A stretch of DNA of 64,000 nt from Sedimentisphaerales bacterium (GCA_963663965.2 CAXXFK010000025.1:96001-160000), one strand, 5' to 3'; positions 1-64,000 are shown, counted from the stretch's first letter. The notes: a model not told the origin generated them from the sequence alone. Program-made: numbers and translations.

Positions 1-210
1 GGGTGTGGGCGGGCCAGGCGCGGTGGGATTGGAGTTGACGGGAGCGGGCGGGGTGATATGATGGAGGGAGGTAAATAAGATTGATTTTAGAACTGGATTG
101 AGTGGCTGATATGGAAAGAGTTCAAGACAGGGATATTCTGATGGTTAGGGGAGGGGGAAGAAGCGGACTGTTCGGGTGTTGTCTTATGGAAGCTTGTACG
201 ATGAAGCGCT

Positions 211-342
211 GAGTTTTGTCGAATGATATTATGAAGAAAATATTTTAGACAGGATCATCCCGATAGCCATCGGGACTTTCAGCTCATTGACAGGATGGAT
301 CAGAAAGACGTGACAGAAAAAATCATTGGGTGCGCTTATCGG
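211..342 (+). repeat. Inter-cassette mosaic repeat copy 1 (with hairpin and GxxExxY 5' remnant)
   Basis: Contains AAGAAAATATTTTAGACAGGATCATCCCGATAGCCATCGGGACTTTCAGCTCATTGACAGGATGGATCAGAAA. Hairpin TCCCGAT-AGCC-ATCGGGA at 258-275. ATG at 295 reads MDQKDVTEKIIGCAYR. Confidence 0.9.
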
Positions 343-423
343 ATATCGCCCGGCTTAATAGTGTGGGGAATTGAATGGATAATAATAGAATAATGTACAT
401 GTGAATATTTATGCGGTGTTTCT

Positions 424-906
424 ATGAAAAAATATAATTATATAAAACAAGCCATCGTGTTAGTGATTGTTGTGGCGGGTATTTTAGTTTTATTGAATTT
501 TATTGGCGTAACAGAAAGGCCAGGTAGTATTCAGCCGTCGTTGGTAGATAATGAACTTATCTTCAAAATTAAATATGGTACAACAAATGGATTGCTCAAG
601 CTCATAATTAGAGATGCCGAAACGAACAGTATTGTTTGGGATATCAATTTAAATTATTTCTATGGGGATAAATTGGCATATGGCGAAATACCTAAAGAAT
701 TTGAAACTGACAATGGCGTAATCAATAATGCCAAGCAAAATATTCCTGCGGATGGCAAGCCTGTTGATTTGGTTGAGGGAAAAGTATATGAAATATATTC
801 TGACTGGCAATATGATGCCTTTATTTCAGCGTTCGTTGGTAGTAGAGAGGAATACTTTAAGATAGAAAAAAATAATATTGTATTTGTAGAACGGACCAAT
901 AATTGA
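424..906 (+). CDS. AT-rich membrane-anchored hypothetical protein, candidate orphan immunity protein (paralogue family A)
   Basis: 160-aa ORF with an N-terminal hydrophobic helix. Motif WDINL...LAYGEIP is shared with the ORFs at 1297 and 2780. Confidence 0.75.
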   Translation: MKKYNYIKQAIVLVIVVAGILVLLNFIGVTERPGSIQPSLVDNELIFKIKYGTTNGLLKLIIRDAETNSIVWDINLNYFYGDKLAYGEIPKEFETDNGVINNAKQNIPADGKPVDLVEGKVYEIYSDWQYDAFISAFVGSREEYFKIEKNNIVFVERTNN

Positions 907-960
907 AATTAATTATGCCCTAGACCACCGCATCGAGATGCGGGTGAGGTGGTGGATACT

Positions 961-1100
961 GTGACGCGCTATTACTTCAATGACCGCTGGCAGGTGGTGA
1001 TGGAGATTGTCGAGATTTTAAAGAAAAATATTTTAGACAGGATCATCCCGATAGCCATCGGGACTTTTAGCTCATTGACAGGATGGATCAGAAAAAAGTG
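961..1100 (+). repeat. Inter-cassette mosaic repeat copy 2 (Rhs-like fragment plus hairpin)
   Basis: Reads VTRYYFNDRWQVVMEI, then a core nearly identical to copy 1. Hairpin at 1046-1063. Confidence 0.9.
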
Positions 1101-1273
1101 ATGGATAATAATGCGTTATACAACGACAAGCTGTGCTTGACCGGTGCCATTCGTGACAGGTTGTCGAGGTTACCCGGCCGCGCTTTGGGTTGGGGAATGA
1201 AGTCTTTGACACACTGCCATTATTCTTTGGGTATGCCCCAATCCAAGTTTGGGTTATCAGACCTGTATTTCAT
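1090..1273 (-). pseudogene. Possible IS5-family transposase N-terminal remnant
   Basis: Minus strand from ATG 1273 reads MKYRSDNPNLDWGIPKE*WQCVKDFIPQPKARPG, resembling the (L/I)xDExWxxIxxLxP...GRPR start of IS5-family transposases. Has an internal stop. Confidence 0.35.
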
Positions 1274-1296
1274 CAGGTTTAGGAACGAGTTCTAAT

Positions 1297-1755
1297 ATGC
1301 TAATTAAATGGTTTAAAATTTTGATTGTTACAATATTGTGTTGCGTTATATTTGTTTTAATTTGGCTAATAGGTATTATGCCATATCATGGGGTCAATAT
1401 AGACATATTATCTAATCCCAATTTAGTGATATCCATGAAGCCATATGGCACGAGATTCAGAGGCATTAATTCCGTCATATTTAAGAGTATGAATGATATT
1501 GAATTATGGACAGTAGATTATCATCTAGGTGGAGCTGATAGCGCTTTGGAATATGGGATAACTCCTGAAGGTTGTGATCAGAGAGCTGAGGCGAAACAAT
1601 TAGAAGATGAGATGTTGGTAATAGTTCAGATATATGGCTATTGGCCTATTCCTTGTATTGATGCAGAAGTATTTTGTATTAAAAGAAATACCGATGGACA
1701 TTATGAAATCGATAAGAGAATTACAAAAAAATACAAAGGTCTAAATCTGCCCTAG
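1297..1755 (+). CDS. AT-rich membrane-anchored hypothetical protein, candidate immunity protein (paralogue family A)
   Basis: Likely ATG start at 1297, N-terminal TM helix. YHGVNI...YG...LWTVDY...LEYGITPEGCDQ aligns with the ORF at 2780. Confidence 0.75.
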   Translation: MLIKWFKILIVTILCCVIFVLIWLIGIMPYHGVNIDILSNPNLVISMKPYGTRFRGINSVIFKSMNDIELWTVDYHLGGADSALEYGITPEGCDQRAEAKQLEDEMLVIVQIYGYWPIPCIDAEVFCIKRNTDGHYEIDKRITKKYKGLNLP

Positions 1756-1838
1756 ATCTAACAAGTTGAAATAACGCCATTTTTATTAAAGCTAATAAGA
1801 GTTGTAAGTCTATGGCAATGGGATTGATGAATAAATTT

Positions 1839-1911
1839 AGAAAAATAATTTAGACAGGATGACAGGATGGATCAGAAAATAGTGACTGAAAATTTATAGG
1901 GTACGCTTATC
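1839..1911 (+). repeat. Inter-cassette repeat copy 3 (no hairpin; degenerate GxxExxY start)
   Basis: AAAAATAATTTAGACAGGATGACAGGATGGATCAGAAAATAGTGACTGAAAATTTATAGGGTACGCTTATC matches the ends of copy 1 but lacks the hairpin. Confidence 0.85.
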
Positions 1912-1934
1912 TGTCAGGATATTGTGTTGTGATA

Positions 1935-2483
1935 ATGAAAAGAAAATATGTAATCATTGTACTAATAATTTTGACGATATGGATCGTCTGGTATGAGATT
2001 CAATTTAATACTTTTTTGAAAAGATATGATATATTTTACGATGGTGGAAAGCTCAGATTTGTTGGCAGTGGACACTCAAAATTTGACATAACAATTTATG
2101 GTGTCGATATTACCGGTTATAAAAATTCTGATATCAGATTGAATTTCAATAACCTTGATATTCCCATTAATGATATTAGCCGGGAACAAATCAAAGAGTT
2201 ATTAGATGCTCAGCCGGACATTGGCTATGAGATAAATACGGATGGGACTATTGCCATTGGAACAAAATATTTAAATGGATACCTGATCCATGATTTTACG
2301 ATTTATTTGACCGATGAAGAATTTACTGTCAGCGTCAGTCTGGAACATAATAAAACTAATACTAATCAGTGTATTTTGATCATGCCTGATAAGCCCACGA
2401 TTGGTATTCCGATTAAAAGGAGTGAATTGATTAAAAAAATGGGAAAACCGGAAGAACAGTCAATCACGAGAGAATTTCCATAA
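1935..2483 (+). CDS. AT-rich membrane-anchored hypothetical protein, candidate immunity protein
   Basis: MKRKYVIIVLIILTIWIVW N-terminal anchor. Ends with LIKKMGKPE. Lies between repeat copies 3 and 4. Confidence 0.75.
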   Translation: MKRKYVIIVLIILTIWIVWYEIQFNTFLKRYDIFYDGGKLRFVGSGHSKFDITIYGVDITGYKNSDIRLNFNNLDIPINDISREQIKELLDAQPDIGYEINTDGTIAIGTKYLNGYLIHDFTIYLTDEEFTVSVSLEHNKTNTNQCILIMPDKPTIGIPIKRSELIKKMGKPEEQSITREFP

Positions 2484-2505
2484 TTTATAATAATAGTGCC
2501 TTAAG

Positions 2506-2608
2506 ATGACGCAGTATTATTACTATGGCCGCTGGCAGATGGTGATGGAGATCGTTGAGATTTTAAAGAAAATATTTTAGACAGGATGACAGGATTGACA
2601 GGATGGAT
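2506..2608 (+). repeat. Inter-cassette repeat copy 4 (Rhs-like fragment, three GACAGGAT units, no hairpin)
   Basis: Reads MTQYYYYGRWQMVMEIVEIL, then TTTTAGACAGGATGACAGGATTGACAGGATGGAT. Confidence 0.88.
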
Positions 2609-2779
2609 ATACAATATGAGACATGCGGCAAGATTGAGGTGTTATATGGGGATGGATTGGCTGGAACAGCCGTTAGTTACCACGGAATACACGGACCACG
2701 CGGAAGAAAACAGAGGAGAAAGAAGCGTTGTGTTTTGGCGATTGGATGTTAATAAACTAATAATCAGGTAGAGGTGGCT

Positions 2780-3235
2780 ATGAAAGGCAAGACGATATGG
2801 ATAATAGTTGGTATATTTATAATATCAACCATTTTGTATTATTGTTTTAAATCTTCATATTATGGTGTGGATATGACAGTGATCGATGCCTCAAAACCTG
2901 TTTTTGAGTTCAGGCAATATGGAATATCGAAACAAGGATTATGTTCAATGCATTTTGAAACAATTGACAGAACAATGCTCTGGGATTTAAACATTATCAA
3001 TGCTCCTTCGAGTATACAAATGACCTATGGCATTGTGCCAGATGATGCTGAACAGTTACAAGAACCACTTGATTTGCCGCCGGAAGAGATATGGGTTTTT
3101 GTTGAAGGGATTTTTGATGTTCCGATTCCGGTAATTGCAACCGAGTCATATCGCATCAAGAAAATCGAAGGACAATATGTTATTACTAAACGAACTTCGG
3201 GTATATTCAAGCCGATCAACCTGGCAGGATTATGA
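2780..3235 (+). CDS. AT-rich membrane-anchored hypothetical protein, candidate immunity protein (paralogue family A)
   Basis: GAGG upstream of ATG 2780, N-terminal TM helix. YYGVDM...QYG...LWDLNI...MTYGIVPDDAEQ. Confidence 0.75.
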   Translation: MKGKTIWIIVGIFIISTILYYCFKSSYYGVDMTVIDASKPVFEFRQYGISKQGLCSMHFETIDRTMLWDLNIINAPSSIQMTYGIVPDDAEQLQEPLDLPPEEIWVFVEGIFDVPIPVIATESYRIKKIEGQYVITKRTSGIFKPINLAGL

Positions 3236-3408
3236 GCCGGAGGTGAATTCGACGGAGTTGCCGGAACAGCCGGTTATTACCACCGAGGTCGTCGAGTTCA
3301 CAGAGGGTCCCAATGGTGTTTTGACTGTGAATGAGTTATTTGCTTTAGCGGCCGATCCGAACGATTCATTGGGTGCGCTGCTGGATCCCAATAGTATGGG
3401 ACTGATTG
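3236..3408 (+). pseudogene. Start-less coding fragment (possibly Rhs-derived) interrupted by IS256
   Basis: Reads ...LPEQPVITTEVVEFTEGPNGVLTVNELFALAADPNDSLGALLDPNSMGLI. After removing the IS the frame continues as AADTGISVIKNVVQYSKKTI*. Confidence 0.4.
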
Positions 3409-3429
3409 GGTAGTGTCAAGAATCTTTCG

Positions 3430-5365
3430 GTAGCGCCAGGTAACTGGCAAGGAGTAGCGGATGCAAGAGCCGTACAATGAAGGTTTAGCAAACCACATTG
3501 GCCCCGAGTCATGTGGGCATACCGGTAACGGTATGCTTGAAGCGTTGACAGGGGAAGATGCGGGCTGGGTATTGAGCCGCGTAAGTTTGTACATTATAGA
3601 ACGGAGTGCCGACGCTGTCGAAAATGTCGGAAGGCAACACCGGATGTCTTATTATCGCGAGAGACATTCCGGACTCCGCGCGGTCGAAGACCCCAGGCAC
3701 GCATGGACACTTCTTGCACAGGAACTGGGAGATCCCTTGTTTGGCCTCAGGACACATTATCCTGTGGTCCGCACAGAAAATCCAATTGGAGTACTGCTGT
3801 GATGAACGAACAGGGGAAGTCGGACAGGCCCATAGTACCTAAGAAGTTCTCGAACAAAGAGGCTGGTTGCCATGCCTTGGCGGAGAGGATAGAGGGAAGG
3901 GGCCTGACCAAGGGCAATTCGTCTCTACTGCACAAGTGCCGGACACCGGGCCGGGAAAGCTTGCCAAACGCATTAGAACGAATACGACAGGCAGCCACCC
4001 GGGATAAACAGCTAAAGTTTACTTCCCTGTGGCATCATGTCTATCATGTCGACCACCTGAGAGAAGAATTCTATCGCATTAAGCGGCAGGCTTCCCCGGG
4101 TGTGGACGACCAGACATGGCAAGAGTATGAGGCCGGGTTAGAGAACAATCTCAATAGCCTGGCAGAACGACTGAGAAAGGGGGCATATCGGGCAAAACCG
4201 GTAAGGCGGGTATTCATCCCCAAACCGGATGGACGCCAGCGTCCCATTGGTATTACTACCATTGAGGATAAAATCGTCCAGCGTAGCACGACTACGGTAT
4301 TGAACGCTATTTATGAGGCTGACTTCAAAGGCTTCTCCTATGGCTTTCGTCCCGGTCGCAGTGCTCACAACGCCTTAGATGCTCTCTATGTCGGCATACT
4401 CAAGCGTAAGATAAACTGGGTACTCGACGCTGACATCAGCGGCTTCTTTGATGCCATCGATCACGATTGGCTGATTAGATTCGTCGAGCACCGAATCGGA
4501 GACCCGCGAGTAGTACGGCATATCAAGAAATGGTTGAATGCTGGAGTCGTGGAAGAAGACAAACTTCTGCAGATCAAGGAAGGCACCCCGCAAGGTGGGA
4601 GCATATCGCCATTGCTGGCGAATATCTACCTTCATTATGTATTTGATCTGTGGGCTGACCAATGGCGAAAGCGTAACGCCAAAGGGCATATGATTATCGT
4701 TCGATATGCTGACGATATCGTTGTCGGATTCCAATATCAATCGGATGCCAATAGATTTCATACGGACCTGCAGAATCGATTTGGCAAGTTCAAGTTGAAG
4801 CTTCATCCGGCCAAAACCCGGCTCATTCAGTTCGGCCGCTATGCGACAGAACGAAGGACTACTCAAGGTAAAGGCAAGCCTGAGACATTCGACTTTCTTG
4901 GCTTTACGCACATCTGTTCCAAGTCAAGTAAAGGTCGGTTTATGTTGCTCCGGTTGCCGATGAGAAAGCGGGTGCAGGCCAAGCTAAAGGAAATCAAGGA
5001 ACAGCTCAAATACCGGCGCTATACCTCGATTCCGGAGATGGGCCAGTGGCTTCACTCTGTTATCAGCGGCTGGTACCGATACTACGCCGTTCCTAATACA
5101 TCTCGCTATCTTGGCACCTTTCGCCGTAGGGTCGCCTGGCTTTGGTTCAGAGCGTTAAGAAGACGCAGTCAACGAAGCCGCATGACCTGGAGGCGAATGT
5201 ACCAACTGATAGCAAGATGGCTTCCGCAGCCTAAAATTCTGCATCCGTACCCCCAGGCACGCTTACAAGCTGCTCGTTATGACCCGAGGTAGGAGCCGTA
5301 TGCGGTAGTTCCGCTCGTACGGATCTGTGCGGGGGGCTGGGAGTAATCCCAGTCCCTACCGCGAC
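3430..5365 (+). mobile_element. Group II intron (bacterial class E-like), 1936 nt
   Basis: 5' GTAGCGCC. Domain V GAGCCGTATGCGGTAGTTCCGCTCGTACGGATC at 5293-5325. Domain VI ends CCCTACCGCGAC. Removing 3430-5365 restores the IS inverted repeat. Confidence 0.93.
3802..5292 (+). CDS. ltrA: Group II intron reverse transcriptase/maturase (no endonuclease domain)
   Basis: Motifs PKPDGRQRPIGI, SYGFRPGRSAH, GTPQGGSISPLLANIYL, RYADD and FDFLGFTH. Likely start MNEQGKSDRPIVP at 3802. Confidence 0.95.
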   Translation: MNEQGKSDRPIVPKKFSNKEAGCHALAERIEGRGLTKGNSSLLHKCRTPGRESLPNALERIRQAATRDKQLKFTSLWHHVYHVDHLREEFYRIKRQASPGVDDQTWQEYEAGLENNLNSLAERLRKGAYRAKPVRRVFIPKPDGRQRPIGITTIEDKIVQRSTTTVLNAIYEADFKGFSYGFRPGRSAHNALDALYVGILKRKINWVLDADISGFFDAIDHDWLIRFVEHRIGDPRVVRHIKKWLNAGVVEEDKLLQIKEGTPQGGSISPLLANIYLHYVFDLWADQWRKRNAKGHMIIVRYADDIVVGFQYQSDANRFHTDLQNRFGKFKLKLHPAKTRLIQFGRYATERRTTQGKGKPETFDFLGFTHICSKSSKGRFMLLRLPMRKRVQAKLKEIKEQLKYRRYTSIPEMGQWLHSVISGWYRYYAVPNTSRYLGTFRRRVAWLWFRALRRRSQRSRMTWRRMYQLIARWLPQPKILHPYPQARLQAARYDPR

Positions 5366-5469
5366 CACATTTTTTATTAGTCTTTCATCTGGTAGAGTCT
5401 TTCAATGGAGGAGGGAGGGACAACTCCCTGCCCTGCCTCCCCGAGGGGAGGCAAAAATTTATCGGACGA

Positions 5470-6711
5470 TCATGCCATGACCACCTCCTCTTTTTCAGCT
5501 TTTTTCTCCTTCTCCAACTCATACAAATGATCCATATTCAAATAACGCCTCGTACCCCATTGGGTGCCGGCAATATGTCTCAGGCGGGCCGTGGCCAGCA
5601 TCAGGGCCGAGTGACCATCCGGGAAATTGCCCACCACGCGCGTACGACGACGAATCTCACGCATGATCCGCTCCAGTGGATTATTGGTTCGCAACTGCCG
5701 CCAGTGCTTGTCGGGATATTGATAGTAAGTGAGTGTTTCGAGATAGCTTTCCTGGACCAATTCAGCGGCCTTGCCCAGTTTCATCTCCCGCAATTTGACA
5801 ATCACTTGCTCGGCCTTCTGGATCGCCGCCTGGCGGTCTTCCTGGGCATGGATGGCCTTGAGCATGGCCGCTACCTCTCGCACCTTCTTGCGCGGCACAT
5901 GACTGAACACGTTGCGATACCAGTGGACCGTGCAGCGCTGCCAGTCGGCCTCCGGAAAAACCTCGGCCAGCGCGTCCACCAGACCCAGGCATTTGTCGGA
6001 AACAAACAGGCGAACGCCCTGCAGGCCGCGGCGCTTTAAATCGCGTAAGAAACCGCCCCAACCGGCTTTATCCTCTTTGGCGCCCTCGCAGGAACCCAGC
6101 ACTTCGCGATAGCCCTCCTGATCGACGGCAATGGCCACCAGAATCGAAACATTCTTGACTTCGCCGCCCCAGCAACGTTTCAAAACGATGCCGTCCAGAT
6201 AGACATAGGGATACGACCCTTCCAGTTTGCGGTTGCGCCATTGGTCGATCTGTTGATAGACTTTCTGATTCAGATTGCTGATGGTGCCCGCACTGACACG
6301 GGCGCCCCACAGGCTTTCGGCGATGTCTTCGATACGCCGGACCGAAACGCCGGCCAGATACATCTCGATCAGGGCCTCTTCTACCGAAGACTCCCGGCGT
6401 TTATAGCGCTCGATGATGGCGGTTTCAAAGGTCGTTTTTCGCAGCTTGGGCATCTTCAAATTCACTTCGCCGGTCGTCGTATGAAACTTACGCGGATAAT
6501 AGCCCGCCCGGGTATCGGTGCGGGCCTGGGTATGTTCATAACGCTGGGCGTTGCAGAGCTGGTCCGCCTCGGCGTCCAGCAGGGCATTGAGCGTGTCTTC
6601 CACACTCTGGCGCACCATCTGGCCCAACTGATCCTTCATCTGGGATTGGTCGATTTTTAAAATTTGGTTCAAGTTCCTAACGTCACTGGTCGATTCTTCT
6701 GTTTGACTCAT
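5470..6711 (-). CDS. IS256-family (Mutator-like) DDE transposase
   Basis: EMYLAGVSVRR, YVYLDG, LFVSD, QRCTVH and RTNNPLERIMREIRRRTRVVGNFP. GAAAGGA RBS precedes ATG 6711. Confidence 0.96.
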   Translation of the reverse strand: MSQTEESTSDVRNLNQILKIDQSQMKDQLGQMVRQSVEDTLNALLDAEADQLCNAQRYEHTQARTDTRAGYYPRKFHTTTGEVNLKMPKLRKTTFETAIIERYKRRESSVEEALIEMYLAGVSVRRIEDIAESLWGARVSAGTISNLNQKVYQQIDQWRNRKLEGSYPYVYLDGIVLKRCWGGEVKNVSILVAIAVDQEGYREVLGSCEGAKEDKAGWGGFLRDLKRRGLQGVRLFVSDKCLGLVDALAEVFPEADWQRCTVHWYRNVFSHVPRKKVREVAAMLKAIHAQEDRQAAIQKAEQVIVKLREMKLGKAAELVQESYLETLTYYQYPDKHWRQLRTNNPLERIMREIRRRTRVVGNFPDGHSALMLATARLRHIAGTQWGTRRYLNMDHLYELEKEKKAEKEEVVMA

Positions 6712-6902
6712 AGTCAGTCCTTTCATTTGGTGGTAGGTTTCGGTTTCAAAAACTTCATCGACCAGATGAAGGACTGTTTTTACGGTGTCCTATAATATGT
6801 GCGAAAAATATTTTACCTTATCACTGATTGCTGCTGATACAGGGATATCAGTTATAAAAAATGTAGTGCAATACAGTAAAAAAACAATCTAGGAAAATTA
6901 AT

Positions 6903-7301
6903 ATGAAGATTGGGAATCAAAAAGTCTTTAGTGTTATTTTGTTAGTTGGTTTAGCTACAATAGTTTATATGTTAATTAAATCAAATGGAAACAATGAAAA
7001 CGATGAATTAGTAGAGACGATGTCGATATATGTAATTGAAAAGAATCCTAACAAAGTGTCTGAGATACCAATTAAATTTCATAAAGAAGATAAAATTACA
7101 AATACCGTGTGGATTGAATGTAACATAAAAGATAAAGGCAATGCTTATTATAAGGCTACAGAAGGATCATCATTTTCATTAGATGAAAATCCTGATTTAA
7201 CCAATAAACCGATTGATATAAATCTGTGTTTATTAAAAAATGAAGACGATAAAATTATTGTAGGTACAACTTTTGGATTATCATTGGAAGTAATTAAATA
7301 A
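6903..7301 (+). CDS. AT-rich membrane-anchored hypothetical protein, candidate immunity protein
   Basis: 132-aa ORF with an N-terminal TM helix, followed directly by repeat copy 5. Confidence 0.75.
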   Translation: MKIGNQKVFSVILLVGLATIVYMLIKSNGNNENDELVETMSIYVIEKNPNKVSEIPIKFHKEDKITNTVWIECNIKDKGNAYYKATEGSSFSLDENPDLTNKPIDINLCLLKNEDDKIIVGTTFGLSLEVIK

Positions 7302-7315
7302 ATTATGTGCCAGAT

Positions 7316-7465
7316 AGTTACAACAATGACCGCTGGCAGATGGTGATGGAGATTTTCGAGTATTTAAAGAAAAATATTTTAGACAGGATCATCCCGATCC
7401 CGATGGCTCGGGATTTCGCTTTGCTCAATATCCGGGACTTTCAGCTTATTGACAGGATGGATCAG
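7316..7465 (+). repeat. Inter-cassette repeat copy 5 (Rhs-like fragment plus expanded, nested hairpin)
   Basis: Reads YNNDRWQMVMEI. Core GACAGGATCATCCCG[ATCCCGATGGCTCGGGATTTCGCTTTGCTCAATAT]CCGGGACTTTCAGCTTATTGACAGGATGGATCAG. Confidence 0.88.
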
Positions 7466-7813
7466 GAATTGCTGGGAATTTATGTAACGCAAAGGCGCAG
7501 GGTTGGGATGAGTTGATTGCCACTGATACGAGGATACAGGGATTTTTGCCGAAGATTCTGGTAATGCGTGTGACAGCTTCGGCGGCGGGGTGGCGTTCTT
7601 TCGGCTCCTCCTGAGGCGGATCTTCGACTTTCGGGCCTTTTGCGGGGGTCAATTTTTTCCGAATAAAAACACGCTGAAGGGCCTGTTGCCCAAAAGTAAA
7701 TCAAGCATCTCTGCTTGACATTTAGTCATTCCAAACGTGGTTTTTAAGCTGATAATCGGGTTAATGTCATAATCAAAACAACACTCTTAAGTTAAATTGG
7801 CTTTAAGCAACAT

Positions 7814-7963
7814 GCCCTGAAGCGTGAACTCCGAACGGGCCAGAGACTGACAGCCCACCGGGCTTCAGTTGTGCAGATGTGAGTATTATTAATATTGTGA
7901 GAGGAGGGTGTGATGTATTATAATAAACAGGATGGGCGGAATTCAGGCTGTCTAGCCATTTAG
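7814..7963 (+). other. Structured non-coding element followed by a strong RBS and 16-codon ORF; possible IS110-family left-end remnant
   Basis: Outer stem CTGAAGC (7817-7823)/GCTTCAG (7862-7868) encloses inner stem GGGC-CAG-AGA-CTG-ACA-GCCC. Then GAGGAGG and ATG 7913, reading MYYNKQD...*. Confidence 0.4.
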
Positions 7964-8025
7964 AGAGACAGTACTTGTTTTTTAGGAGTAATTGTGATAA
8001 TTATAAATAGAATAGCATACTTTAT

Positions 8026-8325
8026 ATGCATAGCAATATGAACAATAAAAAACTGATATTATTAATATTGATTATAGATGCCATCCTTATTGGTATTACC
8101 GGGATTTTAGTGTCAAATAAAGAATATAGTTCGATGATGATGCAGTCAGTTTTCGCATTTCTGGCCGGTATTGTGCAAATTATTCTTTGCATTTCCGGCC
8201 TCATAGTCAACAGGCGCTTTTATAATAAGGGGGCGATATTATTTTATATCCTGCATATAATTATCACGCTGGTTTTTGTAAATATTTCAGATAGCGGATA
8301 TTTTTACCATAAATATGGACACTAA
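8026..8325 (+). CDS. Small AT-rich integral membrane protein (about 3 TM helices)
   Basis: 99-aa ORF with three hydrophobic segments. Same strand and composition as the other array genes. Confidence 0.65.
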   Translation: MHSNMNNKKLILLILIIDAILIGITGILVSNKEYSSMMMQSVFAFLAGIVQIILCISGLIVNRRFYNKGAILFYILHIIITLVFVNISDSGYFYHKYGH

Positions 8326-8417
8326 GAAAGAGGATAGGATTGTGCCTAATGATGATAAAGAATGGAGTGATAGGAATAAATACGAGGAACAGAAAGTTAT
8401 AGTGCCAAGGAGTTATT

Positions 8418-8684
8418 ATGAAAGATAATGACAATCGCAACGTGAATGATTATCCGGAAAAGAAGGGCACCGTGGATATTTATCATGAGTTGGCAGAAGA
8501 TCAGGTTGATGTTGTTTATATTGAGGGGGATCGGGCCGGGCTGGAAAGTCTGGCGGAATTGTTATTATGGTTGACGCGTCATACCGGTGTGGAGCCGATG
8601 GATGATCATATTCATCTGCATCGAAATGTGCAATTGGGGAAACGGTCTTGTGAAGTTGCGGTTTATTGCCGGGAGGATGTGTAA
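8418..8684 (+). CDS. Imm32-like immunity protein
   Basis: AAGGAG RBS. Acidic 88-aa protein with IEGDRAGLESLAELLL...DDHIHL, matching the pattern recalled for Imm32. Confidence 0.6.
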   Translation: MKDNDNRNVNDYPEKKGTVDIYHELAEDQVDVVYIEGDRAGLESLAELLLWLTRHTGVEPMDDHIHLHRNVQLGKRSCEVAVYCREDV

Positions 8685-9047
8685 TGTAGAACGGAATAAT
8701 TGAACGGGAAGCGTTTGTATTGATTGGTGGATATGTGGGAAAAAAAGAAACAGCCGGAACAACTACGAAAGGTACGAAACCCTCGTAAGAAAACGGGTTG
8801 GAAGAGGAATTTAATAAACCGCGTGGGCGGTGGCTACCCTGCTGGCTCAGAAGTGTTAATGGATCGGGGTTTATTGGCCTGGGGATGGGAAATGGGGGTA
8901 TCATAAAACTTAAAAAAGATGCCAGATATTGTATGGTTTCTGTTGGGGATATGGTGAAAATAGGGTGGTTTCCTGTTAGAATGGTAGTATTACCGGGCAT
9001 AGATTCGTTACTTTAAATCGATTTTCAGGCGCTTATGGGAGCAGGTC

Positions 9048-12000
9048 ATGAAGACTTTGATTGGAATTTTGCTGGTTCTGTTGATGGGAATGCCGGTTAT
9101 AGATATTCAGGCGGATGAGCTGGCGGATAGTTTTGTGTCGCCGCAGGATTCGGCGCGGCCGTGGGTTTACTGGTTTCCTTTGAATGGGAACCTGACCAAG
9201 GCGGGGATTACGGCGGATCTGGAAGCGATGGCCCGGGTGGGGATTGGCGGGGTGCTGTATATGGAGGTGGATCAGGGTGCGCCGGCGGGTGAAGCGGATT
9301 TTGCCGGGCCGTTGTGGATGGAGATGATTGGCCATGCCTGCCGGGAGGCTAAGCGGCTGGGGCTGGAAATCAATATGCACAACGATGCCGGCTGGAACGG
9401 GAGCGGCGGGCCGTGGATTACGCCGGAGATGTCGATGCAGAAGGTGGTGTGGAGCGAGGTGGTGGTGGATCGGGATGGTGGCGGTTCGATTGTGCTGCCG
9501 CAGCCGGCGGCGGTCAGGGGGTTTTATCGTGATATCGCGGTGCTGGCGATGCCGGCGCCGTCGGTGGAGAAACGCATTGCTGATATAGAAGGCAAGGCCT
9601 CGTATCAGATCAGGGGGTATGGTCCGCTGGCGGCCGAGTTCGCGGAGGTGGAGGGTGGGGCGGTGATTGACCGGGAGCGGATTGTTGACCTGACGGGGAA
9701 GATGGGGGCTGATGGGATGCTCAATTGGAGCCCGCCGGTGGGGAAGTGGCTGGTGATGCGATTTGGTCATACTACGACCGGCAAGGAGAACCATCCGGCG
9801 CCGGGGCCGGGTTGCGGTCTGGAATGCGATAAGCTCAGCCGGGAGGCGGCTGTGCTGCATTTTCGGCATTTGATGGACCGGATCATCGAGCAGAACCAGG
9901 CCATGACCGGGCAGGATAAAACCCTGGTGGGTGTTCATATCGACAGCTGGGAGAACGGCACGCAGAACTGGACGTTGCGGATGCGGGAGGCGTTTCGCCA
10001 GAAGCGGGGGTATGATATGCTGTCGTTTCTGCCGGTGTACACCGGGCGGATTGTTGACAGTATGGAAGTCAGTGAGCGGTTTTTGTGGGATCTGCGCCAG
10101 ACTATTTCTGAGCTGCTGATTGAGAATTACGCCGGGACCTTTAAGGAACTGGCTCATAAGAACGGTTTGCGTCTGACGATCGAGGCCTATGGTGAAGCGG
10201 CGGATGATTTTGCTTATGCGGGTCAGGCGGATGAGCCGATGGGAGAGTTCTGGGCGTGGGGTAAGTTCGGGGCGGCCGGATCGGTGACGGAGATGGCATC
10301 CGCGGCGCATACCTACGGCAAGCGGATCCTGGGCGCGGAGGCGTTTACTGCCGACAGCAATGAGAGATGGCAGGGGCACCCGGCGAATATCAAGGACCTG
10401 GGCGACTGGGCGTTTTGTGAAGGGATCAATCGTTTTGTGTTTCACCGTTACGCGGCCCAGCCGTGGCTTCATCAAGCGCCGGGGATGAGTATGGGGCCGT
10501 GGGGTCTTCATTACGAGCGGACCCAGACCTGGTGGGAACAGTCGGTGGCGTGGCATTTGTACCTGGCCCGGTGCCAGTCGCTGCTGCAACAGGGCATGTA
10601 TGTGGCGGATATTGTTTACCTGATGCCGGAAGGCGCGCCGCGCGGATGCAACCTGCCGCCGGAGACGGAACTGGCGCCGCATATCCGGAGCGGTTATGGC
10701 TTTGATGCCTGTTCGGCGGAAGTGGTGCTGACGCGGATGCGCGTGCAGGGTGGCCGGATTGTGCTGCCGGATGGGATGAGCTACCGGGTATTGGTGTTGC
10801 CGGGACAGGATACCATGACGCCGGGTTTGCTGGCTAAAATCCAGGAACTGGCGGAGGCGGGGGCGATGATTGTCGGGCCGGGAACGCCGCCCCGTAAGAG
10901 TCCGAGTCTGGCCGATATGGGGAAAGGGGATGAGGTTGTTCGTAAGAATGGCGCGGCGCTTTGGGATTCGGGTAAGATTCTGACGGGAAAGACGGCCCAA
11001 CAACGGCTGAGTGAGATGGGGGTGGCGCCTGATTTTTCGGCGAGTCCGCTGCTGCGGTATATTCACCGGCGGATCGGGTCGGCGGAGGTCTATTTTGTGG
11101 CTAATCCGGAACTGGTCGATGTTGAGGCGGTGGCGGATTTTCGTGTGAGTGATCGACAGCCGGAACTGTGGTGGCCGGATAGCGGGCGGATGGAGAAACT
11201 GGTTACCTATCGGGAAATCGATGGGATTACCCGTGTTCCGTTGCGACTGGAGGGTCGTGGTTCGGTGTTTGTGGTATTCCGGCAACCGGCAAAGGGGATT
11301 GATCCGATTATCGCGCTGCGCCATGAGGGTGAGGTGCAATGGTCATTGGAGAAACGGGAAAAGGTGGGGCAGGAGATTAAGATTGTCAGTGCGATTTATG
11401 GTCCGCCCGGTGATGCGGCGCGTACCCGAAATGTAACACAGAAGCTGCAAGATTTGATTGATACCGGTAAACATTATTTTCAGGTGGCGGAGATGGCCCG
11501 TGGCGATGACCCGGCGTATGGCGTGGTCAAAACCCTGACGATTGAATACCAAGCCGGGGGGCAGACCCTGACGGCAGTGGGTCAGGATCCGGATATGATC
11601 AGCCTGGGCGTGCCGTGCGCGGAACGGCCGGCCGAGATTGGGGGCGCGAATGGTAAGGGGATGGAATTGCTGGTGAGGGAGGCGGGTCGTTATGAGTGGC
11701 AGACGGCCGGTGGTAAAACAAAATCGGTGGCAGTGGGATCTGTGCCAGAAACGCTGGAGATAGCGGGGCCGTGGCGAGTGCATTTCGATCCGGAACGAGG
11801 CGGGCCTGAGGATGTTGAATTTAATAAGCTGGAAGACTGGTCGAAACGTGCGGAGGAGGGTATCAAGTATTATTCCGGCGGGGCGGTTTACCAGACGACT
11901 TTTACGGTTGAAAAGATAGCTAAGAATACGATCTGGCTGCTGGACCTGGGACAGGTGGAGGTGATGGCGGAAGTGAAGCTGAATGGCCGGGACCTGGGGA

Positions 12001-12317
12001 TACTCTGGAAACCGCCTTATCGCGTGGATATCGGTTCGGCGCTGCGGGCGGGTGAGAACCGGTTGGAGATCAAGGTAGTGAACCTATGGATTAATCGCCT
12101 GATTGGCGATGAGAATCTGCCGGAAGACAGTGATCGCCATGGTAACGGTACGCTCAAATCGTGGCCGGAATGGGTTCGGCAGGATAAGGCCAGTCCGACC
12201 GGGCGTTTGAGTTTTACCAGCTGGCGGCTCTGGAAGAAGGGAGACAAGCCGGCGCCTTCGGGTTTGATCGGGCCGGTCACGGTGCGGCCGATGGTGAAAC
12301 TCGCTGTTGATCGCTGA
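9048..12317 (+). CDS. Secreted GH106 alpha-L-rhamnosidase-like glycoside hydrolase
   Basis: Signal peptide. Motifs SARPWVYW, ITADLEAM..VGIGG, GWNGSGGPWITPE, GLECDKLS, HIDSWE and AEAFT. C-terminal GH2-type sugar-binding domain (LDLGQV..MAEV.LNG). Confidence 0.9.
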   Translation: MKTLIGILLVLLMGMPVIDIQADELADSFVSPQDSARPWVYWFPLNGNLTKAGITADLEAMARVGIGGVLYMEVDQGAPAGEADFAGPLWMEMIGHACREAKRLGLEINMHNDAGWNGSGGPWITPEMSMQKVVWSEVVVDRDGGGSIVLPQPAAVRGFYRDIAVLAMPAPSVEKRIADIEGKASYQIRGYGPLAAEFAEVEGGAVIDRERIVDLTGKMGADGMLNWSPPVGKWLVMRFGHTTTGKENHPAPGPGCGLECDKLSREAAVLHFRHLMDRIIEQNQAMTGQDKTLVGVHIDSWENGTQNWTLRMREAFRQKRGYDMLSFLPVYTGRIVDSMEVSERFLWDLRQTISELLIENYAGTFKELAHKNGLRLTIEAYGEAADDFAYAGQADEPMGEFWAWGKFGAAGSVTEMASAAHTYGKRILGAEAFTADSNERWQGHPANIKDLGDWAFCEGINRFVFHRYAAQPWLHQAPGMSMGPWGLHYERTQTWWEQSVAWHLYLARCQSLLQQGMYVADIVYLMPEGAPRGCNLPPETELAPHIRSGYGFDACSAEVVLTRMRVQGGRIVLPDGMSYRVLVLPGQDTMTPGLLAKIQELAEAGAMIVGPGTPPRKSPSLADMGKGDEVVRKNGAALWDSGKILTGKTAQQRLSEMGVAPDFSASPLLRYIHRRIGSAEVYFVANPELVDVEAVADFRVSDRQPELWWPDSGRMEKLVTYREIDGITRVPLRLEGRGSVFVVFRQPAKGIDPIIALRHEGEVQWSLEKREKVGQEIKIVSAIYGPPGDAARTRNVTQKLQDLIDTGKHYFQVAEMARGDDPAYGVVKTLTIEYQAGGQTLTAVGQDPDMISLGVPCAERPAEIGGANGKGMELLVREAGRYEWQTAGGKTKSVAVGSVPETLEIAGPWRVHFDPERGGPEDVEFNKLEDWSKRAEEGIKYYSGGAVYQTTFTVEKIAKNTIWLLDLGQVEVMAEVKLNGRDLGILWKPPYRVDIGSALRAGENRLEIKVVNLWINRLIGDENLPEDSDRHGNGTLKSWPEWVRQDKASPTGRLSFTSWRLWKKGDKPAPSGLIGPVTVRPMVKLAVDR

Positions 12318-12529
12318 TGTGGCTGAACGAATTGGTTATTGTGATTGTGGAGGGGAAAATCGCCGGTATCCGTTTGGCAGGAAAAAGATTGCATTAAGCG
12401 GGAAAATAGTGTATTTTAAAATACAGCATCTTTGGTAGTACAAATAGTTATTGTTGACGAAGTCCTTTTATAGCAGGCAGTTGTGGCTGTAAGGGGGCAG
12501 TTTTTGTTTGCGCTATAAGGATGTAAACG

Positions 12530-13315
12530 ATGAAAAGCATGATAGAACGGAACAGGTCTGGCCATTTGCGGTGTGGATTTACTTTGATTGAATTATTGGT
12601 AGTGGTCTCGATTATCGCGCTACTGGTGGCGATTTTGATGCCGGCGTTGCATCTGGCACGGATGCAGAGCCGGATCACCGTGTGTGGGGCTCATCTCAAG
12701 CAGGTGGGTTTGGCGATGGTGATGTATTCGGATAACTATAATGAGTCCATCCCGCCGGATAATGGCGAGATGCACGGGTATGTAGTATATCGGGACGATA
12801 TTCGTATAAACGGGAAGCTACGGCCGCATCGCTGGGCATATCTTTATGAACTGCACTATATCGATCAGCCGGAAATGTTTTACTGTCCGGCCAACCGGTT
12901 GGGCTGGGCAGTCTTTGAGAACTATAATTCCCCGACTCGCTGGGGGACGCTGCCGCAGGATTTTAACGCGGGTGGTAATGAATGGATCCGGATTGGGTAC
13001 AGTTACTGGCCGATCAAGCGGGGCGCTCAAAGTGGTTTTGACAAAGCCACCAAGTATAGCAAGCTTTATCTGGATATGCCTTATGCAACGGATCTGACGC
13101 ATGGTCTGAAGAATGTGAGCCATCAGCGGCGTGCCGGGCGTAATGACGAGACCTATAAGGCCTCCAACCAGTATTCGCTGAACGCGCTGTATCCGGACGG
13201 CCATGTGAGCAGCTGCAAGGAACCGACGGTTTTTCAGGATCCGGTATGGGATAATTTTCCTGATTATGAAACGCTGCATTATACGCTGTTCAAGCTGATC
13301 GGGCGTTATCAGTAA
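12530..13315 (+). CDS. Prepilin-type N-terminal cleavage/methylation protein (DUF1559/H-X9-DG-like)
   Basis: GFTLIELLVVVSIIALLVAILMPAL, FYCPA and C-terminal NALYPDGHV. Confidence 0.9.
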   Translation: MKSMIERNRSGHLRCGFTLIELLVVVSIIALLVAILMPALHLARMQSRITVCGAHLKQVGLAMVMYSDNYNESIPPDNGEMHGYVVYRDDIRINGKLRPHRWAYLYELHYIDQPEMFYCPANRLGWAVFENYNSPTRWGTLPQDFNAGGNEWIRIGYSYWPIKRGAQSGFDKATKYSKLYLDMPYATDLTHGLKNVSHQRRAGRNDETYKASNQYSLNALYPDGHVSSCKEPTVFQDPVWDNFPDYETLHYTLFKLIGRYQ

Positions 13316-13703
13316 TAGATTCAGACTGACCGTGGATTGACTTGAGGACTTATAAGCTTGAATTAAAAAATGCTAAAGAGCAATAACTGCCAAATGAAAG
13401 AATAGGCGAGTATTGATTTTATTAAAGCGTTAAAAATCTACCGTTGTACGATATTATACCCATCGGGTAAGGAAATGTCCGATCGCTCGCAAGCTAAGTA
13501 TTACTCGTAAAAGACTTATTTCACGGCTCAGCGGGCATTATCAAACGTTAATGGCATATAAGGGTGGGTAAGAAATCGGGAGATTACTGCAATTGGGGTG
13601 GTTTACCGGTCGTTTTTATCGATATGGAACATTGATGAGTTCTGTCCAGATGCGCAGGGGAGCTTTGTTACCAACCAGAATTGATAATCCCAGGAGATCG
13701 ACT

Positions 13704-14964
13704 ATGACCAGGAAAATTGTATTAACAATGCTTGTTTTGAGTGTGCCGTTATGGGGTCAGTTGAAACACAGTCCGACGACAAAGTATCCAACCTATCAGG
13801 GACTGGTCATGGCGGGGTATCAGGGCTGGTTTCAGGCGGGTCGCGATGGGACGTTTTATCCGGATGAGAAGCGGATCCGGATCGATATGTGGCCGGATGT
13901 GAGTGAGTATCCGCAGACCTATCCGACGGGTTTGAATCATGCCGATGGTTCAACGGCGCGGTTTTTTCAATCGAAGGATAAAAGCACGATCGATATCCAT
14001 TTTAAATGGATGAAGGAGTATGGGGTGGATGGCGTTTTCATGCAGCGGTTTTTCCACAGGACCAAGCCGGGGCGGGGACGTGAAGAGGCGGCTGAACTGT
14101 TGACGCACGCGTTTAATGCCGCGTCGGAGAATGAGCGGGCGATTGCGATTATGTATGATCTGTCGGGATTGCGGGCGACGGGGGAGGATTGTTCCAGTCT
14201 GATCGAGGACTGGAAGTACCTGGTGGATACGCAGAAGGTGACCAATCAGGCAGGGACCAAGACCTATCTGCATCATGACGGGAAGCCGCTGGTGACGATC
14301 TGGGGCGTGGGCTTTCCGGACCGGCCTTATAATATCCGCACTATCGGACTGGACAAGGTGATCGATTTTCTGCATAACGATCCGGTTTATGGCGGGTGCG
14401 CGGTGATGCTGGGTGTGCCGACGTATTGGCGTGATTTATGCGCGGATTGTGTGCCGGACCCATATCTGCATGAACTGATCAAGCAGGCGGATATTGTGTT
14501 GCCGTGGATGGTGCAGCGGTTTACGCCGCTATTGCATAACGAGATGGACCGGTACCGGGACCATATCAAGGCGGACCTGGCCTGGTGCGCGGATCATGGG
14601 CTGGATTATGTGCCTTGTGTCTATCCGGGATTCAGCTGGCATAATCTGAGCCGGTTTGAATTTCCGGATGATGTCAAGCCGGTGGGCTCGATCCCGAGGC
14701 AGGGCGGGCGGTTTTACTGGCAGCAGATTTCGACGGCGATTTCATCGGGGGGGGGAGATGCTGTATGTGGCGATGTTCGATGAGGTGAATGAGGGGACCG
14801 CGATATTCAAATGCAGCGATAATCCGCCGGTGGGCGAGGTGGCCCAGTTTATCACGATGGATGGCAAGCCCTCGGATCATTATCTGTGGCTGACCGGGCA
14901 GGCGGGTAAGATGCTGCGGAAGGAGATTCCGTTTATGGGTAAGATGCCGGAGCGTGGTGAGTAG
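13704..14964 (+). pseudogene. GH71/GH99-like xylosidase/arabinosidase, frameshifted at a G9 tract
   Basis: AGGAG RBS and signal peptide. Motifs VMAGYQGWF, HFKWMKEYGVDGVFMQRF and PGFSWHNL. The conserved tail MLYVAMFDEVNEGTAIFK is in another frame after the G run at 14747-14755. Confidence 0.85.
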
Positions 14965-14987
14965 ATAGGGATAGAATTTTGAAGCTG

Positions 14988-15027
14988 AAGGGTACCTCTA
15001 ATCGTTGTTGGGGAGGTACCCTTTTTT
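14988..15027 (+). terminator. Intrinsic terminator between convergent genes
   Basis: AAGGGTACCTC / GAGGTACCCTT stem followed by a T tract. Confidence 0.8.
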
Positions 15028-15038
15028 GTTGATGGTCA

Positions 15039-16571
15039 TTATTTCAGGTTGTTGAGTTCAATAATGGGGGAGGTGGGAGTATTTTCGGGGAATTCGGCGA
15101 TGGTTTTGACCTGGGTGAAGTCGTTGGCGATGAGTTTGATATGGGCTGAGTTCTGGTCTGTGATAAGCAGGAAAAGCGGGGTGGAATCGGTAGGGTGGAA
15201 TTGGGTCAGAGTGATGTTGGAGGCGTTGGTCAGTTGGAAGATGGGTTGGTTATGAGATGGAGTGGCCAGGTCGAGACCGGAGAAGCGGCTGTTATGGCAA
15301 TCTTCCAGGATAACCGCGGGGCGCGCGTCGGGGGCGCGCAGGTTGAACCGGATATTTTCGCAGACAAGATTTCGGGCGTGGCGGATATAAAGGCCGTAGG
15401 CCGGCAGAGTGGGGCCGAACATGCGGTTTTCGGGATAGGCGGTTTCTTTTTCGGGAACAGGCCGGGCGGCGTGTTCGAGAGTGCCGGCGCCTTTATAAGT
15501 GAAAATGACATCGTGGATGGTGACGTTCTCGACGTAATGGCCGGGGATGCCGGTGATAGAACTGGGCAACAGGCTTTCACTGGTGGCGACGATATTGCCA
15601 ATAGTGACATTTTTGAGCACGCCGGGACCGCGGCGGCTGCCCAGGCGGATGAACAGCGGGGTCTGGATATCGGTCATGGAGATATTGGAGATGGCGATCT
15701 GGTCCATGACGCCGCCGTCGACCGATTCCAGGGCGATGCCGGAGATGACGGTTTCGTCGGCAGTAACGCCTTCGATCTGGGTGCTCCAGCGGCGATGGGC
15801 GGCTTGGGATGGGCGACGAATGGCGCAGTTGGAGACGGTTATGTTTTTAAAACCGCAGAGACCGGCGGTGCCGAATTTGATGGCGTTGCAATTGGAGGCC
15901 AGAATGCAATTGCTGATACTGATGTTTTCGGGCAGGTAGTTGGGATCATCACTTTTTAGGCACATGGCGTCGTCATCACAATCGATAATGCAGTTGGAAA
16001 TGACGATGTTTTTGCCGTCGATATCGATGCCGTCGTTGTTTTCGTTGGCGAACGAATAGATACGGACTCCCTGTACGATGACGGTGTCGGATTGCAGGAT
16101 GCGAAAGACCCAGGTGGGCGAATTGATGAGGGTGACGTCTTTGACGGTGATATTTTTGCTTTGATAGAGGCGGATGTTGTTGTGGCGAGGGCCGTTGGTG
16201 GGAAACCATTTTTTGAAGCCCTGGCCGTTAATCGTACCGGGGCCGGTAATGGCGGCGTTTTCGATTTTATTGGCGTAGATGAGGCCGGCGGAGAAGGCTT
16301 TGGGATTGGTGCCGCCCAGAATAACGGCGCCCTGTTGCAGATGAAGATTAACATTGCTTTTGAGGTAGATCGTTTTATCGGCGAGGAACGTGCCGGGGGG
16401 GACCGTGACAGTGCCACCGCCGGTTGCGGTACAATGATCGATGGCTTGCTGGATGGCTGTGGCGGAAGGGGTGGTTCCATCCGCAACAGCCTGGTAATCG
16501 ATGATGCTGACATTTTCGGCTAAGGCTAAGTGAGTTAACAGGCAGATCATCAGAGTCAGGCAGTGTTTCAT
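15039..16571 (-). CDS. Secreted GH28 (polygalacturonase-family) beta-helix hydrolase
   Basis: Signal peptide. AIQQAID...GGGTVTVPPG, NNDGIDID, DDDAMCLKS and CNAIKFGT. Confidence 0.9.
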   Translation of the reverse strand: MKHCLTLMICLLTHLALAENVSIIDYQAVADGTTPSATAIQQAIDHCTATGGGTVTVPPGTFLADKTIYLKSNVNLHLQQGAVILGGTNPKAFSAGLIYANKIENAAITGPGTINGQGFKKWFPTNGPRHNNIRLYQSKNITVKDVTLINSPTWVFRILQSDTVIVQGVRIYSFANENNDGIDIDGKNIVISNCIIDCDDDAMCLKSDDPNYLPENISISNCILASNCNAIKFGTAGLCGFKNITVSNCAIRRPSQAAHRRWSTQIEGVTADETVISGIALESVDGGVMDQIAISNISMTDIQTPLFIRLGSRRGPGVLKNVTIGNIVATSESLLPSSITGIPGHYVENVTIHDVIFTYKGAGTLEHAARPVPEKETAYPENRMFGPTLPAYGLYIRHARNLVCENIRFNLRAPDARPAVILEDCHNSRFSGLDLATPSHNQPIFQLTNASNITLTQFHPTDSTPLFLLITDQNSAHIKLIANDFTQVKTIAEFPENTPTSPIIELNNLK

Positions 16572-16610
16572 GGCAGGGGCCTTTCAGGTTACAGGAGAAT
16601 ATTCATAAGG

Positions 16611-18047
16611 CTAATTTAATTTGACTAGGGTAGGAGAAACCTCGGATTCGGTCATAGTATAGGGCAATTGGTAGATGGTGTCGCCGGTTTTGTTGGTGAA
16701 ATAAAGATGCGATTCGGAGAGCGAGTCGGGATTGCCATCGGCCCAGAAGGCATAAAAATCGGGATGGGCGTTGCGCGGGCGGCGGGCGTAGTTATGATTG
16801 AGCGGGCTGTTGGCGGTGAGTGTGCGGGCGCGGAACCACTGGCGGCCCTGGTCGTAGCTGAGCCAGAGCGCCAGTTCGCCGCCGGCGCCCCAGTTTTGCG
16901 GGCCGGGGAGAGTAGGGGCGATGATGCGCCAGATGCCGCTGGGTTCAAGATAGAGCGAGCCCATGTCGTAGTTGTGGGTAGAGGTAGTCACTTCGTGGAA
17001 TTGCCAGTCGCCCTGTTGCCAGTGCGCAATGGTCCAGGTGCGGGGATTGCCATTGGGCCCGGGTTGGTAGTGACTGCTGGTGAGGTAGAGCAGGACAGGA
17101 TTGCCATCAAGGTCGAAGCCGATGTCTTTGAGATAGACGAGGCGGCTTTCGGTGCGGTAGTCATGAACCAGGGCCGGGCATTGCGGGTCGGTGAGAGGCA
17201 GAGAGACGGTCTGGCCATCGGCAGTTTGCCAGGTCTGGCCAAGGTCTGAGGTTTGCAGGAAGTAGAGATTGGTGCGGCGGTCGACATTGCCGCCAGGATG
17301 CATATTGAAGGCGGTAATGATCCGGCCATCCTGTTCGTTACTCATCTGGTAATGGCCGCCCATCCCGGCGAGTTGCCGAGGTGGCGTCCAGTTTGTGCCA
17401 TCGATATCGGAGGTACTGAAGTAGAGTTCGCGGCCATGGGAGTATTGAGTAAACAGGTGGAGGAAGCCGTGGCCGGTGATCCACCAGGGTTGGGGGTAGG
17501 TGAATTCGGATTCACTGATTTGTTCGAAGGAATCGATGGACCAGGGCTCCCGGCTGCGATAGATATAACCGGGTCGTGCGCGAGCCCGGCCGCTGACGAA
17601 GACCCAGAGGTGGCCGGTGTCATCGATATTAAGGCTGGGATTGTCGTGGGGATCGTTGACGGTGATTTTGTCGTGGACAATGATGGGCTGGGGGACACAG
17701 TGGCGTTGATGGTCGTACCAGGAGATCATGGCCAGGAGATGTCGCTGGTCGCTTTGGGTAGTGCCGCCATAGACGAAGAAGGTTTTATTGACCTGGGGCG
17801 CGTAAACGGCCAGCGGGTGGTGTTTGGCGGTGTAGGTGCCCAGACCGCCAGAGTATTTGGAACCGTATTCGGACCGCTGGCCGAGGTCGAACCAGATGCC
17901 GCGATAGCCGGTGACGGTCTGGCCGGTGAGATTGGGAGGAGAGGTGGAGGGAGACTGGGCCAGTGTTGACTGGAGAAGGGAGCAGAAAAGGAACCCATTC
18001 AGATAGAAAAAGAATAGAACGGTTTTACATGACCTATGTTTGTTCAT
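16611..18047 (-). CDS. BNR-4 repeat beta-propeller protein, possibly GH143-like
   Basis: GGAG RBS before ATG 18047. GYRGIWF..GQ...KYSGGLGTYT, DPHDNPSL, and Asp-box motifs (TSDLGQTW, SYDQGRQW). Confidence 0.75.
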   Translation of the reverse strand: MNKHRSCKTVLFFFYLNGFLFCSLLQSTLAQSPSTSPPNLTGQTVTGYRGIWFDLGQRSEYGSKYSGGLGTYTAKHHPLAVYAPQVNKTFFVYGGTTQSDQRHLLAMISWYDHQRHCVPQPIIVHDKITVNDPHDNPSLNIDDTGHLWVFVSGRARARPGYIYRSREPWSIDSFEQISESEFTYPQPWWITGHGFLHLFTQYSHGRELYFSTSDIDGTNWTPPRQLAGMGGHYQMSNEQDGRIITAFNMHPGGNVDRRTNLYFLQTSDLGQTWQTADGQTVSLPLTDPQCPALVHDYRTESRLVYLKDIGFDLDGNPVLLYLTSSHYQPGPNGNPRTWTIAHWQQGDWQFHEVTTSTHNYDMGSLYLEPSGIWRIIAPTLPGPQNWGAGGELALWLSYDQGRQWFRARTLTANSPLNHNYARRPRNAHPDFYAFWADGNPDSLSESHLYFTNKTGDTIYQLPYTMTESEVSPTLVKLN

Positions 18048-18581
18048 AATAACTCCAAAGTAAGGATAAAGAGTATAACTCATTGGGCGTCAATATATTG
18101 TATTTTTCTTATCCAGAATAATTTTGAATGTTAAAATAGGGAGTTTTTGGTCATGGCGTTTGAAGGTGAATCTTTGATATTTCCAGGAAATATGATGACA
18201 GGATTTTGTGATAATGGCTTGAAAATAAATAGGATTGCTCGAAAAGACCAATGGATGTTGAGAGGAAGTAAACAAATAAAATAATTTTCTGGATTTTTCA
18301 GGTTATTTAGCTTATTAATTGGCTATCAGATAAAAATAGAATTGTTGAGAAATTAGCTGTTTGTTATCTGAACTATTTATCTCATATTGGTTTATTTTGA
18401 GGTGGAGAATGTGTCTGTCTGTTCTGTATTGGTTAGACGTTTATTTTTATGGCGGTAACTCTTTCTTTTGGACTCTTTCCCACTCAGGTTTAGATCGGGC
18501 AGAAGCCAAACTATCGAGGTTATTCTGAGGGCACATTTACCATTTTGCTGGTTTAATTTGATATCTACAAAGGAATTAACG

Positions 18582-21500
18582 ATGAAAAACGCTGTTGTGC
18601 AATTGGTTGTGGTCGTGTTAATCATGTCTTCGCTGGTGTCCGGTCAGTATTCCGGGGGGGGCGGGACGCAAGCGGCGCCTTACCAGATTGCCAGCGCAGC
18701 AGATTTGATTGCGCTGGGAGAGAATACGGGCGATTACGACCAGCATTTTATTTTAACGGCAGATATCGATCTGGCCGGGTATGAGTTTAGCCAGGCGGTG
18801 ATTGCGCCGGATACGGATAATGGTGATTGGAACGATTTTCAAGGGACCGTTTTTAACGGGGTACTGGATGGGAACGGTCATCGCATCTTAAATTTAACGA
18901 TCAACGGATCGGAACAGGATTATGTTGGCTTGATTGGCAATCTTGGAACAGACGGGCAACTAAGACACATCGGCCTGGAGAATGAAATTGTATACTGTCG
19001 CAGTTACTGTGGCGGTTTGTGCGGATTCAGTTCTGGAGCCATCTCTCACTGCTACAGCAATGGCCTCATTAATGGCAATTATATGGTTGGGGGTTTATTG
19101 GGTTATAATAGCGGCGGTCTGGTCGAAGCCAGTTATGCGATGAGTGCTGTGACGGTGTCGAGTAGTTACACGGGCGGTCTGGTGGGATTTGGCTATGGAG
19201 TCATCACTGCCTGTTATTCCAATAGTATCGTAACAGGAACCTGGAACGCCGGCGGCATTATCGGTGAGAACCGCGGCCTGATCGAATATACTTATGCCCT
19301 TGGATCAGTCAGCGGCAATGGCCGGGGAGGCATTGCCGGCAACAATATGGGTGAAATCAAATACAGCTTTTGCGCCTGTCAGATTTATTCCGAATACCAG
19401 ATCAATAATATTGGCGGCCTGGTGGGCCAGAATAGTTATGATGGTAAGATTGTCAGTTGTTTCTGGGATCGTGATGTCGCCCGTGCGGCCCTGAGCGATG
19501 GCGGATATGGCCGATCCACGACAGCCATGCAAAGCCAGGGAACCTATCAAGGCTGGGGCGGTGGTATCTGGGTAATCGATGAAGGCAACGATTACCCCCA
19601 TTTATCCTGGGAAAATACAACCGGGACTTTCATTAATAATGTTCCAGGTCGCAGTTATAGCGGTTCGGGCACAGAAAGCGATCCTTATCGATTAAGTACT
19701 GCCCAGGATATCCGGAATATGTCGCTGCGCGCAGAAGATTGGGACAAGATGTTTGTTTTAACTTCCGATATCGATTTGACCGCCCTTGAGAATTATCTGC
19801 CCCCCTGTGATTTCAGTGGAAAACTGGATGGCCAGGGATACACCATTACCAATTTGAGCATCCAGGAAGCCACCTCCTATTTAGGTTTGATCGGGTGTTT
19901 AAGCGAAGGCGGAATTTTGTGTGGTGTGAGGCTGGATAATGTAACTATTTCAGGATATCGGTATCTCGGGGGGCTGGTTGGTTTTTCCTATAAAAGTTAT
20001 ATCGATCAGTGCTCGGTGAATGGCAGTATCGGCAGTAGTTATAATCAATCCAGTCATATTGGCGGTTTAATTGGCTATAGTTTTGGAGGGGTCGTTGAGA
20101 GATGTTACAGCCGGGGTACGGTTGCCGGGACCACCAATGCGACTTATGTTGGGGGATTAGTGGGTTATCATTATGCCAGTTGCGTGATGGATCACTGTTA
20201 CTCGTTTTCGGATATCACCGTGGGAGCGAATGCCAATTATATTGGCGGCCTGGCAGGCACCAACTGCGGCGGTGATATTTACAACAGTTTTTCGGCCGGT
20301 CAGGTTGCGGCGGGGCCTAATACGGTAAACATCGGCGGATTGATTGGAGGCAATTATAACAGTAATGTGGTATCCAATTGTTACTGGGATACAGAGACAT
20401 CCGGCATGGCGTATAGCGATGGCGGATTTGGGCGTTCGACTCAGGACATGAAAACTGCGTCGACTTATATCGGCTGGGAGGGCGGCTGGACCATCGATGA
20501 AACACAGGATTATCCGCATTTATTCTGGGAGAATGCGGGAGGGATTCGTATCGACACGATTCCGGCGTGTTCTTATCCGGGATCGGGAACACAAGCGGAC
20601 CCTTATCGACTGGCCACGGCTGAGGATGTGTATTGCATGTCTTGCCGGCCGGGAGATTGGAATACTCACTTTACGCTGATGAATTCAATTGATATGTCCG
20701 GGATTATCCGTTATCAGCCGCCGGCCGGTTTTGGAGGGACGATCGAGGGTAATGGTTATCAGATTCAGAATTTAATTATTCAGGAAAACACGTCTTACCT
20801 GGGCCTGATCGGTTATTTGTCGGACAGCGGCGAACTGGTCAATGTTCATGTGGCCGATTGTTTGATTTCAGGGTATCGCAATACCGGAGGGCTGGCGGGC
20901 CTGAATCATTCCGGGACGATAGAAGGCTGCTCATCAACCGGTCAGATTGCCGGCATGGATCAATCGGAAAATATCGGCGGCCTGGTCGGCTCCAATGATT
21001 ATGGTGTCATTTCCAAAAGCTACTCAGCTTGCGAGATAGCATCTGGCAATGACAGCCGCGCTATCGGCGGCCTGGTGGGTTATAATGTCTATCACACGAT
21101 TATCGATCAATGCTATACTACCGGTGCGATCTATTGTTTGAGCAATACCAGTTGGGTTGGGGGTCTGGTCGGATACAGCTGGTATGGAGATATGCATGAT
21201 TGTTATTCAGCATGCGGTCTTCAGATTGGAGATAATTCCGGAAAGGCCGGAGGACTCATTGGATCAGCAGGATATGAAACTCAGATCGAGTATTGTTATG
21301 CGACCGGTCAGATATTAACGGGTAATCATTATTCGAGTGTGGGCGGTTTAATCGGAGACTTATATTATAATTGCTCGGTTAACGGTTCTTTCTGGGATAT
21401 GGACTCTTCCGGCTGGTCAACCAGCAATGGGGGGACCGGCCTGGATACGGCTTCGATGAAAGCTATCGAGACCTATCTGGCGGCGGGATGGCGTTTTCCT

Positions 21501-24500
21501 GGTTCATCAAGTGACACGCCGGTCTGGTATATGCCGGATGACGATTATCCTCATTTTCTATGGGATATCAAAGTATTCGTTCCTGATGTCGTGGGAATGT
21601 CTCAGGCGGACGCCAGGTCGGCTTTGCTTGCGGGGGGGTTAGATATTGCTGTGACCATGGTGAATAGCGATACCATACCGGCAGGCCAGGTGATCAGTCA
21701 GATGCCGATTGCGGGTACTGAAGTGAACGGGGGTTCGGTGGTTACCCTGGTCGTATCGCGTGGCATGCCGGTGGAAATTTATGTTGGCGATGGCACGGAT
21801 AGCTGGAATTATCCTTTATCCACCTACTATCACGATGCCCGGACGCAGACGATCTACCGGGCGGAAGACATCGGCGGGGCGTGTGTGCTGGTTGGTCTGA
21901 GTCTGGATATCACCCAGCTGCCGGGGCAAGCCATGAACAATTTTACGATTCGGATGAAGCATACGGATTTGAATGACTACTCCAGTTCGGCCTACTGGGA
22001 GGCGGAAGGCTGGACGGTGGTCTACCAGGCGAACGAAACCATTGAATCGGCCAATTGGGTGGATTTTGTGTTTCAGGCGCCTTTTGTCTACAATGGTGTT
22101 CAGAATCTGATGGTGGATATTTCCTTTAACAACAACTACTATACCTCAGATGGATTATGCCGCTGCTCGACACTGGGGGGCATGCGTTCGCTCTATTATC
22201 GAACGGACAGCGGTTATGGCGATCCGCTGAACTGGTCAGGGTATAGTCCCTCCCCGATGGGTTCCAATTTCAGTCCGAATCTTCGGCTTGCCCTGGGAAG
22301 TGGAACCATGGTCACTGTGCCGGATATAACAGGCCTGACCCAGACGGAGGCAGAGTCTGCGTTGTTGGCGGCCGGGTTGAAGATCGGCAGGGTGACCCAG
22401 GGCTTTAGCGATCTGGTTGAATCAGGTTTGATCATCAGCCAAATGCCAGCGGCCGGAAGCATGATACCCGAGGGATTTGGCATCAGTATACAAATATCAC
22501 TGGGCCGGCACTATTCGGGTGGAAGCGGCACGGCTGACAATCCCTATAGAATCGCTACCATGGCGGACTGGGTAAACCTGACATGGGATAGCGCCAGTTG
22601 GGATAAACATTTTATTGTGACTGCGGATATTGACTTTGGGGGTGCGGAGATCACCCCGGTGGCTTTTGACAGCAACTCCTCCAGCAACGGTTTTCAGGGA
22701 ACTTATTTTACCGGAACGCTGGATGGCGGCGGGAAGGTTCTGAGCAATTTCGTTATTAATCAGCCTGAGAGTGATTATGTGGGATTGTTTGGCTATATCC
22801 GTTGGGGTGGTCAGGTGATGGATCTGGGATTACATGGAATAGTAACTGGCCGTCATTATGTCGGCGGGCTTTGCGGGTATAATTATGGAACGCTTAGTCG
22901 TTGTTTTGCTGGCGGTACAATTACTGGAAGAAATTATCTTGGAGGTTTTTGTGGATGGAATGGGGGCAGCATTACCCATTGTTATGCCACAGGATCGGTT
23001 TCCGGGAACTATGCTATTGGCGGGTTATGCGGCTATAGTGCGTATGGTACGATCGGGCAGAGTTACGCTGCCGGGTCCATTAATTCAACAGGAAGTTCTG
23101 GCGGGCTGTGTGGATCCAATAGGGATAGTAACGTATTCGATAGTTATTGGAATATTGAAACGTCGGGGTTGTTCTACAGCCAGGGCGGTTGGGGCTTAAC
23201 CGATGAACAGATGAAGCAGGCCGGGAGTTATTATGGCTGGCAGGATGGGGTCTGGACCATTGTAGAAGGAGAGGCATTTCCACGGCTGGCCTGGGAGCAT
23301 GGCAGCGGTGATGTCATCGCGACCGATTACCCAGCCCGGACATACGGTGGATACGGCAGCGAAACCGATCCGTTCCAGATAGGCAGTGTCGATGATCTGG
23401 TCAGCCTGAGCCGCCGGACGGATGATTGGAGCGCGAGTATTGTACTTATGGCGGATATCGATCTGGAGGGAATCCCATTCAGTTATCCGGTAATTGCCGG
23501 TGGCGGCGGTCAATTTAATGGCGTATTCACAGGCAATAATCATGTCATTTCCAATCTGGCCATTTCAGGTGAAGGACAGAGTTGTATTGGATTAATTAGC
23601 ACAATAGGGTATGACGGCCAGGTCAGTCATCTGGGACTGGAAGATCTGAATATTGCCGGTGGGGATAGGGTTGGTGGTGTGTGCGGGATCAATCGGGGTA
23701 TGGTTACCCAGTGTTATATGACTGGCGCGGTGGCGGGCAACTCTTCTGTTGGCGGCTTGTGTGGTTCTAATTCAGGCATGATCAATCAGTGTTATACGAT
23801 GGGTACGATTACGGGCCAGTCTGGCGAGATTGGGGGTTTATGCGGCGATCATGATTATGGTTTGATCACCCAATGTTATTCTGTCAGCTCAGTAGCCGGG
23901 GCAGAATATTCATATAATGTTGGTTCGTTATGCGGGATGTATGATGGCGCTGGGGCTGAAAACAATTATTATCTCCGTTCTCCGGGCCATACCGATGATC
24001 GCGCCATGGGGTTGACAGACACAGAAATGACTTGCCGGGAGAGTTTTTCCCATTGGGACTTTGCCGGCATCGTGGAAGACGGTACGGCAGATGTCTGGGC
24101 CATTGAAGAGGGGGCGGACTCCCCCCGGTTCGCCTGGCAGGAACTGGCCGAACAAGCAGTGCCTGATGTATTAACGTTATCTCCGACTGAGGCCGCTACG
24201 ATTTTACAGAATAACGGTTATGAACCAGGTTCGATCCGTTATTATTACAGCGATACGATTCCTGCGGGCCGGATAATCTATCAGTCGGCCACGGCGGGTC
24301 ATCGCGTGACACGTGGCCGAACGATCGGTTTGTACGTTTCCAGGGGGCGTTCGCCTTATGGCGGGGGCGGAGGTTATCAGGCTGATCCCCTCCGGATCGA
24401 TGATTTAGGCGATTTTCTGCTGCTATCTTACCGGCCGCAGGATTACGACAAGTATTTTGTTTTGACCTCGGATATCGATTTAACGGGGATGGGAGACAAT

Positions 24501-27116
24501 CCGAACGGCAGCTTCAGTAGCGCCGTAATCGGAGCGGTGGCGGGCGACCTGTGGGATGAAGGTGGCGATGTTGAAGGGGCGCCCTTTACCGGGGTGCTGG
24601 ATGGCGGAGGTCATACGATATCCGGTCTGGTTATCGAACCGGTCCTGCTCGATGATGATTATGATGAGATCGAGGCGGTCGGTTTGTTTGGCCAGATACG
24701 GGGCGGCCGGATCAGCCACTTGCGATTACAGCATTGTATGATTGTGTATGCCGGGGAAGACCAATGCAGATGTTTTGGCTTATTGGCAGGCTGTCTGGAT
24801 AACTCCAGGGTGACTGATGTGATGGTTGCCGGAGATATCGCCCTCGCGACAGATGATGCAGAATATATTGGCGGTGCGGCCGGGCGGATGCTGGGTTCGA
24901 GTTTGGAGCGGGTAGCCATGACCGGTTCGGTGATGGTGACGGGGGTGGATAACGGGGTTATAGGCGGATTAATTGGCTGTGTGGGAGATGGAGGTTATGA
25001 TAGCAGCAAAATTGTTGAGAGTTACGCAAACACCCGTTTGATGATCACCGGTGGAGAATCTATCGGTGGTCTGATTGGTGTTGGCGGATGGGGTATTGAG
25101 ATCGCCGACAGTTTTGCCTGGGGCAGGATCGAAGCGGGTGATTCAGATATGACAGGAGGATTTGCCGGCGAGTTTTATGGACGGTTGGAGCGCTGCTATG
25201 CCGCGGTCCAACTGGCCTGTGACGAGGAGGATGGCGAGGTCGGGGGATTGCTGGGCTATTATGAGTTCGGGGATGATGGATATCTTGCCGATCCAAGCGG
25301 TGTGTATCGCTCTTACTGGGATATGGTCCGATCCGGCCTGGTACTCGAAGATGACGATGATAATTATGCCAATACCAGAGCGGCCCTGGCACCCAGCAGG
25401 ATGCGGGATCGTGAGACCTATCGTTTGAGTGGATGGGATTTGGATAACGAGAGTGAAAACGGCCGGGCAGATATCTGGGTAATGGCAGATGGTCATTATC
25501 CGACGTTCACCTGGCAGGATACGGTTATGGCGCCGGATGTGCGAGGGATGTCGCCCCAGGATGCCCAGGGTACCCTGCAAGCCGCCGGGTATGTTGTCGG
25601 CGAGGTGGTCGATTGCTATCATGACGACATGGCACCGGGTCAGATAGCCGTTCAAATGCCTCCGGCCGGTTCCGCCATGGCGGTGGGGCAGGCGGTGGAT
25701 CTATTCCGGGTCATTGGCCGCTCGCCTTATTCACAAGGCGGCGGGGGTTATGTGGGTAATCCGCTGAAAATTACCTCGTTGGATGATTTGATATTATTGG
25801 CCAGCCGAACTCAGGATCACGATCAGTATATTGCCCTGATGGCCGATATCGATTTGAGCGAGGCGGGCGGCAATCCGGACGGCAGTTTTGCCGGGCCCTT
25901 GCTGGGTGCGTCTGATCTGGATTCTGATGGCACCCCGTTCAGCGGGGCGCTGGATGGCAGGGGACACTCCATTTCCGGTTTCAGGCTAAACGCTACCGGA
26001 GAAGAGGCGATGGGCGTCGGCTTGTTTGGCCTGGTCGAAGGCGGCCGGATCAGTCATCTTAAGTTGTGCGATTCAGCCATTCATTATAACAATGAATCGG
26101 GCTGGTGTTATTATGCCGGTTTGCTGGCCGGCAATCTGGCGCATGCCATGGTTGACGATGTTCAGGTAGACGGTCTGGTATCCATCCATAGCGCCTGTGA
26201 TGCCGTTGGCGGCACAGCAGGTTGGGCGAGTGATTCGCTATTGGACCGGATTGTTATGTCCGGAACCGTTTCGGTGTCGGGTTATTCAAATGATATGGGG
26301 GGAATTGGCGGCTTAGTGGGGTATGTGGAACGCAACAGCCAGTTGCAACGGTGTTTGTCCCGGACAAATCTGGATGTGATATCGAATTGGGGCGTGGGCG
26401 GCCTGGTTGGCAAGCTGGGCAACTCTGATTACGAGAATTATGACAGCAGCCGTATCGATCAGTGCTGTGCCGATGGAATTATGACGGTCAACGGATGTGA
26501 AAGCTGCGGCGGTCTGGCCGGCAGCATCTACTCAACTGCGCAAGTCACTAACAGCTATGCCCGGGGGCAGCTGGAAGCGATTGAATGTTATATTCTGGGC
26601 GGGCTGGTCGGGTATCAGGAAGTTGCCCGAATCGAAAACTGCTATGCCTCAGTGACCCTCTTACTGGGTGAAGGTTGCGACAACATCGGCGGACTGGTGG
26701 GATACTGTGAAGACGACTGGTATGAGGAAGAATGGCTTAATTCCCGCTATGGAGCTTTTAATAGTTTCTGGGATGCCGAATGTTCGGGATTGCCGCTGGA
26801 TGGAGGTGATTATGAATTTTGTTTTCTGGGCGCCGGGTTAACCACGAGTGAGATGCAGGATATCCAGACGTATCTGGGGGTGGGTTGGGATTTTATTGGT
26901 GAGGAAGCTAACGGGATAGATGGCGCCTGGAGGATGCCCTATCTTCAGCCAGATTATCCCATGCTTGCCTGGCAGAAAGATATTCCCGGCGATTTGTCCG
27001 GAGAGTATGGCGTGGATATGGCTGATTGGGATTTCCTGTCGGCTGACTGGCTGGCAGGATATGATTTGGCTGACTTGAGTGAGCTGGTTGAATACTGGCT
27101 GGCAGGATTGAGGTGA
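18582..27116 (+). CDS. Giant secreted GLUG-motif / PASTA-domain surface protein (~2844 aa) with dockerin-like C-terminus
   Basis: AAGGA RBS before ATG 18582 and signal peptide. Repeated YSG.GT..DPY.I modules with many GGLVG motifs. Four PASTA domains (VPDVVGM, VPDITGL, VPDVLTL, APDVRGM). Confidence 0.88.
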   Translation: MKNAVVQLVVVVLIMSSLVSGQYSGGGGTQAAPYQIASAADLIALGENTGDYDQHFILTADIDLAGYEFSQAVIAPDTDNGDWNDFQGTVFNGVLDGNGHRILNLTINGSEQDYVGLIGNLGTDGQLRHIGLENEIVYCRSYCGGLCGFSSGAISHCYSNGLINGNYMVGGLLGYNSGGLVEASYAMSAVTVSSSYTGGLVGFGYGVITACYSNSIVTGTWNAGGIIGENRGLIEYTYALGSVSGNGRGGIAGNNMGEIKYSFCACQIYSEYQINNIGGLVGQNSYDGKIVSCFWDRDVARAALSDGGYGRSTTAMQSQGTYQGWGGGIWVIDEGNDYPHLSWENTTGTFINNVPGRSYSGSGTESDPYRLSTAQDIRNMSLRAEDWDKMFVLTSDIDLTALENYLPPCDFSGKLDGQGYTITNLSIQEATSYLGLIGCLSEGGILCGVRLDNVTISGYRYLGGLVGFSYKSYIDQCSVNGSIGSSYNQSSHIGGLIGYSFGGVVERCYSRGTVAGTTNATYVGGLVGYHYASCVMDHCYSFSDITVGANANYIGGLAGTNCGGDIYNSFSAGQVAAGPNTVNIGGLIGGNYNSNVVSNCYWDTETSGMAYSDGGFGRSTQDMKTASTYIGWEGGWTIDETQDYPHLFWENAGGIRIDTIPACSYPGSGTQADPYRLATAEDVYCMSCRPGDWNTHFTLMNSIDMSGIIRYQPPAGFGGTIEGNGYQIQNLIIQENTSYLGLIGYLSDSGELVNVHVADCLISGYRNTGGLAGLNHSGTIEGCSSTGQIAGMDQSENIGGLVGSNDYGVISKSYSACEIASGNDSRAIGGLVGYNVYHTIIDQCYTTGAIYCLSNTSWVGGLVGYSWYGDMHDCYSACGLQIGDNSGKAGGLIGSAGYETQIEYCYATGQILTGNHYSSVGGLIGDLYYNCSVNGSFWDMDSSGWSTSNGGTGLDTASMKAIETYLAAGWRFPGSSSDTPVWYMPDDDYPHFLWDIKVFVPDVVGMSQADARSALLAGGLDIAVTMVNSDTIPAGQVISQMPIAGTEVNGGSVVTLVVSRGMPVEIYVGDGTDSWNYPLSTYYHDARTQTIYRAEDIGGACVLVGLSLDITQLPGQAMNNFTIRMKHTDLNDYSSSAYWEAEGWTVVYQANETIESANWVDFVFQAPFVYNGVQNLMVDISFNNNYYTSDGLCRCSTLGGMRSLYYRTDSGYGDPLNWSGYSPSPMGSNFSPNLRLALGSGTMVTVPDITGLTQTEAESALLAAGLKIGRVTQGFSDLVESGLIISQMPAAGSMIPEGFGISIQISLGRHYSGGSGTADNPYRIATMADWVNLTWDSASWDKHFIVTADIDFGGAEITPVAFDSNSSSNGFQGTYFTGTLDGGGKVLSNFVINQPESDYVGLFGYIRWGGQVMDLGLHGIVTGRHYVGGLCGYNYGTLSRCFAGGTITGRNYLGGFCGWNGGSITHCYATGSVSGNYAIGGLCGYSAYGTIGQSYAAGSINSTGSSGGLCGSNRDSNVFDSYWNIETSGLFYSQGGWGLTDEQMKQAGSYYGWQDGVWTIVEGEAFPRLAWEHGSGDVIATDYPARTYGGYGSETDPFQIGSVDDLVSLSRRTDDWSASIVLMADIDLEGIPFSYPVIAGGGGQFNGVFTGNNHVISNLAISGEGQSCIGLISTIGYDGQVSHLGLEDLNIAGGDRVGGVCGINRGMVTQCYMTGAVAGNSSVGGLCGSNSGMINQCYTMGTITGQSGEIGGLCGDHDYGLITQCYSVSSVAGAEYSYNVGSLCGMYDGAGAENNYYLRSPGHTDDRAMGLTDTEMTCRESFSHWDFAGIVEDGTADVWAIEEGADSPRFAWQELAEQAVPDVLTLSPTEAATILQNNGYEPGSIRYYYSDTIPAGRIIYQSATAGHRVTRGRTIGLYVSRGRSPYGGGGGYQADPLRIDDLGDFLLLSYRPQDYDKYFVLTSDIDLTGMGDNPNGSFSSAVIGAVAGDLWDEGGDVEGAPFTGVLDGGGHTISGLVIEPVLLDDDYDEIEAVGLFGQIRGGRISHLRLQHCMIVYAGEDQCRCFGLLAGCLDNSRVTDVMVAGDIALATDDAEYIGGAAGRMLGSSLERVAMTGSVMVTGVDNGVIGGLIGCVGDGGYDSSKIVESYANTRLMITGGESIGGLIGVGGWGIEIADSFAWGRIEAGDSDMTGGFAGEFYGRLERCYAAVQLACDEEDGEVGGLLGYYEFGDDGYLADPSGVYRSYWDMVRSGLVLEDDDDNYANTRAALAPSRMRDRETYRLSGWDLDNESENGRADIWVMADGHYPTFTWQDTVMAPDVRGMSPQDAQGTLQAAGYVVGEVVDCYHDDMAPGQIAVQMPPAGSAMAVGQAVDLFRVIGRSPYSQGGGGYVGNPLKITSLDDLILLASRTQDHDQYIALMADIDLSEAGGNPDGSFAGPLLGASDLDSDGTPFSGALDGRGHSISGFRLNATGEEAMGVGLFGLVEGGRISHLKLCDSAIHYNNESGWCYYAGLLAGNLAHAMVDDVQVDGLVSIHSACDAVGGTAGWASDSLLDRIVMSGTVSVSGYSNDMGGIGGLVGYVERNSQLQRCLSRTNLDVISNWGVGGLVGKLGNSDYENYDSSRIDQCCADGIMTVNGCESCGGLAGSIYSTAQVTNSYARGQLEAIECYILGGLVGYQEVARIENCYASVTLLLGEGCDNIGGLVGYCEDDWYEEEWLNSRYGAFNSFWDAECSGLPLDGGDYEFCFLGAGLTTSEMQDIQTYLGVGWDFIGEEANGIDGAWRMPYLQPDYPMLAWQKDIPGDLSGEYGVDMADWDFLSADWLAGYDLADLSELVEYWLAGLR

Positions 27117-27146
27117 TTTGAAATAGAATTATATCAGGAATGTTCC

Positions 27147-28751
27147 TTAGTTAGTGTTAAGAGTTTGAAGCGCGTAGAGAAATCGCTGGGTGGCCAGGTA
27201 CATGGCGCCGTTGGCGACAATGGGAGTGTTGTACATACTGTCGGGTAACCGCAAATGGCGTATGATTTGTTTCTCACGATCCGCTTTGAAAATCCAGAAG
27301 TCACGATGTTCGTTGCCGAAGTAGACTTTACCATCGGCGGCCAGGGTGGAACTCCAGACTGGGGAACTGGTTTGGTGGGTCCAGTATTGCCGGCCGGTTT
27401 CGGCGTCAAAACAATACAGGTTACCGGAGAAATCGAGAATATAGAGCAGGCCATCCTGGATGGAAGGGGTGGACAGGCTGCGGTTAACGGCCTTACTGGT
27501 CCAGATGATCCCGTTTGAGGTGATATCGCCTTGTTGCGTAGCGTCGATACAGGTAATCGCCCCATCGCCACGGCCATGGCGTGGATCCTGGCCGATGGTG
27601 ATATAAACCTTATCGCGATAGAACACGGGCGTACTGATTATTTCGCTGGGGCCCTGTCCCCATTTCTCGCTGTTAAAACTGGTATGGCTTTTCTGGTAGG
27701 GTATCTTTTTGTATTCGGGCGGATTGCAATCGCAGGACCAGACGAGTTTCAGGGTGGATATTTCGCGGTTGTCTGTCCAGTCAGCGGGAGGTTCGAACGC
27801 ATAGCAGACACCATCACCCCCACCCCAGAAGATCAAGGGTCTGCCATTGACAACTCCCAGGGAAGGGTTGGACCAGTGACCATGAAAGAGACGGTGTGCG
27901 ACTTTTTCATCGTCGCGGGCGACCAGGCGGCCCGTATTTTTATCCAGGACAATCAGGCTGGGTGAATCTGGAAACGGCACCCTGGTATGGGATCGATCCA
28001 CTCCATTGGACGTGCAGACGATCACCCCATCGCGATAAAGCAGCACCGAGCAGTTGCTGGCATCCTGGGGCCAGACGGGTATTTCCTTGAGCATGTCGTA
28101 GCGCCAGATGATATCGGCATCCATGTGTCCCAGTTCGGTATCGGGATTTTTACCATCGGACATGTAAGCCGCTTCATCCTGAAAGGGGCCGTCATTGCCG
28201 TTGGCCATCCCTTCAGTATCCAGGCACAAGACTTCACACCGGTTACTGACGAGATAGACGCGATTACCAAGAACAGTTGGGGAGGAGCAGACTCCATAAC
28301 TGCCATCATCGAAATTGAAACTTTTATCACTGGTCTGAAAACGCGGGATGACCAGCCGCCAGAGGAGTTGACCGTCTGCTTCAGAGAAACAGAGCACCAT
28401 TCCACCCCGGGTCTTGCTGAAGCGCGGATCGTCCAGATAGGCATCGTTGGTGCCGACGAAGACTTTTCCACTCGAGACGGTTGGGTTGCCATAGGTTTGC
28501 GAACCGAGTCTGGCCGCCCATTTAACATTGCGGGTGGTGGACAGGTCGACCACATAGTCATTGGATTGATTACGTATGGCTTTACCAAGTTCGAAATCGT
28601 CCGGGAGGTTTTTCGCATTGGAAATCATGTTTCGATTATCACTGCCACCCCATTGCGGCCAGTCTTCCTGGCCGGCGTGGAGCAATGGATGGAGTGAGAT
28701 CAAGGTGAGGAACAGCTTGAGGGAATTTTTCCATTTGAGCATAGTTGGCAT
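27147..28751 (-). CDS. PQQ-like beta-propeller repeat (BamB-like) protein
   Basis: Signal peptide. DWPQWGG...RN, NVKWAARLGSQTYGNP and repeated SSP/STP propeller blades. Start is 28751 or 28742. Confidence 0.85.
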   Translation of the reverse strand: MPTMLKWKNSLKLFLTLISLHPLLHAGQEDWPQWGGSDNRNMISNAKNLPDDFELGKAIRNQSNDYVVDLSTTRNVKWAARLGSQTYGNPTVSSGKVFVGTNDAYLDDPRFSKTRGGMVLCFSEADGQLLWRLVIPRFQTSDKSFNFDDGSYGVCSSPTVLGNRVYLVSNRCEVLCLDTEGMANGNDGPFQDEAAYMSDGKNPDTELGHMDADIIWRYDMLKEIPVWPQDASNCSVLLYRDGVIVCTSNGVDRSHTRVPFPDSPSLIVLDKNTGRLVARDDEKVAHRLFHGHWSNPSLGVVNGRPLIFWGGGDGVCYAFEPPADWTDNREISTLKLVWSCDCNPPEYKKIPYQKSHTSFNSEKWGQGPSEIISTPVFYRDKVYITIGQDPRHGRGDGAITCIDATQQGDITSNGIIWTSKAVNRSLSTPSIQDGLLYILDFSGNLYCFDAETGRQYWTHQTSSPVWSSTLAADGKVYFGNEHRDFWIFKADREKQIIRHLRLPDSMYNTPIVANGAMYLATQRFLYALQTLNTN

Positions 28752-28765
28752 TCTTCGGTATACGG

Positions 28766-31168
28766 CTATTCTAACGAGCCATTCAGGATGATTTTCTGGT
28801 TGGGATTTGTCTGGAAATGGGCGGTTTGGTTCTGATAGCGGATGGTCAAGGGTTTGCCGTGCAGCGAGATGATTTCGGCTTGCTGTAATTGTCCTTGATC
28901 CCACTGAATAGACACTTCAAATCCGCCCCGGGCGAGCAGACCGGTGACCCGGCCGGCGGGCCAATTGTCGGGCAGGGCGCCGAGCAGTCTCAGGACTGGA
29001 TTACCCTGATCATCGCGTTCATGGCTTTGCAGCAGCATTTCGGCAACACCAGCGGCGCCGCCGAAGTTGCCATCGATCTGAAAGGGCGGGTGTTCATCGA
29101 AGAGGTTGGTATTGGTGCTCTTTTGTAATAACAATTGGAACTGGTTATACGCTTCGTTGCCATTGAGCAGGCGGGCGTAAAAGTTGATCAGCCAGGCGCG
29201 GCTCCAGCCAGTATGCCCACCCCCGTGGGCCAGGCGATAGGCCAGGGTCTTATCAGCTGCGGCAAACAGCTGGGGGGATTTATCCTGGGTGATCTGGGCA
29301 AAGGGATGCAGGCAGATGAGGTGCGAGATATGCCGATGGCCCGGTTCGGCTTCAGGGTATTCCTCCAGCCATTCGAGAATCCGGCCATCGTTGCCGGTTC
29401 GAATGGGAAGCAGTCTGGGCAGGGCCGCCTGGAGTTGTTCGCGCAGCGGCTGATCGACCTTCAGGATTTCGGAGGCTTCGATAGCGGCCTGGAATACTTC
29501 CCTGACAATTGAATTGTGATACGTAGAGCCCAAGGTGATGCGGATAGGTTTGTTATCCTGTGGATTGATAAAGCGGTTTTCGGGCGAGGTTGAAGGGGCC
29601 ATAAGCAGATGGCCGCCGGGCTCGGTAATCAGGATATCCTGAATAAACATGGCCGCGCCTTTGAGGGCCGGCCAGGCCTGCTGTTGGAGGAAGTCATGAT
29701 CCTGGGTGTATTGATAATGTTCCCACAGCGTCAAGACCATCCAGGCCCCGGCCAGTGGGTCCAGGACGCTGTTCTGGAATTGCGAGTCGAGGGTAGAGGC
29801 TGAAGGTGTTGTACGGCCAAATGGATTGGTGGCCAGAAAGGACACCCAGCCATCGGCGTTATAGAGCTTACGGGCAGAGACCCGGCCGCGTTCGGCCAGT
29901 TGCAGGAGCCAGTTAGTCAATGGCTCGGTGACACCCGGGATATTGCACAGGTCGGCCGGCCAGTAATTCATCTGCAGATTGATATTCAAATGGTAGTCGG
30001 CTTCCCAGGGCGCCCACATTTTGTCGTTCCAGAGACCCTGTAGATTAGCCGGGAGGCAACCGGGCGCGCGGGAACTGGACATCAGCAGATAACGCCCGAA
30101 TTGGAAATAGAGGCTCATCAGGCCGGGATCTGACCCACCGGCAATTACGGCTTGCAGCCGTTCATCGGTCGGAATGTGGCGGCGGTCAACGCCATTGAGG
30201 TCGAGCGAGACCCGATCAAAGATGCATTGGTGTTCTTTGAGATGTCGCGCCAACAGGTTATCCCAGTTGTAAGTCTGGGCCCGGTTGATGATGGATTCTG
30301 ACAGAGCGCCGGGATTAATGGACCGGTCAAAGTTCATCAGGGTCAGATTATAATCCGTTTTAGCGGAGAAGAGGATCAATACCTCATTGGCTTGAGCGAT
30401 TTTGAGGGAATCCTCCTGGGAGCTTAACTGTCCTGACTGTGGCAGTATCATAGCCCGGGCCGCGAATTTCATGTGTTTACCGCCGGGGCCGGAGCCGCCG
30501 GGATTGTCATCATAGGCATCGGGCGCGGCGATATCTACGATCTGGCCGTCCATCCGCAGCAAGTTGTTTTGAGCCTGAATCTGGATATCTCTGGCCCGGG
30601 TAAGGCGAACCTGGGCGGAGATCGCGCCGGGTTGGTCAGCGGTGAGGTGGATAGCGAGGATATCATCTACGGCTGAGATCAGTATTTCGCGATGGTAGGT
30701 TATGCCATCGCAACGGTAACTCACCCGCGCGATGCCATCGCGGATATCCAGTTCGCGGCGATATTCCGTGACATTTTTGCCATGGGACATGTCGATAAAC
30801 AGGTCGCCCAGCGGCTGGTAAGACCGAAATGAGGTGGGTTTACCGGTCAGGTGGACGCGACCATATTCCTGAGCTTTGGTCATATCGCCTTCCAGGAGCA
30901 GGCGCTGGACCTCTTTGAGATGGTCGGCATAATTATCCGGGTAAACGTCGACCGGTTCACCGGCCCAGAGGGTTTCTTCGTTGAGTTGGAGGTGTTCTGC
31001 TGGGATACTGCCATAAACCATGGCCCCCAGTCTGCCATTGCCTAAAGCGACAGCTTCGAGCCATTTAGATGCCGGCTGGCGATACCATAATACTGTTTCC
31101 GGTAAGGCTGAAACAGGTATGGTCATCCCTATCAGGAACAGGATCGCAGCTATTATGCGAAATTTCAT
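28766..31168 (-). CDS. Secreted GH95 alpha-L-fucosidase/alpha-L-galactosidase
   Basis: LWYRQPA..W.EA...[42 protein letters not shown] and [10 protein letters not shown]. Confidence 0.95.
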
Positions 31169-31576
31169 GTGGTATAACCTTTCTTATCTGGCCTTGAGAA
31201 TGGTTTGAAATATCAGTACAAACGCATATCGAGCAGATGTTATTTCGCTGATTGACTAAATTCAAGCAGGGGTTATATGAGTTAACCAATTCATTTATAG
31301 ATAATTACCGTTTGAATCGGCGGCTTTCGATGGTTTATTTATTGATATCAATCTGTATAGCGGGATCAGTAAGGTATGGTTCGTAATTTGGTGATATTTA
31401 TTCGCAAAATGGGGATGAGTTGATTTGAAACCATGTTATAATTAAGGTGAAACTTACGGTTCAGAAATTTTATACATTTTGATAAAACGATGGTCAATAT
31501 AGCAAGTCATTAATGCTCTTTTGTTTTGGCTCAGGCAGTGTTTTATTTTTTAAACTTTTTGTGGAGGTTTTGAGTT

Positions 31577-33643
31577 ATGAATACGAGATTGCGATTGTTT
31601 GTCATGTTACTGGTGTTTGGATCGGTTGGTTGGGGAGGAATTTCGGAAGATTTTGATGGGCAGAGTCCGCCCTCAACCAACTCTCCGCCAAGCGGGTGGA
31701 ATTTTATCAAGGTGGAAGACCAGGCGGGTACCTTCTATGAAGCGGTATCTGATCATGGTGGTATTGCCGGGCGGGTAAAATGCGATGTGGTGCATCTAAC
31801 CCAATATCCTCCGGGCTATCTGGTTAATAGTATGGGATTTGACGCAACTCTGGCCATCAAGGGTAGTTATGATTTTATGGTAGAAGATGAAGGCGCCTGG
31901 TCAGATGGCTTGTTTATGATGGGCGATATATTCGATGGGCTGACAGCGGATTTTTATGTGGTTAAATATCAATACAATACCCCATCTACCCCCACAGTGA
32001 TATCGAAAAGTCAGTATGTTGCCGGGCAAAATACCACGATGGCAGTACTGGCCGGCGGTACTGGCCGGGTAATTTTTGGTACCTGGTATAGTTGCGAGTT
32101 TACCTGGGAGCCAATCAGCGGGACCACCGGGGTATTCACGACTAATACGATTCAGTCCAACGGAACCGTACTGGATATCCTATCGGCAACGATTACATTG
32201 CCGGAAACAGCTTATATAGGTTTTAGCAGCGCCAATGACGCGCTTCGAATTGATAATGTTGAAATCGATTACAAACCGGGTGCGATTGCCATTGAACCGG
32301 CTGAACCGGAAAATGTATCACTGGATACATTATTAAAATGGGAATTTGTGCCTGAGGGTTATCCGGTTCTTTATTATGATGTCTGGTTTGGTACGGATCC
32401 CAATCAGATTCCGGGCGAGAGCTGGAAGCAACTGGTTTATCAGGAAAACATCACCGAGGTTGATCCGGCTTCGCCGGAGAGCGCGTGGGGAACGGATCTG
32501 CTAAATGGTGTTACCTATTACTGGCGGGTCGATGCTTACGAGCCGAATACGGTTGGCACCCTGTTGATACCGGGTGAGGTGTGGTCTTTTGCGACGATAC
32601 CGCCGACTCCGATTGTAACCGGCCAACCGGAAGATTTGATGGTAGATCTGGGTGAGGATGCCGTCTTTGCGATAGTTGCGTCTGACGCGACTTCGTATGC
32701 CTGGTATAAGAATGATGTGTTGATTGCCACTGACGATCCGGGCTATCAGGGTGCGGATACCGATACCCTGACGGTACTGGCGGTGGATGGCGATGATGAT
32801 GGCTGGTATCATTGCGTACCGGAAAACAGCGCCGGACCGGCCAATCCTCCTTCGGAAAAAGCGGCCCTGACCGTTAAACGGTTGATGGCGAACTGGAAAT
32901 TCGATCAGGCGACGGACCTGGCCGGTCAATACACTGACTCGGCTGAAGAGCATCATGCCCTGTTGTTGGAGCCGAATACCGCATTGACCTATGTAGCCGG
33001 TGTGGATGGTGACGCGATCCAGATGGACGCCATGAGCATCGCGAACGGTGGCACGTGGGACCCATCGGCGACCAGTAATCAGATTACGGTGAGTTGCTGG
33101 GTGAACTGGACCACTTCGGGCGGTTACCAGGGTATCGTCGGTAAAGCAGATGGATGGACCACTTCGAATCGCTGGTACTGGCGGACGGATCTGGATGTGG
33201 CGAGACTTCGCTGGTTCCGTAACAGCAGCTATGGGCCCGACATTACTTTGACGGTTAATCAGCAGTGGCAGTTTATCTGCATGACCGTTGCTGATGGCGT
33301 GGCGACTGGTTATGTGAACGGCTTGCAGATCGGTACTGCCAATTTCAGTTTTGGCGGCGGTGTGGCTGATCCGATCTGGATTGGCCGGGCTGAAAACCAT
33401 CCGGACCGCTGGTTTAACGGCGCAATAGATGATTTGCGGATTTATAACTACGCGATCGGCCCTGAAGCGGTTATCGAAGAATATAACCGGCTGATTGATC
33501 CGGATATCTCGACGTGTCTGTATCCTGATCAGGTGGGCGCGGGCGATGTCAATGGCGACTGCAAAGTTGACCTGGTTGATTTTGCTTTATTAACCGAAAG
33601 CTGGCTTAATTGCGGAATCTATCCGGTGAGTTTCTGCGAATAA
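31577..33643 (+). CDS. Secreted Ig-like/LamG protein with C-terminal dockerin-like motif
   Basis: GGAGG RBS and signal peptide. YDVWFGTDPN...TYYWRVD module, Ig domain, LamG (FNGAIDDLRIYNYA) and GDVNGDCKVDLVDF...WL. Confidence 0.85.
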   Translation: MNTRLRLFVMLLVFGSVGWGGISEDFDGQSPPSTNSPPSGWNFIKVEDQAGTFYEAVSDHGGIAGRVKCDVVHLTQYPPGYLVNSMGFDATLAIKGSYDFMVEDEGAWSDGLFMMGDIFDGLTADFYVVKYQYNTPSTPTVISKSQYVAGQNTTMAVLAGGTGRVIFGTWYSCEFTWEPISGTTGVFTTNTIQSNGTVLDILSATITLPETAYIGFSSANDALRIDNVEIDYKPGAIAIEPAEPENVSLDTLLKWEFVPEGYPVLYYDVWFGTDPNQIPGESWKQLVYQENITEVDPASPESAWGTDLLNGVTYYWRVDAYEPNTVGTLLIPGEVWSFATIPPTPIVTGQPEDLMVDLGEDAVFAIVASDATSYAWYKNDVLIATDDPGYQGADTDTLTVLAVDGDDDGWYHCVPENSAGPANPPSEKAALTVKRLMANWKFDQATDLAGQYTDSAEEHHALLLEPNTALTYVAGVDGDAIQMDAMSIANGGTWDPSATSNQITVSCWVNWTTSGGYQGIVGKADGWTTSNRWYWRTDLDVARLRWFRNSSYGPDITLTVNQQWQFICMTVADGVATGYVNGLQIGTANFSFGGGVADPIWIGRAENHPDRWFNGAIDDLRIYNYAIGPEAVIEEYNRLIDPDISTCLYPDQVGAGDVNGDCKVDLVDFALLTESWLNCGIYPVSFCE

Positions 33644-33674
33644 GTTGAGTTGAAGGTATTGTAATAGAATGTGC

Positions 33675-33706
33675 GGGGCGGATTGTCTGAATAGGTGATC
33701 CGCCCC
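33675..33706 (+). terminator. Stem-loop downstream of the LamG gene
   Basis: GGGGCGGATTGTCT-GAAT-AGGTGATCCGCCCC, with only a weak U tract. Confidence 0.5.
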
Positions 33707-33815
33707 ATTATGCCAGATGGCATTATGATTAGCCTGTGAAGCATTGTTTTTTTGCTAAAATTCTAGAGAATATAGTGACTTAGTTGAAACGATCTTCTGT
33801 TAATGGAAATCTTTT

Positions 33816-36512
33816 ATGAATAAGAGACTGGTTTTGATCATCCTATCGGGATTGTTATTTGTTTCAGTTAGATCAGGTTTGGCTCAAGCCGCATCTGTAC
33901 TGGTAGAGACCGAAAATTTTGATCAATCAGGAGGCTGGGTTGTCGATCAGCAGTTTATGGATCATATGGGTTCGCCTTTTCTGCTGGCGCATGGTATCAA
34001 CCGCGCGGTGGCCGACGCGAGTACGACGGTGACATTTCCAGAGACGGGCAACTATCGGGTCTGGGTGCGCACGCGAGACTGGACCGGCTACTGGAAAGAG
34101 CCGTTTGTGACGAGCGATTCGCCCAGGTATGCCCAGGGCGCGCCGGGCAAGTTTCTGGTGGGTGTGAACGGTCAGTATCTGGAGACCGTGTTTGGCACCG
34201 AGAATGCCGGCTGGCACTGGCAGGATGGGGGCATGGTTACGATTAATCAGACCGAGGTTACCTTGACGCTGCATGATCTGACCGGATATGAAGGGCGATG
34301 CGACGCAATTTTATTTACAACCGATAGTGAATTAATACCACCTAATGAGGATCCGGCGATGAAAGTCTGGCGGAGGTCATTGCTGGGTATTCCAGAGGTG
34401 CCGGTGGAGGCCGGTCATTATGATCTGGTGGTCATTGGCGGGGGGATGGCCGGGACCTGCGCAGCGATCTCGGCGGCGCGGGAGGGTTTGGCGGTGGCTT
34501 TGATTCAGGACAGGCCGGTACTGGGCGGTAACAATTCTTCGGAGGTTCGGGTGCATCTGGGTGGTACGGTTAATCATGCGCCATATCCGAAGATTGGCGA
34601 TATTGTTAACGAACTGGATTCCGGTAAGAGTGGCAACCGCGGGCCGGCTGAGAATTATGCTGATGATAAAAAACTGGTGATTGTCCGGAAGGAGTCGAAT
34701 ATCGACTTGTTTCTGGAGTATCGTGGAAATGAGGTTGAGATGTCCGGCTCGTCGATTGTGGCTGTGATCGCGGAGAGTACCCGCAACGGACAGCGACTTC
34801 GATTTACCGGCCGGACATTTGCCGATTGTACGGGTGATGGTGTAATTGGCTATCTGGCCGGCGCGGACTGGGAAATGACCGTGACCGATAGCAGCGCCAC
34901 CCGCATGGGGGCGTCGAATTTATGGCGTGTGATCGATACCGGAGCGCCGGTGGCGTTTCCGCATTTGCCTTGGGCGCTGAATCTGTATGGCAAGGCGATT
35001 CCCACCAACGATCTGGGCAACTGGTTCTGGGAGGGCGGTTTTTCGCATGATCCATTCGAGCAAGAGGAATACATCCGTGACTGGAATTTCCGGGCGGTTT
35101 ATGGGGCCTGGGACGCGCTCAAAAATGACCGGAACCTGCATCCCAACAGTCTGATCGAATGGCATGCATATATCGCCGGCAAGCGTGAATCGCGCCGTTT
35201 GCTGGGTGATGTGATTCTGACACGCGACGATTTATTCAATTCGGTGGTTTATCCGGACGGTTGTGTGCCGACGAGCTGGTCGGTGGATCTGCATTATGCC
35301 AACGATACCTATGGCAAGAACAACGGTCTGGCCGGGGATGAATTTATTTCCCGTTATATTCCGACCAACTATCCCCGACCCTACTGGGTGCCGTATCGTT
35401 GTTTATATTCCCGTAATATTGCCAATCTGTTTATGGCGGGCCGCAATATCAGTGTGACGCATGAGGCGCTGGGTACGGTGCGCGTGATGCGCACGACGGG
35501 GATGATGGGCGAGATTGTAGGACTGGCGGCGGCGATTTGTAAGGAGCAGGACTCCACACCGCGCGGTGTGTATACGGATCATCTCAGCGAGCTGAAGCGA
35601 TTGATGGGGCGCGCGGATGAACAGCCTCCGGCAGCACCAGCAGGTTTACGATCACTGTCCGGCGAAGGGAGTGTTTTTCTTGAGTGGAATGCCAATACGG
35701 AATCCGATTTGAATAGTTATACAGTATTTCGTTCGCAAGTATCCGGTGAGGGTTATGTCCAGATAGCCACAGTCGGAACAAATCAATATACGGATACCTC
35801 GGTTGAAAATGGATTGGTATACTATTATGTGGTTGCGGCTGTGGATAGCAGTTTTAATCAATCCGGTTATTCCGAGGAAGTTCGTGGCATGCCGAAATCG
35901 ATTCTGGATAAGATTGGCCGTAATCTGGCTCTGGATGCCGAGATTACGGTTTCAAGTACGTATCTGACGACTTACCCTTCGGTTTATCTTAACGATGGCG
36001 ATGATGGCTTACCTGATTTCGATAATAAGAAACGCTGGCTGAGTTCGGCTTCCAGTATTCCTGATTATGTGACGCTGACCTGGCCGGAACCGCGCTACTT
36101 GAGTGTATGCCGGATAGTATCGGGGTGGAATAACGGCAACGCCACGGTTGATCCGATTTCGGAGTTCGTGCTGCAATATTATGATGGTCAGGCCTGGATC
36201 GATATTCCGAAAACCGAGACAATAGACAATCCCCTGACTGTCTGGACACGAGTATTTCCCGCGGTGCGCAGCGATCAGTTTCGATTAAAGGTGATTACTA
36301 CTCCGGGTAATATTTCCCGGCTCTGGGAGATCGAATTTTATCATCCCCAGGCTGATCTCAATCAGGATGGGGTGGTGAGTTTACCTGATTTGATCCATTT
36401 CCATTCAGGGTGGTTAATGAATTCGGAGTCATTGATTGCGGATCTGGATTTTGATGGGACGATGGTTAATTTTTTGGATTTTAGTATTTTATCGGAGTTC
36501 TGGGGCTGGTAA
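33816..36512 (+). CDS. Secreted FAD-dependent oxidoreductase with Fn3, F5/8-like and dockerin-like domains
   Basis: DLVVIGGGMAG, QDRPVLGGNNSSE, FADCTGDG, GKRESRRLLGD and NLFMAGRNIS. Fn3 (YYYVVAAVD) and paired DLNQDG/DLDFDG motifs. Confidence 0.88.
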   Translation: MNKRLVLIILSGLLFVSVRSGLAQAASVLVETENFDQSGGWVVDQQFMDHMGSPFLLAHGINRAVADASTTVTFPETGNYRVWVRTRDWTGYWKEPFVTSDSPRYAQGAPGKFLVGVNGQYLETVFGTENAGWHWQDGGMVTINQTEVTLTLHDLTGYEGRCDAILFTTDSELIPPNEDPAMKVWRRSLLGIPEVPVEAGHYDLVVIGGGMAGTCAAISAAREGLAVALIQDRPVLGGNNSSEVRVHLGGTVNHAPYPKIGDIVNELDSGKSGNRGPAENYADDKKLVIVRKESNIDLFLEYRGNEVEMSGSSIVAVIAESTRNGQRLRFTGRTFADCTGDGVIGYLAGADWEMTVTDSSATRMGASNLWRVIDTGAPVAFPHLPWALNLYGKAIPTNDLGNWFWEGGFSHDPFEQEEYIRDWNFRAVYGAWDALKNDRNLHPNSLIEWHAYIAGKRESRRLLGDVILTRDDLFNSVVYPDGCVPTSWSVDLHYANDTYGKNNGLAGDEFISRYIPTNYPRPYWVPYRCLYSRNIANLFMAGRNISVTHEALGTVRVMRTTGMMGEIVGLAAAICKEQDSTPRGVYTDHLSELKRLMGRADEQPPAAPAGLRSLSGEGSVFLEWNANTESDLNSYTVFRSQVSGEGYVQIATVGTNQYTDTSVENGLVYYYVVAAVDSSFNQSGYSEEVRGMPKSILDKIGRNLALDAEITVSSTYLTTYPSVYLNDGDDGLPDFDNKKRWLSSASSIPDYVTLTWPEPRYLSVCRIVSGWNNGNATVDPISEFVLQYYDGQAWIDIPKTETIDNPLTVWTRVFPAVRSDQFRLKVITTPGNISRLWEIEFYHPQADLNQDGVVSLPDLIHFHSGWLMNSESLIADLDFDGTMVNFLDFSILSEFWGW

Positions 36513-36645
36513 TACACAATCTTCCTTTTTTTTGTCAGTCGAGAAATATCGTAAATTGAATTTGGAATTTACGAGTTGTATCGATCAGGGTATGATATGC
36601 GGAAAATCGTTTGTATTATCCCGGTCTCTTTTACAGGAAATTAGT

Positions 36646-38616
36646 ATGTCAGATAGAATTTCAAGGATCGTTTTTATCGGGTTTAGTATCTGTTCATTTT
36701 CTTTATCCTTTGGGCAATTGGGCCCCATGCGATTACCGGCCGGGACGGCGGTTCAGCGTGACCTTCCGTATGTGACGAACGGTCATGAGCGCCAGAAGCT
36801 GGATTTGTATTTACCGGCTGAGGGTGAGAATCTGCCTTTGATTATCCATATTCATGGCGGAGCATTCCGGGCGGGCAGCAAAGAGGGAGGGGTGCCGTTA
36901 GCCTACTTGAATAAAGGGTATGCCATCGCTTCGATCAATTATCGCTTGAGTCAGCATGCCATTTTCCCGGCCCAGATTGAAGATTGCAAAGCGGCGGTAC
37001 GCTGGCTGCGGGCTCACGCGGTGGAATACCGGCTGGATCCGGATCGATTTGCCGCATGGGGGCCATCGGCTGGGGGGCATCTGGCGGCCATGCTGGGGAC
37101 TACCGGTGACAGCGGGTTGTTTGAGGTAGGTGAGCATCTGGACCAGTCCAGTGGTGTTCAGGCGGTGGTGGATTACTTTGGTCCGACCGATTTTTTACAG
37201 ATGGATGCCCATCGTCTGCCCAATGGCATGATGCATGATCCGGCTAATTCGCCGGAATCGCAGCTGGTGGGAGGAGCTATCCAGGAGAATAAAGAGAAAA
37301 CAGCCCGGGCTAATCCGATTACTTATATTACGGCCAAGGATCCACCATTTTTGATCTGTCATGGTGACCGGGATCCACTGGTGCCTCATCATCAAAGTGA
37401 ACTGCTGGAGGCCGCGCTGAAAAAAGCCGGTGTGCCGGTGATTTTTTATACAGTCGAAGGGGCGGGCCATGGCTGGTCCAACAGACCCAAAGTGGATGAG
37501 TTGACCAGCCAGTTTCTGGAAGATCATTTGAAATCGGTCAGTAAAGTTCAAAATACAGCGCCAAATCTGGATCTGGGCGCCATGGTACAGCCGGCGCCAG
37601 ATGGCAGCGGTTTCAGGCAGTCGGGCTATTTTGTCTGGGGCGGTTCACCGATTCGGACCGCGGATGGGCGTTGTCATCTGTATTATTCGCGCTGGCCGGT
37701 GGAGAAGGGATTTGCGCCGGGCTGGGCGATATATTCTGAGATCGCCTATGCCGTGGCCGATCAACCGGCCGGACCGTATCGATTTGTTAATGTGGCGTTG
37801 CCGCCTCGTCCGGTGAATCCACAAACCGGGCAGAAATACTGGGATGGCGATGTGACGCATAATCCCTGTGTGTTGCAGAAAGATGGCAGGTTTTACCTGT
37901 TTTACATGGGGAATCAGGGTGATGGGACTTATCCCGGTCATCGTAATAACCAGCGGATTGGGGTGGCGGTGGCGGAGAAGCCGGAAGGTCCGTGGCGACG
38001 ATTTGATCAGCCTGTGGTTGATGTCAGTTCGGATAAGGCTGCGTTTGATTCGTTATGTGTGACCAATCCGGCGGCTGCATTGCGGCCGGATGGCGGCATT
38101 CTGTTGATTTATAAAGCGGTGACTCACGCGGAAGGCAAGGTGATGGGCGGGCAGGTCCGTCATGGTATTGCGGTAGCGGATCAGCCGGAAGGGCCCTATA
38201 CCAAGATGCCGGGGAGGGTATTTGAAACGGAAGAAGAACAGGGCGAACAGTGGATGCTGGCGGAGGATCCTTATGTCTGGTACAGCCACCGGTATGGTGT
38301 GCGGTATTACGCGATCGTACGCGATGTAATTGGTACGTTTTGTGGTCAGAAGGGGGGACTGGCATTGTTTGAATCTTCGGATGGTTTCCAGTGGCGGCCC
38401 GGGGCTTGTCCCAAAGTGCTGGATACCTATTTTCTTTGGGCGGATGGTTCACGCAATGGCAGCCGGGTGGAGCGGCCGGCGCTGTTGTTTGAGAATGAGG
38501 TTCCGGTGTTGCTGTTTGGGGCGACTGATGGCTATCAGCCGCAGGGGCGGATCAGCTTTAATGTCCAGATTCCACTGGACAGTAAAAATGACCTTGCGAA
38601 TCATGGCGGTGGTTGA
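36646..38616 (+). CDS. Fusion of alpha/beta-hydrolase esterase and five-bladed propeller glycosidase (GH43/GH117-like)
   Basis: AGGA before ATG 36646. HGGAF, GPSAGGHLA and HGDRDPLVP...GAGHG, then VWGGSPI...YSRWP, THNP, NPA, EDP and ERP. Confidence 0.82.
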   Translation: MSDRISRIVFIGFSICSFSLSFGQLGPMRLPAGTAVQRDLPYVTNGHERQKLDLYLPAEGENLPLIIHIHGGAFRAGSKEGGVPLAYLNKGYAIASINYRLSQHAIFPAQIEDCKAAVRWLRAHAVEYRLDPDRFAAWGPSAGGHLAAMLGTTGDSGLFEVGEHLDQSSGVQAVVDYFGPTDFLQMDAHRLPNGMMHDPANSPESQLVGGAIQENKEKTARANPITYITAKDPPFLICHGDRDPLVPHHQSELLEAALKKAGVPVIFYTVEGAGHGWSNRPKVDELTSQFLEDHLKSVSKVQNTAPNLDLGAMVQPAPDGSGFRQSGYFVWGGSPIRTADGRCHLYYSRWPVEKGFAPGWAIYSEIAYAVADQPAGPYRFVNVALPPRPVNPQTGQKYWDGDVTHNPCVLQKDGRFYLFYMGNQGDGTYPGHRNNQRIGVAVAEKPEGPWRRFDQPVVDVSSDKAAFDSLCVTNPAAALRPDGGILLIYKAVTHAEGKVMGGQVRHGIAVADQPEGPYTKMPGRVFETEEEQGEQWMLAEDPYVWYSHRYGVRYYAIVRDVIGTFCGQKGGLALFESSDGFQWRPGACPKVLDTYFLWADGSRNGSRVERPALLFENEVPVLLFGATDGYQPQGRISFNVQIPLDSKNDLANHGGG

Positions 38617-38632
38617 GGTCCTTGCGCGGTTC

Positions 38633-41600
38633 CTATGGGTCGATTTCCAATTGGACCGGGCCAAGCAGGCCGGAGACCGTGGCGCCGCGATAATGGGTTG
38701 GAATCGTGACGTAGTGATTGGCCAGGGTATTATATACAAAAATTTCGATAAGGTTATCTCCTGGTTTTAAAAGGGATGAAAGTTTCAGGCGCCAGGGCGG
38801 GGCCACTTTGACTCCTGCGGACTGGCCGTTGATAAACACTTCGGCTGAAGCTGCGACCTGTCCCAGATCGAGTATTGGATTGGCCTGGATCTGCCGGGCG
38901 GTGAGGCGGATTGTCCGGCGGTACCACGCACCTCCGGAATAGGTTTCGAGTACTCCCATTCTGGACCAGTCTCCCAGTTGTTCAATTTCTCCCGGGCCAC
39001 ATTCAAGTTGGATAAAGTCGCCGAAGGCTGCGCCCCCGTACTCTCCGCGCAGTTGTGCTACCCGCAGGGCGACTACCACCGGATGCCGCGCCGGTTGGGG
39101 TAACTGCGCCTGCACAGAGTTGGCTTCCCTTCGTACCGGCAATAATTGTCCATTTGCCCAAACCTGGACCTGGCCTGGCGTGGGGATCGTCAGAGTGCGC
39201 AGGCCCGGTGGTGCGGTAAAACGATACCAACCTGCCGGCTGCGTTGTTTGGGGCCGGGTATCGAACGGCAGGCGATCGGGATCCTGATACCAGCGTGTGG
39301 CCAGGTCGGTATTCCAGGGCATTTTTTGAGATTCAGCGTGATTGATATCCAGTTGCGGCGGGCCCATCCCATGATTGGCCCATAGACTGTCGTTAAAAGG
39401 AGAGATAATCCGGGCAGACATCCAGGCATTCCTCGTCAAGGTGATATTGGGCCAATCCGCGGGAGCCACTGGTGTGACGAGCCAGGAAGAATCAGTACCC
39501 AAACGTGTGACAGAGCCGTTCTCTTGTTCAATTACGATCTCGGCAATCAACGCCCCCGCATCGCCATCGTTGCGGGCTTTGATGGCAATCGAATTGCTTT
39601 CCTGGTGCAGGGACGCGGTTACATCGTATTCCTGTATGCGGTTCCATGCCGAACCCTGACCGATTTCGCGGCCATTGACATACAGGGTGTAGCCATTATC
39701 GCAAGTAATGCGGATATGACAGGATGCCGGTAACACAGGCAGATCGAATTTGCGGAGGAAATATCGGGTGGCCGCTTCATGTGAGTTGTCGGGATCCCAG
39801 ATCCAGTTGGCAGCTGTTGTGAAAGGATTTTCCTGTTGGTCAATACCCTTTGAGCCGAACAGAAACCATCCGCGGCCTGTCTGGTCATAACGAAGCAGCA
39901 GCGGATTGGATCCCGAATGCAATGTGGCCGAACGAGCTTTGGGGTCCAGAGGTGAACCGTTTAACCAGGCGGCAGTCGGCAGCAGCCCTCCCCGCGAAAC
40001 AGGTGTTTCGTCATGATTGGCAGCGAATACCGTAGTCCAGAGATAATAACGTGTACCGCCCGGTTCTGGTACGCGGTTGCAGTTGGGGTTGCCATGACGA
40101 ATAGCACCCAGCCCGATGAGATCATCCGATACTTGAATTTTGAGGCCATGGTAGCCCTGATGTCCACAATCCTCTTCCATACCATAGCGCCAGGAAAACT
40201 CATACGGTTGCCATTGAAAGGCTTTTCCGGCGACGATAATGGACTTTTCGGGATCGACGGTCTGAAGTTGCGCGAGCACGGCATCCGCATCGGCACTGTC
40301 GGGTAAGGGCCCCAGTTTCCAGAACCGTGGCCCGAATCCGCAGGTTACCGTCCGCCAGGCAGAATCATCGAATTGTGGATCCTGCCAGCCGGGATTGGGC
40401 GTTGTTTCGTCGGCATATTCCAGTCGGCGCGCCTCGGCTCCGATCAGGGCCTGAGTGGGCGGCCAGTGAAAATCGCCAAAGCGGTTATCGAGTGTCGGCT
40501 GTAATTCAAATTCCCAGGGACCATCGAGAGGAATAATCTGCGGGGAGTGATCTGCGTATTCCTTATTTAGAATAGCCGGTCCCGGACTGAACACGATCAG
40601 TTGCATTTCCTTTTCGCCCAGGGGCAGTTTGAGGCGGGTGCCATTGGCATCCTGAGATACGATGGCCAAAGGTTGTATCGTACCGGACCATGGATCCCAG
40701 AGTTCAACCTGGCCGTGACAGCGGAAAAAGACTTCGGTATTTTGGGGCGCATGGTAAACGGCATAAAGATCACGCGGTCCGATCCTGCGATGCAGGATGT
40801 AGCCGGGGCCCTGGTAGTCACGCAGAGGGAGATGGGCGATGATGTTAGAGGTTGAACCAGTGGGAAAGAGTTCTTTGACTAATGCCGCGACTTCAGGATC
40901 ATCGCGTCCGATCCGATCGCTGGCTTCCGGCAGAGCGCCGACGGCCAGAACAATACCGCCGGCACGATGGAATTCGACGGCTTTGAGAAGGGTTGAGTGT
41001 CGCACGGCGCGCATACCGGGCAGGATCAACACGCGATAGCGTTCGCCAGCCACGTGGAGTTCCCGATTAACCACTTGTGCCCGGGCCAGGGACTCGAAAT
41101 CCATAAAATCAAAATCAAAGCCTTCTTGATAAATCTGCTGGGCGGTGTTGAAGGCTGCCTGAACCGCTTCCTGACCCCCAAGATTCGCCTGGACCGGTGC
41201 GACGGGATAAAGAATCGCGACGTCGCAGCGATGGTGTCCCTGACTAAACAAAAAGGCAAGCCGCTGCTGGCAGTCCATGAAACCGCGCAGGTGTTTCCAG
41301 TAGGGCATCCGGAAGGTATTATCCGGCGGCGCCCATTCCCACCAGCCGCCGTGAGTGGAGTAGTACATGCCATGCAGGCCAAGCAGATTGAAGCCCATGG
41401 CATAATTCGCAAAGGTGGCATCCACCAGGCTTGCCGGGGTCGTGCCCCAACCGCTGCCGTAAAATCCTTCCAGCCAGACCCGTGGCCGCTGATACAGGTG
41501 GGCGATGGAGGCGGCTACTTTGGCCTTGATCAGATCCTTGCTCAGATTGGGCTGATCGGCGCCGGGACCCTGATTCCAGCGCTGGGTTCGGAAATAATCG

Positions 41601-42577
41601 CCGAACTCATCCACGCGCCTGCCCCGGCCGCCATGGTCGCAGCCCATTATCATGCCGCGCTGCTGGTGCCATTGGTATACCGGCTGAAAGAAACCCTCTT
41701 CGGTCAAGGCGACTTTCACATCGCTATAGTCCAGACGGATTTTGGGAGTACGCGGGCCGATATCATTAAAGAGAGCGGTCAGTTCGGTGGTAATATCATA
41801 GCCTTTGCGTTGCTGAAACTCCCGGGCGAAATTGGCAGACCAGAGCAGGCCATCGACCCCGAACCCCAGTTCATCTGAGAAGAAGAAGTTCAGACCTTTA
41901 CCCCCTTCGTTGGGGAAATGGTGGTCAAACTGGCCGAAAAAGGCTTCGGCATACAGTTGACCTGACAATGGATGCATAGGATTCAGCGACCAGGGCACGG
42001 TTTCCGGCCGGACCTGGCCATCCGGGTTCAAACGGAGTCGCATGCCGGTGATTTCGGGGTGTGCTTTCAAGAGATCGTCAACGAACCAACCCTGGCCGAA
42101 TCCCAGGGTGTAATCGCTCAGACTGATGCCGGCGCCCTGTTTTTGGGCTTCGGCCATAAACCAGCCGGTCAGGGCCCACCACTGATCAGAAAACAGCGGT
42201 GGATCGCTGGGATAGGTCAGGCCGTAGGTACGCCCGCCTTTATCCGAATGGGCGTAATTGATTTGATAACCGGAAACCCCCATATCCTTCATCTGGTCGA
42301 GTTGCCAGGTTAATCGTTCCCGGGTCAGCGGATCACCCAGCCACCAGTAGAAGGGCACAATACCATAACCCGGAGGGGGAGTTTGAAAACCCGGTTTGAC
42401 ATCGAAATCTGGTTCGCGATGAGGGAATCCAATCGCTCCGGCCGGGGAAGCCTGGGAATCCGATTGGGCACAGAATGATCTATCAGTAATCATGGCTAAA
42501 TGGATACTTAAAATCAATATTCCTAACCATATATTGCGAGCCGTTATCTTATTCCTATCGCGCATTGGTTTCTCCAT
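38633..42577 (-). CDS. Large secreted GH106-like glycoside hydrolase with inserted and C-terminal sugar-binding domains
   Basis: FQTPPPGYGIVPFYWW, FFFSDEL, SIAHLYQRPRVWLE and VELWDPWSG. Insert ANWIW...ITCDNGY.LYVNG. C-terminal LDLGQV..SAEVFING...SGLLGPV. Confidence 0.75.
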   Translation of the reverse strand: MEKPMRDRNKITARNIWLGILILSIHLAMITDRSFCAQSDSQASPAGAIGFPHREPDFDVKPGFQTPPPGYGIVPFYWWLGDPLTRERLTWQLDQMKDMGVSGYQINYAHSDKGGRTYGLTYPSDPPLFSDQWWALTGWFMAEAQKQGAGISLSDYTLGFGQGWFVDDLLKAHPEITGMRLRLNPDGQVRPETVPWSLNPMHPLSGQLYAEAFFGQFDHHFPNEGGKGLNFFFSDELGFGVDGLLWSANFAREFQQRKGYDITTELTALFNDIGPRTPKIRLDYSDVKVALTEEGFFQPVYQWHQQRGMIMGCDHGGRGRRVDEFGDYFRTQRWNQGPGADQPNLSKDLIKAKVAASIAHLYQRPRVWLEGFYGSGWGTTPASLVDATFANYAMGFNLLGLHGMYYSTHGGWWEWAPPDNTFRMPYWKHLRGFMDCQQRLAFLFSQGHHRCDVAILYPVAPVQANLGGQEAVQAAFNTAQQIYQEGFDFDFMDFESLARAQVVNRELHVAGERYRVLILPGMRAVRHSTLLKAVEFHRAGGIVLAVGALPEASDRIGRDDPEVAALVKELFPTGSTSNIIAHLPLRDYQGPGYILHRRIGPRDLYAVYHAPQNTEVFFRCHGQVELWDPWSGTIQPLAIVSQDANGTRLKLPLGEKEMQLIVFSPGPAILNKEYADHSPQIIPLDGPWEFELQPTLDNRFGDFHWPPTQALIGAEARRLEYADETTPNPGWQDPQFDDSAWRTVTCGFGPRFWKLGPLPDSADADAVLAQLQTVDPEKSIIVAGKAFQWQPYEFSWRYGMEEDCGHQGYHGLKIQVSDDLIGLGAIRHGNPNCNRVPEPGGTRYYLWTTVFAANHDETPVSRGGLLPTAAWLNGSPLDPKARSATLHSGSNPLLLRYDQTGRGWFLFGSKGIDQQENPFTTAANWIWDPDNSHEAATRYFLRKFDLPVLPASCHIRITCDNGYTLYVNGREIGQGSAWNRIQEYDVTASLHQESNSIAIKARNDGDAGALIAEIVIEQENGSVTRLGTDSSWLVTPVAPADWPNITLTRNAWMSARIISPFNDSLWANHGMGPPQLDINHAESQKMPWNTDLATRWYQDPDRLPFDTRPQTTQPAGWYRFTAPPGLRTLTIPTPGQVQVWANGQLLPVRREANSVQAQLPQPARHPVVVALRVAQLRGEYGGAAFGDFIQLECGPGEIEQLGDWSRMGVLETYSGGAWYRRTIRLTARQIQANPILDLGQVAASAEVFINGQSAGVKVAPPWRLKLSSLLKPGDNLIEIFVYNTLANHYVTIPTHYRGATVSGLLGPVQLEIDP

Positions 42578-43108
42578 TATTCTTATACGGCGTTTTCATA
42601 GTGTTCAGATTAGGATCATTGACTAAAATCATGTACAGGATTTTATATCCTTTGGAGATTATTATGACTTAAACATAGTGACGCAATATAAAAACGCTAT
42701 GGTTGCCTATTGGTTTCTTGCTTACTTACAATTGTTTATTCAGGCCCCTTAACGATTTCCTGATAGAGTCTCAGAGGAATAGCAGTTTCAAATATGAATA
42801 ATCAGGTCGTGTGCATTATTATGAAAACAAGAAAAATATAATAAGATAGTCGATTGTAACTTATTGCCAGTGAAAGGATTGTGACAAAAGAAGGAGTCCG
42901 GTGGTCAAGGAGGCGCCAATTTTTTTTAAAAAACTGGTAAAAAATGGCAGGTTCAGGATAGATACTGGCATAGGATATAGTGAATCTGTTCTATTTAACC
43001 AGATCATAAGGATAGATTCATCGGAAGAGAGAATAAAATCAGTTTAAGCCGTTAAGGCGGCCTTAGCCGTATTTCTGTGTTCCAAAATTATTGTGACGGA
43101 AGAAGCCA

Positions 43109-43633
43109 GTGGATGAAAATCCCAAACAGTCCGAGCAGTTTTTAAAGCTGTTGATGTTGAACGATCGGCGGATTTATGCCTATATTCTGACGATCGTACC
43201 AAATTCCAATGATGCCGATGATATCATGCAGGAGGTTTCGTCGGTGATGTGGCGGAAGTTCGATGATTTCAAGCCGGGTATGGATTTTGCGGCGTGGGGA
43301 ATGACCATCGCGCGGTACCAGATTCTCAGTTATTTTAAGAAGCGTAAAGGTGACAAACTGCATTTTGATGATGACCTGATCGATTCGATCGGCCGCAAGA
43401 CCATCGAGGCGTTACCGGAGATGGAAGACCGGTTGCGGGCTTTGAAAAAATGTGTGAAGAAACTGGAAGATACGGATCGGGATATTCTGCAAATGCGTTA
43501 TGAGAAGAACTTTACGTTGCAGAATATCGGGGCGCATTTGTCCAAGTCGACCCGCGCGGCCTATTACGCGCTGGTCAGGATACACCGGAATCTGATGCAT
43601 TGTATCCGCATGACAATGGCGGAAGAAAATTGA
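43109..43633 (+). CDS. ECF sigma-70 factor (planctomycete/verrucomicrobial type)
   Basis: IYAYI...DADDIMQEV...W.KF..F....F.AW...IAR (region 2) and a C-terminal HTH (region 4). Confidence 0.92.
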   Translation: MDENPKQSEQFLKLLMLNDRRIYAYILTIVPNSNDADDIMQEVSSVMWRKFDDFKPGMDFAAWGMTIARYQILSYFKKRKGDKLHFDDDLIDSIGRKTIEALPEMEDRLRALKKCVKKLEDTDRDILQMRYEKNFTLQNIGAHLSKSTRAAYYALVRIHRNLMHCIRMTMAEEN

Positions 43634-43635
43634 TT

Positions 43636-45318
43636 ATGACACCGGAAGATGACATTTACATTTTAACGATGGACTCGATACTGGGGCAGGCTGACGCGGA
43701 TCAGCAACGCCGCCTGGCGGAGTTATTGCGCGACGAGGCCAACCAGGATATTTATGTCGATTTTATTGTGACTTACGTGCTGTTATCGCGCCGGAGCGGC
43801 AGTTCGCTTTTTGTAGAAGATATGACCAATGGCGCGTTAAACCAATATGTTTTGAAAATGCTGGAAGAAGAAGAGAGAACGGCTCCGGTTATTCCAGTGG
43901 TGACGACTCCGCCTCTGACAGAACCGGCACGAGTGCCGCGCGCGAAGATCACCCGACAAGGTATGGCTCGTTTCATCTGGCGCGCCGCGGCGGTTATTCT
44001 GCTTTGTCTGGGCGTATTGTGGTTCGATCGATACATCATGAATACCGGGCAACAGCGTAATCCGGTTATAGTAGGCACTTTAGTCGATCAGGTGGGGGCC
44101 GAGTGGGCGGAGGCCAGTATCAAGCGTGCGCCTGGTGACATGGTCTGGAGTGGCGACTATGCGTTACAGAAGGGTGTTGTCGAGATTTTATTCGAAAACG
44201 GCGCCCGGACATTGATCGAAGCGCCGGCCCGTTTTGAATTAATCGCGCGGGACCGGATCCAACTGGATCGTGGCCGGCTGTATGCCCGTGTGCCCCGCCC
44301 GGCGATTGGTTTTACCGTGGATACCAGCAACAGCCGGATTATCGATATGGGTACTGAATTTGGAGTGCTGGTTAATGACGGATTTGAGACGGAACTGCAT
44401 GTGTTAAAAGGAAGCACCCATCTGATCAGCGGTACCGTTCGTCAGGACAAGAAAAGCCTGGTGGTCCCTGCCGGCGAGGCCCGGCGAATTGCCTCCGATG
44501 GCGGCATGGTAAACGAGATTCCATTGAAACAAAAAGAATTTGTACAGTATATCGACAGTCAGAATGAAGTGGCCTGGAACGGGCAAGACCTGGATTTAGC
44601 CGATCTGGTGGGCGGGGGCACTGGATTCGGCTCTGGCCAGGTTGGATTTGAGATCGACATGGAAACGGGCCGGATCGGACAGGCATTTGACGTGGGAACC
44701 GTTGCGGCAATGGGTTTTGTGCCTTGTGAAACCAATGCCATGATTGACGGTGTGTTTATCCCTGATGGCAGTGACGGCCCGGTACCAATTAGCAGTACCG
44801 GTCTGCTTTACGATAAATGTCCGAAAACCAACGGAACTGGCTGGGGGAATGTCCGGAATGGATACTGGCGGGCTTTGAACAATGTTGAGGTGGATGGCCG
44901 CTGGAGTCTGGACGGGACAGAATATGGAGTCGCGGAACGATCCGCGATCTATATGCATTCCAATAAGGGGATCACTTTTGACTTGCAGGCGATTCGAGGG
45001 CGTTACCCGTTTATTCAGTTATCAGGTTTTTCGACCCGTTGCGGATTGGCGGATAATGCGGTGGTTGCAGAAGATGAGGGTGACGCATTACCGCGGGCCA
45101 GTTTTTTTGTGCTGGTAGACGGCCGGGAAGTATTCCGGCGGGATAACTGTCAGATATCGGATGATGGTGATGATATTACTATCCCGCTAACTGTAGAGGA
45201 TCGTTTTTTGACATTGATGCTGACCAATGGCAAAGACAACCGCACGCGCTGGGACTGGGGATTATTTGCCCGGCCGACATTGCAGGTAATCCCAACAGGA
45301 GAACGACAAACGCCTTAG
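43636..45318 (+). CDS. FecR-type transmembrane anti-sigma factor with C-terminal NPCBM-like domain
   Basis: Starts just after the sigma gene. TM segment, FecR motifs (GFTVDT...IIDMGTEFGV) and C-terminal ITFDL...FVLVDG...DRFLTL...DWG.FA.P.L. Confidence 0.87.
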   Translation: MTPEDDIYILTMDSILGQADADQQRRLAELLRDEANQDIYVDFIVTYVLLSRRSGSSLFVEDMTNGALNQYVLKMLEEEERTAPVIPVVTTPPLTEPARVPRAKITRQGMARFIWRAAAVILLCLGVLWFDRYIMNTGQQRNPVIVGTLVDQVGAEWAEASIKRAPGDMVWSGDYALQKGVVEILFENGARTLIEAPARFELIARDRIQLDRGRLYARVPRPAIGFTVDTSNSRIIDMGTEFGVLVNDGFETELHVLKGSTHLISGTVRQDKKSLVVPAGEARRIASDGGMVNEIPLKQKEFVQYIDSQNEVAWNGQDLDLADLVGGGTGFGSGQVGFEIDMETGRIGQAFDVGTVAAMGFVPCETNAMIDGVFIPDGSDGPVPISSTGLLYDKCPKTNGTGWGNVRNGYWRALNNVEVDGRWSLDGTEYGVAERSAIYMHSNKGITFDLQAIRGRYPFIQLSGFSTRCGLADNAVVAEDEGDALPRASFFVLVDGREVFRRDNCQISDDGDDITIPLTVEDRFLTLMLTNGKDNRTRWDWGLFARPTLQVIPTGERQTP

Positions 45319-45554
45319 TCTTGTCAGGCAATACAAAGGAGAATGTCAATGGAAATCGATAGATATATAATATTTAACTTTATCGCCGTATACGGTCGGC
45401 CTGTTTTGGTGTATGCGGATAACGCTATGAGCAAAACCGCATCCGGGAAAGGGGGTGGTGGTTCTAAGTGTTTAAAATTTCAGGTGTATGATTTGTGTCT
45501 TGACGGCAAGGACAAATCGTTATTTTCAGGTCCATTTGATGAAAGGATGACAAA

Positions 45555-47000
45555 ATGAAGAAGTATGCAATGTTAATGATGTTAGTGGTGTTGGGGTGTT
45601 TGGTGGGAATGGCAATGGCGGAAGCGTTCCAGGTGCAGGCGACGGCCGACGTGGAGTATGGCAATGATGGACCGGGTAGTAGTACCTTGGGGCCGACTAG
45701 TCGATCGAATGGCTCAGGACTGGGAATTCGCAATTTAGGCGCGCCACGTCGTCGCGTCGCGGTGATCAGCTATAATATTTCCGCAGCAAAAGTTCCCGGT
45801 AAGGTGTTTAAAGATGTATTTTTCAGCATTTTAGGTACAAAAGACAATAAAGGAGAATTGTCAATATTTGGAGTTAAAGAAGCGTTGGATGATTATGATG
45901 TCAATTCAGGGAGTTGGAGTACGTGTCCAGGTTTAGCCAATGATCCGCTGCCTGAATTAAATACTCCCATATCGCTGGAAACGTTAGATTTAAACGATTT
46001 ATCTCAAGAATTAGTTACTTTTACGGGTATCCAAAATGGTTCGCGTATCAGTACGGAACCAAGCCTGGCGCTGGATGATTTTATCAACAGTGATACCGAT
46101 GGCATTTTGCTGTTCCTGATTGTGGGTTTGCATGAGGAAACGGATAACGCGATTATCCGTCCAATCAACTATACCACGGCCGGAACGGGTTATGGCGATC
46201 CGGAGATGCATGGTGTCGTGCTGGCAGGTGAACTGATGGTGCCGACCTGGGCCAATACTCCTACGCCGGCCAATAATGCCACGGTGTCGACGGCAGCCAG
46301 TGCATTATCCTGGACCAATCCGGAACCGAATCTGCCGGAAGGCGAGATTACCTGTGATGTGTATTTTGGCACCGACCCCAACGAGTTACTGCCCAATTAT
46401 GGTTTGACGCTGGTCGAAGGCGCGTCGGGCATTTCTGAAACCAGCATAGCCATGCCGGTTGAGTTGGAAGCGTTCCAGACCTATTACTGGCTGGTCAATG
46501 TGCATGACAGCAGCCGCGATCCTGAATTGACCGAAGGTTTGCTGTGGACATTCAATACCAACAACAAAGCGCCGGTTGTGACTGCTGCTGATGATGCATA
46601 TATCTGGCTGAATAATGCCGGCGACCCGGCAACTGCAACAGCTCCGTTGATCGGTACCGTTAAAGATGACGGTCTGCCGGATAACAGCTATACCGTGAAA
46701 TGGACCCAGACCAGCGGTCCTGAAGTCGTCATCGATCCCAATGATGTCACCAGTACTTCGGTTGTTCTGCCGGAAGCCGGCACTTATGTATTCCGCCTGA
46801 CTGCCAATGACGGTGATCTGAGCGGATTCGATGAAATCCAGATTATGGTCGCTGAAACCCCGTGTCTGGCTGCCAAGGCGAAGCCGGGATATACTCCCTT
46901 TGAATCAGACCTGGATGGTGACTGTCTGGTGAGTCTGACTGACCTGGCCATTATGGTATCCGAGTGGCTCAACTGTAACAGTCTGGCGCCATGTTACTGA
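45555..47000 (+). CDS. Secreted PKD-like protein with dockerin-like C-terminus
   Basis: GAAAGGA RBS and signal peptide. DVYFGTDPN...TYYWLV, DDGLP...WTQTSGP...GTYVFRLTANDG and DLDGDCLVSLTDL...WL. Confidence 0.85.
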   Translation: MKKYAMLMMLVVLGCLVGMAMAEAFQVQATADVEYGNDGPGSSTLGPTSRSNGSGLGIRNLGAPRRRVAVISYNISAAKVPGKVFKDVFFSILGTKDNKGELSIFGVKEALDDYDVNSGSWSTCPGLANDPLPELNTPISLETLDLNDLSQELVTFTGIQNGSRISTEPSLALDDFINSDTDGILLFLIVGLHEETDNAIIRPINYTTAGTGYGDPEMHGVVLAGELMVPTWANTPTPANNATVSTAASALSWTNPEPNLPEGEITCDVYFGTDPNELLPNYGLTLVEGASGISETSIAMPVELEAFQTYYWLVNVHDSSRDPELTEGLLWTFNTNNKAPVVTAADDAYIWLNNAGDPATATAPLIGTVKDDGLPDNSYTVKWTQTSGPEVVIDPNDVTSTSVVLPEAGTYVFRLTANDGDLSGFDEIQIMVAETPCLAAKAKPGYTPFESDLDGDCLVSLTDLAIMVSEWLNCNSLAPCY

Positions 47001-47987
47001 AATTAAATGATTTGTAATTTGTAACTACCAAAGTGACTGGTATGGGGTCAATCTTAATCGATTGGCCCCGTACTTTTTTCGGGCGGGTAATAGCTTTCGT
47101 TAACTTGTTGTAAATTAATGGGATATGTGGTTTTTGGTCTATAGAGTAATTTTGGGGTATTAAAATCCGTAGAAGGGCCGCCCGGTAATTGCCATGGAAT
47201 AGATAGGGTTTCAATGTCTCCATGTTGTTTTGGCGCATTCATTGGTTATTCTACTCCTTATCACAGACTGATGCCTGGACAGCCATTTCTGACTTCATGG
47301 TTGGCCTGGATGAGTGCTCTGTTATATCTACAGTATAATCAATACGTTACAGTTCTGATGAGTTTATTCGAACAAAGCTTATGACCAGTCCGGCGGGATG
47401 GCGGATTCATTATTTTTCTTTTTTCCTATTGTTTTAATGCCGACAATAAGTATAATGAACATTATTGTCATTTATGGAATTTTCAGGTTTTAAGCAGTTA
47501 ATTATAAGCCTGTTATTGCATTTTCCAGATAGTGATGTTGCCTGTATTGATAGTTGAAGAATTTATTGACGAGACCTTAATCAGGATATCTAAAGCGGTA
47601 AATTCAGACTATCAGGCAGCTGACTTATGATCGAAAAGAAATCGCAGGAGAAAAACCATTTTTTTCGGAAAATGGCCGGTTGTTTGGGGACTCGTAGGCC
47701 CGATGGCAACCTGCCTGTTTTGCTGCATTGCGATAGCACTCGTATGTAGTTATTTTTGTGCTGGAAAGGAGAATGTGCCACTCAAATTAAGTTTCTGGGT
47801 TTAAATTACGGTATTGAATGAGCCAATAATATATATGTCTTGATAACCTTGGAATACAGGAGGTTGCCAGTCAAATTTGGCGTTAAGAGGTTTAAACATT
47901 CAGATACCGTTCGACAGAAAATGTATAGCGAAACCGAAATCTGTTAATTCCCAATAATCATTCAAACAACTTTTCAAAGGGAGATAT

Positions 47988-50900
47988 TTGAAAATGAATA
48001 GATTAAAACTGTTCTTAATTTTGTCGGTCACTCTGGCTTTTTTGGTTAGTCCCATCGTTGCCGCGCCTCTATCTACGGTAATTTATCAGGATACATTTAC
48101 CAGTGACGGTACGATTCGTTTGCCCGGGAGTTCACCGAATAATACGCCCATGGGTGATTCCGCGTTACGATGGAAAGCGTATAACAACTTTAAATTTGCT
48201 GAAGTAAATGGTAACAATGTAGTTCTTACCCTTGGTGCTGGTGAGGACTATTCGGCCATGTTGGATACCGATCTGTCGGCTATTAAAGGCACGATTCGGA
48301 TTGAGGCGGATATTATGCCTTATACTTCCGGCACCAATAAAACGAACTGGGCCAGAATTGGTTTTCAGACCGAAACGGTGCCGGCAAAGTACAGTACTTC
48401 CGATACTGCCGAAACCTGGATGTTGTTCCGCGCCAACGGCGGTTACCAGATTTTTTACAATGGCACAAACACTGGCGGCGATTCAGTGCCCGGCTATACC
48501 CTGGGAACTGTAGCTAATGTGAGTATTACTTTCAATGCCATAACCGGCGAAACCACCTATATGATCAACAACAATGTGCTTGCGACCGTTAATTTGTCGG
48601 GCACCGCGTTTATGACTGCCGCCAAACGCCCCTTCTTCGGGACTCACGATGTTGATCAGTATTTCGATAATTTCACCATATCGATGGAAGGCGCCACTAC
48701 CGCGCTGGTCAATCCCAGCCCGGCGCCGGTCCGGGTGCCTGTTGACTACGAATTAAACTGGGTTTCAGAACCCTCCGGAGGCAGTACTTTTACTTATGAT
48801 GTTTATCTGGGCACTGATTTGGCACAGGTCGCCAATCGCAACAGCGCCGTCCGGATTGCGGAAGGATTGTCTGTTACCAGCTACAGTCCTGCGCTGGATT
48901 ATGAAACCACCTATTATTGGCTGGTCGATACCCTGATCGACGGCGATCCCAATCATCCCACTGCCGTGGGTAGTTTTTCGACGGACTATGAAGAGCAGAA
49001 ATGGACCAACAGTCATTGGATGACGGATGCCGATCTGCCGTTAAGTTTTGGTAAATTCTATACCCATGCGGTGAAATTCAATGCCGCCAGCGAAGAGATT
49101 CCGATCACCGTTAAGGGGATCGTCTTCGAGCCGGCTACCGATCGGGGGGAAGTCGGCGACAGTTGGGTGATGACCGGGGCAGCCGGGCATCATGAAGGTT
49201 CTACGCCCTTTACGGGGACTGGCGAAGGGCGCATGCTGGCCGGCCGTTTCTTCTATGGCTCGCCGGCTACGATTACCATGAATGGTTTGACTCCCGGCGT
49301 TCAATACCGCACGACTCTTTATTCGTTCAGTTGGGGACTCCAGGGCGCCCGTGTGATTCAGGTGGGCACCAGTGGTGATAATCAAGTTAACCTGCTGGAT
49401 GAAAATTACAGCGCCGACACGATCGGCCGTTTGTTCTATTACACCTATACCGCGCCGGAATCGGGCAGTCTGACTCTCAGTTTCGATCAGACGGTTTACA
49501 ATTCCGCCTGGCATCATTATGCCTTCAGTAACGAATTGTATACACCGGTTTACCTGGATCCCACGCCGGCGCCGGGTGGCGATGGTACTCCGAATATCAC
49601 TTTATCCTGGCAGCAACAGGGAGAGGTCGAAGGAACCGTCACTTACAATCTGAAAGTTGCCACCGATCCCAATATGGTCAATCTGGTTGATGATAAGGCC
49701 GGCTTAAACAGCACCTCTTATCCGATCAGTCTTTCCCCGGATACCCAGTATTACTGGACGGTTGCCATAGCCCAGAATGGAACGGTGATCTATACCAGTC
49801 CGGTCTGGGACTTCATTACGACCCCGCAACCTCCCAAGAAATGGACCAGTACCTCCTGGATGAGTGATGACGACCTGCCGTTGAGTTTCGGCAAGACCTA
49901 CACCCATCTGGTCAATCTGAATACCAATGAATTGGTATCAACCTCTGTCAAAGGGATCTTGTTCGAAAACGATTCCGACAAGACCGGCGCCAACTGGTCA
50001 GTGGTTGCTCCCAATCCGCATAGTGAAGTTCGTTTCACCGGTACCGGTGATGGCCAGGCGCTGGTCAGCAGCTTTTTCTATGGCAACGGCGAACTGGCCT
50101 TGACCGGCCTGACTCCGGGCGTTGAATACCGGACGACTCTTTATACCTATGGTTTCGGTGATATTGGCGGGCGCTTTAACCGGGTGACTGCCAGCGATGA
50201 TGGTCAGTTCGAGATACTCGATGGCAATATGGATGGCAACGGCAAGGGCCGTTTGTTCCACTATACTTATGTGGCGCCGGAATCGGGGGCCCTGACACTG
50301 ACCTTTACCGCGTTAACAGGCGATACCTGGCATCAATATGCCTTCAGCAATGAAGAATATGCCCCGGTATATCTGGATCCCACGCCCCTGTCCGGGGTTG
50401 AAATGTTCCCCAGCCAGCTGAGCTGGAAACTTAACGGTGAAGTGGCCGAGCCGGTTACCTATAACCTGACGGTTGCCACCGATCCCAACCTGGTCAATCA
50501 AGTAATCAACGAAACCGGCTGGACGCCTACCAGTTACGCGGTCAGTCTGACTCCTAATACCCGTTACTATTGGTCCGTGGCAGTGGTTGAAGATGGTACG
50601 GTGATCTATACCAGCCCGGTTTGGAATTTCCTGAATACGATTCCTCCCTATGCCAATAAGGTTTTGGAATGGACATTCGATGAAACGGGCGGTCCGATCG
50701 CCGATCAAACCGGTCCCAGCGATGACGCCGATGGTATTCTGACCGGATTCATTGATCCGAACAGCACGGTTCGCAGCGCGGGTCTGGTGAATACCTGTAT
50801 CCGGCTGAATGGCGCCAGTGAGCGTGAATTTGTCGATATCAGCAATGCGGCGCCTTATATGCCTACGGGTGATGAACAGGCGTTTGCCATTTCCGGTTAT

Positions 50901-52118
50901 TTCCGCACCTTCGGCAATTACGGACCGGTGTTCTCCATGCGTCAAGTTGCTTCCGGTACGCCATTGATCGATATTGCCATTGGTTTGGATGGCCTTCAGA
51001 ACGAGCCGGGCCGTTTGTGTCTGCTTGTTCGTGACGACACAGGTTTAACCATGGGCTGGATTAATTCAGGAATTCAGGTAAATGATGGTCAGTGGCATGC
51101 CTTTGTTGTCAGCCGGTCTCAAGGTGTCTGGGAAATGTATATCGATGGCGTCAAACGCGCCTCTCGCAGTGGGATTGCCAGCGGCGCGGTGACTCTGGAC
51201 ATGCTGGGTATCGGCGCCGAGTTGCGCTGGATAGGCGACAACTGGAATGAATGGCGGACTCACTATCGCTACTTCAATGGCGATATGGATGAAATCGTGG
51301 TCTGGGCCGGCAAGATGCCTCAGATGCAGATCGATGAACTGGCCGCGGTTGTTCCGCCGTTGAACGATCTGAACAGTGACATGGCCGTTGATTCAGCCGA
51401 TCTGGGCGTAATGACCAATAGCTGGCTGGAAGATACCGCCACTCCGGTTCAGGATACCCTGGTTCTGGAAGATATGGAATCCTATAGTTATGATCCGAAT
51501 GATCCACTGTTGCAGACCTACTGGGCGCCTCCGGTGGGAGATGTCTTTGGCATTACGGAATTCTCGATACTGGATGATCCCAATGATGGGCATGGCAAGG
51601 TTCTGCGTATGGATTATGATTTCAACGGCAAGACGCAGATTGAAGGTTACTTCTGGCTGCGTGACCGCCGGTGTGATTTCGGTCAATACGATCTGTTCCG
51701 AATGACTGCCAAGAAACTGCCCGGCAGTACCAATGGGGCCCTGTATCTGGATCTCTATGATGGCCGCGGTCTGACCGATCCTGTCAAGGAAGAGTTGCAC
51801 CGTAAGGGCCGTATTCAGATTGATACGACTACCATTCCGGAAAATCAATGGGTGACTCTCGAAGTGCCGATTCCGGCTGGATGGGCCTCAGGCGGTTCAT
51901 TACCGGCTACCAGTCATGATCTGTATCAATTGGCGATTCTGATTGTTACTTCGGATACCGCCGGCAGCGGCGCATTCCTGTTGGATACCATTGAACTGAC
52001 CGACGGAACACCCACTTGTGTTCGTCCTGTGGTGGTTGAAAATGGCGCCGATCTGAACGGTGATTGTATGACCGATCTGGCCGATTATGCCCGACTGGCG
52101 CAGAGCTGGCTGGAGTAA
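47988..52118 (+). CDS. Large secreted protein with internal ~280-aa duplication, LamG, CBM-like domain and two dockerin-like motifs
   Basis: Signal peptide. Duplicated KWT...LPLSFGK.YTH...YTSPVW.F block, LamG (NDGQWH, FNGDMDEI) and DLNSD/DLNGD...WL motifs. Confidence 0.85.
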   Translation: MKMNRLKLFLILSVTLAFLVSPIVAAPLSTVIYQDTFTSDGTIRLPGSSPNNTPMGDSALRWKAYNNFKFAEVNGNNVVLTLGAGEDYSAMLDTDLSAIKGTIRIEADIMPYTSGTNKTNWARIGFQTETVPAKYSTSDTAETWMLFRANGGYQIFYNGTNTGGDSVPGYTLGTVANVSITFNAITGETTYMINNNVLATVNLSGTAFMTAAKRPFFGTHDVDQYFDNFTISMEGATTALVNPSPAPVRVPVDYELNWVSEPSGGSTFTYDVYLGTDLAQVANRNSAVRIAEGLSVTSYSPALDYETTYYWLVDTLIDGDPNHPTAVGSFSTDYEEQKWTNSHWMTDADLPLSFGKFYTHAVKFNAASEEIPITVKGIVFEPATDRGEVGDSWVMTGAAGHHEGSTPFTGTGEGRMLAGRFFYGSPATITMNGLTPGVQYRTTLYSFSWGLQGARVIQVGTSGDNQVNLLDENYSADTIGRLFYYTYTAPESGSLTLSFDQTVYNSAWHHYAFSNELYTPVYLDPTPAPGGDGTPNITLSWQQQGEVEGTVTYNLKVATDPNMVNLVDDKAGLNSTSYPISLSPDTQYYWTVAIAQNGTVIYTSPVWDFITTPQPPKKWTSTSWMSDDDLPLSFGKTYTHLVNLNTNELVSTSVKGILFENDSDKTGANWSVVAPNPHSEVRFTGTGDGQALVSSFFYGNGELALTGLTPGVEYRTTLYTYGFGDIGGRFNRVTASDDGQFEILDGNMDGNGKGRLFHYTYVAPESGALTLTFTALTGDTWHQYAFSNEEYAPVYLDPTPLSGVEMFPSQLSWKLNGEVAEPVTYNLTVATDPNLVNQVINETGWTPTSYAVSLTPNTRYYWSVAVVEDGTVIYTSPVWNFLNTIPPYANKVLEWTFDETGGPIADQTGPSDDADGILTGFIDPNSTVRSAGLVNTCIRLNGASEREFVDISNAAPYMPTGDEQAFAISGYFRTFGNYGPVFSMRQVASGTPLIDIAIGLDGLQNEPGRLCLLVRDDTGLTMGWINSGIQVNDGQWHAFVVSRSQGVWEMYIDGVKRASRSGIASGAVTLDMLGIGAELRWIGDNWNEWRTHYRYFNGDMDEIVVWAGKMPQMQIDELAAVVPPLNDLNSDMAVDSADLGVMTNSWLEDTATPVQDTLVLEDMESYSYDPNDPLLQTYWAPPVGDVFGITEFSILDDPNDGHGKVLRMDYDFNGKTQIEGYFWLRDRRCDFGQYDLFRMTAKKLPGSTNGALYLDLYDGRGLTDPVKEELHRKGRIQIDTTTIPENQWVTLEVPIPAGWASGGSLPATSHDLYQLAILIVTSDTAGSGAFLLDTIELTDGTPTCVRPVVVENGADLNGDCMTDLADYARLAQSWLE

Positions 52119-52142
52119 TCATTTGATACTTTAACCTTTAAA

Positions 52143-52188
52143 AGCAGGCCGTGTGTAAATCGTGCATGGCCTGCTCTCTTATTTTTTT
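52143..52188 (+). terminator. Probable intrinsic terminator
   Basis: AGCAGGCCGTG / CATGGCCTGCT stem followed by CTCTTATTTTTTT. Confidence 0.65.
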
Positions 52189-52393
52189 GAACCAGTTTCT
52201 GGTTTGTTATCGAAGAGAAAAGGAAGTAAACCCTCACCACAGATATATTGTATCTGCATTTCAGTGGATACGGTACGCATGTCTTTTAATATGTTCAATC
52301 GACCTCACAGAGAATCCGATGATATCAATGGATACCGGTCTGTCCAGGGCGGTAATCCTTTAATGTCATTAGGATTGAGATAAAGGAGTTCCT

Positions 52394-55300
52394 ATGCGAG
52401 GCCCTTTCTGCGCTCGACTGTTTATTATACTTGTTACCGGGTGTTTTCTGACCGTCGGAATCCATTGCCTCTATGCCGATAGTATCGCGATTTTCAATGA
52501 AATTTCGTACCATCCAACTGCAGAAGCAGATGGGGAATGGATCGAATTGCGTAATCTGTTGGCAATTGATCTGGATGTGTCCGGGTGGTCCATTGCGGGT
52601 GGAGTCGATTATCGATTTCCAGATGGGACCATCCTTGCCGCAGATGGATATCTGGTGATCGCGGATGATCCGGACGCACTGATTCAATTGACCGGTCTGG
52701 CGACAGTATTGGGACCGTTTGAAGGCAATTTATCCAATTCGGGCGAAGAACTGATTTTACTGAATAACGATCAGCGGGTTATGGATGTTCTCGATTACCG
52801 TGATAGCGGTGACTGGCCGGTCGCGCCGGATGGTTCAGGTGTTACGCTGGCTCGACGCGACAGGGTTCTGGCTGCTGGCGATCCGGGTAACTGGATGGCC
52901 AGTTATCAAATGGGAGGGACTCCGGGCCGGACTAATTTTCCGGACGAACAGTCTCAGTCGATTCGCCATTCCCTGATACCGTTTAATGACAGTTGGCGTT
53001 ATAATGATTGGGGTGTCGATTGGGGCGATTCCTGGCGGCAGGTTGGTTTTGATGACTATCTCTGGCTGACAGGTGAGGCGGGATTTTATTCCGGACAGGT
53101 ATTGGTTGGTGCGAATCCAACACCGATCACGACACTTTTCAGTACAGGGGTTGGGGAAAATGACCAGGTTTTATCACCAGGACAGAGCGATCCACATTAT
53201 TTTATGACAGCCAGTCAAAATCCGGTCATCGTGATGCAGAATCATTCTGCCTGGGTTGCCAATGATGCCGGATCCATGTGGGTGGGATTATCGGCCCAGG
53301 GAACGGATAACCAGCCGGCCGGCAATTATTCATTCAGTACGACATTCGATCTGACGGGATGGCTGCCGGAAACCGCGAGTATCAGCCTGCGGGTCGCAGT
53401 GGATAATGAACTGCTCGACGTTAAAATTAACGGAGTGAGTACCGGTGTTTCGGTCAGCGGGCACGCCGCGTTCAGTGGTCCATTTACGATAACCAGCGGT
53501 TTTATCGCCGGGATCAATCAATTGGAGTTTTTATTTTCCAACTGGGATACTTACGCTAATCCAATGGGATTGCGATTGGAACTTTCCGGCACAGCCCGGC
53601 CAGTGCTGGGCCGGACATCGGTTGCCGAGGGGCCGGTTACTCATTATTTTCGTAAGGCGTTTAATTATAATGGCGATACTACTTCCAGTGTGAATCTTCT
53701 GCTGGATTGGGTAGTAGATGACGGCGCTATCTGTTATTTGAATGGCGTTGAAATTTATCGATATAATCTAGCAGATGGAGAGGCAGGCTATCATACCCGG
53801 GCAGAGGTGGATATTGTTAATCCGCAAAGTAATGGGATTATTTCCATTCCAACAGATTTACTGACGCCCGGTACTAATGTCGTGGCAGTCGAAGTCCATC
53901 AATCGCAACAGGACCTGGATGTGGCGTTTGCGGCGACTCTGGACGCCATCGAAACTCCGATGACACCCGATACGATTCCGGCGATCGCTTTCAATGAACA
54001 GTCCGGATTGCGTAACGGCGCATTCTGGATGGAGTTGGTGAATTATGGGGATGAGACATATAATCTATCGGGGATGATCCTGGCGTGTGCGGGCGATGTC
54101 AGTGGAGAATATATTTTAACTTCCGGCGTTTTGATGCCGGGTGAATTCTTGTTGCTGAGCGAATCTGAACTGGGATTCCGGCCGGCGGATGAAGACAAAC
54201 TGTTTTTGTATACTCCCAATAAGTTTAGTGTAACGGATGGCATGGTGGTTAAAAATTCGCCCAGGGCCCGTTACCCTCAGGCAACCGGCGCCTGGTGTCA
54301 CCCGGTAACAGCCACGCCGGGTGGGGGAAACCAGTTTAATTTTCAACGCGATATTGTTATCAATGAAATTATGTACAACCACAGTTTACTGCCTGGAACA
54401 GACGCGGTATATGAAACGAGATCTGTTATATCACCGGGAGCGGCTGTTAAGGTTAAAGTGCCGAAGGATAATTCGGCCGGGCAACTCTGGACGGGGGTGC
54501 AGGAACCGTTTGACGATAGTGTCTGGACGGATGCCGATGGAATGGTCACGGGTGTGGGATATGAACGGGATAGCGGCTATGAGGCCTGGATTGGCGCGGA
54601 TGTCGAACAGAAAATGTACGATGTGAATCGCAGTGTCTATCTGCGGATCCCATTTGAATTGACGAATGTGGATGCTGTTGATGAGTTACGGCTGAAAATG
54701 CTTTACGACGATGCGTTTATTGCCTATATCAACGGCCAGGAGGTTGCCCGCAGTGTTTACGCGCCGGCATCGGCGCAATGGGATTCCGGCGCTGGCGGTT
54801 CACATGAAGCAACAGATTATGAGATTTTCGAGCTGAGCGCTGTTCGTGATGTGCTGGTGGAAGGCCAGAATATACTGGCTATTCATGGTTTTAATTACGG
54901 AGTTACCAGTACGGATTTGATTTTTCTGCCGGAATTAGAAGTCCGACAGATGATTACTCCGGCGATGCCGCCGGGTGAGTCGGGCCAGGAATGGATTGAA
55001 TTATATAACAAAGGGGCTGTTGCAGTCGACTTGACCGGCTGGGAACTGGAAGGCGGCGTCTCGTATGAATTTGAAGAGGGCGAAAGCCTGGCTCCGGATA
55101 CTTATCTGATTATTGCACGTCAACCGGATAACATGGTGGATCTATGTCCGGTTCAGACGCAAATTGTCGGACCGTTTGATGGCCGGTTATCCAATAAGGC
55201 GGAAAGCCTGATATTAATAGACAGTGTAGGTAATATAGCGGATCGGGTCGATTATTACGATGGCAAGCCCTGGCCGGGATACGCTGATGGCTATCGCAGC

Positions 55301-58300
55301 AGTCTGGAATTGCGTAATCCGCTTGCCGATAATGCAAAAGCGGAGGCCTGGCGTGCCAGCGATGAGAGTGTCAACTCGGCCTGGCAGACGTATTCCTATC
55401 GGGCAGTGGCTCAGAGCAGCGCGCTGGGGCCGGATGGTCAGTGGCAGGAGTTTGTACTGGGTTTGTTAGAATCGGGTGAAATCTGGCTGGATGATATTTC
55501 TGTGGTGGAGGATCCCGATGGCTCGGCAATCGAATTAATTCGGAACGGCGCCTTTGAATCCGGCGTTACGGCCTGGCGGTTGCTGGGTAATCACGGGCAT
55601 AGTGAGGTAATTGTCGATCCGGACCAGCCGGGCAACTCGATATTGCGTCTGGTCGCGACCGGTTCGGAAGGCCATATGCACAATCATCTGGAAACGACGC
55701 TGGCCAATGGCCGGGCGATCACCAATGGCCGGACATATGAAATATCCTGGCGGGCCCGCTGGATAGCCGGCAGCAACCTGCTCAATACCCGGCTGTATTT
55801 TAACCGGGTGGCCAGGACGACCGCGATCGCCCAACCGCAGATCAACGGTACTCCGGGGCGTGTGAATCGTTGTTTTGAGACGAACATTGGTCCGACCTTC
55901 TGCGATTTAATCCATCAGCCTGCGGTACCACAAGCCGGTGAACCGGTCGTTGTGACGGTGGCGGCCTGTGATCCTGATGGTGTGGCCGAAGCGTTGCTCT
56001 GGTGGCATATAGACGGTCAGGCATGGAACAGTGTTGCCATGACTAAGAATTCGGCGGATCACTATAGCGCGATGATTCCCGGTCAGGTATCCGGTACGGT
56101 GGTCCAGTTTTTTGTTCAGGCCCAGGATGGTTTGGGAATGAACGCTGCTTCCCCGGCGGGAGGGGCCGCTTCCCGGGCTTTATATCAAGTGGAAGACAGC
56201 CGGGCGGCGACAAATGGTCTGCATAATTTACGCATTATTATGCTGGCTGATGATTATAACTGGATGCATAATTCCATCAATTTGATGAGCGATGACCGGC
56301 TGGGCGCCACGGTTATTTATAACGAGAAAGACATTTATTACGATACCGGTGTTCGTTTGAAAAGCAGCCAGCGGCATCGACTGGTTGCGGCTCACGTCGG
56401 TTTCAATATCAGTTTTCCCCGTGACCGGTTGTTTAACGGCATTCATCAGACCATTGCCATCGATCGTTCTGAAGGGGTATTGGCCGGCCAGCGGGAAATG
56501 CTGGTGAATCTGGTGCTGAACCGGGTGGCGGGTTGCCAACTCAGCAAGTACAGTGATCTGATCCGGGTGATTGCCCCGGCAACGCAGCACAGCGGGGATG
56601 CGGAGTTACAATTGGCCCGCTTCAATTCTGAGTTTCTGGATGCTCAGTTTGCCGATGGCTCGGATGGCCCGTTATATGAGTATGAATATATTTATTATCC
56701 CCGCTATACGCTCTCCGGAGATGTTCAGGATTATAAGATCCCCAATGATGATGGGGTGGTTTCGAATGGCTCAATCCGGGATCAGGGCAGCGATCCGGAA
56801 AGTTATCGCTGGCAATATTTAAAGAAGAATAACCAGGACTTGGATGATTTCGGTTCACTGATGGATTTTGCCCGGGTATTTGGGTTAACCGGAACCAGTT
56901 ATCTTGAACAGATATCCGATGTCATTGATGTCGATCAGTGGTTGCGGATGTTTGCCGTGGCAGTGGTTCATGGGGCCGGGGATCATTATGGCGGCGACAA
57001 CGCTCAACATAATATGCAGCTTTATCAGCGCCCATCCGATGGCCGGATGCTCTATTTTATTCACGATCTGGATGCGTTCTATACGGCTACGCGTCCGCTG
57101 ATTGCCAATACCGATTTAAGCAAACTGATGGCTAATCCTGCCTGGGAACGGCGGTATTACGGCAATGTTTATGATGTGATACAGACCGCCTATAATACGG
57201 CTTATTTGCAGCGATGGACCAATCAGATAGGGGCTTTGCTGCCGACGCAGTCGTTTGCCTCTCATCTGTCTTTTGTCGGACAGCGCAGCAGCTATTTATT
57301 GGGTCAACTGGCGGCCCGTGTTGCATCTCAGTACGCTTTTGCGGTAACGAATGAGAATTTCAGTGTCAAGGGCGTAGAAGCCCAGATTGGCGGTGAAGGG
57401 TGGATTGATGTCGACAAGGTTTATCTACAGGGATTCGAGCAACCTCTGCAACTGAACTGGTCTGCCAGCGGCAGTGGAACCGGCAGAAAATTCTATTGGA
57501 ACAGTGTTGTACCGCTCCAGCCTGGTGAAAATAATCTGGTATTGGAAGCCTACGATTTTCAAGGGCGTCTGGTTGGAACGGATACGGTGACCATTACCAG
57601 TCAGGCGGATGTTGTGCCGTTGCGTGAGTATTTGCGGATATCGGAAATCATGCCAGATCCATTGGGTGGCAAGGATTATGAATTTATCGAATTATATAAT
57701 ACCGGGTCTGAATCGCTGGATCTATCCGGTTTGAGTTTTGTTAATGGGATTGATTTTAACTTTACAACGGGCACGATAACAACGCTACCTGCGGGCGCGT
57801 ATCTGGTTGTTGTGAATGATATGAGCGCGTTTATTCAGCGCTATGGGACCGCTGGAATCGTCGTTGCCGGGGAGTACTCCGGCAGTCTGGCCAATGAAGG
57901 TGAGCGGATTGAACTGGCGGACCGCTGGGGTGCGCCATTGATCATATTTGATTATGAAACCGGAGATCCCTGGCCGTTGTCTGCGGAAGGTGCGGGTCAC
58001 AGCCTGGTGCCGTTGACATCGGCGATGGATTCGCAGCCGACGGGTTCACTGTCCTATGGCGGGAACTGGCGGGCGAGCGCGTATCGAAATGGATCGCCAG
58101 GTCAACAGGATCCGGAATTGCCTGTTACGCTGGTTCTGAATGAAATCATGGCCCATACCGATTACAGTGATCCGTTGCACAGTGAGTATGATTCTAATGA
58201 CTGGATCGAATTAATCAATCGGGCCGGTGCAGAAATTATTATTTCGCCCGGTAGCTGGTATTTAAGTGACAGTCCTGATCAATTGGATAAATGGACGATA

Positions 58301-59269
58301 CCGGGAATGACACTTGCCGCCAGCGCGATTATTAGTTTTGATGAAGTGACGGGATTTCATCAGCCCATCACCGAAGGGTTTGGTCTGAATAAGGCGGGCG
58401 AGGCGGTCTATTTGTCGTGGCTGCCCGTGCAAGGGCCGGGCCGGGTGGTCGATTGTGTGCGATTTGCCGCCCAGGAAAACGAGGTTTCTCTCGGTCGATA
58501 TCCTGATGGGCTGGGGTTCTGGGGAGCAATGGTTCCGACTCGCGATACGGCTAATCGCTATCCTTATCAACAGGTCTACATCAGTGAATTGATGTATAAT
58601 CCACTCGTCGATGGTTTTGAATATATTGAAATTACCAATCCAACCCATGTTGCTGTAGCCTTGTGGGATGCGATTACAGCAACCGGCTGGCGTCTCAATG
58701 GCGGAATTGATTATTCCTTTGGACCTGATGATGTGATTCCAGCGGGAGAGCGACTGGTCCTGGTTGACTTTACCCCGGATGCTGCCGGACTCGAAGCCTT
58801 TCGCCAGTATTATCAAACGGTTCCAGTCCGGATTGTCGGGCCTTATTCCGGCAGTTTATCCAATGGAGGCGAGTGTGTGGTACTGGAAAAACCGATATTG
58901 GCGGATAATCCCGATGATCCACTGGCGCTCTGCTGGGTGACCATTGACGACGTTTGTTATTTTGATCAGAGTCCCTGGCCGGTTCAGGCTGATGGCGGCG
59001 GCGCTGCGCTGGAACGCCGATCCAATCCATTCCCGGGTTGTGATCCACAGTCCTGGTTCGTCAATTCGGCGACCCCTGGAATTGCCAGATTCGATTTGGA
59101 TGCCAGTGGACTGGTCGACATGATTGATTTTAGCTACTTAGCCCAATCCTGGCTGAGTGTGCCGGATGATGCAGCCTGGAATTCCCGTATCCATTGGAAT
59201 GATGCGCCGGGCGAAATCATTGGCATTTCTGATCTGACAGAATTTGTGGATCAATGGATGAAGCCCTGA
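52394..59269 (+). CDS. Giant secreted lamin-tail-domain / CotH kinase-family protein
   Basis: AAGGAG RBS. About six (N/S)E(I/L)(M/S)...E(W/F/Y)IEL lamin-tail modules. CotH-like core (GVRLKSS, DHYG...HN, HDLD) and C-terminal DLDASGLVDMIDF...WL. Confidence 0.85.
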   Translation: MRGPFCARLFIILVTGCFLTVGIHCLYADSIAIFNEISYHPTAEADGEWIELRNLLAIDLDVSGWSIAGGVDYRFPDGTILAADGYLVIADDPDALIQLTGLATVLGPFEGNLSNSGEELILLNNDQRVMDVLDYRDSGDWPVAPDGSGVTLARRDRVLAAGDPGNWMASYQMGGTPGRTNFPDEQSQSIRHSLIPFNDSWRYNDWGVDWGDSWRQVGFDDYLWLTGEAGFYSGQVLVGANPTPITTLFSTGVGENDQVLSPGQSDPHYFMTASQNPVIVMQNHSAWVANDAGSMWVGLSAQGTDNQPAGNYSFSTTFDLTGWLPETASISLRVAVDNELLDVKINGVSTGVSVSGHAAFSGPFTITSGFIAGINQLEFLFSNWDTYANPMGLRLELSGTARPVLGRTSVAEGPVTHYFRKAFNYNGDTTSSVNLLLDWVVDDGAICYLNGVEIYRYNLADGEAGYHTRAEVDIVNPQSNGIISIPTDLLTPGTNVVAVEVHQSQQDLDVAFAATLDAIETPMTPDTIPAIAFNEQSGLRNGAFWMELVNYGDETYNLSGMILACAGDVSGEYILTSGVLMPGEFLLLSESELGFRPADEDKLFLYTPNKFSVTDGMVVKNSPRARYPQATGAWCHPVTATPGGGNQFNFQRDIVINEIMYNHSLLPGTDAVYETRSVISPGAAVKVKVPKDNSAGQLWTGVQEPFDDSVWTDADGMVTGVGYERDSGYEAWIGADVEQKMYDVNRSVYLRIPFELTNVDAVDELRLKMLYDDAFIAYINGQEVARSVYAPASAQWDSGAGGSHEATDYEIFELSAVRDVLVEGQNILAIHGFNYGVTSTDLIFLPELEVRQMITPAMPPGESGQEWIELYNKGAVAVDLTGWELEGGVSYEFEEGESLAPDTYLIIARQPDNMVDLCPVQTQIVGPFDGRLSNKAESLILIDSVGNIADRVDYYDGKPWPGYADGYRSSLELRNPLADNAKAEAWRASDESVNSAWQTYSYRAVAQSSALGPDGQWQEFVLGLLESGEIWLDDISVVEDPDGSAIELIRNGAFESGVTAWRLLGNHGHSEVIVDPDQPGNSILRLVATGSEGHMHNHLETTLANGRAITNGRTYEISWRARWIAGSNLLNTRLYFNRVARTTAIAQPQINGTPGRVNRCFETNIGPTFCDLIHQPAVPQAGEPVVVTVAACDPDGVAEALLWWHIDGQAWNSVAMTKNSADHYSAMIPGQVSGTVVQFFVQAQDGLGMNAASPAGGAASRALYQVEDSRAATNGLHNLRIIMLADDYNWMHNSINLMSDDRLGATVIYNEKDIYYDTGVRLKSSQRHRLVAAHVGFNISFPRDRLFNGIHQTIAIDRSEGVLAGQREMLVNLVLNRVAGCQLSKYSDLIRVIAPATQHSGDAELQLARFNSEFLDAQFADGSDGPLYEYEYIYYPRYTLSGDVQDYKIPNDDGVVSNGSIRDQGSDPESYRWQYLKKNNQDLDDFGSLMDFARVFGLTGTSYLEQISDVIDVDQWLRMFAVAVVHGAGDHYGGDNAQHNMQLYQRPSDGRMLYFIHDLDAFYTATRPLIANTDLSKLMANPAWERRYYGNVYDVIQTAYNTAYLQRWTNQIGALLPTQSFASHLSFVGQRSSYLLGQLAARVASQYAFAVTNENFSVKGVEAQIGGEGWIDVDKVYLQGFEQPLQLNWSASGSGTGRKFYWNSVVPLQPGENNLVLEAYDFQGRLVGTDTVTITSQADVVPLREYLRISEIMPDPLGGKDYEFIELYNTGSESLDLSGLSFVNGIDFNFTTGTITTLPAGAYLVVVNDMSAFIQRYGTAGIVVAGEYSGSLANEGERIELADRWGAPLIIFDYETGDPWPLSAEGAGHSLVPLTSAMDSQPTGSLSYGGNWRASAYRNGSPGQQDPELPVTLVLNEIMAHTDYSDPLHSEYDSNDWIELINRAGAEIIISPGSWYLSDSPDQLDKWTIPGMTLAASAIISFDEVTGFHQPITEGFGLNKAGEAVYLSWLPVQGPGRVVDCVRFAAQENEVSLGRYPDGLGFWGAMVPTRDTANRYPYQQVYISELMYNPLVDGFEYIEITNPTHVAVALWDAITATGWRLNGGIDYSFGPDDVIPAGERLVLVDFTPDAAGLEAFRQYYQTVPVRIVGPYSGSLSNGGECVVLEKPILADNPDDPLALCWVTIDDVCYFDQSPWPVQADGGGAALERRSNPFPGCDPQSWFVNSATPGIARFDLDASGLVDMIDFSYLAQSWLSVPDDAAWNSRIHWNDAPGEIIGISDLTEFVDQWMKP

Positions 59270-59278
59270 TAATCGCTG

Positions 59279-61858
59279 TCAGATCTGAGCGATACCCAGA
59301 AAGTCATAACTGAGCCTGGTTTGGAAGATTGAGATGCGAGCCAGGGCTTCGCGCAGGGCCTGGCGTTCGGAATCGGCCAGTTTGTCGATATCAAGCTCAT
59401 CGTTAACGCGGCGCAGATCTTCATGGCAGATGATCTGGTTATAAAAGCGTAAGCGCCAGAGTTGTTCAAAGGTGGCCAGCATATCGCGACAGGTGTCACC
59501 CTGAATGAGGTTGCGCTGCTTGAGCTGCTCGAGTCGCTGGACCGTTGCCGGCGCCGTGATGCCATTCTTAAGGGCATAGATGCGGGCAAAGTTGACAATG
59601 GGGATGATGCAGTCTTTGATGTTGATAGCGCGAATCCCGTTTTGTTCTTCCGTTCGTATCCGTCCAAAGACATTGAGTGGTGGCTGATAGGACAGGCAGT
59701 TGCGGGCGAAATGCAGCAAAAATTCTGGATGGTTATTCGTAGCTGAGATCATGTGTTGCTTGAGTGCTTCGGCCAGGGTTTCACTGCCATATAAACAACG
59801 GATATCAAAGATAGTGTGGATGTCGAGAATGGATTCTTTGAGCGCGGATTCGATCCGATCGGTAAAGCGTTTCTTCCACTCATCCAGTGTCAGGCACCAG
59901 GTGGGATTGACGGCCATAATGCCGCCCGGGCAGAACGGGTAGCCGGCCCGATCCAGTAACGTACAAACGCGATCAGCCAGTTTCAGGAAGTGCAATCGAA
60001 TACTTTCCAGCTGTTCCGGTGGTTGGTTGTCAAATATCAGGGCGTTGTCCTGATCAGAAAACAGCGTCATTTCGTGGCGTGCATTACTGCCCAGGGTAAG
60101 CCAGGTGAATTCAACCTGGGGAGTATTAAGCTGGTCAATAGTGAGTTGAATAAAACGACGCATGGTGGCTTCGAAGATGGTGCAAACCGCCTGCCGGATC
60201 GTATGGGACGGGATGTTGGCTAACATCATCTCTTTGACCATACCGCCCTGGCGGTTGAGGGTGTGAATAATATGGCCGGAGCTTTTGCTGTTTTGAATTT
60301 CCCGGATGAGGTCTGCGGGCAGGTTTTCGTTTGGCCTGGGCAACTTTTCGCTGTGATTTTGCAGCAATGGGTTGCGGGCGGTTATTTTACGAATAGAAAG
60401 AATATGGCCATTTTTTTCACTGAAGAAGATCCGTGAGGTGCGTAAAATGACGTCCAGCGGAGTACCACTTTTGGTTATGATCTGGGCTTCAAATTCACCG
60501 GCAGTAATCTGACCAGCTAATAGTTGCTCGATATGAGCGCGCGCTTCCTGATTGACCGGAATATCCGGAAGAAGGGTGGACCAGATCCGGCTGCCCGCCA
60601 ATTCCTCTTCACTGTAGCCCAGCATGCGCTGTAAGGTGAGATTGGAAAAGATGCTCTCCCCTTCAATGACCAGCAGATGGCCTTCGTTGGAGGCCTCAAC
60701 CAGGGCGCGATAACGTTCTTTGGCTTCCAGCAGTCCGGCCTCAGCCCGTCGCCGGTCTTTTTCAATCCGGTGACTTTGAGCGACCACATATATGATGACC
60801 ATGAACAGCAAGAGCGCGATGAGAACAAATATCTGGGTCAATCGGGTAGTGATACGGTCAATTTCTTCCTGGACGTCATGGATATATACCCCGGTACCGA
60901 TAATCCAGCCCCAGCGTGGAATAGCCCGGACATAAGAAAGCTTGGGAACGACCTTGGTGGCATCATCCATCCATTGCCAGTGATATTCCAGGTACCCTTC
61001 GCCATGGGCGCGGACGATATTGACAAACTCGACGAACAATTTCTTGCCGCTACGGTCCTGACTATCCTGGTAATCCGAAAGATCCTGACCGACCAGGTCG
61101 GGGCGGTAGGGGTGCAGAATCATCCTGGGATGCATATCGGTGATCCAGAAATAGTCTTTATTGTCCTGGCCGTAGCGCATGACCTGAATGTCGGAAATGG
61201 CTTTTTCCTGCGCTTGGGATCGGGTTAGTTGTCCGGCGATTTCCTGTTCGATATAACGATCAACAATCGAGGTGGCGGCCAGGGTCAGTTCGCGGATCAT
61301 CTCTTTTTTACGATCGACGATGATCTGGCGAAAGACCGGGATCTCAACCGTAAAAATAGCGACGACAAAGAGAATGATCGCAATCACGGTCGGCAATACG
61401 ATATGAAAATGGAAAGTCGATTCCCTTTTTTTATTATGTTCTTTACGGTGAAGGTAGGCTTTGCCCTTAAAGTAGTCTTCCAGTTCGATCTTGCTCAGAA
61501 TGGTTTCGCGGGCGGCGAGTTCTTCGTGGTCGTGATATTTTTCTTTAAAGGCGCCGTTGGTAAAATCACTGCGTTGTGGCAGATAACCGTTGTAATCATC
61601 CTTGAGATGCTGTTCAAACACCGATTGAATCTGTTCACGGGAATATTTGCCCTCAAACTCCGCGTAGGCATCTTCCAGCGCTTCACGACAGTGGCGAAAT
61701 TTGCGATGCTCGTAAGGATTATAATGAGAGTTGCGGCCGGATTGCAGAAATTCACCCAGACTTTCCGATTCGAAGAAACCATCGATCCACTTATGGATGT
61801 CTTCGGCTCGGATACCGAAGAGGGCTTCGGTATGATCGGCATGGGATGAAATTTTCAT
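59279..61858 (-). CDS. Membrane sensor: His-rich N-terminal domain, TM, single Cache, TM, PAS, DUF294 nucleotidyltransferase, DUF294_C
   Basis: Cache (MRYG..DYFWI.D...MILHP...PKLSYV....WGWIIGTGVY) and PAS (YRALVE...N...MLGYSEEEL). NTase LGSNARHEMTLFSDQDNAL, CPGGIMA.NP.W and IFDIR. Confidence 0.88.
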   Translation of the reverse strand: MKISSHADHTEALFGIRAEDIHKWIDGFFESESLGEFLQSGRNSHYNPYEHRKFRHCREALEDAYAEFEGKYSREQIQSVFEQHLKDDYNGYLPQRSDFTNGAFKEKYHDHEELAARETILSKIELEDYFKGKAYLHRKEHNKKRESTFHFHIVLPTVIAIILFVVAIFTVEIPVFRQIIVDRKKEMIRELTLAATSIVDRYIEQEIAGQLTRSQAQEKAISDIQVMRYGQDNKDYFWITDMHPRMILHPYRPDLVGQDLSDYQDSQDRSGKKLFVEFVNIVRAHGEGYLEYHWQWMDDATKVVPKLSYVRAIPRWGWIIGTGVYIHDVQEEIDRITTRLTQIFVLIALLLFMVIIYVVAQSHRIEKDRRRAEAGLLEAKERYRALVEASNEGHLLVIEGESIFSNLTLQRMLGYSEEELAGSRIWSTLLPDIPVNQEARAHIEQLLAGQITAGEFEAQIITKSGTPLDVILRTSRIFFSEKNGHILSIRKITARNPLLQNHSEKLPRPNENLPADLIREIQNSKSSGHIIHTLNRQGGMVKEMMLANIPSHTIRQAVCTIFEATMRRFIQLTIDQLNTPQVEFTWLTLGSNARHEMTLFSDQDNALIFDNQPPEQLESIRLHFLKLADRVCTLLDRAGYPFCPGGIMAVNPTWCLTLDEWKKRFTDRIESALKESILDIHTIFDIRCLYGSETLAEALKQHMISATNNHPEFLLHFARNCLSYQPPLNVFGRIRTEEQNGIRAINIKDCIIPIVNFARIYALKNGITAPATVQRLEQLKQRNLIQGDTCRDMLATFEQLWRLRFYNQIICHEDLRRVNDELDIDKLADSERQALREALARISIFQTRLSYDFLGIAQI

Positions 61859-63351
61859 GGTAATTCAGGATATTGATAAATAGTGATATCCATAAAGGCA
61901 GTACGTTTTGGTGTTCCCAGTCTGGTTTCGAGCGCCTGGAGCAACAGGCCATCCGGATCGCTGGTCTCGCCGTGGGATTCAACCAGCCAGGTCGGACTGC
62001 CAGGTGTCAGCAATGGTTCGATTTCAACCTGCATGGCTTTCGGTTTAGACAACTCGGTATGCTCCAATACTTTTTGGATGGGAAAATATTTCAATTTCAG
62101 ATCATTGGAATGAGCGTAATAAGCATAAGGAAAATCCAGACAGTAGGCGGCATGAAACAGGATGGTACTGCCCGGCTGGGCATGGTTTTCGACATAGGCC
62201 ACGGCGTCGCGCCATTGTTCTTTCTGAACTTTGGGGTAGTAGCGGTAAATTGGCACTAATGAAAATCCCAGTATCAGCAAGGTCAGGCACCACCGTCCCG
62301 GACGCACAGGGATATTGGATATCCCCAGGGCGATGAGCAGGTAAAGCGGGTATGACATGATGATGACATATCGATGCGAATAGTTTACTGAAAACAGATA
62401 CGAAGCGATAAACGGCAGTAACAGCCCGGAGAAGAACCAGATACTGACAAAGAACAGTAACCCGCCGGGTTGGGAGGATTCCTGGCGCAAATGGCGCGCT
62501 CTGAAGGTGGGTAGCCACGACAGGGCGCCGGTTATCAGCAATAAAGCCGTAAAGGGGGTGTGATAAGCTCCGATTTTCAGAAAAACAGTCCAGATTTCCG
62601 CCAAACCGGGTTTGGGGGATACGGCATGGCCGGAATTGACTTTCTGGACAACGGTAAGGGCTTGCTGGATCCAGGGCAAAAACAGGATGATAAGCGCCGA
62701 TTGCAGGGCAATCCAGCGTTTCCAGGATAACTCATGGGATACTCGGCGAAACATTAACAATAGCCAGTGGATGTTCTGGGTGACAATTGGAAAGATGCCA
62801 TACGGATGGCTGTATAGCAATAAGGCGCTGCCAATCAGGTAAATAGTCAGCCATCGGCCGGAATAATTACGCAGGAGTTTCAGATAGGCCAGAATTGAAA
62901 CCGCGCTGAGGCAGTTTAACAGGGCATAGGCCCGGGCTTCCTGCGCGAATCGGATATCGTACAAAGTCAGCGCAGCGATCAACGTTGCAATTAGGGCGAT
63001 ACTGCGGCGGGTAAGCCATGCGGTGATAAAATAAAATAGCGCAATTCCGGTGATACTGTAAATGACAGAAGGCATCCGAAGAGATATTTCGCTGATCCCG
63101 AAGAACTTGGTCCAGTAATGCAGGATGATATAGTATAGTGGAGGGTTGAAGTCGATTCGAAGTACCGCGGACAGTAATTTGGATATTGAATGCGATGAAA
63201 TATACCAGGAAAAACTTTCATCCAGCCAGAGACTTTCGCCGCCCAGATCATAAATTCTCGGAATAGCCGCTGTTATCAGTACACCTGTTAATAACATAAT
63301 TCCAATTTTGGGCGTGAGCCAATTGGGTTTTGCTTGTCCATTCGGGTTCAT
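61855..63351 (-). CDS. GT39/ArnT-like (GT-C fold) membrane glycosyltransferase
   Basis: SLWLDE, NPPLYY, EISLRMPS and FAQEARAYAL, with many TM helices. Confidence 0.88.
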   Translation of the reverse strand: MNPNGQAKPNWLTPKIGIMLLTGVLITAAIPRIYDLGGESLWLDESFSWYISSHSISKLLSAVLRIDFNPPLYYIILHYWTKFFGISEISLRMPSVIYSITGIALFYFITAWLTRRSIALIATLIAALTLYDIRFAQEARAYALLNCLSAVSILAYLKLLRNYSGRWLTIYLIGSALLLYSHPYGIFPIVTQNIHWLLLMFRRVSHELSWKRWIALQSALIILFLPWIQQALTVVQKVNSGHAVSPKPGLAEIWTVFLKIGAYHTPFTALLLITGALSWLPTFRARHLRQESSQPGGLLFFVSIWFFSGLLLPFIASYLFSVNYSHRYVIIMSYPLYLLIALGISNIPVRPGRWCLTLLILGFSLVPIYRYYPKVQKEQWRDAVAYVENHAQPGSTILFHAAYCLDFPYAYYAHSNDLKLKYFPIQKVLEHTELSKPKAMQVEIEPLLTPGSPTWLVESHGETSDPDGLLLQALETRLGTPKRTAFMDITIYQYPELP

Positions 63352-64000
63352 AGGCTTCCTGCTAATATGTTGGCAATTTGCTTGCCGGCTGTTCCATCGC
63401 CATAGGGATTGGTCTGGCCAATCATTTTCTGGTAGGCGTTCGTTGAATTCAGCAAATCTTCGGCCACTTTAACAATTTGAGCGTGATCAGTTCCCACCAG
63501 TTTTGCCAGGCCCTGGTCCATCGCTTCGGGGCGTTCGGTTACAAAGCGAGTGACCAGAACAGGTTTCTGCAGGGCGGGCGCTTCTTCCTGAATACCACCG
63601 GAATCCGTTATGATCAGGAAAGATTGTTTCATCAAATAAAGAAACGACAGGTATTCAACCGGTTCGATTAACAAAATGCGCGGATGATTACCCAGAATAC
63701 GGCGGACCGGTTCCTGTACATTGGGATTGAGATGAACCGGATAGACCAGTAAGGTATCGGTAAATTTTTCGGCGATGTCATGCAGGGCCAGGCACATCTG
63801 CTCAAATTGCGGGCCGAAACTCTCTCGCCGATGGCCGGTAATCAAAATTAATCGCTTGTTGATGAGTCGATTGTGATCAAAGCACTCAATTTCCGGCTGA
63901 CGATCTCCCAGAATATTTAATCCCAGTAATAATGCGTCCACGGCGGTATTCCCGGTAATATAGATGTGATCCGCAGGAATGCCTTCGTCTAACAGGTTAT
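63348..64000 (-). CDS. wecB: UDP-N-acetylglucosamine 2-epimerase (5' end outside the window)
   Basis: ITGNTAVDA, TGHRRESFG, YPVHLNPNV, TDSGGIQEEAP, TERPE and NPYGDG. Confidence 0.95.
   Translation of the reverse strand, partial: NLLDEGIPADHIYITGNTAVDALLLGLNILGDRQPEIECFDHNRLINKRLILITGHRRESFGPQFEQMCLALHDIAEKFTDTLLVYPVHLNPNVQEPVRRILGNHPRILLIEPVEYLSFLYLMKQSFLIITDSGGIQEEAPALQKPVLVTRFVTERPEAMDQGLAKLVGTDHAQIVKVAEDLLNSTNAYQKMIGQTNPYGDGTAGKQIANILAGSL

Follow-up and report, generated by a model that had tools for sequence, protein, structure and literature searches.

What does a row of small genes, separated by a repeat and free of any toxin gene, stand for: a store into which genes are captured, or what is left of a toxin locus? 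This question is raised by the region 211..8684 of a 64-kb stretch of DNA (the window), from a host that likely belongs to the Phycisphaerae, Planctomycetota. A first-pass annotation had read the region as a cassette array of orphan immunity genes. Analyzing the window together with the rest of the genome and its relatives, we find that the array probably arose by the collapse of an Rhs toxin-immunity array, and that the genes kept in it would likely protect against Rhs toxins of competitors.

Results

Seven co-oriented genes and five repeats

The region carries seven ORFs (g1 to g7), all on the + strand, as are the other features below unless stated. Their order is r1-g1-r2-g2-r3-g3-r4-g4-g5-r5-g6-g7. 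The first count of five repeat copies was correct, but the alternation of repeats with the first five genes breaks between g4 and g5, and no repeat directly precedes g5 or g7. The intergenic distances, calculated from the ORF coordinates from g1 through g7, are 390, 179, 296, 3667, 724 and 92 nt. No toxin gene or cassette lies between the co-oriented genes, only tip-less scraps of Rhs core. The description of all seven genes as AT-rich holds for g1-g6 (27-36% GC; genome mean, 49%) but not for g7 (46%). Similarly, the N-terminal membrane anchor assigned to most of them is present in g1-g5, each with one N-terminal hydrophobic segment, while g6 has three such segments and g7 has none. Pfam and NCBIfam gave no family name for any of g1-g6. 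Promoter-like sites in the array stayed at chance level (17 against 14.4 expected). A leader segment (52..137) is common to the starts of other Rhs-module loci, on contigs C40, C20 and C30 and more weakly on C38.

Contig evidence for the array came from no more than two samples, one of them probably the source, with repeat-to-repeat joints whose sides were only 22 nt. The depth over g1-g3 was about twice that over g5-g7, which agrees with a real second copy on C40 (see below), depth being a poor measure of copy number.

The repeat is an Rhs-core stub joined to a GxxExxY-type arm

The core TTTAGACAGGAT..GACAGGATGGAT, noticed earlier in all five copies, was confirmed at 244-300, 1032-1088, 1849-1872, 2576-2608 and 7378-7462, and the rest of the 64-kb window has no further copy on either strand. 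The repeat matched no Rfam family. It is a composite: a coding stub of an Rhs core is fused with a single arm from a dispersed, GxxExxY-linked tandem-repeat family. The YYxNDRWQ fragment said to open three copies was borne out, and its suspected Rhs origin was supported: an intact Rhs module on contig C15 matches the YY.NDRWQ.VME-type stubs at 44/44, 37/44 and 34/44 nt. The arm parts are 21/24 to 28/28 identical across copies, and the sequences diverge directly past the arm. Repeat lengths and joints vary from copy to copy.

Repeat 1 (237..300) has a GACAGGAT arm with an inserted 7-bp hairpin. An ATG inside this arm starts the 5′ stub of a GxxExxY gene (295..345), which aligns with a GxxExxY protein at 41% identity over 22 aa (pairwise E 3e-4). 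The arm of repeat 2 (1007..1088) contains an ATG at 1083 that opens a 70-codon frame ending 1 nt before g2. Repeat 3 (1838..1912) consists of an arm and a decayed GxxExxY 5′ stub; in repeats 1 and 3, the tandem 8-9-mer arm lies directly 5′ of the GxxExxY start codon. Repeat 4 (2507..2608) begins with an Rhs stub (2507-2549) followed by the arm, and repeat 5 (7302..7462) with an Rhs stub (7302-7352) followed by an arm with a longer hairpin insert. Searching the whole genome, we found the GACAGGAT half widely scattered; a repeat spread through the genome was named at the outset as unfavorable to a cassette array, and this applies to one half of the repeat. The composite joint, identical in kind, occurs at four loci and precedes different genes.

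Six of seven genes follow Rhs-core remnants

Remnants of Rhs core were detected before g1-g6, each scoring above all 100 shuffles, and none was found before g7. The first is a degenerate, weak match (138..233; score 48-50 against a best shuffle of 46-47, reached by 0/100 shuffles). It is followed by a stub at 912..1006 (RRIEMR..YYFNDRWQVVME), a short stub at 1804..1830 (VYGNGIDE) and a remnant of the WLEQPL region at 2658..2733, which overlaps a second arm subtype. The remnant of the DPN region (3250..3408) is cut by an IS and continues past it (6823..6851). The last remnant (7513..7650; score 72 against a best shuffle of 67.5) matches best in its first 50 nt and is overlapped by a dispersed hairpin.

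The spacer remnants are co-linear and derive from one Rhs core family, which also heads intact core-tip-immunity modules on C15 and C20. No remnant reaches the DPxG motif, and the window has no TIGR03696 match, so the reported lack of a PxxxxDPxG motif and toxin tip was correct. A full-length rhs gene, for which the upstream sequence was to be inspected, is absent from the 26 kb upstream of the array, and no active effector-immunity pair stands ahead of it. In the genome assembly (94.6% complete), we found neither a full-length Rhs gene sharing the stub nor a VipB/T6SS gene. We also considered the spacers as the last codons of old toxins; they bear no likeness to the tip from the relative G013, the sole tip available for comparison.

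Between g4 and g5, the Rhs remnant is split by a 3.4-kb IS256-family element (3409..6822, - strand; transposase, 5470-6726) with an 8-bp target duplication (3401-3408 and 6823-6830). A group II intron with an RT/maturase (3430..5365, + strand) is inserted in its terminal repeat. The first-pass annotation did not mention either in this interval. The composite of IS and intron recurs on C6 and C28, 99.9% identical to the window copy.

One g1-family and one g7 homologue lie behind Rhs tips

We then compared the genes with their relatives. g1 (424..906; 160 aa, N-terminal anchor) has distant family members in g2 (1297..1755; 152 aa) and g4 (2780..3235; 151 aa, 29% identical to g2), assigned at E 8e-24 and 1e-22, respectively. 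In G013, a genome of the same family, a relative of g1 (46% identical over 157 aa, E 2e-48) occupies the place of the cognate immunity gene, 59 nt behind an Rhs toxin gene with core, DPxG and tip, and a toxin-less core stub comes next. In a tree, this homologue is the nearest neighbor of g1 (support 90/83, not starred). The G013 tip matched no Pfam family and no solved structure; searched for the g1 case, it had no match in our genome (assembly 94.6% complete; best E 0.74). The other outside homologue (G674, E 1e-7) adjoins not Rhs but an upstream gene for a peptidase-like lipoprotein, which we take to be C45-like from its motifs. One of the two outside loci of the family has the homologue in a cognate slot, and only one close homologue has a known neighborhood.

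The family is sparse. A full HMMER scan returned 23 proteins, including two of the window's own, while a word-indexed search with a three-row g1/g2/g4 profile returned no outside relative. Profile searches of genomes gave hits in 0/300 of the class, 1/400 of the phylum, 1/300 of the order and 0/50 Rhs-holding genomes (from a set of 59); plasmids and two metagenome scans gave none. For g2, a TM helix and an FN3/Ig-like sandwich are predicted (three-row alignment, pLDDT 78). Atlas leads for g4 (unnamed clusters, 0.89, and DUF7480 T6SS immunity lipoproteins, 0.82) and for g3 (TipC-like, 0.78) all scored below 0.9 and were not used as evidence.

g7 (8418..8684; 88 aa) is Imm32-like (PF15566, E 2e-5), at 24.8 bits under the 27-bit gathering cut-off. 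One of its seven homologues directly follows an Rhs core and tip, and another lies among small membrane genes. The proposed check, whether ORF homologues follow Rhs tips elsewhere, came out positive for the g1 family in G013; for g7 it was positive in one of seven cases, the 3-kb loci of five showing no toxin or array nearby. These results support the naming of the genes as orphan immunity genes, as candidates. g3 (1935..2483; 182 aa, N-terminal anchor), g5 (6903..7301; 132 aa, N-terminal anchor) and g6 (8026..8325; about 99 aa) are immunity candidates by position only. g3 had no relative outside this genome by word-indexed search, g3 and g5 had none in 150 genomes of the order, and g6 had no informative relative among 116 Rhs loci.

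On C15, the gene after a composite repeat shares 33% identity (E 4e-25) with one that lies 2 nt past an Rhs-motif toxin on C12. Low GC and an N-terminal anchor also mark the genes in the cognate slot behind Rhs tips, both those of this genome and those at most of the 13 loci from order relatives. Several such cognate-slot Rhs arrays, in this genome and in order relatives, end in short toxin-less stubs.

A second copy of g1-g3 keeps the gene order

C40 holds three of the seven array genes, g1-g3, in the same order. Comparing it with the array contig (C25), we counted 22 mismatches in 424-669, none in 670-925, one in 1111-2212 and 41 in 2213-2483. This mosaic in mismatch density places the exchange breakpoints within g1 and g3 and not at the repeats. 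A check of cassette order had been suggested earlier; the order is kept in this paralogous copy, with intragenic breakpoints. The pN/pS ratios of the diverged tracts are 0.25 and 0.31, and these tracts, in g1 and g3, are under purifying selection.

GxxExxY arms are enriched at Rhs modules

Do the arms contribute to building such arrays? The genome has 57 copies of GACAGGAT; 47 of them are not part of the composite and are spread over 37 loci on 19 contigs. Arms head 8/26 orphan Rhs modules on the same strand (three of the eight share one junction) and 0/26 on the opposite strand, against a background of 1.2% of random windows and 1.9% of those with low GC. An Rhs core is found no more than 3 kb away from six of the 37 non-composite arm loci (expected 1.8%, P 5e-5), compared with 1/26 for a control dispersed repeat. 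Related arm subtypes flank four of five intact GxxExxY genes. GxxExxY is a PD-(D/E)XK family. In G004, which belongs to another genus, a broken GxxExxY gene has Rhs stubs on both sides, and a unit of stub and arm, the arm being of another subtype, is duplicated; a similar joint evolved in that genus too. Plain decay alone leaves the arm enrichment at Rhs modules and the one joint at four loci unexplained.

One alternative builds on these numbers: the nuclease or the arm homology would promote tip-stripping joins and the spread of Rhs modules, and the arm ATG would provide the immunity gene with a translated leader. The divergence directly after the arm agrees with it, as does the arm-ATG frame, which stops 1-45 nt before the next gene in 6/7 cases (Fisher p about 0.005, post hoc). 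On the other side, 31/37 arm loci have no Rhs core nearby, only two of about 18 GxxExxY genes (in the four genomes having such genes) lie within 3 kb of one, 14/19 Rhs loci of relatives have no arm by the arm patterns used, and the C25/C40 breakpoints are not at arms. The literature found on the family is almost nil and describes no biochemical activity. We consider this alternative unlikely. A bolder form, in which the arms are working parts of Rhs evolution in the host's family that land in cores, provide joints for tip stripping and module seeding, lend a start codon as leader and so build an immunity library without an integrase, is held at much the same low level, if a shade above it.

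A second alternative takes the genes as accessory membrane proteins of other function, without a protective role, gathered in a dispensable island together with Rhs scraps, arms and an IS. Both an IS and an intron did enter the region, five homologues of g7 and one of the g1 family lie away from toxins, and the predicted g2 fold matches only generic FN3/Ig sandwiches (best Z 7.9). Against these stand the strict remnant-gene alternation, repeated six times, the g1 homologue in a cognate slot and the purifying selection, and we regard this alternative as quite improbable.

Least probable of all, and hardly to be expected, is a site-specific capture array of the integron or rAID type, with the repeat as att site and a recombinase in trans: a conserved joint does precede unrelated or distant genes (g1, g2 and g4 are 19-29% identical), but the nearest tyrosine recombinase is 61 kb from the array, the arm folds into no long hairpin or attC-like structure (+ strand, z -1.8 to +0.9), the copies are unequal, g5 and g7 lack a repeat and the C40 duplicate preserves gene order. 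The genome has 16 tyrosine-recombinase matches, the nearest being 25 kb (partial) from the C40 copy and 70 kb from the C15 locus, with none on C20. The annotated lack of an integrase in the window was accurate; the proposal of a dedicated recombination handle was not supported in that form, half of the repeat being a dispersed GxxExxY-type arm.

Discussion

Six genes stand behind tip-less, broken scraps of Rhs core, and the row is therefore likely an antidote stockpile from collapsed toxin-antidote pairs and not a capture machine. With the Rhs remnants before g1-g6 and one homologue each of g1 and g7 behind an Rhs tip, a collapsed Rhs array that kept its immunity genes is the most likely reading. 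Its history may be outlined from the co-linear remnants of one core family, intact on C15 and C20, and from the stub-plus-arm repeats, two of which are followed by the first GxxExxY codons. A GxxExxY cassette would have inserted into an Rhs core and broken it, and the resulting joint may have been copied among modules via ordinary homologous recombination or gene conversion. Modules would have been added serially by recombination through the conserved core, as proposed for Rhs/T6SS displacement arrays, and the tips deleted while selection retained the immunity genes. The anchored proteins presumably face the periplasm and would bind incoming toxin tips there. The IS256 element carrying the group II intron was inserted later.

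The g1 family comprises unnamed, membrane-anchored immunity candidates with a predicted beta-sandwich. As one cognate toxin tip is available (G013), protection by this family can be tested directly. The association of GxxExxY arms with Rhs modules points to a first role, open to test, for these widespread nucleases. We found no literature on Rhs toxin-immunity systems in the likely host lineage. The suggestion of an undescribed immunity-gene library stands in part: toxin-less immunity arrays are already in print; our literature searches returned neither these gene families nor the joint of stub and arm.

Several known systems resemble the array. Genes alternate with a repeat in integrons and in rAID arrays, reportedly treated by Ross et al. 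2019; here, unlike in those, there is no nearby tyrosine recombinase or attC-like structure, and the repeat is half coding remnant and half dispersed element. In REP/RAYT, a small nuclease family is paired with its own dispersed repeat. The Ssn/NTS pair is likewise described, in the available text, as a family of small nucleases that has a dispersed repeat of its own, which may shape recombination near variable genes (PMC11893778). Unlike Ssn/NTS (PMC11893778) and REP/RAYT, GxxExxY is a PD-(D/E)XK family whose arms consist of tandem 8-9-mers.

The polyimmunity loci of Zhang et al. 2012 (PMC3482391) and the clusters of Rhs poly-immunity genes (bioRxiv 10.64898/2026.07.13.738213, which cites Martinkus et al. 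2026), as far as the accessible parts of both sources describe them, resemble our array in having at least four immunity-type genes in one orientation, uninterrupted by a toxin gene and comprising paralogues and unrelated families. In place of small intergenic distances, the array here has long spacers filled with remnants (92-724 nt, and 3.7 kb where the IS lies), and no tyrosine recombinase is adjacent. The same parts place extended polyimmunity loci in four phyla only, planctomycetes not among them.

Orphan immunity arrays from sequential displacement are reported, in the text available of each paper, for T6SS clusters of Vibrio cholerae (PMC5361080) and for Rhs1 of Serratia (PMC10539506). 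There, as here for g1 and the G013 tip, the cognate toxin is absent; the genes have homologues among cognate immunity genes elsewhere, and assembly goes, in our array probably, by homologous or homology-facilitated recombination with no integrase. An active effector of a T6SS cluster heads those arrays, whereas ours stands alone in a genome that gave no VipB match, and between its genes lie Rhs stubs fused to GxxExxY arms.

The orphan rhs-CT/rhsI and cdiA-CT/cdiI arrays, for which the available text proposes exchange through the conserved core (Poole et al. 2011, PMC3150448), are likewise tandem, same-strand modules that start with core, end with an immunity gene and have received IS insertions. 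Unlike in those arrays, all the tips and the DPxG motif are gone here and no full-length rhs is upstream; the version with intact modules is on C15 and C20. The array would then represent an end state of Rhs displacement, with every tip lost and the scars of the core left.

Organization of the array

The window (C25:96001-160000) belongs to a genome whose host is likely a Phycisphaerae planctomycete, judging by the genes it contains and by those relatives of its proteins that carry a name. The array carries seven small genes on the + strand, namely, g1 (424-906), g2 (1297-1755), g3 (1935-2483), g4 (2780-3235), g5 (6903-7301), g6 (8026-8325) and g7 (8418-8684). With the repeats r1-r5, the order is r1 g1 r2 g2 r3 g3 r4 g4, followed by g5 r5 g6 g7. 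The shared repeat motif occurs five times in the array and nowhere else in the window, and carbohydrate-type genes lie on both sides. The first-pass annotation had described seven same-strand, AT-rich, mostly membrane-anchored genes, the first five of which alternate with the repeats, and this observation was mostly correct. All seven share the strand; GC is low in g1-g6 (27-36%), while g7 (46%) is near the genome mean (49%). One N-terminal hydrophobic segment is present in each of g1-g5; g6 has three hydrophobic segments and g7 has none. The alternation breaks between g4 and g5, which have no repeat between them but an IS256 element (3409-6822, 8-bp target duplication), whose terminal inverted repeat harbours a group II intron (3430-5365). 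The two have transposed as a composite, of which 99.9% identical copies lie at C6:271482-274896 and C28:182289-185702; target duplications are visible in the window and on C6. The window also contains very large ORFs with internal repeats (2882, 1376 and 2291 aa; 18468-27116 and 47988-59269).

The repeat combines an Rhs-core remnant with a tandem arm

Sequence comparison shows that the repeat is a composite of a 5′ half of Rhs-core coding origin (the stub) and a 3′ tandem half (the arm). The 5′ halves of repeats 2, 4 and 5 match intact Rhs modules on contig C15 at 44/44, 37/44 and 34/44 nt, which bears out the Rhs origin suggested earlier for the YYxNDRWQ-type fragment. Scanning the array more widely, we detected a weak core remnant ahead of g1 (138-233) and further ones ahead of g2 (912-1006), g3 (1804-1830), g4 (2507-2549 and 2658-2733), g5 (3250-3408 and 6823-6851, with the IS in between) and g6 (7302-7352, and another starting at 7513); g7 has none on either side. 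Each remnant outscored 100/100 shuffles. The remnants are co-linear with the Rhs core and all stop short of the DPxG motif, in agreement with its reported absence from the array.

The 3′ half, a tandem GACAGGAT arm, occurs 57 times in the genome, 10 of these in the composite. This half is dispersed, the other 47 copies being spread over 37 loci on 19 contigs. This arm is one subtype of a purine-rich tandem 8-9-mer family (102 matches vs 10-11 in shuffles) that forms gene-less stacked arrays and flanks GxxExxY (PF13366) genes; in repeats 1 and 3, the arm-internal ATG opens the first codons of such a gene. The gene-less stacks (C10:244531-245031, C1:191054-191601, C28:553282-554104, C26:100984-101353; L136:13580-16240 in a relative) consist of co-oriented 60-200-nt modules, each opening AAAATAT-AACAGCC and bearing a different 8-9-mer subtype, in an order that varies by locus. 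One intact Rhs module has a long insertion in its core, ahead of the GNPY motif, that includes an in-frame arm-type unit (C15:188440-188520).

The stub-plus-arm joint at other loci

The joint is also found on C40, C15 and C20. The C40 locus is a 94% copy of window 52-2608, and the C15 and C20 joints are embedded in ordinary arrays of core, tip (the variable toxin end after DPxG) and immunity modules. Every joint falls within one short core stretch with differing small deletions, which suggests a single ancestral insertion. Behind the C15 joint lies a gene that shares 33% identity (E 4e-25) with a C12 gene lying 2 nt after an Rhs-motif toxin; the gene behind the C20 joint shows a weak resemblance, 40% over 40 aa (pairwise E 1e-4), to a gene on C15 in the cognate slot, the position directly behind a tip.

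A leader segment is common to the starts of several Rhs-module loci (window 52-137; C40:107475; C20:322179; C30:94223; C38:53166), and C30:94000-98055 reads leader, arm, small membrane gene, arm, Rhs orphan module. Three full-length Rhs frames of the genome (2285 aa, C11:99935-106792; 6482 aa, C21:30744-50192; 2129 aa, C6:298678-305067) belong to other core families and were rejected as parents of the window stubs. Other genes lack the YD-repeat shell and encode a signal peptide and a variable tip, with YD..GRWLS.DP..DG.N.Y.Y, the C-terminal motif, as their sole Rhs part (C15:175818-181285, locus L004; C12:62285-64885; in relatives, L131:14569-19248 and L129:3067-3396). Each is followed by an immunity-like gene, and two on C15 alternate with a transglutaminase-like gene. 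They are possibly a Sec-exported Rhs derivative.

Putative immunity function of the genes

Genes g1, g2 and g4 belong to one unnamed family with 23 representatives (g2 vs g4, 29% identity); the tree rejected a recent tandem duplication. In the same-family genome G013, a g1 homologue (46% identical) begins 59 nt behind an Rhs gene with core, DPxG and tip, and is followed by a tip-less stub. It is the nearest neighbour of g1 in the tree (support 90/83, not starred), and the tip ahead of it has no match in the source genome. The only other outside neighbourhood known for the family counts against an immunity role, as the G674 homologue (E 1e-7) lies behind a peptidase-like lipoprotein gene. The predicted g2 model has a TM helix and an FN3/Ig-like sandwich, for which the structure search gave no specific match. 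The G013 cognate slot supports the proposed orphan immunity role for the g1 family. For g3, g5 and g6, searches gave no informative relatives; their position and build are those of cognate-slot genes in the source genome and in most of 13 relatives' loci. The protein of g7 is Imm32-like, with a score below the cut-off, and its seven homologues in 120 order genomes lie behind an Rhs core and tip (one), among small membrane genes (one) or alone (five). The expected placement behind Rhs tips was seen for the g1 homologue in G013 and for one g7 homologue. The pN/pS values between C25 and C40 alleles (0.25 and 0.31) show purifying selection.

Recombination in the array

The repeat had been proposed as a recombination handle for cassette capture. 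The C40 duplicate keeps the g1-g2-g3 order. The C25/C40 mismatches fall in tracts (7 in 307-423, 22 in 424-669, 0 in 670-925, 4 in 926-1110, 1 in 1111-2212 and 41 in 2213-2483), placing two breakpoints inside g1 and g3, as would be expected from general recombination and not from cassette exchange at the repeat. Rhs genes are absent from the 26 kb upstream of the array. The window had been noted to lack an integrase, and none of 16 tyrosine recombinase matches in the genome is near any of the four joint loci. Arm folding is at shuffle level, except for an optional 7-bp hairpin. Given the conserved order, intragenic breakpoints, distant recombinases and unexceptional fold, a dedicated site-specific capture system is unlikely.

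Proposed origin of the array

Most likely, Rhs tip-immunity modules were joined serially via recombination between conserved core sequences, the route put forward for Vibrio and enterobacterial arrays (PMC5361080, PMC3150448). A GxxExxY cassette would have disrupted one core, the joint would then have been copied among modules by conversion, and tips would have been lost by deletion with the immunity genes retained. The remnants, joint, mosaic and cognate-slot homologue are observed directly; from them we infer the sequence of events and a protective function. No VipB gene was found in the assembly (7.2 Mb, 42 contigs, 94.6% complete), so the Rhs toxins may be delivered by a route other than T6SS.

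An active role of the GxxExxY arm at Rhs modules is improbable in our estimate. A same-strand arm heads 8/26 orphan Rhs modules (three sharing one junction; four full-length or tip-less Rhs frames excluded) and an opposite-strand arm 0/26, where 1.2-1.9% is expected. Of the non-composite arm loci, 6/37 have an Rhs core no more than 3 kb away, vs 1/26 copies of a control repeat (a dispersed family with an ORF opening MSSSLRRLRANRRNAQKSTGPKT; C25:70800-72600 and about 25 other loci); however, the remaining 31/37 are away from Rhs cores, such a core lies within 3 kb of just 2 GxxExxY genes out of about 18 from four genomes, and 14/19 relatives' loci lack the arm by the patterns used. In G004, of another genus, two Rhs stubs that share 94-98% identity with the core upstream flank a broken GxxExxY gene, and an ankyrin-containing lipoprotein gene is surrounded by a stub-plus-arm unit present in duplicate. 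The arm-ATG frame stops 1-45 nt ahead of the next gene in 6/7 cases (combined p about 0.005, 6 cases, post hoc). Plain decay does not by itself explain the arm enrichment, the G004 joint or the arm-ATG frames.

Comparison with known systems

The stub-plus-arm joint has no description in the literature covered, mostly outside subscription papers, on GxxExxY/PF13366/PDDEXK_3/TIGR04256, Rhs in Phycisphaerae, polyimmunity in Planctomycetes and toxin-less arrays with repeats. According to a preprint (bioRxiv 10.64898/2026.07.13.738213), Martinkus et al. 2026 describe recombination features beside Rhs poly-immunity arrays. Our array works like the orphan immunity arrays of PMC10539506 and PMC5361080 and like the polyimmunity loci described in section 39 of PMC3482391. 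Yet it misses one defining feature of each known system: it has no tips, leading effector or recombinase, and its spacers are long.
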